IMG/VR virus record: IMGVR_UViG_3300042270_000679
Source: an uncultured virus (IMG/VR IMGVR_UViG_3300042270_000679)
Lineage: Duplodnaviria > Heunggongvirae > Uroviricota > Caudoviricetes
DNA: 34,777 nucleotides
Direction: 5' to 3' (one strand)
Positions 1-34,777 of the stretch are shown here, in pieces (positions within the stretch are counted from its first letter, which is position 1; every line of letters starts with the position of its first letter). Under the pieces are notes generated by a model. It worked only from the letters and a program-made list of their open reading frames with translations. It had not been told where the DNA came from and ran no database searches. Made by a program: the position numbers and the translations under genes.

Positions 1-145
1 CCAGAAGTCCGTCATCAGGACCGATATAGCGCTTCAGCCACGGGTTATTCGCTCCGGTGGAGTGTACCATAATACCTTTTGGAGGTATTGTTCTGCCGGC
101 CTTGAAGCAGGCATTGTTCGTAAGGATCAGTTTTTTTAGATTCAT
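1..145 (-). CDS. N-acetylmuramoyl-L-alanine amidase endolysin, 5' part (runs off the window)
   Basis: Hand translation MNLKKLILTNNACFKAGRTIPPKGIMVHSTGANNPWLKRYIGPDDGLL; amidase_2-type VHST Zn motif; directly after the holin. Confidence 0.85.
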   Translation of the reverse strand, partial: MNLKKLILTNNACFKAGRTIPPKGIMVHSTGANNPWLKRYIGPDDGLL

Positions 146-146
146 G

Positions 147-557
147 CTAGTTCTCCTTGTCACTTCGGTTGTGAAGCTGTTCTAAAATTTCCTTCAACTT
201 TTGCGGCACAGGAAGGCCTATGTGGGCAGCGTTTTCCAGAATGGAGATGCCTTCATTTGAGAGATAGAAGAAGATAACTGCCGTTCGAATCACAGAGCCT
301 TCTCCAATCACACTCTGATCAATGATATGACCGATGGCTACGAGGGAGAAGATAAGCACCTTCTTGAAAATGCCGCGAAAGCCAACTTCACTGGATAGTT
401 TCTTATCCAATACCGCGCACATCAGACCGGTAATATAGTCAATTACTACAAATGCAAGAAGCGAATATAAAAAGCCGTCAAGACCTCCGAGAAAGTAACC
501 AAGGCTGCCGCCGAATGCTACAATTGCAGCTTGCATCCAATTCCAAAATTCTTTCAT
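147..557 (-). CDS. Phage holin (holin_4 / toxin-secretion-lysis family), 136 aa
   Basis: Hydrophobic segments, IDYITG and NEGISILEN..LGLPVP-like motifs; ATG at 557 (MKEFWNW) follows AGGAGG. Confidence 0.9.
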   Translation of the reverse strand: MKEFWNWMQAAIVAFGGSLGYFLGGLDGFLYSLLAFVVIDYITGLMCAVLDKKLSSEVGFRGIFKKVLIFSLVAIGHIIDQSVIGEGSVIRTAVIFFYLSNEGISILENAAHIGLPVPQKLKEILEQLHNRSDKEN

Positions 558-570
558 TTTCTGTCCTCCT

Positions 571-600
571 AAAATAAGAAAACCCGCAGTTTCTACGGGT
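571..600 (-). terminator. Intrinsic terminator-like hairpin between tailspike and holin
   Basis: ACCCGTAG-AAA-CTGCGGGT stem followed by TTTCTTATTTT on the minus strand. Confidence 0.6.
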
Positions 601-720
601 AGTTTAATCAATCTGTGTTTTGGGGATTAGCTATGATCTAAGAAAGCTTCTGATATTAATTCACCTTTCTATCGTTACAGTCTTTTTGCTGAAATCCCAA
701 TAGACACTTACACCAAGTAC

Positions 721-2844
721 TTATGCAACAACCTCTGTTAATTGTATTGAAGGAATTCCATTAGCAATTGTCAATTTCCATGTATAAGCTGTTCCTGTAA
801 CACTATCGACCACGGGATGGCTATTATCATAAATCGTGCTTAATACGACACCGACATTATCAACTATGTTTAGCACCCCTGTGTCTTCTGTTTTACGAAT
901 CTCGAGTTTGTCGACGCTAATATCAGCTGTTGTCAAAACTGGTGCATTAAACCACATTCTGCCCCGACGGTGTAAACCAACTTTAAGGTTAATTCTTGTT
1001 GCTCCCTGTGAATTAAATTCCAACGTCTGCTTTTCCCATGTGCCAGCCGCAATCGGTATTATGTTACTTTTAACTGCTACATTGCCTATATATTCACCCT
1101 CACTATTAAAATAGTGAACGCCCATAAAAGCCCCTAAATCTGCGTCCTTGGATGCGTCTCTTCTTAACCATATTGTAAACTTGTAATCTGTATTAGGGTC
1201 AACTAACATGTGCGAGCTTTGCACTCCATATCCTGGCTGAATTTCCCACTCTCCCATGGAACAGTCAATCAAAGCACTATTATTTCCATTCAGAGACATC
1301 GTTGGGTCCAAAAACGTATGAACATTATGAGCCTCCCACATCCATGGTTCGCCATTGGGTACGGCTATCGTTCCAAATGTAGGGTTTTCTATAAAGTTTA
1401 TTTGCGAAGAACCTATGCTAACACCTTTAGTAATAATCCCTCCTTTTTGCATAAAGATGATATCATCACCACGAATTCCGAGCGTTTCTGTTGCTAATTC
1501 AATCCATGCAAAGCCGTCGCCACCATATGTATTAATATGCGTTACTGTATTTTCATTGATATTGTAACCGCCAATAAAGCGTGCCACGCCATCTACTAAA
1601 ATGTTTCCTGAGTTCGCTTCATTCCAGCAACTCATAAATAATGCGTCTACACAGGCAACTGTATGTATAGCATTCGTGCAGTATTCAAACACGCAGTTCT
1701 GCATGGTCGTTTCAAAAGCTTTAACCATAAGCATGCCTTTTGTGCAACCAATGATTTGGCAAGATTGGAAGATGTCACCCGAGGCAGACCAGTTATACCC
1801 ATCAATAGCTTTATACTCAATCCCTGCGGTTGAACAATTGGTAATACCACAATTTATAAAGTATCTATTCCAGCCTGCATAGATGAAAACACCACTCTTA
1901 AAGCCATTAATGATTATTCTCTCAAAAGTGTGCCGCGCTGAGCCAAGGTAGTACGTATCACCTTCATTACCAACAAAGTGGCAAATTATGCCATGCCAAT
2001 TACAAGCCCCAGCCGACGTTGCCGCAAAATTCGTTATAGTAAAATTGCTGAGTTTACAGTAGTCCGCTTTCAATACTATAACCGCGTGACTATTCCAATA
2101 ATTTTCTAAGTCATAGTCTATCTCTTCGCTGGGTTCGGGGCCGTCAAAGAAAATTATGCTGTCATCTCCAGACGCACCTTGGATCGTTATGGATTCGCGA
2201 ACAATCAGCCTGTCGGTCACACGGTAAGTTCTTCGCCCTAATTGCAAAGGCATGCCGTATAATGTAATATCTTTGAACACAGGGTCAGATACGGCTTCCG
2301 TGCTGAATCTAATCTCTACTTCACCATCGTCAATAACAAGTACACTCGGAACGCTATACTGTACGAATGTTCTTGTAATACGGCCAGCTCCATCATAGAG
2401 ACACACATGTGCCATACTAGAGTACGATATGTTTGTAAGAGAGTACCTGCCTTTCGGTGTGACAGCAATCTTGTCATACGTTCTCCAGTCACCACTTATG
2501 TCAGTCGTCCCATCGGGTTTGAGATAACCTTGTGTTGTCCCTACACCCTCTGCCAAGTTGATTGCGTTGTACCCGCAAGCAGCATCTATAGCTGCTTGCA
2601 AAGCTGCTGTATCATCTGCTATCCCATCGCCAACTGCGCCAAATGTTTCAGGCGTAGCCGCCGAACTCACAGCGACTTTGAGTTCGTCTATTGCCCCCTG
2701 TGCAGTCGTTGAATATAGTCCAGTGATAGTATTATCATATACTACCATGTTTGCCGAGGTTTTCAGATGCACCTCATTTGGATATGAAACTGCGCCACCA
2801 TCACCGTACACAGGAGGTCTAAATTCACCTTTTACTATTGCCAT
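721..2844 (-). CDS. Tailspike / receptor-binding protein with pectate-lyase-like beta-helix and C-terminal carbohydrate-binding-like domain
   Basis: FGAVGDGIADDTAALQAAID cap motif, Asn/Cys-ladder beta-helix repeats, NFIENPTF-initiated beta-sandwich; last tail gene before the holin. Confidence 0.8.
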   Translation of the reverse strand: MAIVKGEFRPPVYGDGGAVSYPNEVHLKTSANMVVYDNTITGLYSTTAQGAIDELKVAVSSAATPETFGAVGDGIADDTAALQAAIDAACGYNAINLAEGVGTTQGYLKPDGTTDISGDWRTYDKIAVTPKGRYSLTNISYSSMAHVCLYDGAGRITRTFVQYSVPSVLVIDDGEVEIRFSTEAVSDPVFKDITLYGMPLQLGRRTYRVTDRLIVRESITIQGASGDDSIIFFDGPEPSEEIDYDLENYWNSHAVIVLKADYCKLSNFTITNFAATSAGACNWHGIICHFVGNEGDTYYLGSARHTFERIIINGFKSGVFIYAGWNRYFINCGITNCSTAGIEYKAIDGYNWSASGDIFQSCQIIGCTKGMLMVKAFETTMQNCVFEYCTNAIHTVACVDALFMSCWNEANSGNILVDGVARFIGGYNINENTVTHINTYGGDGFAWIELATETLGIRGDDIIFMQKGGIITKGVSIGSSQINFIENPTFGTIAVPNGEPWMWEAHNVHTFLDPTMSLNGNNSALIDCSMGEWEIQPGYGVQSSHMLVDPNTDYKFTIWLRRDASKDADLGAFMGVHYFNSEGEYIGNVAVKSNIIPIAAGTWEKQTLEFNSQGATRINLKVGLHRRGRMWFNAPVLTTADISVDKLEIRKTEDTGVLNIVDNVGVVLSTIYDNSHPVVDSVTGTAYTWKLTIANGIPSIQLTEVVA

Positions 2845-2845
2845 C

Positions 2846-3157
2846 CTACACTACCTCCTTTATCCATATACCTTTTCCTGGTTGTGTCGTGCTTACCGTA
2901 ATGAATTCAGTGACAGCATTTGCAACTTTTTCTTTCTCTTCGTTCGTATACGTGTTACTCACAATCCATGTATAAGTGCTACCAGCGACATTCTGACACT
3001 CATACTCTATTCCAGAAAATGTATCAAGATACTTCATGCCTTTCGTCCCAATTGTAGTTGTCGTTGGGATACCTTCGCCGGATTCAAGCATTTTATTTAC
3101 GTTTGTGACCGCTTGATCTATTTCTTGACCAAGGTGTATTGATTGATAGTTTGCCAT
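2846..3157 (-). CDS. Small tail-fibre/adaptor protein, 103 aa
   Basis: Start MANYQSIHLGQEIDQAV at 3157 with AAGGAG RBS; GEGIPTTTTIG..YLD..G..YEC..W motif of the kind seen in fibre proteins. Confidence 0.65.
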   Translation of the reverse strand: MANYQSIHLGQEIDQAVTNVNKMLESGEGIPTTTTIGTKGMKYLDTFSGIEYECQNVAGSTYTWIVSNTYTNEEKEKVANAVTEFITVSTTQPGKGIWIKEVV

Positions 3158-3167
3158 CTCTTGCTCC

Positions 3168-5339
3168 TTAATAATAAATAATGATACAGCCTGATTTGCC
3201 GTTTCCACCCGCGCCACCAGCGCCACCAGCGCCACCAGCTCCTTGCCATTCATAAGATTCACCTTGATAGTAGTTTGCTGCTGCACCACCACCACCACCA
3301 CCGCCGCCGCCGTGTCCTCCATACCCACCAGAGCCGTAGACTGCAGCATTGGTCGAACTTCCTCCGGCCGCTCCAGCTCCGCCAGCTCCACCATCGGCAA
3401 AACCATAGTTGTTATTTACGGAAACGCTCGCACCCTGGCTGTACCCACCGTTGGCGGTGTAGGAACTACCTCCACCACCGCCCATGAATGCGAGTACATA
3501 AGTGTCAGTACCCCATCGTAACCATTCCCATCCATACTCATCAGTGGGGTCTTTGTATCCGCTATATCTGTATCTGGTAGTAAAGCCTGTTGCTGAGTAT
3601 ACTTTCTGTATCGGATAATTCATGTATTGTGCCGGCAAATTATTCTTGCCTACCCCCATTTGACCGGGAAAGCCTGGATATCCAGATATGGCATACACAC
3701 TACCAGCTAATATGTCAACATATCCACCAGCAACTGGTGCTCCCGTAGCAGATGAATAAGCACCAAATACAGTGTTGCCTCCACTTGCTCCAGTTCCTCC
3801 GCTTGATGCACCACCGGCTCCGCCTGCTCCTATTGTGACGCTAAATTCTTGTCCTTGTGTAACTGTGAGTGCCCCCGTGTCAAGGACATTTCCAGCAGCT
3901 CCAGCGGCACCTCCATTTCCACCATTTCCACCGTCTCCGTTCCATTGCAGCAACGTCGGGTCTTCACCAGACGGCTCAAAATTTGGTGGCCGGCCACCCC
4001 TTGTTCCATTTTCTCCGTTGTATCCACCTTGGCCGCCATTTCCACCTCCTATGACAATCACCCGGATTTCCGTAACACCTTCCGGCACCGCCCACGTTTG
4101 ATTGGTTGCTAATACTACTTTGTTTTGATAGCCAGTAATTGCACCAGATGGTAAGTAGCCAGATAGAAATTCCCCTGATGCTTTAAGAAAGCCACCCATT
4201 GCAATATCTAATTTCTTCGCAAAGGCCGTTTCTTGTTCTAATGTATGTGGATTCAATACACTTACTACATCGCCAGCTCGCTCATCCCCGAATAGCACAT
4301 CGCCGTTGATTGAGTTTCTTAGGCTATACACTTCGTACAGCTTTGTGGCGACGGCTTTGGAGTTAAGGGATGTGACAAGCGTTGCATCGGTTACACTTAT
4401 ACTGTTGTCGTCTTTGCCGCCGGTAATCGTTCCGACGGTAATTTGTTTTGTTCCATGCGTATACTTTTTCCCTGTTAGACGCACTGTTCCGGAACCCTGC
4501 ACCTTCGCATAGTTCGCGCCACTTTCCAAGATGGTGCCGCCGGTGATTGCGAGAGAATGAGCCGCTTCTGGAAAAAGTATAATTTCTTCTGTAAAAAATG
4601 AATCGTTGTACAGATCTATGATTTCTGTTCCTGCAGAGAAATAGTGCTCTGTTACAGTGACAGCAGTGCATGGCCGTTTGACATCAACATTGCCACCTAT
4701 GGCAAATCGGTGATTATCAAACATGCCTTTCGTTTGGGAATTTAACGCAGTTATCTGAAGTGTCCCGTCTGACTTGTTTCTAATAGCAAGATTTGTGGCG
4801 ATCGTCAGCTGCTGCAAGTTGTCCCGCTTAGTGGCATATGGTAGCCAACCGTAAATCTTAATGTCTCCCACAATGGAATCAACTATATAGGCTATACCAG
4901 ATAGAATCTCCGCCAAGATAGTTGATAGCAAAGTGCCAGAGTAAAATCCACCAAAGTGCATGGAGTTTTCCAAATAACCAATGGCAGATACACACTCAAA
5001 GTCGAATAGGTATCGACCAACACGCTTTACATTTTCTATATAAAATTTGCTAATAAGCATTTCACCAAAGTAATATGTTAATGTCTCTCCTGGCACAAAA
5101 TCAGAAAATGATTGATGGATCAAACATCGTAACGTCATACTGTCGCTTGTCGTTAAGTCCTGTCCATCGGCCAGTATAAAGTCCGAATCAAACTCAGCCC
5201 CCCCTGTGTCTGTCCAAACTCTAAAGTCCAATGTATCAACCGCAAGTGTATCGCCTGCGGTGGCATGCTGAAGGACGACATTGCCTGAGACCAAGTCGCT
5301 GTTATTCAATTCGAGATTTCGATATATAATTTTGTTCAT
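3168..5339 (-). CDS. Tail-tip (baseplate hub-like) protein with C-terminal glycine-rich domain
   Basis: Position after the distal tail gene; TWAVPEGVTEIRVIVIGGG followed by many GGxGG runs and terminal GKSGCIIIYY. Confidence 0.75.
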   Translation of the reverse strand: MNKIIYRNLELNNSDLVSGNVVLQHATAGDTLAVDTLDFRVWTDTGGAEFDSDFILADGQDLTTSDSMTLRCLIHQSFSDFVPGETLTYYFGEMLISKFYIENVKRVGRYLFDFECVSAIGYLENSMHFGGFYSGTLLSTILAEILSGIAYIVDSIVGDIKIYGWLPYATKRDNLQQLTIATNLAIRNKSDGTLQITALNSQTKGMFDNHRFAIGGNVDVKRPCTAVTVTEHYFSAGTEIIDLYNDSFFTEEIILFPEAAHSLAITGGTILESGANYAKVQGSGTVRLTGKKYTHGTKQITVGTITGGKDDNSISVTDATLVTSLNSKAVATKLYEVYSLRNSINGDVLFGDERAGDVVSVLNPHTLEQETAFAKKLDIAMGGFLKASGEFLSGYLPSGAITGYQNKVVLATNQTWAVPEGVTEIRVIVIGGGNGGQGGYNGENGTRGGRPPNFEPSGEDPTLLQWNGDGGNGGNGGAAGAAGNVLDTGALTVTQGQEFSVTIGAGGAGGASSGGTGASGGNTVFGAYSSATGAPVAGGYVDILAGSVYAISGYPGFPGQMGVGKNNLPAQYMNYPIQKVYSATGFTTRYRYSGYKDPTDEYGWEWLRWGTDTYVLAFMGGGGGSSYTANGGYSQGASVSVNNNYGFADGGAGGAGAAGGSSTNAAVYGSGGYGGHGGGGGGGGGAAANYYQGESYEWQGAGGAGGAGGAGGNGKSGCIIIYY
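3211..3312. repeat. Coding tandem repeats: (GCGCCACCA)x3 and a CCA/CCG triplet run encoding Gly/Ala tracts
   Basis: Seen directly at about 3211-3239 and 3284-3312. Confidence 0.7.
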
Positions 5340-5719
5340 TATCGCTCCTCGATCGTCAGTACGATTCCATTGTCGAGTGATTCATTCCAAAACTGCTTAT
5401 TGTAATCATTAAAAACCAGTGTGGCGGTAGACAAAGTGGCTTTTGCTTCCTTTGTTAAAAACCCATTTGTCTTTGTATCAAAAAACTCAACCACCTTACA
5501 ATTCTGACAGGCAATGATTAAGCCTGATAATTGCTCGGCAGTCATTGGAAGCAATTCAGTCGTAATTATCGCTTTATATGTCAATATATCCTCATGATAT
5601 TTGCCATCAAGCGTATAACAGCTATTGGCCCCAAGAACCGGTTCATAGACTACGCTATACCCGTGTTTCGGCAAGTAGGATGAGAAATCTATCCCGTCTA
5701 TTTTTAGAGCTATCTTCAT
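5339..5719 (-). CDS. Putative distal tail protein (short Dit-like)
   Basis: Directly follows the TMP with overlapping stop/start; LKIDG...TLDGKYHEDIL pattern. Confidence 0.6.
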   Translation of the reverse strand: MKIALKIDGIDFSSYLPKHGYSVVYEPVLGANSCYTLDGKYHEDILTYKAIITTELLPMTAEQLSGLIIACQNCKVVEFFDTKTNGFLTKEAKATLSTATLVFNDYNKQFWNESLDNGIVLTIEER

Positions 5720-7791
5720 ATTGTGCCTCCCGCTAATATCCTTCCTCTTATCCGGGTTTCATTTTGCAGTGGATCGTAGATCTGCTTTGCAATGACTTTA
5801 CTGTCAAGCGTTATGACGAGATTGATGGGTTGATTGCTTTGCCCGGGCAAAATGCCGTGTAGTTTGTTTGTGATGTTCCCATCCATCTTGGTGCTCGCCT
5901 GGTATTGTCCAGCAATAGTGAAATCAGTTGGAATGCTGCCTTTGATTTGCTTAGCGATCTTCTGCATTTCATCAGCAAATCCCTGACCCAATCCCTCCGC
6001 CATGTACTCTCCGATACCGGCAAACACCTTGGATGGTGAATGAATGCCAAGAACCGACTTAACATCATCAACTATACCGCCGAAGAAATCTTTGATCTGC
6101 CGTGCAAACCATGATGCCATCGATAGGATGCCCTCCCAGACTCCGCTCACAATATCTTTTCCAATGCTGCTGATTCGTGATTTCATATCGGAAAATGCAA
6201 AGATGAATGAACCTATAAGCTGCGGCACCGCCTTCACAAGCTCCGGTATTGAAGATATAATCCCGGCCGCAAGCGCAATGACAATCTGAAGCGCAGCACC
6301 TATAATAAGCGGCAGATTTTCAATTATGGTCTGGGTTATCTTTGTTACTACCTCAACGATTTTGGGGACAAGTTCAGGCAAGGCTGTTATGAGCCCCTCG
6401 GCAAGCGTTGTAATAAGCTCAAACGCCGCATCAATCAGCATTGGAAGATTCTCAATTAAAGCATTGACAATTGTCAGTATTGCGCTGGCCGCAACCGGTA
6501 TAAGTTCCGGCAACAGCTTCATTAATGTGTCAAGTATCTGCTGAAACAGAATAACCACAGTACTTAATAATTCTGGCAGTACTGCGCCGATTGCAGGAAG
6601 GACTGTAGCAAACACATTGGGCAATGCCTTTGTCAAATTCTCTATGATCGGCACCACATTCTCGATAACCGCATTAAATGCATCCACCAAATTCGCTGTC
6701 AGGTTCTGCATGTCAGCATCGACATTCCCAAGGCCGGCAGTGAATGAGCCAAGCGCTGCCTGCAGTAGTCCTATTGATCCGGTAATAGTCTCAGTGGATT
6801 CTCTTGCGAAGTTTCCTGCGTATTGTTCGGTGCTTTCAAAAAACATCCGCATCGCCATTTCGGCTTTTTCGGCTTGTGATGCCTTGCTCCATACAAAATC
6901 AAGTCCCTTGCCGGCAGCATAGGCTTCGATGTTCGTAGCGTTCATGGCAACACCAAGATTGTCCATCATGGTAAAGTTGCCTTTCGCAGCACCAGCAACA
7001 GAATCCAGTGCCATCTGCATATCGATGCCCATGACGGAGGCCATATCCGCAGCCCGTTGCATAGCTTTTTCTGTCAGTTCAAGACTTTTCTGCTGCTCGA
7101 TGCCGGAACCCTGGAAGAGCGCGCCCATCTTGTTAGCAGTCGCAAGATACTGACTTTGTGAAACGCCAAGGTTTTTATATGCTTCCTCACCAGTCTTCTG
7201 AATTGATGCGGCATATTTTCCGAATACTGCTTCCGAGCCGCCAAGGTTCTGCTCCAGTTCGCCGAACTGCTCGACGACCTCCTTGCCAAGCTTGAATGTG
7301 GCAGCACCGGCAGCAACAGCCACTGCACCCATTGCAATACCGATGCCCTTTAGGGTGCCCCCAAACTTTTCAAATTTTCCGCTTGACTTTTCTGCATCAT
7401 CTCCCACATCCTTCAGTTCATCTCCGAGATTGCCTGCACTGTCTGTTGATTGGTTTAGTTCTCGTTCCATGCTGTTGAGTTCAGCTTTAGCATTGTTAAG
7501 CTGGATTGCCCAGTTTTGGGTGCGTCGGTCGTTCTCGCCGAAGCTTTCGGAGGCATTCTTAAGGGCGCTTTCAAGAGTGGATATTTTCTCTTTCTGCGCA
7601 TAAATTGATTTATTCAGGACTTCATTTCGCGCTGTTACCGCCTGTACGCTTTTATCATTCTTATAAAATTCTGAGGAAACAAGTTTCATTTCGCTGCCCA
7701 GAACCTTGAAGCTTTGATTGATATCCCGTAGCGCGTTCTTGAACTCTTTTTCTCCTTCAATGCCAATCTTCAATCCAAAACTATCTGCCAT
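5716..7791 (-). CDS. Tail tape measure protein, about 691 aa
   Basis: MADSFGLKIGIEGEKEFK start after AAAGGAGGTG, coiled-coil N-terminus, amphipathic LPxL repeats, LGIHSPS motif; downstream of the tail chaperone. Confidence 0.9.
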   Translation of the reverse strand: MADSFGLKIGIEGEKEFKNALRDINQSFKVLGSEMKLVSSEFYKNDKSVQAVTARNEVLNKSIYAQKEKISTLESALKNASESFGENDRRTQNWAIQLNNAKAELNSMERELNQSTDSAGNLGDELKDVGDDAEKSSGKFEKFGGTLKGIGIAMGAVAVAAGAATFKLGKEVVEQFGELEQNLGGSEAVFGKYAASIQKTGEEAYKNLGVSQSQYLATANKMGALFQGSGIEQQKSLELTEKAMQRAADMASVMGIDMQMALDSVAGAAKGNFTMMDNLGVAMNATNIEAYAAGKGLDFVWSKASQAEKAEMAMRMFFESTEQYAGNFARESTETITGSIGLLQAALGSFTAGLGNVDADMQNLTANLVDAFNAVIENVVPIIENLTKALPNVFATVLPAIGAVLPELLSTVVILFQQILDTLMKLLPELIPVAASAILTIVNALIENLPMLIDAAFELITTLAEGLITALPELVPKIVEVVTKITQTIIENLPLIIGAALQIVIALAAGIISSIPELVKAVPQLIGSFIFAFSDMKSRISSIGKDIVSGVWEGILSMASWFARQIKDFFGGIVDDVKSVLGIHSPSKVFAGIGEYMAEGLGQGFADEMQKIAKQIKGSIPTDFTIAGQYQASTKMDGNITNKLHGILPGQSNQPINLVITLDSKVIAKQIYDPLQNETRIRGRILAGGTI

Positions 7792-7812
7792 GCATACCAC
7801 CTCCTTTCCTTA

Positions 7813-8016
7813 TCAAATCCCATGGGGAATGATGTCATCAATGTACAATTCGCGTTTCGGCTTGGTCAGGTTGTGAAACTGCCTATATATTTCCCACTGG
7901 TCGAGCAGGTGTCCTATAGGCATAAGCCAGACCTCCTGTTCAGATCTATGAAGAAGGGACACACCATAAAAAATCAGTCGGGCAAGCAATTCTTCATCGC
8001 TTACCCGACCTATGCG
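7813..8016 (-). CDS. gpT-like -1 frameshift extension of the tail assembly chaperone (67 codons; fusion about 191 aa)
   Basis: Open -1 frame RIGRVSDEELLARLIFYGVSLLHRSEQEVWLMPIGHLLDQWEIYRQF...PHGI* entered through A AAA AAC at 8022-8016. Confidence 0.85.
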   Translation of the reverse strand, partial: RIGRVSDEELLARLIFYGVSLLHRSEQEVWLMPIGHLLDQWEIYRQFHNLTKPKRELYIDDIIPHGI

Positions 8017-8387
8017 TTTTTTGATGGTTCTTCATCGCTTTCTACATGGCGCTCTGTTCCCTTCAGCATTGCTTTCATAATGCTATCCTTATAACCCGCA
8101 AGTTCCAGAGGGGAGGTGAGAAGCTCAACAATATCTTCAGTAAGGAGCTCCCGCTTCTCTCCGGTATTCTGCAGATTGTGTATCAGCACTGACTGATTGG
8201 CAAGCAGTGTTATGAGCCATACTATTTCATCAAGAGCCATCTCGAAGTTCTCAGACTTCATTAGTTTTTCGCCTAAATTTTCAAGTCCGCCATATCTCTT
8301 GGCTATTTCCTTTGTAGCCTTTGTGGTGAGAAGCATCTCATATTCCTTGCCACCAATTGATATTCCTGTGCTTCTTTCATTATCCAT
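8010..8387 (-). CDS. Tail assembly chaperone (gpG-like)
   Basis: Between major tail and TMP genes; ends in a slippery heptamer. Confidence 0.85.
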   Translation of the reverse strand: MDNERSTGISIGGKEYEMLLTTKATKEIAKRYGGLENLGEKLMKSENFEMALDEIVWLITLLANQSVLIHNLQNTGEKRELLTEDIVELLTSPLELAGYKDSIMKAMLKGTERHVESDEEPSKNA

Positions 8388-8401
8388 TCTCTAAACCTCC
8401 A

Positions 8402-8992
8402 TTATGGCGTAACCGCAAACACAGGCTCATACACCTGCGTGTACCAGCCTGTAATCACGGATGCGGGAACGCTTACATCATCTTCATTGGCCTCAGCTTT
8501 CCATGGATATTTTCCATTGCCGTCGAGCTTGTTGCGTCTCAGCACGGTTCCTTCAATGGTCGGAGTGGAGAAGGTGATGCTGTCGCCTTTTGTAGTCAGG
8601 TTGGTAGTGGGAATTCCAAACTTCACACGGTAAAGCCAGAAATACCGGTATTTGCCGTTTGCCTTCTTTGCCCGAAAGCCGATCGCTACAGGATCGCCGC
8701 CATCGTCGCTTGCCGAGATTAATACATTGTTGTCATCGATCTTTGCTCCAGTTAACACTCCGGCAGCGGTAATGCCAATATCATCTACACCGAGTTTTAA
8801 GGTGCCGCTTTTGAACTCCTTTATGATTTCTGCAGCCTTGTCATCCGCATAGAGGGTCGCTTCTGCAAGCTCTACGGAAAGCTCCGCACTAATCGCCTTA
8901 GCAAGCGATACGGGAGATGCGTATGTTTCATCGCCATTCTCGCCTTCTGTTATTTTTGAGTAGTATAGTTTATCAAGTCCAATCGTCGCCAT
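8402..8992 (-). CDS. Major tail protein (phi13 family)
   Basis: MATIGLDKLYY..LYADD..YRYFWLYRVKF motifs; synteny. Confidence 0.9.
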   Translation of the reverse strand: MATIGLDKLYYSKITEGENGDETYASPVSLAKAISAELSVELAEATLYADDKAAEIIKEFKSGTLKLGVDDIGITAAGVLTGAKIDDNNVLISASDDGGDPVAIGFRAKKANGKYRYFWLYRVKFGIPTTNLTTKGDSITFSTPTIEGTVLRRNKLDGNGKYPWKAEANEDDVSVPASVITGWYTQVYEPVFAVTP

Positions 8993-8995
8993 TTG

Positions 8996-9334
8996 TTATT
9001 CCTCCAATTCATAGTATTTTGCTATATCGATCGCGTAATGATGATAGCCGGTATCATCCTCATGGCTGATATACCGGCGGTCTGTTATCATAAAATCTGC
9101 TTCCAGAAGGAGGCGGACAATTTGGTTTTTGAGAGTCGTATAGCTTCCCTTGTCAAACAGGCATATCCGCGCCTCCTGGATTTCATGTCGTGGTTTATCG
9201 TCGGTATATAGCTCGAACGTATCAACCATCGGCGTGATCACAGCGTAACGATCTGGCGCAGGCTCTGAAAACACGCCAGTTTCCAGAGGAACGAGTGGTG
9301 AGATGAGGGTGTTGAGTTCACTAAGAAGGCTCAT
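8996..9334 (-). CDS. Tail terminator/completion protein
   Basis: Position before the major tail gene; EDDTGYHH C-terminal motif. Confidence 0.7.
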   Translation of the reverse strand: MSLLSELNTLISPLVPLETGVFSEPAPDRYAVITPMVDTFELYTDDKPRHEIQEARICLFDKGSYTTLKNQIVRLLLEADFMITDRRYISHEDDTGYHHYAIDIAKYYELEE

Positions 9335-9762
9335 ATTTTATCAACCTCCTCTTCAAACGCCCTAATCATCGCATCCACGCAGGCCTTTTTACTTGCCGTT
9401 TTCGCGGGCTTCAGAAAAGGTTTAGGTGGCTGTCCATGTTTGCCATATTCCAAAACTCCTGCAACCATCGCATTGCTTTTGCCATCCCTACGAGGTTCGG
9501 AAAAGCCGACCTTGACGTTGAAATTTCCGTCCCGGTCTTGTCTGGCAGAGGAGATTCCAAGGGCTGAAACGAGCTCACCAGTGGATCTGCTATCTTCCTT
9601 AGTGCCATTTCCAATAACACTCTGTAGGTTGCTTTTTACTTTAGTTTCGACAACCTCGCCGCCTGCTTTCAGTACGCGGGGAATAATCTCATCTGTTTTC
9701 TCGCCAAGCCTTGAGAGCTTCATCAGAAAGTCCTCCGGCATTTTAAATGTTGTTTTAGCCAC
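9331..9762 (-). CDS. HK97 gp10-family neck/tail completion protein
   Basis: LEYG..QPPKPFLKPA motif; GTG start after AAGGAGGTG. Confidence 0.85.
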   Translation of the reverse strand: MAKTTFKMPEDFLMKLSRLGEKTDEIIPRVLKAGGEVVETKVKSNLQSVIGNGTKEDSRSTGELVSALGISSARQDRDGNFNVKVGFSEPRRDGKSNAMVAGVLEYGKHGQPPKPFLKPAKTASKKACVDAMIRAFEEEVDKI

Positions 9763-10087
9763 TGGGTTTCACCTCCTTGGCAAGAACCTCAAGATACATG
9801 CCGCGCCCTTTGACATCTTCCACCGAGGTAATTTCAAAGCGACCCTCTTTGTTCACCACAATCATCGCAGTCGTAATGGTCACACCGGGTATACGGCGAA
9901 AACGGAAAAGGTCGGTGGCTTCAGAGAAGATGGCTCTGTTCGCCCATTTCTCATTGCCGTGCCGACCCTCCCGATACGCTTTGACAGAGGCGATGATGTT
10001 GTCAACTTCGGTTTTAAAGCCCTCATGATCCTTCATGGTCACTCTTTCAATGATGTCAATGAAGGTGTTCATCTTTCCATAGCTCAT
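9755..10087 (-). CDS. Head closure / head-tail adaptor protein
   Basis: Start MSYGKMN at 10087; beta-rich gp16-like pattern; synteny. Confidence 0.8.
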   Translation of the reverse strand: MSYGKMNTFIDIIERVTMKDHEGFKTEVDNIIASVKAYREGRHGNEKWANRAIFSEATDLFRFRRIPGVTITTAMIVVNKEGRFEITSVEDVKGRGMYLEVLAKEVKPSG

Positions 10088-10089
10088 AA

Positions 10090-10398
10090 TCACACCTTCC
10101 AATCCCGGTCCAGCCGAAGTAAGAGGTTGACCGTATTCCAAACCTGCTGTCCAGCCTGGACATTGTCCGCAAAAAAGCCGCCTGTGCTGCCGTCCCTTGA
10201 TTCATAGAAATGGGACGACAGCATGATAACGGCTTGCTCGGTGGTGGGTGGCATTAAGCTGGCTGTATAGGTGTTTTCGGGTAGATGCTGATAGCTCTCG
10301 GCGTACCTGACGGCAGCGGTGATGTACATCTGCAAAAGTTCATCATCTGCCGAGTGCTCAAGAATGAGGTTTGCCTTAACCTTTTCAAGCAGTGTCAT
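10090..10398 (-). CDS. Head-tail connector protein (gp6-like)
   Basis: LEKVKANL..DDELL..AVIMLSSHFYESR motif. Confidence 0.85.
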   Translation of the reverse strand: MTLLEKVKANLILEHSADDELLQMYITAAVRYAESYQHLPENTYTASLMPPTTEQAVIMLSSHFYESRDGSTGGFFADNVQAGQQVWNTVNLLLRLDRDWKV

Positions 10399-10422
10399 AC
10401 CGTCACCATCCTTTCATCGTTC

Positions 10423-10782
10423 TTAACTATCAGCCGCCATAAGCCCAGCGTTTTTCATCTTTACAAGCAACGCATTGAAATCAGAAAGGAGTCCTGCGAC
10501 ATCCTCCGCAGTGCTTGCCACTTGGTTCTCGGCTATGGACGGTTCCGGCACACTGGGATAAGTTGAAACATAAAGGATTCCGTCAGGTCCGACTTTTGCA
10601 GGAACGGTATCAGTTTCTGTTTTAGCCGCTGCCTTGATTCCACCCAGCGTGGTTTCAGTAGCGATGGATACAGAAGCAGAAGGAAGCCCCGTTACCGAGG
10701 CCCCTTCCTTGATTTCAAGCGTGCCGCCTATGACGGTTTTCTCACCGCCTTGTTCGGTGTAGTTCTTTGCGTTATAGCTCAT
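10423..10782 (-). CDS. Head fibre / capsid decoration-like protein
   Basis: Directly after the capsid gene; ATETTLGGIK repeat unit and DFNALLVKMKNAGLM C-terminus. Confidence 0.6.
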   Translation of the reverse strand: MSYNAKNYTEQGGEKTVIGGTLEIKEGASVTGLPSASVSIATETTLGGIKAAAKTETDTVPAKVGPDGILYVSTYPSVPEPSIAENQVASTAEDVAGLLSDFNALLVKMKNAGLMAADS

Positions 10783-10794
10783 ACTGCACCTCCG

Positions 10795-12003
10795 TTAAGC
10801 CTTCTGCTGGAGCACCTTGATAGCCTCCGGCAGAATCAGTTTTCCATCAACACGCTGAGTTGCGACAAAGCCTACCTGACCAGTAGCTGCATAGAGCTCG
10901 TTGAGTCTCTTGAAAACACGGCCCTGACGATCGGCAACCCAGTAGTAACCGAAATCGCCGAACGCGACCGTCTTTGCAGAAGCAGCAATTGCAGGAACAT
11001 AGGCTGAAGTGTACAGCGGTCTGTTCAGAATGGTGTCCGGCGTACCGGCTTGCAGTGAAGGCTGCCAGAGGTATTGACCCTGACCGTCCTTCAGCTTGCG
11101 GATCGCCTTTACTGTAGCATCATTCATAACAAAAGCAGCTCTGTTTCTATAAGGTGCCTTTAGTGAATAGAACAGGTCAAGCACTTCATCAATAGTGATA
11201 GCAGTTGCACCTGCTGAAGTTACACCAAGTTGTGCTCCTCCTGTAGCTGCCAGGATACCAGTTGGTTTACCAGAGCCATCGCCAATGAAGAAGGCTTCCT
11301 CTTCCTTATTTCCTATACGTCTTGCAAATTCCGTAGAAATATATGGTTCAAGTCTAAATACACTATCGTTTAAAAGTTCCTCAGAAACCTTGATCATCGT
11401 ACCCAGCTTATAGGCTCCAATGGATACTTGACCGAAGCTATCATCACTTTCAAGGATTGCGCCTTCCTCATCAATCCATGAGGCTGTGCCCTTTGATGCT
11501 ACCACCGGGATTTTTCTATCGCCGGAAGCTGTGGTAATGACATTTGCCAGTTGACGGAAGATGTTCTCTTCCTTTAAAGCTTCAACAAGAGTTCTCTCAA
11601 ACTCATCAGGAACTAAATAACCACCTTCGGAATCTGTACCAACTTGTAGAGCGTTTTTTACTGTGGGATCAAGCCCCTCACCGGCACGTGTACGCATGGC
11701 ATTCCAAAATGCTTTTCTGTATTCATCGGATGCTCTTCCAGTTTTACCTTCCAGTTTGGAATTAGCAGGTTTTCCTGTCAGCGGATTAGCTGTAGGAGCA
11801 TTAAGTTCCGCATCCAGTATGGCTTGTTTTTCTAAGCGGTCAATTTCCTTACCAAGAGCAATTACATCGGCTTCCATTTTGTTATAGGTGGCTTCGTCCT
11901 CAGCAGAAATCAAACCATCTGTGCCACGCTTGGTATCTAAGAACGCTTTGGTAGCGTCCCATGTTTTGGCGCGTTTTTCGCGCAGTTCTAAAATCTTGTT
12001 CAT
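10795..12003 (-). CDS. Major capsid protein, HK97 fold with N-terminal delta domain
   Basis: Coiled-coil N-terminus, EGGYLVP, GDGSGKPTGIL, KLKDGQGQYLW, FGDF motifs. Confidence 0.95.
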   Translation of the reverse strand: MNKILELREKRAKTWDATKAFLDTKRGTDGLISAEDEATYNKMEADVIALGKEIDRLEKQAILDAELNAPTANPLTGKPANSKLEGKTGRASDEYRKAFWNAMRTRAGEGLDPTVKNALQVGTDSEGGYLVPDEFERTLVEALKEENIFRQLANVITTASGDRKIPVVASKGTASWIDEEGAILESDDSFGQVSIGAYKLGTMIKVSEELLNDSVFRLEPYISTEFARRIGNKEEEAFFIGDGSGKPTGILAATGGAQLGVTSAGATAITIDEVLDLFYSLKAPYRNRAAFVMNDATVKAIRKLKDGQGQYLWQPSLQAGTPDTILNRPLYTSAYVPAIAASAKTVAFGDFGYYWVADRQGRVFKRLNELYAATGQVGFVATQRVDGKLILPEAIKVLQQKA

Positions 12004-12018
12004 AATCTTTTCCTCCTA

Positions 12019-12717
12019 TTAATGAATGATGTTGTTGAGCCGCTTTTCCAGTGAATCAGCGGGTGTACCTTTTTTAGCAGGTGCTTTCTTGGGACATACT
12101 TTATCAAGCAGTGAATTTGTGACTGCTCTACGGCTAAAGGCATAGGTGAAATCATCTTGTTTGATGTGCTTTTTCTCATCCTCCAAAATTTCATCTGCAA
12201 AGCCGAGTTCAATTGCCTTATTGGCATTCAGCCAGGTTTCTGCATCCATGAGGTGAGAAAGCTTGGCTCTTGATAAGCCCGTCTTGATTTCATAGGCATT
12301 GATAATGCTTTCCTTTACCTCTGAAAGCATATCTATAGCTTTTTGCATTTCCTCGCTGTCACCGATTGCTACGGTCAATGGGTTATGCACCATCATCAGT
12401 GCAGTAGGTGCCATAAACACAGTTGTTCCGGCCATTGCAATTACCGAGGCGGCAGATGCTGCGATACCATCAATCTTCACGGTGACCTTGCCTTTGTAAT
12501 CCATGAGCATGGCGTAGATCTGACTTGCTGCAATGCAGTCGCCGCCGGGAGAGTTGAGCCAAATAACAAGGTCACCCTCACCGGAAGTCAAATCTGCTTT
12601 AAATGCCTTAGGGGTGACATCATCATCGAACCACGATTCTTCGGCAATTACGCCGTCTAAGTAGAGCGTTCGGGCATCGGTTTTTTCATCCTTGACCCAG
12701 TTCCAGAATTTCTTCAT
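12019..12717 (-). CDS. ClpP-like head maturation protease
   Basis: NSPGG, AASAAS (Ser), MVHNP (His), ETWL motifs; between portal and capsid. Confidence 0.92.
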   Translation of the reverse strand: MKKFWNWVKDEKTDARTLYLDGVIAEESWFDDDVTPKAFKADLTSGEGDLVIWLNSPGGDCIAASQIYAMLMDYKGKVTVKIDGIAASAASVIAMAGTTVFMAPTALMMVHNPLTVAIGDSEEMQKAIDMLSEVKESIINAYEIKTGLSRAKLSHLMDAETWLNANKAIELGFADEILEDEKKHIKQDDFTYAFSRRAVTNSLLDKVCPKKAPAKKGTPADSLEKRLNNIIH

Positions 12718-13970
12718 TCGGTTTCCTCACTTTCTGTAATATTTGCGAACGCACCGGCGTCCTGTAATTTGGTCATAGCTCCATTGATGAGGTAGAGATC
12801 ACCTCCGAGTTCCACCGGTATCCGGTCAAGATTTTCAAGTTCCCGGATATCATTGGCGCTCATCCAGCCGTTCTGACGTGCGGTGGCGTAACCGCTCATT
12901 CGGCTCACATAGTCGCCTCGAAGCAGACCGTCCACATTGAACTTAATGAACAGCTTCGACTTTTCGCTCTCCATGAGCAGGGCGCGGCACATGGACTGTT
13001 CCCAGCGCACTACCCAAGGATCGAGGGTGTATTTCACGAACTCAAGAGATTGCTGTTCGATGTTGGAAAAGGACGATTTCTCAAGGTCAGCCAGCATGTG
13101 AGGCGGCACCCTGAAGATTCGGGCGATCTCATTGATCTGGAATTTTCTCGTCTCCAGAAACTGTGCTTGCTCTGGTGAAATCCCGATGGGCTGATACTTC
13201 ATGCCTTCCTCGAGAACGGCCACCCTATGAGAATTTCCGCTCCCTTGATAGGCTGCATTCCAGGACTCCTTAATCTTCTGTGGGTCTTTGATCGTGCCCG
13301 GATGTTCAAGCACACCGCCCGGAGCTGCACCGTTTGCGAAGAATTTCGCACCGTATTCCTCAGTGGCAATGGCCAGTCCCACGGCATTCTTCGCCATAGC
13401 AATGGGAGAGTAGCCAACCAGACCATCAAAGCCCAGACCAGGAATATGAAGAACGTCAGAGGGAGACAGGTAGACTTGGCTATCCTTGCCAAGGAAGACA
13501 GTGTCCTCGTTACTGCGCTGGTACAAATAGAAAAGCCGACCGTTTGAATCTCGGTCGACTGTCATTTTGTTTGGCATCAGCGGATATAGTGCAACGACCT
13601 CGCCGCGAGCATTTCGTATGATCTGCGCGTAGGCGTTCCCCCATAACAAAAGATGACTCATCAGCGTTTCTCTAAACGCAAAGGAAGTCATCTCAGGATT
13701 CGGTTCGTCATGAAGCAGTTTGTACAGTGGGTGTTTGAGGTGTTTTTCCTTGCCTCCGGAATCGTTGTATTGATATATATGGAGCGGAAGCCCCGCCAGT
13801 GTTTCAGATAATATCCTCACGCAGCTGTACACTGCTGTCATTTGCATTGCCGTCTGCTCATTGACCGGTTTTCCCGCGCTAGTGCTTCCGAAAAAGAAGC
13901 TGTAGCGGCTGCCACCGAGGGCATCTTTAGGCTTGTCCCGCGCCTTAAATATTCCTTGCAGTATTCCCAT
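12714..13970 (-). CDS. Portal protein (HK97 family)
   Basis: AVYSCV, LLWGNAY, GYSPI, IARIFRVPP, NIEQQ motifs; start could be 13970, 13976 or 13979. Confidence 0.95.
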   Translation of the reverse strand: MGILQGIFKARDKPKDALGGSRYSFFFGSTSAGKPVNEQTAMQMTAVYSCVRILSETLAGLPLHIYQYNDSGGKEKHLKHPLYKLLHDEPNPEMTSFAFRETLMSHLLLWGNAYAQIIRNARGEVVALYPLMPNKMTVDRDSNGRLFYLYQRSNEDTVFLGKDSQVYLSPSDVLHIPGLGFDGLVGYSPIAMAKNAVGLAIATEEYGAKFFANGAAPGGVLEHPGTIKDPQKIKESWNAAYQGSGNSHRVAVLEEGMKYQPIGISPEQAQFLETRKFQINEIARIFRVPPHMLADLEKSSFSNIEQQSLEFVKYTLDPWVVRWEQSMCRALLMESEKSKLFIKFNVDGLLRGDYVSRMSGYATARQNGWMSANDIRELENLDRIPVELGGDLYLINGAMTKLQDAGAFANITESEETE

Positions 13971-13988
13971 AGACATCACTCTCCTTTA

Positions 13989-15590
13989 CTAAAAAACAAG
14001 CAGGCCACGATCGTCATAGATCGAAGCGCCACTTTCGTTGCCACACCGAATCGCCCGGTCAAGGGCCATAATGGTTGCGACAGCGCCGTCGATTTTTTCG
14101 GTGGATTTCTCTTTGTCCGCTTTGATGTTGCCTGCCGGGTCGGTGCGGATATAGATGTTGTCCATCATCCAGCGCAGGACCGGGTGACCACCGTGGGCAA
14201 GCTTCTGTTCTAAGGTTAGCTTCATTAGTTCTTTTGTCGGTGGGCTCATATCCTTGAAGCCCTGACCGAACGGAACGACTGTAAAACCCATACCCTCAAG
14301 GTTCTGGACCATCTGCACAGCACCCCAGCGGTCAAAGGCAATCTCGCGAATGTTGTATTTCGTACCCAGCTCCTCAATAAAGCTTTCGATGAAGCCATAG
14401 TGGACCACATTGCCTTCAGTGGTTAAAAGGTAGCCTTGCTTTTTCCAGACATCGTAATTCACATGGTCACGCCGCACACGCAAATCGATGTTGTCCTCCG
14501 GTATCCAGAAGAACGGGAGCACGACAAACTTGTCATCTTCGTCCAGCGGTGGGAATACCAAAACAAAGGCAGTAATGTCGGTGGATGAGGAAAGGTCAAG
14601 ACCACCGTAGCAAACCCGGCCTCGTAAGGCTTCCGGGTCGACCGCAAAAGCGCAGGCATCCCATTTGTCCATCGGCATCCAGCGCACAGCTTGTTTGACC
14701 CATTGGTTCAAGCGGAGCTGCCTGAAGCTGTTCTCCTCGGCGGGATTCTGGCGGGCCGACTCAAATGCTGCTTTGACTTTATCTAAGCCGACTGTAATAC
14801 CGAGGGAGGGATTGGCTTTTTTCCAAACCTTCGGATCAGTCCAGTCGTCCTCTTGCACTGCACCATATATGACCGGATAGAAGGTCGGGTCATTTTTTCT
14901 ACCATCAATGATATCCAGGGCCTTCTGATGGACTTCCCAGCAGATGCTGTTCTGATTATCTCCGGCGGTCGTGATCAAAAAATAGAGCGGCTGCATTCTC
15001 GCATCGCCGCTGCCTTTGGTCATAACATCGTAGAGCTTTCGGTTTGGTTGGGTATGCAGCTCGTCAAATACAACGCCATGGGTATTGAAACCGTGCTTGT
15101 TGCCGACATCGGCAGACAGCACTTGATAAGTGCTCCCGGTTGGTAAATAAACAAGCCGTTTCATGGAATCAAGAATCTTGACTCGTTTTGCGAGTGCTGG
15201 ACACATCCGCACCATATCTGCTGCAACGTTAAAGACGATAGACGCCTGATTACGATCGGCGGCGCAGCCGTATACCTCAGCGCGTTCCTCATTGTCGCCA
15301 CAGGTTAGCAGTAGAGCAACGGCAGCGGCGAGCTCTGATTTACCCATCTTCTTTGGAATTTCCACATACGCAGTGTTGAACTGCCGATAGCCGTTGGGCT
15401 TGATGGTGCCAAAGATATCCCGAATAATCTGCTCCTGCCAGTCAATAAGTTCAAAGGGCTTTCCGGCCCAAGTGCCCTTGGTGTGGGAGAGCGCCTCAAT
15501 AAAGCACACGGCGTAATCGGACAGAGCCTTGTCATAGATTGAATCCGATGCTTTAAATCGGGTGGGTTTATATTTCTTCAATTTTCTGAT
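13989..15590 (-). CDS. terL: Terminase large subunit (possible ATC start at 15590; first conventional start TTG at 15581)
   Basis: Walker A-like PKKMGKS, Walker B VVFDE, ITTAG, nuclease GLDLS and KIDGAVA motifs. Confidence 0.95.
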   Translation of the reverse strand: MRKLKKYKPTRFKASDSIYDKALSDYAVCFIEALSHTKGTWAGKPFELIDWQEQIIRDIFGTIKPNGYRQFNTAYVEIPKKMGKSELAAAVALLLTCGDNEERAEVYGCAADRNQASIVFNVAADMVRMCPALAKRVKILDSMKRLVYLPTGSTYQVLSADVGNKHGFNTHGVVFDELHTQPNRKLYDVMTKGSGDARMQPLYFLITTAGDNQNSICWEVHQKALDIIDGRKNDPTFYPVIYGAVQEDDWTDPKVWKKANPSLGITVGLDKVKAAFESARQNPAEENSFRQLRLNQWVKQAVRWMPMDKWDACAFAVDPEALRGRVCYGGLDLSSSTDITAFVLVFPPLDEDDKFVVLPFFWIPEDNIDLRVRRDHVNYDVWKKQGYLLTTEGNVVHYGFIESFIEELGTKYNIREIAFDRWGAVQMVQNLEGMGFTVVPFGQGFKDMSPPTKELMKLTLEQKLAHGGHPVLRWMMDNIYIRTDPAGNIKADKEKSTEKIDGAVATIMALDRAIRCGNESGASIYDDRGLLVF

Positions 15591-15611
15591 ACACCGTCAC
15601 CTCCTTTCGCA

Positions 15612-15676
15612 GGGCATAAAAAATACAGCCCATCATGGCTGCATAACGAGGAACAGAGCCGGTTGGCTCATGTCCC
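15612..15676 (-). terminator. Tandem hairpins ending in a terminator-like stem plus T-tract upstream of terL
   Basis: GGGACATGAGCC/GGCTCTGTTCC stem, then TGCAGCC-ATGATG-GGCTGTA-TTTTTT. Confidence 0.55.
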
Positions 15677-15698
15677 AAGAAGCTGAAGTTTGTTTGTG

Positions 15699-15926
15699 TT
15701 AGCTGTTTTCCTTATGCAGCAGGAGCTCAAGGGCAAGCTGCGTGTCTGGGTCGGCGGGCTCTATGTCCCAGCCCCTGTCGTAGTTGCATACGACCTTGCC
15801 ATCACGCTTGAGCATCAGCTTGCTGATCCTGCCGCCGTCGATCCCGAACTGGGAACCTTCCTCATAAACCTTCATCCAATAATGAAAAATGCTGTCGTGA
15901 ATCTTAAGGCTTCCTTCTTTCCACAT
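15699..15926 (-). CDS. Conserved small phage protein (GIDGGRISKL..YDRGWD family), 75 aa
   Basis: ATG at 15926 after AAGGAGGT; recognisable Firmicutes prophage accessory family. Confidence 0.75.
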   Translation of the reverse strand: MWKEGSLKIHDSIFHYWMKVYEEGSQFGIDGGRISKLMLKRDGKVVCNYDRGWDIEPADPDTQLALELLLHKENS

Positions 15927-15963
15927 GGCGTGTACCTCCTTCGTTTTTGTATGTGTATATTCG

Positions 15964-16014
15964 CTCTGAAAGCACACAATAGCAAGTCAATTCAGAGATA
16001 TAAATGCACCAAAT
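15964..16014 (-). promoter_or_regulatory. Promoter-like repeat, copy A
   Basis: 38/51 ungapped identity (hand count) to 17212-17262; contains CTTGCTA as a -35-like box. Confidence 0.55.
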
Positions 16015-16036
16015 ATCGTTATGAAAGGGATGTGTT

Positions 16037-16213
16037 TTACGCCTCACCGGTTAGGATGAAATGGGCATATTCTTTGCGGTTTTCTTCGAGGTACACGACC
16101 AGCTCATAAAAACCCATGTCGTTTGCGATACGCTGCACCGTTACCACATCGAACATATTCGTCAGACCGGTGTCGCGTATGGCCAAGATCTGCTTTCGCA
16201 CCTTATCGGTCAT
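16037..16213 (-). CDS. DUF5049-like small protein, 58 aa
   Basis: MTDKVRKQILAIRDTGLTNMFD..YAHFILTG signature. Confidence 0.75.
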   Translation of the reverse strand: MTDKVRKQILAIRDTGLTNMFDVVTVQRIANDMGFYELVVYLEENRKEYAHFILTGEA

Positions 16214-16436
16214 CGTCGCACCTCCGGCAAAGGTCCTCGCCATAGACCACGTTAAGTCCGCTACCGTTGTCCCAGCTAACCATGATGCTTGCTGTGTCAT
16301 CCACACCGGTTACGGTGCCTTTGGTGCCTATGGGCGGAGCCTGCACATCATCCATGCGAAGAAGCTCAACGCGGCAACCGGTCGGAAACTGGTGGCGGAT
16401 GCGCTCGACTACTTCTTTATTCGGAAATCTCATCAT
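16203..16436 (-). CDS. DUF4314-like protein
   Basis: FPTGCRVELLRMDD..PIGTKGTV..VDD..VSWDNGS.L..GED signature; AAGGAGG RBS. Confidence 0.8.
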   Translation of the reverse strand: MMRFPNKEVVERIRHQFPTGCRVELLRMDDVQAPPIGTKGTVTGVDDTASIMVSWDNGSGLNVVYGEDLCRRCDDDR

Positions 16437-17172
16437 CAGTTGCCTCCTTTTCATTCAGCAGGGCATTTACCGCTTCTACTACAGCGGGGTCGTCGGTAGC
16501 GGCGTCCAGGTCCTCTGCGCTGAAGCCTTTCTTGGCTCCCGTTCGAAATGCGGCGCTACCGGCCAGGTTCCGAAGAAGCGTCCGGCGCGTTTCCTTGAAC
16601 TCATCGCCAATGAAGCCGAGCCTAAGGAGGAAGCAGCGGAAGGCGTACTTCTCATTGTCCGTTTCTTTTTCCTTTGCAGTCACACGCTTATGGCTCTTAG
16701 CTGCACCAAGCATATGCCCAAGGAAATAAGCAGTTGCACTGATGACCTCAGGCTCCGGAATGCGATCGAACCAAGGGAAGCGAATACGCTCTTCGGTGAT
16801 CTCAATTTCCAAGCTGTCAGCACCGAGTGCCTTTTTAATAAGAGTTGCTTTGCTGTCAACCATCAGGCGCAGGTTGTCAATCGCGGCTTCGGTGGTGTCT
16901 TTCAGCGGAAGCTCGATGCAAAGCCCGTCTGTAACTTCCTCGATCTCTGCTTCAAAGCCCATTTTGCAAAGGCGTTCAATAAGCTGTTCGCCCTTGCTGG
17001 TGTCGGTAAGGTCGTCGAAGGAAAGGATGCCGTCCTTGCTGATGGTGAAATTGTCCACCTGATAAGCGCAGGATGGAACGCCGAGGTACTTGGCCTCGCT
17101 TTCGAGAATGCCTGCAATGGCCTGTACCAGTCGCTTGCGGCCGGGTCCGGTTACTTTGTAGTTGAGTTTCAT
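16417..17172 (-). CDS. Phage 'virulence-related' family protein of unknown function, 251 aa
   Basis: MKLNYKVTG..RKRLV start after AGGAGG; C-terminal NEKYAFRCFLLRLGFIGDEFK motif. Confidence 0.7.
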   Translation of the reverse strand: MKLNYKVTGPGRKRLVQAIAGILESEAKYLGVPSCAYQVDNFTISKDGILSFDDLTDTSKGEQLIERLCKMGFEAEIEEVTDGLCIELPLKDTTEAAIDNLRLMVDSKATLIKKALGADSLEIEITEERIRFPWFDRIPEPEVISATAYFLGHMLGAAKSHKRVTAKEKETDNEKYAFRCFLLRLGFIGDEFKETRRTLLRNLAGSAAFRTGAKKGFSAEDLDAATDDPAVVEAVNALLNEKEATDDEISE

Positions 17173-17211
17173 ATTCAAAACCTCCTGTCGTTTTGGTATG
17201 TACATATATCA

Positions 17212-17262
17212 CTCTAAAGGCACCTTATAGCAAGTGATTTTCGAGAAATATATGTGCCAAAT
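17212..17262 (-). promoter_or_regulatory. Promoter-like repeat, copy B
   Basis: Second copy of the 15964-16014 element, directly upstream of the accessory cassette. Confidence 0.55.
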
Positions 17263-17289
17263 CGAATTAGAGGAAGTGGCTGTTTATCA

Positions 17290-18534
17290 TCAAGCATTGC
17301 TGTCCTCACTGACTGTCACCTCCGCAAAGGAATAGAGCAGACCATCACGCTGGACAGAAACCTTGACAGCCGTGCCGACCTGCTCGATGTAACGCTTGAC
17401 GATGACGTCGCAGAATTTCTCGTCAAGCTCGATAGTATAGCAGGATCGGTCAGACTGTTCGCAGGCGATGAGCGTTGAACCGCTGCCGCCAAAGGGATCA
17501 AGCACCAGCGTGTTGCTCATGCTGCTATTCATAATCGGGTATGCCAGAAGAGGAACCGGCTTCATGGTCGGATGGTCACCGTTTTTCTTAGGCTTGTCAA
17601 ATTCCCAGATGGTGGTTTCCTTACGGCCGGTGTACCATTGATGCTTTCCGGTTTTCTTCCAACCGAAGAGTACAGGCTCATGCTGCCACTGATATGGAGA
17701 GCGCCCCAGCACCAGCGACTGCTTCTTCCAGATGCAGCAGCCGGACAAATAAAAACCGGCATCCACAAAGGCTCTCCTGAAATTAAGCCCTTCGGTGTCG
17801 GCATGGAAAACATAGATACTGGCGTCGCTTGCCATGACCGCTTCGGTGTTTGTAAAGGCATCGAGCAGAAAGTGGTAGAAGGCGTCATTACCCATATTGT
17901 CGTTCTTGATTTTTCCTGCGCTGCCTTCGTAGTTGACGTTGTAAGGCGGGTCGGTAATCACGAGATTTGCTTTAGCTCCGGCCATCAACAAATCAAAGGT
18001 GTCAGCCTTAGTGCTGTCGCCACAGACCAGTCGGTGCCGACCAAGGGTCCAGACGTCACCGAGTTTGGTGATCGGCGGTTCCTTAAGCTCTGCTTCCACA
18101 TCAAAATCATCATCGTGGATGCCATCATTGATACTATCCTTAAACAGATCATCCAGTTCGGTGGGGTCAAAGCCAGTAAGCGACACATCAAAGTCCGCGC
18201 CCTGTAAATCTGCAATGAGTAGAGCCAGCTTTTCTTTATCCCATTCGCCGGAAATCTTGTTCAGTGCGATGTTAAGAGCCTTTTCCTTCTCGACATCCAT
18301 ATCGACCACCACACACTCGACCTCAGTAATGCCCATATCGATGAGAACCTTCAAACGCTGGTGCCCGCCTACAACACAACCGGTCACCTTATTCCAGATG
18401 ACCGGCTCGACATATCCGAACTGTTCAATTGAGCGCTTCAGCTTATCGTATTCTGGATCGCCAGGCCTTAAGTCCTTGCGGGGATTATAGTCCGCAGGTA
18501 GAAGCTCGGCGGTTTTCTTCTTCTCAATCAGCAT
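17290..18534 (-). CDS. ParB-like domain fused to N4C/N6A DNA methyltransferase (beta class)
   Basis: YNPRK..GGHQRL ParB/Srx-like N-terminus; DPPY catalytic motif before HPTMKP and DPFGGSGST SAM-binding motif. Confidence 0.92.
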   Translation of the reverse strand: MLIEKKKTAELLPADYNPRKDLRPGDPEYDKLKRSIEQFGYVEPVIWNKVTGCVVGGHQRLKVLIDMGITEVECVVVDMDVEKEKALNIALNKISGEWDKEKLALLIADLQGADFDVSLTGFDPTELDDLFKDSINDGIHDDDFDVEAELKEPPITKLGDVWTLGRHRLVCGDSTKADTFDLLMAGAKANLVITDPPYNVNYEGSAGKIKNDNMGNDAFYHFLLDAFTNTEAVMASDASIYVFHADTEGLNFRRAFVDAGFYLSGCCIWKKQSLVLGRSPYQWQHEPVLFGWKKTGKHQWYTGRKETTIWEFDKPKKNGDHPTMKPVPLLAYPIMNSSMSNTLVLDPFGGSGSTLIACEQSDRSCYTIELDEKFCDVIVKRYIEQVGTAVKVSVQRDGLLYSFAEVTVSEDSNA

Positions 18535-19687
18535 ATTTCTTTACCGCCTCTCGTAGTTCTTTATAACGGTCCAGCCATTCCCAGCGAGAAAGCGTTCCGC
18601 TGAAATGGCCATAGGTTGCTGTATCTGCATAAATGGGATCTCGCAAACTCAGCGTTTCGATGATCGCCGCTGGACGCAGGTTAAAAACCTCGAGGACCGC
18701 TTTGCGAAGAATCTCATCGGAAACAGTACCCGTACCGAAGGTGTCAATCTCTACCGCAACGGGGTCAGCCTTACCAATGGCATAGGAGATGGCCACCTGA
18801 CAGCGTTTGGCATAACCACACCTGACGATGTTCTTTGCGATAGCCCGTGCCATGTAGGCACCGGAGCGGTCAACCTTCGTCGGGTCCTTGCCGGAGAACG
18901 CACCACCGCCATGAGCAGCAAGGCCGCCATAGCTATCGACCATAATCTTTCGACCAGTCAAACCGGTGTCAGCTGCAGGTCCGCCCTCGACAAAACGGCC
19001 AGAGGGATTGATGAGGATTTCTGTGTCATCATCAAATGGGAACTTTTCAAACACTGGCCACAGCACTTGGGAGATGATATCGCTGCGGAGAACCTCCAGA
19101 TCCTTGTCAGCGCGGTGCTGCACAGAAACGACAATCGTCTTGATGCGTTTGGGTTTGTCGTTCTCATATTCAACTGTGACCTGTGCTTTTCCATCAGGAC
19201 CGATTCCTTTGATAACGCCATTTTTCATGGTGCTATCCAACTTCCGGCAGATATCATGAGCGTATACGAGAGGAAGCGGGAGTTTTTCTGCTGTCTCATC
19301 TGTGGCGTAACCGTAAACGGTACCCTGATCGCCAGCGCCAAGCATGGAATACCACGAAGTATCTCCAGCGCGGGATTCTAGTGCCCGATCCACGCCACCG
19401 GCGATGTCCTTGCTTTGCTGGTGGACGAACACAAACACCATGAACTTCCACGAGTTGTAGCCGACGTCCTCAAGGACTCTGCGAACCACCCAGCGGATGT
19501 CCACCTTCTTCGAGCAGGTGATTTCGCCCGCTACGATGATTTTGCCTTTAGTAGCCATGACCTCACAGGCCACGCGTGATGCTTTATCTTTGCGAAGACA
19601 CGCATCGAGAATGCTGTCGGCAATCAGGTCGCAGAGTTTATCCGGGTGACCTTTGCAGACACTTTCAGAAGTTTTGTATTTTTCCAT
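18524..19687 (-). CDS. metK: S-adenosylmethionine synthetase (phage-encoded)
   Basis: ESV..GHPDK, GAGDQG, DGKAQV, DTGLTGRKI, GGGAFSGKDPTKVDRSGAY motifs all intact. Confidence 0.96.
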   Translation of the reverse strand: MEKYKTSESVCKGHPDKLCDLIADSILDACLRKDKASRVACEVMATKGKIIVAGEITCSKKVDIRWVVRRVLEDVGYNSWKFMVFVFVHQQSKDIAGGVDRALESRAGDTSWYSMLGAGDQGTVYGYATDETAEKLPLPLVYAHDICRKLDSTMKNGVIKGIGPDGKAQVTVEYENDKPKRIKTIVVSVQHRADKDLEVLRSDIISQVLWPVFEKFPFDDDTEILINPSGRFVEGGPAADTGLTGRKIMVDSYGGLAAHGGGAFSGKDPTKVDRSGAYMARAIAKNIVRCGYAKRCQVAISYAIGKADPVAVEIDTFGTGTVSDEILRKAVLEVFNLRPAAIIETLSLRDPIYADTATYGHFSGTLSRWEWLDRYKELREAVKKYAD

Positions 19688-19688
19688 A

Positions 19689-20240
19689 TCATTTTCCTTT
19701 CCGGGCGGTTAAGAGCCGCTCCATCACATCATCCTGCGGATTCACTCCGCTGTATTCGCCGGTACAGTTTTCTTTTACGATCTGAAAAATCTCCATCCAC
19801 AGACGGTTCGTTTGGTTCATGTAGTTCTGGCCCATCGCCACATAGGGGCTTTGGATTGCATTGCCCGTAGTGGGGTGCTTCGCCAGAAAGCCGTACTCAG
19901 TGACTGCTTCCTCGCACTGAATCCAGCGGGCTACGCTCATGGCGTATCGCTCTAAAAGCTGTGGCGATACAAGCACCGCACAGCCACGCTCGTTCAGCCA
20001 CGTCCATGTGGATTTATATATTTCGCTCGCGACGAGTGTCTTACCGTCCTTCTGGACAGCTTCGAGCATCTTTGCTGGTTCCGGCATCACTTGACCGTTA
20101 AGGTCTGCCGTATCGGTAAACTCCATCACGGTCAGTTTTCTGCCGCCGGGATTACCTTCGGCTATTTTGTCAGCTAATGGCTTCTTTTTTGCGCCTGCGC
20201 CGACACGAGTGCCGCCACGATTGGTACCGTCTTTTGCCAA
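19689..20240 (-). CDS. terS: Terminase small subunit (P27 family)
   Basis: MAKDGTNRGG..GAGAK, KHPTTG..SPYV, DDVMERLL; follows the HNH/cos region; TTG start after AAGGAGGTG. Confidence 0.85.
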   Translation of the reverse strand: MAKDGTNRGGTRVGAGAKKKPLADKIAEGNPGGRKLTVMEFTDTADLNGQVMPEPAKMLEAVQKDGKTLVASEIYKSTWTWLNERGCAVLVSPQLLERYAMSVARWIQCEEAVTEYGFLAKHPTTGNAIQSPYVAMGQNYMNQTNRLWMEIFQIVKENCTGEYSGVNPQDDVMERLLTARKGK

Positions 20241-20304
20241 ATATCACACCTCCTTTTCGGGTAGGGGCTATACCCCCGTTTGAATATGCGTTTTTCAACA
20301 CGAA

Positions 20305-20315
20305 GCCCGACGCCG
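20305..20315 (-). other. Candidate cos (cohesive end) site CGGCGTCGGGC
   Basis: GC-rich core flanked by T/A runs in the HNH-terS gap, the usual location for 3'-cos sites. Confidence 0.4.
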
Positions 20316-20334
20316 CTGTCCGTTAAAAAAAGTT

Positions 20335-20703
20335 CTAGAGATTTGACCGCCCCCACCGGTCACCGCTCTCAGCAGTAATTCTGGAATGGCATGATTTGCA
20401 AAGGGCCATCAAGTTACTCGTTTCATTGCCGCCACCCATTGAGAGCGGCAGGATGTGGTGTACCTCTTCAGCCGGTGTGAGCTTGCCTTGCTTCAGGCAC
20501 TCTTCGCAGAGAGGATGCGCCTTGATGTAGCGGTCACGGATACGCTTCCAAGCACGACCGTAGCGTTTGTTGGACTTGGGGTCTCGCTCGTACTGGTTGT
20601 ACTGTTTGTCCACAACCTTTTGATGCTCGGCGCAGTATTGCTCACGCTCAGCGAGCCGACCGCAGCCGGGGTAGGCGCAGGGACGCTTTGGTTTATATGG
20701 CAT
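20335..20703 (-). CDS. Packaging-associated HNH endonuclease (gp74-like)
   Basis: CEEC..EVHHI..NLMALCKSCH motifs; directly upstream of terS. Confidence 0.92.
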   Translation of the reverse strand: MPYKPKRPCAYPGCGRLAEREQYCAEHQKVVDKQYNQYERDPKSNKRYGRAWKRIRDRYIKAHPLCEECLKQGKLTPAEEVHHILPLSMGGGNETSNLMALCKSCHSRITAESGDRWGRSNL

Positions 20704-20724
20704 GGGTTCACCTCCCTTTCGGGC

Positions 20725-20761
20725 ATAAGAAAAGCCCCACAGGATTTCTCCCGCGAGGCTT
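20725..20761 (-). terminator. Terminator-like hairpin before the HNH gene
   Basis: AAGCCTCGCGGGA-GAAA-TCCTGTGGGGCTT followed by TTCTTAT. Confidence 0.6.
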
Positions 20762-20775
20762 CGCCTATACTTTCT

Positions 20776-20826
20776 ATACTACCAGTATACAGTACTTGGC
20801 TATGACATCAACTCTCTTTTACTCTC
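20776..20826 (-). promoter_or_regulatory. Candidate activator-dependent late promoter
   Basis: TG-G-TAGTAT extended -10 at 20784-20776; GAGAGT direct repeats 10 bp apart at 20826-20821 and 20816-20811. Confidence 0.45.
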
Positions 20827-21235
20827 CACTTTCGTTGACTACGACTTTTCTTAAAGCCCAGTCACGCATTCGGTAAGTATGCTGGATGCTGTAGCCCATC
20901 TTGGCAGCAACTTCCTCCCATGTGCATCCGCAAAGGAAACGAAGTTCAAGTAGCGTCTGGTATTCCTTATTGTCCACGGCTTTGATGCTGGCAACAATCT
21001 GTCGTTTGATGTCTACCAGCCGGTGAATGTCACGATCAATTTCTGCCTGAAGATCTACAATCTTCACAACAGCATCCGCCATAGAAGATATGCTGTGGTT
21101 AGGATTGCGAGGCATGTCGCTGATGGTAGATGTGCATTTAGTGGCCAGCTCACTTAAGGAAGCAATCTGCTCTAATTTGCTGTCAATGCGAAGGTCCAGC
21201 CGGTAGGCTTGGCTCAGAAAATCCAGAGCTTTCAT
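20819..21235 (-). CDS. RinA/ArpU-like (DUF1492) late transcriptional activator, 138 aa
   Basis: MKALDFLSQAY start; C-terminal sigma-4-like HTH LLELRF..TWEEVAAKMGYS; last gene before the packaging module. Confidence 0.8.
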   Translation of the reverse strand: MKALDFLSQAYRLDLRIDSKLEQIASLSELATKCTSTISDMPRNPNHSISSMADAVVKIVDLQAEIDRDIHRLVDIKRQIVASIKAVDNKEYQTLLELRFLCGCTWEEVAAKMGYSIQHTYRMRDWALRKVVVNESGE

Positions 21236-21236
21236 G

Positions 21237-21518
21237 TTAGCCCACCTCCATATTTCTAACTTGACGCAGCAGAGTATCGCCATCCAAATTGGAAAGCAAT
21301 TCAAACCACCCAGAATGGAAGAAGCGTTCAACATCATCGCACTCACCTTCATTCTTAATAATATTTTCCCTCAAGATGCGCTTCCGCTTATCCTTCATGG
21401 CCTCCTCAGTATCAAGGTCTGGTGTGTGCGGGTGCCGCTTTAGGAAGTGAATTGCTTCCCGGTAGTCCTTGACTGCTTGGACAATAATTGCATTTACTAA
21501 ACTTTCATAGGGTTCCAT
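21237..21518 (-). CDS. Conserved hypothetical phage protein, 93 aa
   Basis: MEPYESLVNAIIVQAVKDYR..ERFFHSGWF signature; GGAGGT RBS. Confidence 0.75.
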   Translation of the reverse strand: MEPYESLVNAIIVQAVKDYREAIHFLKRHPHTPDLDTEEAMKDKRKRILRENIIKNEGECDDVERFFHSGWFELLSNLDGDTLLRQVRNMEVG

Positions 21519-21569
21519 AATCGTACCTCCGATAAATTTTGATTTCTCTCGGATTGGCACGGATTGTCT

Positions 21570-22943
21570 TTAGTTGACTCTCATTTGCAGATCAGCTTTG
21601 ACAGCATCTATTAGCGCCGACTGGCTTTTATCCTTTAAGTAAAGAGCCCGCAAAACGCGTTCATCAATAGTGCCTTTGGTAACGATGTGCTGCACCACAA
21701 CCGTTTCAGCTGTTTGGCCTTGTCTCCAAAGCCTCGCATTTGTTTGTTGATATAACTCTAATGACCAGGTAAGACCGAACCAGACAATGCAAGAGCCACC
21801 AGCCTGAAGATTTAAGCCATGACCTGCAGATGCGGGATGAATTAAGCCAACCGGTATTTCCTTGTTGTTCCACCTTCGAATACTTTCAGCGGTATCCAAC
21901 TTAGAAAATGAGACCTTTATGGTTTGAAGCTTTTCTACGATTCTTTCGTAGTCGTGCTTATACCAATAGGCTACAAGAATCGGTTTTCCGGCGGCTGCCT
22001 CAATAATATCCTCTAAGGCATCCAGTTTCTGATGATGGATGACCTCGGTTCCACCACTGTCGATATAAATGGCGCCATTGGCCATCTGGCAGAGTTTGTT
22101 GGAAAGTGCTGCAGCATTTGCCGCTGTTACCTCACCACCAGGCAGCTCCAGGACGAGGTCTTTTGCTAATTCGTCGTAGCGCTTTGCCTCTTTTTCAGAA
22201 AGCATGACCGCATATTCACTGCTGATCAGCTCAGGCATCTTCAGGTAATCCGTCGACTTCATAGAAATCGTAATGTCGGAGATTTTCTGGTAGATGCTTA
22301 GCTCCGCTCCGGGAAGTGGCTTGTAGCTGAAAATGATCTGGCCATTTCTCTTATCCGGCATAAAGTAGTTACTTCGAAATGCGGTGATGAACCTTCCAAG
22401 CCTAGCGCCCAGGTCCAGCAATTTAAACTCGGCCCATAAATCCATTAGGCCATTGCTGCTTGGTGTTCCTGTCATCCCAATCATGCGTTTAACTTTTGGA
22501 CGCACCTTCATCAGTGACTTAAAGCGCTTGGCCTGATGATTTTTGAAGGAAGAAAGCTCATCGATAATAACCGTATCAAAATCAAATGGAAGCCCACTCT
22601 CATCAATAAGCCAGCAAAGATTCTCACGGTTGATGACATAGATATCTGCTGCAGCTTTTAACGCCTTAATCCGTTCAGCCGTATTTCCTACTGCAACAGA
22701 AACAATCAGATCGGATAGATGATCCCACTTTCCAATTTCAGCAGGCCAGGTATCTCTTGCCACTCGAAGCGGAGCTACCACCAACACCTTATGAGCTTCA
22801 AAATAATCAAACAGTAGGTTATTGATTGCAGTAAGGGCGATGCTTGTTTTTCCTAAGCCCATATCCAAAAGTACTGCCGATACCGGATGGGATTCGATGT
22901 AGTTTATCGCATACTTTTGATATTCATGTGGATTGTACTGCAT
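21570..22943 (-). CDS. SNF2-family DEAD/DEAH helicase
   Basis: DMGLGKT, IIDELS, TGTP, GHGLNLQ, QTNARLWRQGQ motifs. Confidence 0.95.
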   Translation of the reverse strand: MQYNPHEYQKYAINYIESHPVSAVLLDMGLGKTSIALTAINNLLFDYFEAHKVLVVAPLRVARDTWPAEIGKWDHLSDLIVSVAVGNTAERIKALKAAADIYVINRENLCWLIDESGLPFDFDTVIIDELSSFKNHQAKRFKSLMKVRPKVKRMIGMTGTPSSNGLMDLWAEFKLLDLGARLGRFITAFRSNYFMPDKRNGQIIFSYKPLPGAELSIYQKISDITISMKSTDYLKMPELISSEYAVMLSEKEAKRYDELAKDLVLELPGGEVTAANAAALSNKLCQMANGAIYIDSGGTEVIHHQKLDALEDIIEAAAGKPILVAYWYKHDYERIVEKLQTIKVSFSKLDTAESIRRWNNKEIPVGLIHPASAGHGLNLQAGGSCIVWFGLTWSLELYQQTNARLWRQGQTAETVVVQHIVTKGTIDERVLRALYLKDKSQSALIDAVKADLQMRVN

Positions 22944-23205
22944 CTAAAATCCCTCCAATCTGACTCTCGTCGTCTAGTATGAATACTGAAAATCCTAATC
23001 CTCTAAGAAGTTTGTGCCTTGCCATCTGTAATGGACGCGGGCGTTTGCTAGTGGCCTTTACTTCAACAAAGGCTATCTTTCCATCAGGCATTAGAAGGAT
23101 TCGATCCGGCATACCATCAAAGCCTGGAGATACAAACTTGACTGCCAGCCCACCACGCTTTTTTGCTTCCAAAGCTAACTTCTTTTCAATCTCTTTTTCT
23201 CTCAT
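22924..23205 (-). CDS. VRR-NUC domain nuclease
   Basis: EKEIE..GMPDR..FVEVK..Q motif. Confidence 0.9.
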   Translation of the reverse strand: MREKEIEKKLALEAKKRGGLAVKFVSPGFDGMPDRILLMPDGKIAFVEVKATSKRPRPLQMARHKLLRGLGFSVFILDDESQIGGILDAVQST

Positions 23206-23228
23206 TGTCGTACCTCATCAAAATTTTA

Positions 23229-23334
23229 TGGTGGTGGTCGTTATACTCATTTCATAAAACCCCCTATAGGCTATTTTTTACTTAAAAAACTCTCTATAGG
23301 GACTTTTTGTATATGAGTATAACGAGGGTCACCA
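23229..23334. repeat. 106-bp imperfect palindrome, candidate replication origin
   Basis: Perfect arms TCGTTATACTCAT (23238-23250) / ATGAGTATAACGA (23313-23325), inner CTATAG pair and T/A runs, centre 23281-23282. Confidence 0.8.
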
Positions 23335-23345
23335 GTGACAGTCGG

Positions 23346-25604
23346 TTATGGTTGATTCAGAAAATCTTCATCTTTTACACGTACTCCATAGATGAAAGAG
23401 CCACTCTTTGTCTTTTTACGAGTAAAGCCCGCGAGTTCAACTGCTGCATAAAAATCGGTCGTGCTTCTCGTATACTCACCATTTCGTGAACAGTAATTAC
23501 GATATTCTTGATAGAAGGCACCGGACTTCTGCGAATAGTCCGGACCGATTTCGCAGCAATCCTCAAGGAAGTTTGCCATCCAGTCATTGTTCTCTCTATA
23601 GGTATCAATCGCCTTACGAACACACTCAGGCGGCGATAAGTGAAAGTTCTTACGTATTGCCTTCATCGCTCCCTCAACAATCCAGCTAAGGATATAAGGA
23701 CCTGCCTCATTGAAGAGGTGGTCAGCATAATTTTTCATATCACTGCTACCTTCGATCTTTGCATCGAATGGAATGACAATCATACGACGCCACGTTCCTG
23801 CATCATTGGCCCCTACACGGGGTAAATGGTTTGTATAAAGCACAAGTGTATGCGAAGGGGTGAACCTGAATGGGTCTTTGTACTTTTTTTCAGCTGTAAT
23901 CTCGTCTGTAGAACAAAGTTGTTTAATGATGGAAGTATTAAGACGCATGCCCTCCTCAAGCTCTGCCGCGATGATGAGACGCTTGCCCTTAAGCTCTGCC
24001 ATTTCAGGCTTCACGTTTCTACGACAACCTACCGTTAAAGTGTCTGCAGACAAGGAACCGGAATAAGTACCAAGCACCCTGGATATGGTATTCCAGAAGG
24101 TGGATTTCCCATTGCGCCCTTCCCCATAAGCAATGATGATTGCCTCCAGGTAAACCTTACCGATGGCAGCAAGGCCAACAATCTGTTGGACGTATTCGAT
24201 AAGCTCAGCATCATTACAAAAGAAAGTGCGAAGAGCTTGTTGCCAGATATCCTTGCCCTCTTCACCAGGCTTACTATTGGTCTGCTTCGTAATGAAGTCA
24301 GCGGCTTCTGGAAGCCTACTTTCACCCGTTTTAAGATCAATCGTTGCACCGGGTGTATTAAGTAAAAACTCATCTTTATCTAACTCTGAAACGCTGTGCT
24401 GCAGCATCGGTTTTGCCGCCTGAAGAGCTGCCATCACATATTTCATATCGCGACGCTTCAGCACAAACTTCTTATAAATAGTCGCCGCGGTATACAACCC
24501 ATAAGCTGTTTGCTGTTCTTCGTTCATATCTCCCAGGCCCTTGCCGGTAATGACAGCTATTTTTTCTAGACCCGCTTTAATACAGGATTCCAGTGTTGAT
24601 GCAACTTGTGATTCAGCGTCAGCAAGCTGTTCATCAAGGAACTCCTCCATAGCACCGACGGCCTTCTGCTTTGACTCCACCCATTTTTCACCGTCATACC
24701 TTAAAAAATCGGTAGCCTCGGTGAAGCAAAGCTCTGCATCATATTCGCGAGCAAGCACTTTGGCCTGTCCAATATCGGAGTAGTCTGTGGGTTTTAATGA
24801 AGCGTCACTAAAATCTTTGTTAAAATCCTCCGGTGCTACATATCCTTCTTGATCCTGAACCTTTTTAGCAAACTTCACCGCGCTATTCCATATAGTAGTC
24901 AGTTCACTCTCCTCGATTGATGTCTCGCACTTTTCTGCTTCCTTTAAGAAAAGGTCATGCGCTTTATCTCCAATACCATAACGTTTCAAAACTCTGCCTG
25001 CGTAATGCGACAGGGTTTTATTACGTCTGCCTGCTGGAATAACGGAGTTGTTTGTCACAGCTTCGTCAAAATCCTCGTCGACATCTTCAAGCACATCAAG
25101 GACTGAGAGCCAGCCTTCATGCCAGATCACTTCGCCCGTCTCAGCACCATAAATGAACCGGGCTGCATCGAGTGCATTATCATCGAAGAAGGTAAACTGA
25201 GCATGGATTGCTTTCTTTAAATTGGCATACTTATCTGCATTCGCTACGACGTCAATTGAGAAGTAGACATGAAACTTTGGCCTTGCTGTTTTACCGTCCT
25301 TCGGAAGCATATTGTTGCGGCTAGGTGCAATTGCATAGGATATATCCGGCATCAGTTCATCAAGAGTAGCCGGCGTTATCCATTCAGCAGGATCATCGCT
25401 TTGCTCGTTATCACAATCCATAACGATAACATCAGACTTGATGAAGTTATCTGCACTGCGGTAGTTGTTCGCATACTCCGCACAAACGTGGTCTACCTTC
25501 ACCGCTTCCTTCAGTTCTTCCACCGAGGTAACCACCCGTTTATTTGGATAGAGGCAGTTCTTCTGATTGCCGGTGCAGTTTGCGGTACAGATCGTTAATT
25601 GCAT
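23346..25604 (-). CDS. P4-family primase/helicase (primase N-terminus, PriCT, D5-like SF3 helicase)
   Basis: DCDN and KFHVYF primase motifs, GRRNKTL PriCT, GEGRNGKST Walker A, TNHLP, WRR motifs. Confidence 0.93.
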   Translation of the reverse strand: MQLTICTANCTGNQKNCLYPNKRVVTSVEELKEAVKVDHVCAEYANNYRSADNFIKSDVIVMDCDNEQSDDPAEWITPATLDELMPDISYAIAPSRNNMLPKDGKTARPKFHVYFSIDVVANADKYANLKKAIHAQFTFFDDNALDAARFIYGAETGEVIWHEGWLSVLDVLEDVDEDFDEAVTNNSVIPAGRRNKTLSHYAGRVLKRYGIGDKAHDLFLKEAEKCETSIEESELTTIWNSAVKFAKKVQDQEGYVAPEDFNKDFSDASLKPTDYSDIGQAKVLAREYDAELCFTEATDFLRYDGEKWVESKQKAVGAMEEFLDEQLADAESQVASTLESCIKAGLEKIAVITGKGLGDMNEEQQTAYGLYTAATIYKKFVLKRRDMKYVMAALQAAKPMLQHSVSELDKDEFLLNTPGATIDLKTGESRLPEAADFITKQTNSKPGEEGKDIWQQALRTFFCNDAELIEYVQQIVGLAAIGKVYLEAIIIAYGEGRNGKSTFWNTISRVLGTYSGSLSADTLTVGCRRNVKPEMAELKGKRLIIAAELEEGMRLNTSIIKQLCSTDEITAEKKYKDPFRFTPSHTLVLYTNHLPRVGANDAGTWRRMIVIPFDAKIEGSSDMKNYADHLFNEAGPYILSWIVEGAMKAIRKNFHLSPPECVRKAIDTYRENNDWMANFLEDCCEIGPDYSQKSGAFYQEYRNYCSRNGEYTRSTTDFYAAVELAGFTRKKTKSGSFIYGVRVKDEDFLNQP

Positions 25605-26047
25605 TTTGTAACCTCCTCCAACTCCTCGGTAAAATAGCGGATCGTCATGCGACGCTTCTTGGCTTTATCAATCTCGCGCTGCATACCATTTGTAATCGTC
25701 TCGCCAAACACCCACAGTTCATTGCATTTACCTAAGAAGACTATGTCCATGAACAGTGCAAGCTCTCGTTCTTCCGGATCATCATCTGAAAGATACAAAG
25801 GTAATAGTAGGTGTGGTGCAAAGGCAATGGCATCTCTCTCCATAACAGCGAAGCGGCTATAAAGCTTGGCCCTTTCCGTATTTTTCTCTACATCACCTGC
25901 ATACGGCGAGCAGATATACACGAGCGGTTTGAAGGTCTTGTTTTCTTTTTTAATGTTGGTCAGTGCCTGGTATGCGGTAGGATCGGAATAACCTTCACTG
26001 TTCTTCTTGTCCACTCCGCCGGTGCCGTATTTCATTTGTTCGTTCAT
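25595..26047 (-). CDS. DUF4406 / nucleoside deoxyribosyltransferase-fold protein
   Basis: VYICSPYAG, APHL, CNELWVFG..GMQREI motifs; KNSEGYSDPTAY N-terminus. Confidence 0.75.
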   Translation of the reverse strand: MNEQMKYGTGGVDKKNSEGYSDPTAYQALTNIKKENKTFKPLVYICSPYAGDVEKNTERAKLYSRFAVMERDAIAFAPHLLLPLYLSDDDPEERELALFMDIVFLGKCNELWVFGETITNGMQREIDKAKKRRMTIRYFTEELEEVTKCN

Positions 26048-26095
26048 AAGCGAACCTCCTTATAAAGATTCGAGCGGCATAAAAGTCCCTCTAAC

Positions 26096-26128
26096 AGTCC
26101 CAGGACAGAAACCTCCACTTTGAACGAA
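26096..26128 (-). promoter_or_regulatory. Bipartite motif TTCGTTCA-N13-TGTCCTGGGACT, copy 1 (faces the primase operon)
   Basis: Exact boxes and 13-nt spacer. Confidence 0.75.
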
Positions 26129-26162
26129 CTTTTAAGAATTAATTTTTCTTCCTTATATAAAC

Positions 26163-26196
26163 GACAGCAGACATGAAAAATCTGCTGTCTTTTTTT
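26163..26196 (+). terminator. Hairpin with T-tract between the divergent motifs
   Basis: GACAGCAGA-9nt-TCTGCTGTC followed by T7. Confidence 0.55.
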
Positions 26197-26227
26197 CGTT
26201 CATTTCCGTTTTAAGTGTCCTGGGACT
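26195..26227 (+). promoter_or_regulatory. Bipartite motif, copy 2 (faces the polymerase operon)
   Basis: TTCGTTCA-TTTCCGTTTTAAG-TGTCCTGGGACT. Confidence 0.75.
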
Positions 26228-26274
26228 AGTGAAGGACATGAAAAATGTGTGGCCCGAAAAAATCAAAATCGTTT

Positions 26275-26307
26275 TTCGTTCAAACCACACAAAACTGTCC
26301 TGGGACT
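26275..26307 (+). promoter_or_regulatory. Bipartite motif, copy 3
   Basis: TTCGTTCA-AACCACACAAAAC-TGTCCTGGGACT, 80 bp after copy 2. Confidence 0.75.
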
Positions 26308-26349
26308 ATTAGAGAGGGAATAACGCCTCTCGGGAAAGGAGGTAACAAC

Positions 26350-26517
26350 ATGCAGACACAGACCCCTGCAGAGGCTTCGAAAGACCAGCAGCTTGATGAA
26401 GAACTTGCTGACACTCTCACAGCCATCAGCGTTGTTTCCAAGAGACTGGCCCAGAAAATCAAGGCCTTGTCTGCAAAGGAACAAGAAAAAAAAGAAGGAG
26501 GTACTCCAAATGAGTAA
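26350..26517 (+). CDS. Small helical hypothetical protein, 55 aa
   Basis: AAAGGAGGT RBS before ATG 26350; LTAISVVSKRLA motif. Confidence 0.7.
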   Translation: MQTQTPAEASKDQQLDEELADTLTAISVVSKRLAQKIKALSAKEQEKKEGGTPNE

Positions 26518-26827
26518 GATGAGTGAACTGAATCAGGTTCTGTCTGAACTAAAGGACTGCGGACAAACCCTCATGAACATTGCGGACTCGATTACTGAGC
26601 TTTTCTCTAGCACATCGGCCATGCACGAAGCACCCGCTCCACCGAGAGAGGAACCGAAGCCAGCGTATTCGTTTGTGGAGATTCGGAAGAAGTTTGCAGA
26701 AATGTCCAGAGCCGGACACACAGATGCGCTTAAGGATCTGCTTAGAAAACACGGTGCAGACAAGCTCTCCAGCGTAGACCCGTCACAGTATGCCGCATTG
26801 CTTGCGGATGCGGAGGCAATTCAATGA
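26510..26827 (+). CDS. Conserved phage replication-module protein, 105 aa
   Basis: MSKMSEL start after AGGAGGT; LLRKHGADKLS.VDP..Y..LL.DAE motif; precedes DUF2800. Confidence 0.75.
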   Translation: MSKMSELNQVLSELKDCGQTLMNIADSITELFSSTSAMHEAPAPPREEPKPAYSFVEIRKKFAEMSRAGHTDALKDLLRKHGADKLSSVDPSQYAALLADAEAIQ

Positions 26828-27960
26828 GCGTAAAACACGCACTGCTTTCCGCATCGTCGGCACACCGGTGGATTGCGTGTCCACCATCGGCTCTGCTTAG
26901 TAAGAAGTTCGAAGATTCTTCCAGCAGCTTTGCGCAGGAAGGCACCGATGCCCACACTCTCGCACAGTACAAGCTTGAAAAATTACTGGGACTTCCTACA
27001 AAGGACCCGACTGAATCACTAAGCTTCTACGATGAGGAAATGAACGATCACGCAGAAAATTATGCGGCCTTTGTATTAGAACAAGTTGAGAAAGCAAAAG
27101 AAACCTGCGTCGATCCTCAGGTACTTATTGAGCAGAAGCTCGATTTTTCAAAGTATGTCCCAGAAGGGTTTGGTCATGTGGACTGCCTGATTATCGCAGA
27201 TGGCACCCTTACCGTAATTGACTATAAATACGGACTTGGGATTAAGGTTTCAGCGGAAAGAAATCCGCAGATGTTCTGCTATGCGCTTGGCGGCTTGGCA
27301 CTATTTGATGGGATCTACGACATCGACATTGTTCGCCTGGTCATCTATCAGCCGCGCAGAGAAAACATTAGCGAGTACAGCATCTCAAAGAGCGAACTCA
27401 TCCAGTGGGCTGAGGACGTCTTGTCTCCTACTGCTGAGCTTGCCAGCAAGGGCGAGGGCGAATACAAAGCAGGCGAGCATTGTCGGTTCTGTAAGGCCAA
27501 AGCAACTTGTAGGAAGCGTGCCGAACACAACCTGGAACTTGCAAAGTACGACTTTGAGGTACCGGCCACGCTCGATCACGATGAGATTGCAGCCATCCTG
27601 ACAAAAGCAGATGAACTGGTTTCCTGGGTAAGCGATGTCAAGGAATATGCACTGAAGGAAGCGCTAAACGGTACCAAGTTTGAAGGTTTCAAATTAGTCG
27701 CCGGTCGGTCCAACAGGAAATACACAGACGAAGCTGCCGCAGCTGATCTCGTTATTGCAGCCGGTAAAGACCCATACGAAAAGAAACTGCTCGGCATAAC
27801 CGCTATGACAGCACTCCTCGGCAAAAAGGCATTTGAGGATATTCTCGGTGGCCTAACCTATAAGCCGCCTGGAAAACCGGTCCTTGTTACCGCTGATGAC
27901 AAGAGGCCTGAATTTAACTCAGCATATGAAGATTTTGATGAAAATCAAGGAGGAAATTAA
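26824..27960 (+). CDS. DUF2800 Cas4-like PD-(D/E)XK nuclease
   Basis: HALLSASSAHRW..CPPS, GTDAH, GHVD..IDYKYG, Q..CYA, CRFC..C cysteine cluster. Confidence 0.88.
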   Translation: MSVKHALLSASSAHRWIACPPSALLSKKFEDSSSSFAQEGTDAHTLAQYKLEKLLGLPTKDPTESLSFYDEEMNDHAENYAAFVLEQVEKAKETCVDPQVLIEQKLDFSKYVPEGFGHVDCLIIADGTLTVIDYKYGLGIKVSAERNPQMFCYALGGLALFDGIYDIDIVRLVIYQPRRENISEYSISKSELIQWAEDVLSPTAELASKGEGEYKAGEHCRFCKAKATCRKRAEHNLELAKYDFEVPATLDHDEIAAILTKADELVSWVSDVKEYALKEALNGTKFEGFKLVAGRSNRKYTDEAAAADLVIAAGKDPYEKKLLGITAMTALLGKKAFEDILGGLTYKPPGKPVLVTADDKRPEFNSAYEDFDENQGGN

Positions 27961-27962
27961 TC

Positions 27963-28526
27963 ATGACAAAGACAGTTAATCCATTGAAAGTAGTTACTGG
28001 CCCTGATACCCGCTGGAGCTATGTGAATGCGTGGGAGCCCAAATCCATTAATGGAGGCACGCCCAAGTACAGTGTATCTCTCATTATCCCTAAGTCCGAC
28101 ACGAAGACCATCGAGAAAGTTAAAGCTGCAATAGAGGCAGCCTATCACGAAGGTGAAAGCAAGCTCAAAGGCAATGGTCGCAGCGTACCGCCTCTTACAA
28201 CCCTTAAGACCCCGCTTCGTGATGGCGATTCGGAACGTCCTGATGATCCCGTTTATGCTAACGCATATTTTGTGAATGCCAACAACAGCTCAGCCCCTGG
28301 CATCGTGGATGCCGACCGCCAACCTATCCTCGAGCGCTCTGAGATTTATTCCGGTGTTTATGGTCGAGCCAGCGTGAACTTCTACGCATTCAACACCAAC
28401 GGAAATAAGGGAATCGCGTGTTCTCTTAATAACCTTCAAAAGATCCGTGATGGCGAGCCTCTTGGCGGTAAGTCAAACGCTGAAGATGACTTTGCCACTG
28501 AGGATGATGACGATTTTCTTTCCTAA
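27963..28526 (+). CDS. DUF2815 single-stranded DNA-binding protein
   Basis: PKYSVSLIIPK, PLRDGD, YSGVYGRAS, LNNLQK..DGEPLGG, acidic tail ending DDDDFLS. Confidence 0.88.
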   Translation: MTKTVNPLKVVTGPDTRWSYVNAWEPKSINGGTPKYSVSLIIPKSDTKTIEKVKAAIEAAYHEGESKLKGNGRSVPPLTTLKTPLRDGDSERPDDPVYANAYFVNANNSSAPGIVDADRQPILERSEIYSGVYGRASVNFYAFNTNGNKGIACSLNNLQKIRDGEPLGGKSNAEDDFATEDDDDFLS

Positions 28527-28595
28527 CAGGTAACGGTCAATCGGGGTGGTAGAAACCCTACTACCCTAGACAATCAAAGAAATGAGGTAAATCAA

Positions 28596-28718
28596 ATGGA
28601 AACCATTCTTTTTATTGAGGCTATTACTCTGTTCGGCGTGTTTATCATTGGGTCCATGTTCTGGGTCACAACTGAAATTTGGAGCACTATTAAGAAATAT
28701 AAAAAAGAAAAACTTTGA
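28596..28718 (+). CDS. 40-aa single-pass membrane microprotein
   Basis: GAGGT RBS; METILFIEAITLFGVFIIGSMFWVTTEIWSTIKKYKKEKL*; below the ORF-track cutoff. Confidence 0.6.
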   Translation: METILFIEAITLFGVFIIGSMFWVTTEIWSTIKKYKKEKL

Positions 28719-28734
28719 TAATTTTTAATTGCTT

Positions 28735-28762
28735 GGGCGGTGGCACTCTGCTGCCGCCCTTT
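28735..28762 (+). terminator. GC-rich hairpin upstream of the HNH/polymerase genes
   Basis: GGGCGGTGGCA-CTC-TGCTGCCGCCC followed by a short TTT. Confidence 0.45.
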
Positions 28763-28789
28763 AAGATAATAAGAAAGGACTATTGAATT

Positions 28790-29317
28790 ATGTGTAATGA
28801 AATTTGGAAAGATATCCCCGGTTACGAGGGGGAATATCAAGCAAGCACATTTGGTCGTATAAAGAGTGTCAAGCGAAAAGTAATAAGCAAAAACTGGTAT
28901 ACAGGTAATCCATTCTATCGTACTGTTCCAGAACGTATTTTGAAACCGGGCAGGTTTTGTAAAAGCGGACATGTCTCCGTCGTATTACGCAAAGGCACCA
29001 GCGGAAAACCCGTACATCAGTTAATATTGAGAACATTTATTGGAGAAGTGCCTCAGGACATGGAGGTTCTTCATATCAACGGTAACCCAACAGACAATTG
29101 CTTATCTAATCTGCGATACGGCACCAGAAGAGAAAACATCCTAGATGTTTACCGGCAGGGTAACCGATGGCGAAAACTCTCCACTGATGATGTCGAAGCC
29201 ATACGATTTGGACTTTATTGCAGAATTCAAGGTTCTGAACTTGCTGTAATGTATGGTGTTTCGCAGTCTATAATCAGCTCAATAAAGCACGGGAGGATAT
29301 TCGCATGGTTGCCATAA
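28790..29317 (+). CDS. NUMOD4-HNH homing endonuclease
   Basis: EIWKDIPGYEGEYQASTFGRIKS (NUMOD4); VHQLI..VLHING..DN..NL.Y...EN (HNH_3); C-terminal HTH-like segment. Confidence 0.9.
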   Translation: MCNEIWKDIPGYEGEYQASTFGRIKSVKRKVISKNWYTGNPFYRTVPERILKPGRFCKSGHVSVVLRKGTSGKPVHQLILRTFIGEVPQDMEVLHINGNPTDNCLSNLRYGTRRENILDVYRQGNRWRKLSTDDVEAIRFGLYCRIQGSELAVMYGVSQSIISSIKHGRIFAWLP

Positions 29318-31254
29318 CCTCTTTGTCTTTGGACTTGGAGTCCTTTTCCAGCATCAATCTTACCAAAGCAGGAGTTTATAGGTATGTCGAGTCGCCGGAT
29401 TTTGAGATCTTATTATTCGGTTACAGCGTGAATGGAGGCACTGTTCAGGTCGTTGACGTGTCATGCGGCGAGAAGATACCCGGTGAGATTATTAATGCCC
29501 TAACCGATGAAACCGTAATAAAATGGGCTTTTAATTCAAATTTTGAGCGTGTTTGCCTGTCTCGTTACCTTGGCTACCCCACCGGTGAATACATGAATCC
29601 ATCTTCATGGCGCTGCACCATGGTATGGTCTGCTTATATGGGCTTACCACTTTCCCTTGAAGGTGTAGGTGCAGTGCTAAACCTCGGTGAACAGAAGCTA
29701 AAAGAAGGCAAGGATCTCATCAGATATTTCTGTACTCCATGCAAGCCTACCAAGGTAAATGGTGGCCGAACTCGTAACTTACCTGAACATGATATGGCCA
29801 AATGGTCCTTATTTAAGAGATACAATATTCGAGATGTTGAGGTGGAACAGGCTGTTAAGAAGCGCCTAGAAAACTATCCGGTACCTGAGTTTATATGGGA
29901 GGAATACCATTTGGATCAGGAGATTAATGATAGAGGAATACTGCTTGATATGGGTGTTGTTAAAAATGCCATTACATTTGATGAACGCTCTAAAAAAGAA
30001 CTAACCACTGCAATGAAGGAGCTTACCAACCTTGATAATCCAAACAGCGTTATTCAGGTAAAACAGTGGCTTTCTGATAGCGGAATAGAAACCGAGTCTC
30101 TTGGGAAAAAGAATGTCGCAGCCCTTATAAAGACGGTGCCGGAGGATCAACGTGATGTGCTTCTACTTCGCCAGCAGCTTGCAAAAAGCAGCATCAAAAA
30201 GTATCAGACCATGCAAAACACGGTCTGCTTAGATGGCAGGGCTCGTGGCATGTTTCAATATTATGGTGCTTCACGTTCTGGACGCTGGGCAGGCAGGCAT
30301 ATACAATTACAAAACCTTCCTCAGAACCATCTCCCTGATTTGGAAGATGCTCGGTCCCTTGTTAAGCTCGGGGATTATGATGCCGTAAAACTACTCTACG
30401 AAGATGTACCGGATACCCTCTCTCAGCTTATCCGCACTGCTTTTATTCCAAAGCCAGGATATAAATTTATCGTGTGCGACTTTAGCGCCATCGAGGCTAG
30501 AGTACTGTCCTTCTTAGCCGGGGAACAATGGCGATTAGATGTATTTGAAAGCGATGGTGATATCTACTGCGCTTCTGCTTCTGCTATGTTCCACGTACCG
30601 GTTGAAAAGCATGGCGTGAACAGCCATCTTCGTCAAAAGGGCAAAATCGCAGAATTGGCTCTTGGATATGGCGGCAGCACCGGTGCCCTCAAGGCTATGG
30701 GTGCACTAGACATGGGCCTTACTGAATACGAACTACAGCCGCTGGTCGATTCTTGGAGAGCGTCAAATCCTAATATTACAAAGCTTTGGTGGGATGTTGA
30801 TAGGACGGTCAAAGAAGCCGTTCGCTTACGAACACATACTAAAACGCACGGCATTAAATTCTACTACCAAAAGGGAATGCTATTTATTGAACTTCCTTCC
30901 GGAAGGAGGCTCTCCTATGTAAAGCCCAAGATCGAACCGAATCAGTTCGGTGGTGAGTCTGTTACCTACGAAGGCACCGGAAACACTAAGAAATGGGAAC
31001 GCATCGAAAGCTATGGACCAAAATTCGTTGAAAATATCGTTCAAGCCATAAGCAGAGATATTCTGGCCTACGCCATGAATACACTCCGTCACTGCTTTAT
31101 CTGTGGACATGTCCATGACGAGCTAATTATCGAGTCCAGCATGGGTGCTTCCCTTGAAGCCGTTTGTGAACAGATGGGAAGAACACCTCCTTGGATCAAA
31201 GGTTTAGCACTTAGAGCCGATGGCTATGAAACCATGTTTTATAAGAAAGACTAA
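29305..31254 (+). CDS. Family A DNA polymerase (phage type, 3'-5' exonuclease plus polymerase)
   Basis: DLES ExoI, AFNSNFE, YNIRDV, SGRW..QNLP, DFSAIEAR, RQKGKIAELALGYG, ENIVQ, HVHDE motifs. Confidence 0.95.
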   Translation: MVAITSLSLDLESFSSINLTKAGVYRYVESPDFEILLFGYSVNGGTVQVVDVSCGEKIPGEIINALTDETVIKWAFNSNFERVCLSRYLGYPTGEYMNPSSWRCTMVWSAYMGLPLSLEGVGAVLNLGEQKLKEGKDLIRYFCTPCKPTKVNGGRTRNLPEHDMAKWSLFKRYNIRDVEVEQAVKKRLENYPVPEFIWEEYHLDQEINDRGILLDMGVVKNAITFDERSKKELTTAMKELTNLDNPNSVIQVKQWLSDSGIETESLGKKNVAALIKTVPEDQRDVLLLRQQLAKSSIKKYQTMQNTVCLDGRARGMFQYYGASRSGRWAGRHIQLQNLPQNHLPDLEDARSLVKLGDYDAVKLLYEDVPDTLSQLIRTAFIPKPGYKFIVCDFSAIEARVLSFLAGEQWRLDVFESDGDIYCASASAMFHVPVEKHGVNSHLRQKGKIAELALGYGGSTGALKAMGALDMGLTEYELQPLVDSWRASNPNITKLWWDVDRTVKEAVRLRTHTKTHGIKFYYQKGMLFIELPSGRRLSYVKPKIEPNQFGGESVTYEGTGNTKKWERIESYGPKFVENIVQAISRDILAYAMNTLRHCFICGHVHDELIIESSMGASLEAVCEQMGRTPPWIKGLALRADGYETMFYKKD

Positions 31255-31293
31255 AAAAGCCCCTGAGGGAACTTAATCCTTCAGAGGTCTTTG
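31253..31293. terminator. Probable bidirectional terminator between convergent pol and SIR2-pAgo genes
   Basis: A-run, CTGAGGGA-ACTTAA-TCCTTCAG stem, then CTTT. Confidence 0.6.
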
Positions 31294-31633
31294 GATGTAC
31301 AATTATTCGTTTGCTTCAATTTCTTTAAGTGTTACTCCCTTAGTCTCCGCTTGGCGCACAACCCATAAAATAATTTATACTTTACTTTATTCAACCATTG
31401 CGATTCAGCCAGGAATACACCTATCTTACATGCTGAGTCATCATACATCATTCCAAGCCCAAAGCTTAAACGCAGCTTCCTGCAGCGTTGAGAAAAATAT
31501 CTGCTGAACGCGCTAATGAGGTCTGCCTGAACTGTACCAAGTTCGGCGGCTGACGTTACGGTATGGCGCGTTATTTTACCCTAATAAAATAATCTGCTTA
31601 AACAATCTCCAATTAGTGCAGGATTTCATAGTC

Positions 31634-34600
31634 CTACATAAAATATCTGTAGTCATAGATTGACCCTTCATACTGGGAAAGCAATCTGCCGATTCTTGCT
31701 ATCTCATTAGATGAATCAATAGTACATGGCAATTTTGAATACAAACCGAAACTGTTCCAGTTCATTTTCGACAATCCAAGAATTTCAGTAGCAATTTGTG
31801 ACATCGTACCATTACCATGGTGTTTAACAATTTTTAGCGGGAGAGGTATAGTCTTGCCTCCCTGAATATATCGATAATTCGGATTCCGCACCGATGGTGC
31901 GATACCGTGAGTATACAAATACATCGTATTGTCATTCAGAGGGAAACACAAGCCCCGGCGAACAGGAAAACCATCAATCGCGTCCATATTTCGAGTAAAC
32001 TCAAAACATTTCAAGTCATCTTCAAGTGTAATTTCCAAAAGGTCTATGTCTTTAATACCCGCACTTGATAGGCTTGTTACTAAGCCCTTGATTTCCTCAC
32101 GACGGAACGGTGTCCGCTTGTGAATAACTACCCGCTTGGGCATTTCAGAAAACGATTTGTAAAACAACTCCTTAATATTTAGGCCAAGACGATAAGCCTC
32201 ATCTTCTGACAAATAGGGGTTTTTCTTACGGTCAAAGGTACAGTCATCAATTTTGGATAGTTTATATTTCATTCCTTGCCCGTCTGCCGAGTAAACATGG
32301 CTACAACCAACCACCACGTTGGAACTACTCCCGGTTCGGTTAAGGCTGTAACCAATACCTGCAAAAGCCGTATCATTGTTAATGCCGGAAACAACCCAAG
32401 GTATACGACTCGACTTCACATATATTGCTAAAGACAAAGCCCACATTATCTGACAGTTCATATCGCTTTCTAATGTTTTCTCTCGCACAAATTGAGTAGC
32501 AATATTTCTTTGTGCAGCATATGCCTTAACATAGTCGTGCAAATCAAAGTTTTCGTTTTCGTCAACATAACCAGTTAGAGGATCGTATTCTTTGGGAATG
32601 TAAATTAATGCGACATCCACAGATGAAGCACTTAGTCGGTCAAGACTTTGGCAAAGCGACTTTCCGAGTTGAACAGCGGTATCATTAATACTGTGTGACT
32701 GCGAAACCGTTACATCTAACCATGTATACGTATTGGGTGTAGGTATGTACAAATTTGTTTTGTACGCCTCAAAAAAGCCTGAAAATGGGATTACATATTC
32801 TAAGTTATAATTCACGCCTTGCCGACTGTTCAACTGATTAAGAAAGCTGTAAAATCTCTGATTATGTGCTGATGGGCATATTACACCCAATGAAATCGAT
32901 GAACGTAGGACATTGTTGTTAAGCGAATAGTCAAAAGGTGCGTTGTTTATCAGTCCACGCATAGGGTGAAAATCAGTCACCATACGTTTTTGGGCTGGGT
33001 TAAAGAATATCAAGTCGGTATCGCGGCATTCCGTACCCCTAAATACAATCCGCTTTTCGCTTATCGTTTGAGGTAGTCTAACTTGATATTGGGAGCCGGT
33101 CGTTGCTCCAAGGATTGCGCTATTGGGGCGAATATTGAATACAAAACTCGTTGCTGAGTTTGGTGGGAAGGTTGTCTGTATCCCATTTGTCCCGAACAGA
33201 CGGTTAACCCATTTGTCGATGTATTCATAAACATTTAAGTTTGGCTTGCCCGAATTCACTTCGGCAGTAAAACTGTCGGCGAATTGCTTTTTCTCTTCAC
33301 GGCTTAGGTTGATACCCGAATCGTACATAAATGTCGGTGTCGCCGTTACATAGGTGTACTTCGTATCAAAAAATAGGGCGAAACGAACACCTTTGTATCC
33401 TATTATTGTATGAATGCCTACGCGCTTATTGATTTTTTGAGTTGTGTCCCAAACCTTATCCTTGGAATAAGGTAACGAATTAACTGTTCCAACTATCGCA
33501 GTAACCGTTTTGAGAAGCAGTTCGTTAAACGAACCATTCTTTATTGAATTTTCGCGTGTAAAAGGAGTCAAAGATAACTCGCCAATTATCCTGCCGCTGC
33601 AGAGATTCTGTATTCTGTCTTTTTCACCCCAGGCATATAAAAAACCGTTAAGAGGTACAGCCATAACACCATTAGAGGCCAGATTTTTACAGAAATCCCA
33701 CGGTCTTTCGCCTTGATTGTATTTAACTTCAAATTGGTAACAGTTTTTAGGGAATGTAATTGGAAAGATATTAGTATTCGTTATTTTTCCAATTTTTGCT
33801 GTCGATATTTCAAATTTACTGGCGGTTTCAGAAACAGGAGATCCTAACTCCATTTTAATCGCGTCAATTCTGCGCAAAAAATCAGCTTCGTCACTCATGC
33901 AATGGCGCGTCAGGCTGTAAACTGCTTTATCGAATCCATCAGTAGGCACATAATAGGCACTACGCCCGCTTTCATTTACCAATTGGATTAAATCTATTAC
34001 TGGAGCAGGGGCATTGTTTCCATAGCCACACCAAAATAATTTACCATTACCGTTTGTCTGATAAGCCGAAGCCAAAGCAGTCATAAGTGAATTGTCACGA
34101 CCACTATAACCGATGACAAGCAAATTTCGATTTGCCAATTCGTGACTTATTGTGCTAACGAACACGTCATTTTGCGTATCCAACTCAGATGTTGTGTTTT
34201 TCAATGCACCGTACTTGTAATCACCGTGGAGGGCAATGCAGAGTAATTCACCATCAACATCGCCGCGATAAACGCGATCAGATGTCTCGGAAGTCACTTC
34301 TATAGGACTTAGATTGTATTTATGAGCGCATTTCAACATGAGACCATCAAAATTAGTAGTCCAGACGCTCTTAAATAAGCCGTTCTCGGCAAGCAAAGCT
34401 ATAAGATGATAACCAATGCTCGGATTTACTCCAGCTACCAAATGCTGAAAATACTTGCGACGGTCATCGGGAATGGGATATGCTTTTTCAGCATAAAACG
34501 AGTATTCTGCGTCAGAACCGTTAGCAGGAAACCCACCCTTATTGTCGAGCCAACGCTGAATAGCACAGCGGACACTGTCTACTTTGATATTGCTATATGT

Positions 34601-34777
34601 GTCTACAAAGGATGTATTTTGCGACAGGAATATCTCTCGTTTCCACTCCCAGATGCAGTCCGAAGCAGACGGAACACCAGATTCAACTGATGCTCCAGCA
34701 CCTAATAATAGCGAATGTGGAGTATCTTTATTCTGTTTAAACGAGCGCAACAGCTCGTCGAACGTCAAAGTCTGCAT
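31634..34777 (-). CDS. Fused SIR2-APAZ-short prokaryotic Argonaute (single-chain SPARSA-type NADase defence protein)
   Basis: SIR2 motifs GAGAS, TTNFD (N142), LHGD (H184), GYSGRD; MID LHDYVK..TQ..YVK; PIWI with degenerate tetrad (GIGYS, VIHKR); C-terminal YDYRYFM. Confidence 0.93.
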   Translation of the reverse strand: MQTLTFDELLRSFKQNKDTPHSLLLGAGASVESGVPSASDCIWEWKREIFLSQNTSFVDTYSNIKVDSVRCAIQRWLDNKGGFPANGSDAEYSFYAEKAYPIPDDRRKYFQHLVAGVNPSIGYHLIALLAENGLFKSVWTTNFDGLMLKCAHKYNLSPIEVTSETSDRVYRGDVDGELLCIALHGDYKYGALKNTTSELDTQNDVFVSTISHELANRNLLVIGYSGRDNSLMTALASAYQTNGNGKLFWCGYGNNAPAPVIDLIQLVNESGRSAYYVPTDGFDKAVYSLTRHCMSDEADFLRRIDAIKMELGSPVSETASKFEISTAKIGKITNTNIFPITFPKNCYQFEVKYNQGERPWDFCKNLASNGVMAVPLNGFLYAWGEKDRIQNLCSGRIIGELSLTPFTRENSIKNGSFNELLLKTVTAIVGTVNSLPYSKDKVWDTTQKINKRVGIHTIIGYKGVRFALFFDTKYTYVTATPTFMYDSGINLSREEKKQFADSFTAEVNSGKPNLNVYEYIDKWVNRLFGTNGIQTTFPPNSATSFVFNIRPNSAILGATTGSQYQVRLPQTISEKRIVFRGTECRDTDLIFFNPAQKRMVTDFHPMRGLINNAPFDYSLNNNVLRSSISLGVICPSAHNQRFYSFLNQLNSRQGVNYNLEYVIPFSGFFEAYKTNLYIPTPNTYTWLDVTVSQSHSINDTAVQLGKSLCQSLDRLSASSVDVALIYIPKEYDPLTGYVDENENFDLHDYVKAYAAQRNIATQFVREKTLESDMNCQIMWALSLAIYVKSSRIPWVVSGINNDTAFAGIGYSLNRTGSSSNVVVGCSHVYSADGQGMKYKLSKIDDCTFDRKKNPYLSEDEAYRLGLNIKELFYKSFSEMPKRVVIHKRTPFRREEIKGLVTSLSSAGIKDIDLLEITLEDDLKCFEFTRNMDAIDGFPVRRGLCFPLNDNTMYLYTHGIAPSVRNPNYRYIQGGKTIPLPLKIVKHHGNGTMSQIATEILGLSKMNWNSFGLYSKLPCTIDSSNEIARIGRLLSQYEGSIYDYRYFM

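Follow-up and report, generated by a model that had tools for sequence, protein, structure and literature searches.

We believe that a gene near the end of a 34,777-nucleotide stretch of DNA from an uncultured virus (IMG/VR record IMGVR_UViG_3300042270_000679), which we call the window, is probably an Argonaute defence gene carried by a phage. Its product is a single-chain SIR2-APAZ-short Argonaute (pAgo) of the SPARSA type, an identification that the evidence fully supports. On the evidence below the gene would belong to an immA/hsdMSR/ygjP operon occupying the accessory slot of a Ca. Heliusvirales-like siphophage, a temperate phage of anaerobic Clostridia. It is this setting, more than the gene itself, that is of interest, and it matters modestly. 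Fused SIR2-APAZ-pAgo proteins have already been catalogued as a group, of which one member, PgSir2-Ago, has been tested (bioRxiv 10.1101/2021.12.14.472599). The window gene is a further member and adds nothing to the SPARSA mechanism. Its parts are as follows.

31634..34777, minus strand: single-chain SIR2-APAZ-MID-PIWI coding sequence (SPARSA-type short pAgo), 1047 aa plus stop, an uninterrupted ORF
33878..34777, minus strand: SIR2 NADase domain, residues about 1-300, matching GsSir2 chain residues 1-305 (profile E 1e-37)
32981..33877, minus strand: APAZ region, residues about 301-599, from PADLOC SIR2-APAZ models and a fold match
31634..32980, minus strand: MID-PIWI, residues 600-1047, matching the GsAgo chain (E 3e-57)

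The ATG of the gene is the final three bases of the window. We take M1 to be the true start because all 29 orthologues extracted are 1040-1051 aa long and share the N-terminus M-Q-T-L-x-F-D-E. The PADLOC model of the full-length fused protein, PDLC02384, aligns end to end (residues 2-1047 against model positions 3-1030 of 1030, 1344 bits). Both chains of the Geobacter SPARSA structure are matched in a phmmer search of the PDB (E 3e-57 and 7e-30), and a profile search raises these matches to E 4e-67 and 1e-37. Pfam recognizes SIR2_2 at residues 137-250 (2.3e-9) and Piwi at residues 741-1031 (9.6e-5, under the gathering score).

The SIR2 motifs are GAGAS at 26-30, TTNFD at 140-144 (N142), H184 in LHGDY and GYSGRD at 223-228; N142, H184 and D228 align with GsSir2 N142, H186 and D230 in the phmmer alignment. 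N142 and H186 are given as catalytic residues of GsSir2 in PMC11452484, and a D230A mutant loses defence according to bioRxiv 10.1101/2021.12.14.472599. The middle of the protein is less direct. PADLOC SIR2-APAZ models span residues 42-554, and the sequence profile of the window pAgo stops short of the Geobacter APAZ, which is matched by fold only. An AF2 model of residues 1-620 only (mean pLDDT 73) aligns with the Geobacter Sir2-APAZ chains over 602-610 columns (E 2.5e-28) and with the APAZ-only chains 8y7z_A, 8in8_B and 8k87_B at a target TM of 0.61-0.67. By its predicted fold, then, the middle region is an APAZ.

In the MID domain the pocket residues Y726, H747, K751, Q762 and K788 align with GsAgo Y149, H166, K170, Q181 and K207; the role of H166 in the 5'-phosphate pocket is taken from PMC10474274. 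The protein ends in a free, GsAgo-like C-terminus, ...YDYRYFM. The PIWI domain was aligned by profile (hhalign, probability 59%) with TtAgo, whose catalytic tetrad we take to be D478, E512, D546 and D660. S811 stands at the position of D478 and R888 at that of D546, with E512 and D660 falling in gaps, so by this alignment the PIWI is predicted to be without the DEDX tetrad, two of its catalytic aspartates being replaced. The initial annotation, made from the letters of the sequence, had described a 1047-aa single-chain SIR2-APAZ-Argonaute with intact SIR2 motifs, a middle region in APAZ position, MID pocket residues and a PIWI lacking the DEDX acids. Each of these statements stands, the positions it gave for GAGAS, N142 in TTNFD, H184 and GYSGRD are all exact, and the profile and structure comparisons it proposed for SIR2_2, APAZ and PIWI are those just reported.

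One could suppose that such a gene is a mere passenger, decaying or inactive and no longer defensive, since some relatives do sit in visibly decayed prophages (L002 and perhaps G002, whose TerL is spread over two frames). The gene itself speaks strongly against this. Its ORF is uninterrupted and 29/29 orthologues are full length. N142, H184, D228, K751, Q762 and K788 are the same in 30/30 aligned sequences and Y726 in 29/30; R888 is invariant across 30 sequences, and S811 and H747 across a 16-sequence set. With dN/dS at 0.08-0.13 (about 0.1), purifying selection acts on the gene. Against these invariant catalytic and guide-binding residues we consider decay very improbable.

The rest of the window is phage.

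1..26047, minus strand: first part of the remaining Heliusvirales-like siphophage, with the 5' part of an endolysin gene (cut by the window edge), holin, tail, head, TerL and amidoligase
within 1..26047, minus strand: its continuation in map order after the amidoligase, with ParB-methyltransferase, TerS, HNH, late regulator, SNF2 helicase, VRR-NUC, primase-helicase and nucleoside deoxyribosyltransferase
26245..31254, plus strand: early/replication arm, with p90, p144, a PD-(D/E)XK-type exonuclease, a Gp2.5-like SSB, an HNH endonuclease and a family-A DNA polymerase
29305-31254, plus strand: the family-A DNA polymerase, convergent with pAgo, its stop 380 bp from the pAgo stop

All nine of the nine Ca. 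Heliusvirales marker functions are present, the list coming from PMC11283538 and the matches from PHROGs. TerL is 82-86% identical to that of the NatCom phages, one of which, NatCom_3357 (PV036416.1), is filed under Ca. Heliusvirales. The neighbour of pAgo is a Ca. Heliusvirales-like siphophage, and the earlier observation that pAgo abuts a phage replication module agrees with the convergent polymerase. Compared with its orientation in relatives including G004 and NatCom_3357, the early arm from p90 to the polymerase is inverted in the window, and no repeat links its two ends.

Evidence about the setting comes from relatives. In the nearest one, contig L057, pAgo is 98% identical in amino acids and is the last cistron of an operon that reads immA-like gene, hsdM, hsdS, hsdR, ygjP, pAgo and runs convergently into the phage polymerase. 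The distances between its genes, from the immA-like gene to pAgo, are 14, -8, 1, -4 and 12 bp. The contig ends inside the immA-like gene, and the piece of that gene preserved before hsdM encodes a match to the C-terminal end of an M78 ImmA-like protein (E 4e-13). In L001, 146 bp of the ygjP 3' end are retained upstream of pAgo. From this gene order, pAgo of the window lineage is most likely the last gene of the same immA-like/hsdM/hsdS/hsdR/ygjP/pAgo operon. More widely, a type I restriction-modification (R-M) system is co-oriented with pAgo in 17/50 orthologue loci (flanks of up to 10 kb), ending no more than 1.1 kb upstream in 11/50, and in L046 and L049 pAgo sits between hsdS and hsdR. A metagenome scan with the L057 HsdM gave nothing closer than 77% except a 1-kb piece, with pAgo in 0/80 loci. 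The initial annotation had overlooked the link with an R-M operon.

Other loci place similar cargo among phage genes. L181, a more distant relative, has an HTH gene, an ImmA-like gene, an hsdM remnant and an LlaJI R-M system followed by the convergent polymerase (69% identical), which is the same immR/immA-cargo-polymerase layout as in L057 with other cargo. In L070, L071, L072 and L167 an HTH gene, an ImmA-like gene and hsdMSR-ygjP stand divergent from the phage early operon; L068 has a similar HTH/ImmA-like/hsdM arrangement and its sequence stops inside hsdM. In G002 an island of pAgo and type I R-M is flanked by TerL on one side and the amidoligase gene on the other. Phage genes are thus seen on both sides of the cargo in L057 (from the immA-like gene to the polymerase), L181 and G002 (TerL to amidoligase). 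Because these three layouts place the cargo among phage genes, we consider it quite probable that pAgo is prophage cargo. The initial annotation had already called it so; the comparative layouts strengthen that part, although the window stops at the pAgo ATG and neither an att site nor an integrase or host flank turned up for the window/L057 lineage. Serine integrases do not require long repeats.

In G004 pAgo is the last gene of a cargo operon and lies 390 bp from the tmRNA gene of the host. The only second copy of the tmRNA 3' region there is a 14-nt match (E 0.15); it was considered as an att site and rejected because it falls within a sigma-like gene of the phage that lies upstream of a pair of serine recombinases. 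G001, listed as the nearest virus record, proved to be a 6.4-kb fragment without the pAgo gene. Full-length copies of the fused pAgo are rare among viruses, with 0 in 50,697 GenBank phage records and only about four contigs in IMG/VR. Megablast of the pAgo gene against phages gave no match, nor did window positions 20000-34777 against E. coli genomes.

The main alternative is that pAgo and its R-M operon lie outside the phage, as a host defence island or the remnant of another element, and that the prophage ends between 31254 and 31634. The junction between polymerase and pAgo has the following parts.

31257..31274, minus strand: terminator-like hairpin and T-run in pAgo-strand orientation, abutting the polymerase stop codon (consensus scan only)
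31258..31494, no strand: junction segment without homology between window and L057, containing most of p70
31295-31507, plus strand: orphan ORF p70, with no family match
31495..31633, no strand: 3' flank travelling with the pAgo gene, within the 96% identical block common to window and L057

Several observations favour an end of the prophage here. The window and L057 cease to be homologous at 31258-31494; beyond this segment the pAgo block is 96% identical, the polymerase 81%. Sequencing run X13 likewise has pAgo pieces nearly identical to the window and a polymerase of about 91%, and both patterns would also fit a conserved host island next to variable prophages. In L097, L111 and L124 the end of the polymerase is the end of the prophage, because a serine integrase comes directly next. 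GC steps from 0.47 in the phage to 0.41 in pAgo, the two genes are convergent, and pAgo orthologues are known from chromosomal defence islands. Close orthologues do occur in non-phage settings: L001, L004 (a conjugative element) and L006 (a chromosome).

What tells against this alternative is the composition of the block. It starts with an immA-like gene, which in L070, L071, L072, L167 and L181 stands beside an HTH repressor in the phage switch region, and no other repressor could be named among the phage genes of the window (147-31507; PHROGs on 36 chosen ORFs, Pfam on two unassigned ones). The layout of imm genes, cargo and convergent polymerase recurs in L181 despite a polymerase only 69% identical and different cargo. 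Neither sigma, SHOCT nor serine-recombinase remnants are present at 31200-31700, and no tRNA gene, tmRNA gene or Rfam family was found across the window. The element is present in wastewater samples (runs X1-X6). The junction is bridged without differences in contigs from two further sequencing runs; these are Logan contigs, in which bridging is visible while excision, strand and expression are beyond their reach, and RNA-labelled runs contained at most 0.10 of the sampled words. Taken together, we judge a prophage end at this junction unlikely, if by no means negligible, and keep to the reading of pAgo as phage cargo.

How would such a protein work? The steps here derive from homology with GsSir2/Ago and PgSir2-Ago. 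Its NADase activity, guide type, expression in lysogens and membership of the phage genome are inferred. The pAgo would load short guide RNAs with a 5' phosphate and recognize complementary DNA of an invading phage or a high-copy replicon. Once bound to its target it would oligomerise, and the oligomer would hydrolyse NAD+, leaving the infected cell stopped or dead (abortive infection). By analogy, then, the window pAgo probably kills infected cells through the destruction of NAD+. In lysogens the operon would be co-transcribed with the prophage immunity genes, and the result would be a layered defence against other phages and plasmids, with restriction first and NAD+ depletion second.

Another reading is that pAgo chiefly serves the phage. 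It might stabilise the prophage or make the cell addicted to it, or it might attack rival prophages and satellites at induction. R-M systems can act as addiction modules, and a type I R-M system accompanies pAgo. It also recurs on several mobile elements: prophages, the conjugative element of L004 and the integrase-bearing islands L008 and L027. However, the characterised SPARSA systems all act as abortive-infection defence (bioRxiv 10.1101/2021.12.14.472599 and PMC11452484). We give a chiefly phage-serving role very little credence, and in any case it overlaps with defence by prophage cargo and does not exclude it.

If an Argonaute does sit in the phage's own immunity operon, a sensor of foreign high-copy DNA would be present, and would have to be tolerated, while the phage replicates its genome after induction. 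The consensus scan finds the terminator-like site only on the pAgo strand, with none on the plus strand between polymerase and pAgo. L057 has an analogous but different pAgo-strand hairpin at 11377-11397, again from the consensus scan only. Lytic read-through from the polymerase could therefore silence the operon, and the fixed convergent arrangement of pAgo and the polymerase arm suggests one route to self-tolerance. A dedicated anti-SPARSA factor would be another. The initial annotation had likewise proposed either silencing on induction or an inhibitor encoded by the phage, with the convergent polymerase transcript and the small ORFs as candidates. The orphan ORF p70 is unsupported as an inhibitor candidate, having no family and no homologue in the loci compared, and it is not conserved in L057. 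The full proposal, a Heliusvirales-like phage with an Argonaute abortive-infection gene in its own immR/immA-R-M-ygjP-SPARSA operon that achieves self-tolerance by read-through silencing or an anti-SPARSA factor, is speculative and we regard it as doubtful. If it is true, this is a natural system for learning how a prophage avoids triggering its own DNA-sensing suicide module, and either route would be a mechanism of self-tolerance new for Argonautes carried by prophages. Ca. Heliusvirales is a phage order found widely in Clostridia of gut and wastewater, and most of its members are temperate; if they move SPARSA and R-M cassettes via one accessory slot, that would be a spreading route for Argonaute immunity.

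Among known systems PgSir2-Ago of Paraburkholderia graminis is by description the most similar in build, since it too is one polypeptide of Sir2, APAZ and short pAgo; such fusions are group 2 in Ryazansky et al. 2018. Its protection against lambda-vir and SECphi27 is about 400-500 fold according to bioRxiv 10.1101/2021.12.14.472599, in which the word 'prophage' has 0 occurrences. PgSir2-Ago is proteobacterial, whereas the setting of the window protein is Clostridia/phage. GsSir2/Ago, the SPARSA system of Geobacter sulfurreducens (PDB 8in8, 8jkz, 8jl0, 8y7z, 8y80, 8y82), is homologous in both halves and shares the SIR2 catalytic residues, the MID pocket, the APAZ fold and the C-terminal ...YDYR-F/Y-FM tail. 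It is made from two overlapping genes (587 + 473 aa) where the window has one 1047-aa chain. SPARTA (TIR-APAZ and short pAgo; PDB 8fex, 8ifk, 8qlo) follows the same logic of a guide-loaded dead Argonaute that turns DNA sensing into NADase activity by oligomerisation. Its MID-PIWI chains are hits for the window pAgo (E 1e-13 to 1e-14), as its TIR-APAZ chains are for the APAZ part of the AF2 model, but its effector is a TIR instead of SIR2 and it consists of two chains.

Short pAgos in type I R-M operons are found elsewhere, and HsdS is listed among pAgo-operon proteins (Ryazansky 2018). Here, however, the operon would be headed by an immA-like gene, accompanied in relatives by an HTH repressor, and would lie in a Heliusvirales-like phage. 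The main text of the Ca. Heliusvirales paper has 0 occurrences of 'Argonaute' (PMC11283538). The gut and wastewater temperate siphophages of that group (PMC11283538; NatCom_3357, PV036416.1) have a gene order in common with the window phage, although their early arm is not inverted. In NatCom_3357 the corresponding accessory region contains an R-M gene of MmeI type.

We believe the pAgo gene is likely the terminal gene of an immunity and R-M operon in a Heliusvirales-like temperate phage, though this is unproven. The phage itself is a siphophage that fills 1-31507 of the window. Its genes and the pAgo gene are arranged as follows.

Features of the window
1-145, minus strand: amidase-type endolysin, first 48 codons; starts at 145 directly after the holin and runs off the left edge
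Minus strand, in transcription order, first part: nucleoside deoxyribosyltransferase, primase-helicase, VRR-NUC, SNF2 helicase, late regulator, HNH, TerS
Minus strand, continued: phrog_1569, ParB-methyltransferase, amidoligase, TerL, portal, protease, major capsid, connectors, tail, holin
Plus strand, early arm: p90, p144, exonuclease, Gp2.5-like SSB, HNH, family-A polymerase, orphan ORF p70
28790-29317, plus strand: HNH endonuclease, between SSB and polymerase, overlapping the polymerase start
29305-31254, plus strand: family-A polymerase
After the polymerase, plus strand: p70, orphan ORF of 70 codons
31634-34777, minus strand: pAgo, uninterrupted ORF of 1047 codons

The left edge of the window cuts the phage within its lysis cassette. 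TerL is 82-86% identical to that of the 'NatCom' phages, the NatCom_3357 record is filed under Ca. Heliusvirales, and nine of nine marker functions of Ca. Heliusvirales are found in the window phage. The group is described as predominantly temperate in excerpts of PMC11283538. Searches of the window turned up neither an integrase nor a repressor, and no tRNA or Rfam family. The early arm, which runs from p90 to the polymerase (26245-31507), is inverted relative to NatCom_3357 (L242) and to the related viral record G004. In the related phages L097, L111 and L124 it is placed after the endolysin. This module shifts place and orientation across the window's phage group. The deoxyribosyltransferase gene and p90 diverge from a 198-bp region, within and around which there are two repeats: a 38-nt inverted repeat (26071-26108 / 26295-26332) with 76% complementarity, and a 16-nt direct repeat (26213-26228 / 26293-26308) that contains GTCCTGGGAC. 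These may represent early-switch operators or traces of the inversion. The HNH gene at 28790-29317 is present in L124 and in L057, the nearest relative and an IMG/VR contig, is absent in L097, L111 and L136, and looks like a mobile homing endonuclease. The polymerase match in L070, another related phage, is in two pieces.

The ATG of pAgo is the final three bases of the window. It is the true start, because 29/29 extracted orthologues are open over 1040-1051 codons with the same N-terminal M-Q-T-L-x-F-D-E motif. Pfam places SIR2_2 at residues 137-250 (2.3e-9); its Piwi match, at 741-1031, stays below threshold. The PADLOC pAgo model PDLC02384 aligns residues 2-1047 with model positions 3-1030 of 1030 (1344 bits), and its fused 'Aga_SIR2-PNTD1-PNTD2' model scores 615 bits. 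Comparison with solved structures pairs residues 600-1047 with the Piwi chain (8in8_C, E 3e-57) and residues 1-295 with the Sir2 chain (E 7e-30) of one complex, the SIR2-APAZ/Ago of Geobacter sulfurreducens; a 16-sequence profile improves these to 4e-67 and 1e-37. The APAZ half of the Sir2 chain lies beyond the reach of sequence comparison, even with this profile, so residues 1-620 were folded from a 24-sequence alignment (mean pLDDT 73, pTM 0.48). The top Foldseek ranks for this model are SPARSA Sir2-APAZ chains (8y80_E, 8jl0_A, 8jkz_A; E 2.5e-28 to 1.3e-26, 602-610 columns aligned), and chains with APAZ alone resolved (8y7z_A, 8in8_B, 8k87_B) give a target TM of 0.61-0.67 at 4.7 Å rmsd. The initial annotation read SIR2, APAZ and PIWI from the sequence. 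HMM searches and, for APAZ, the predicted fold bear this out, its motif positions are exact (GAGAS 26-30, N142 in TTNFD, H184, GYSGRD 223-228), and the gene was correctly observed and named.

The same annotation described a PIWI domain lacking the DEDX acids. The catalytic positions of Thermus thermophilus Ago (NC_005838.1) we take to be numbered D478, E512, D546 and D660. A profile alignment with an hhalign probability of only 59% upholds the description, placing S811 at D478 and R888 at D546, with E512 and D660 falling in gaps. N142, H184 and D228 align with N142, H186 and D230 of GsSir2, from the two-gene SPARSA of G. sulfurreducens. Excerpts of the source papers give GsSir2 N142 and H186 as catalytic (PMC11452484) and report that D230A abolishes defence (bioRxiv 10.1101/2021.12.14.472599). 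The MID residues Y726, H747, K751, Q762 and K788 align with GsAgo Y149, H166, K170, Q181 and K207, and the C-terminus (...YDYRYFM) is conserved with GsAgo. Across the window protein and its 29 orthologues, G26, G28, S30, N142, D144, H184, D228, K751, Q762 and K788 are invariant (30/30), while 29 sequences have Y at position 726 and one has F. The dN/dS of pAgo is 0.10 against L057, 0.13 against L001 and 0.08 against L002. The conserved residues, the replaced PIWI aspartates and the low dN/dS therefore point to an intact, selected, nuclease-dead short pAgo whose fused SIR2 NADase is apparently active.

The argument for an operon begins with L057, which shares the pAgo-polymerase arrangement of the window. 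Identity to the window is 96% (DNA) and 98% (protein) for pAgo, 88-91% for the replication genes and 81% for the polymerase. On one strand it reads the 3' part of a gene, hsdM, hsdS, hsdR, a YgjP-like metallopeptidase and pAgo, with successive gaps of 14, -8, 1, -4 and 12 bp. The first fragment aligns with the C-terminus of the M78 (ImmA/IrrE-like) protein of L070 (E 4e-13). L001, a non-phage defence island whose pAgo is 93% identical, still carries the last 146 bp of ygjP ahead of the pAgo ATG (9857-10000, with a 1-nt deletion), so the ygjP-pAgo junction is ancestral in the window's subclade. This island also has a 1526-aa NOV_C protein, DUF2726 and two UDG-family genes.

Related phages suggest where such an operon belongs. 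An HTH repressor gene, an ImmA-like gene and hsdMSR-ygjP form one block in L070, L071, L072 and L167, with HsdM 67-71% identical to that of L057; L068 shows the same HTH/ImmA-like block, its available sequence ending inside hsdM. These five loci are without pAgo. The block is divergent from the early operon (p144, exonuclease, SSB, polymerase) and sits where a prophage immunity operon sits. L181 has the architecture of the window: HTH, ImmA-like gene and cargo are followed by a polymerase that is convergent and 69% identical, and on the other side lie small early genes in divergent orientation. After an hsdM N-terminal remnant (2971-3723; 250 aa, 68% identical to L057 hsdM) its cargo is an LlaJI-type R-M system (N4/N6 and C5 methylases, AAA_5, LlaJI endonuclease). 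The pattern suggests a cargo slot downstream of immA in which cassettes are replaced. The 25.9-kb viral contig G002, from a related phage, carries a 59%-identical pAgo and type I R-M between a TerL split in two frames and amidoligase, ParB-methyltransferase and TerS. G004 (54.9 kb, CheckV completeness 100%) is a complete related prophage with an operon of HTH, ABC-3C, type III R-M and pAgo, whose end is separated by 390 bp from the tmRNA gene of the host, after which come smpB and rnr. In the complete phage NatCom_3357 the equivalent region holds an MmeI-type gene.

Other observations count against cargo or are neutral. Over 31258-31494 the window and L057 lose homology, and divergence is unequal on either side (96% for pAgo versus 81% for polymerase). 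Contigs of sequencing run X13 over 29906-34777 have pAgo pieces 0-2 letters off per 0.4-1 kb and 94 polymerase differences in 1005; by this comparison the history of the pAgo block differs from that of the phage backbone. L097, L111 and L124 have a large serine recombinase after the polymerase, and therefore the polymerase end is the prophage end in that arrangement. GC is 0.41 in pAgo versus 0.47 in the phage. The inverted early arm belongs with these observations. On the side of cargo, the joint appears in other runs, which may not be independent of the sample that the window comes from: polymerase and pAgo are bridged with zero differences by contigs from two more wastewater runs, and a landfill run covers 31274-31904. 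The initial annotation had proposed prophage cargo. The immunity blocks of L070, L071, L072, L167 and L068, the layouts of L181, G002 and G004, the MmeI-type gene of NatCom_3357 and the bridging contigs speak for it. Its position stays unproven. No att site was found, and the window junction has no recombinase remnant. We consider the adjacent island unlikely and hold that pAgo is quite probably phage cargo. A 14-nt repeat in G004 was rejected as att; it is the sole repeat and sits inside a phage gene.

The initial annotation further proposed that induction could trigger pAgo, which the phage would then avoid by silencing or by an inhibitor, perhaps one of its small ORFs. A consensus scan finds a terminator-like hairpin on the pAgo strand at 31274-31257, abutting the polymerase stop codon. 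L057 has one against its polymerase stop (11377-11397), also on the pAgo strand and different in sequence. On the plus strand the scan finds no terminator-like site between polymerase and pAgo in 31000-32000, and L057 10800-11600 likewise has none on the strand of the polymerase. p70 has no family match and is not conserved in L057. All this is compatible with read-through antisense transcription and shows nothing.

A GTDB scan gave 56 pAgo loci, mainly in Clostridia with some in Bacteroidota. The flanks of 50 of them, excluding the partial matches L040, L044, L050, L051, L053 and L055, were searched with HMMs trained on R-M proteins of the loci themselves. Type I R-M genes in co-orientation are present in the available flanks of 17/50 and end <=1.1 kb upstream of pAgo in 11/50, the six training loci matching by construction. 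In L046 and L049 pAgo sits between hsdS and hsdR. L004 has it in a conjugative element, and L008 and L027 in tyrosine-integrase islands. In the chromosomal islands L007, L013 and L052 it stands beside a TrmA/RumA-like methyltransferase gene, preceded in L007 and L013 by an HD-domain gene. Different defence genes then follow (RhuM and Wadjet JetA; a TIR protein and Eco57I-like methylase), and the site has the look of a defence hotspot in the chromosome. Near pAgo, genes from the phage family of the window occur in five of the 56 loci (L002, L003, L016, L027, L055) and in 3/4 viral loci. In L002, an Evtepia MAG, an SNF2 helicase match at 1983-3013 is partial over the query and overlaps the hsdM start, and 17116-19991 holds an IS256-type transposase and fragments of a serine recombinase and a tail protein. 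The phage in L002 is related to that of the window and has decayed around a retained R-M/pAgo island. No full-length pAgo copy occurs among 50,697 GenBank phage records, where the best match is a 7.3-kb fragment (58% coverage, 36% identity); IMG/VR has four copies (L057-L060) and one 75-residue fragment.

Fused SIR2-APAZ-pAgo proteins are an established group. Excerpts of Ryazansky et al. include lambda-repressor-like HTH proteins and HsdS among pAgo operon proteins (bioRxiv 10.1101/366930). In the excerpted text of Zaremba et al., PgSir2-Ago of Paraburkholderia graminis, a single chain like the window pAgo, protects ~400-500-fold against lambda-vir and SECphi27 (bioRxiv 10.1101/2021.12.14.472599). 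By analogy with the Gs system, the protein would load a 5'-phosphorylated RNA guide, bind a DNA target, tetramerise and hydrolyse NAD+, leading to abortive infection. Since the fused group is known and PgSir2-Ago has been tested, the window gene belongs to a known kind; within a defence family already described it is ordinary, and its interest is its likely operon position in a phage, not the type of gene.
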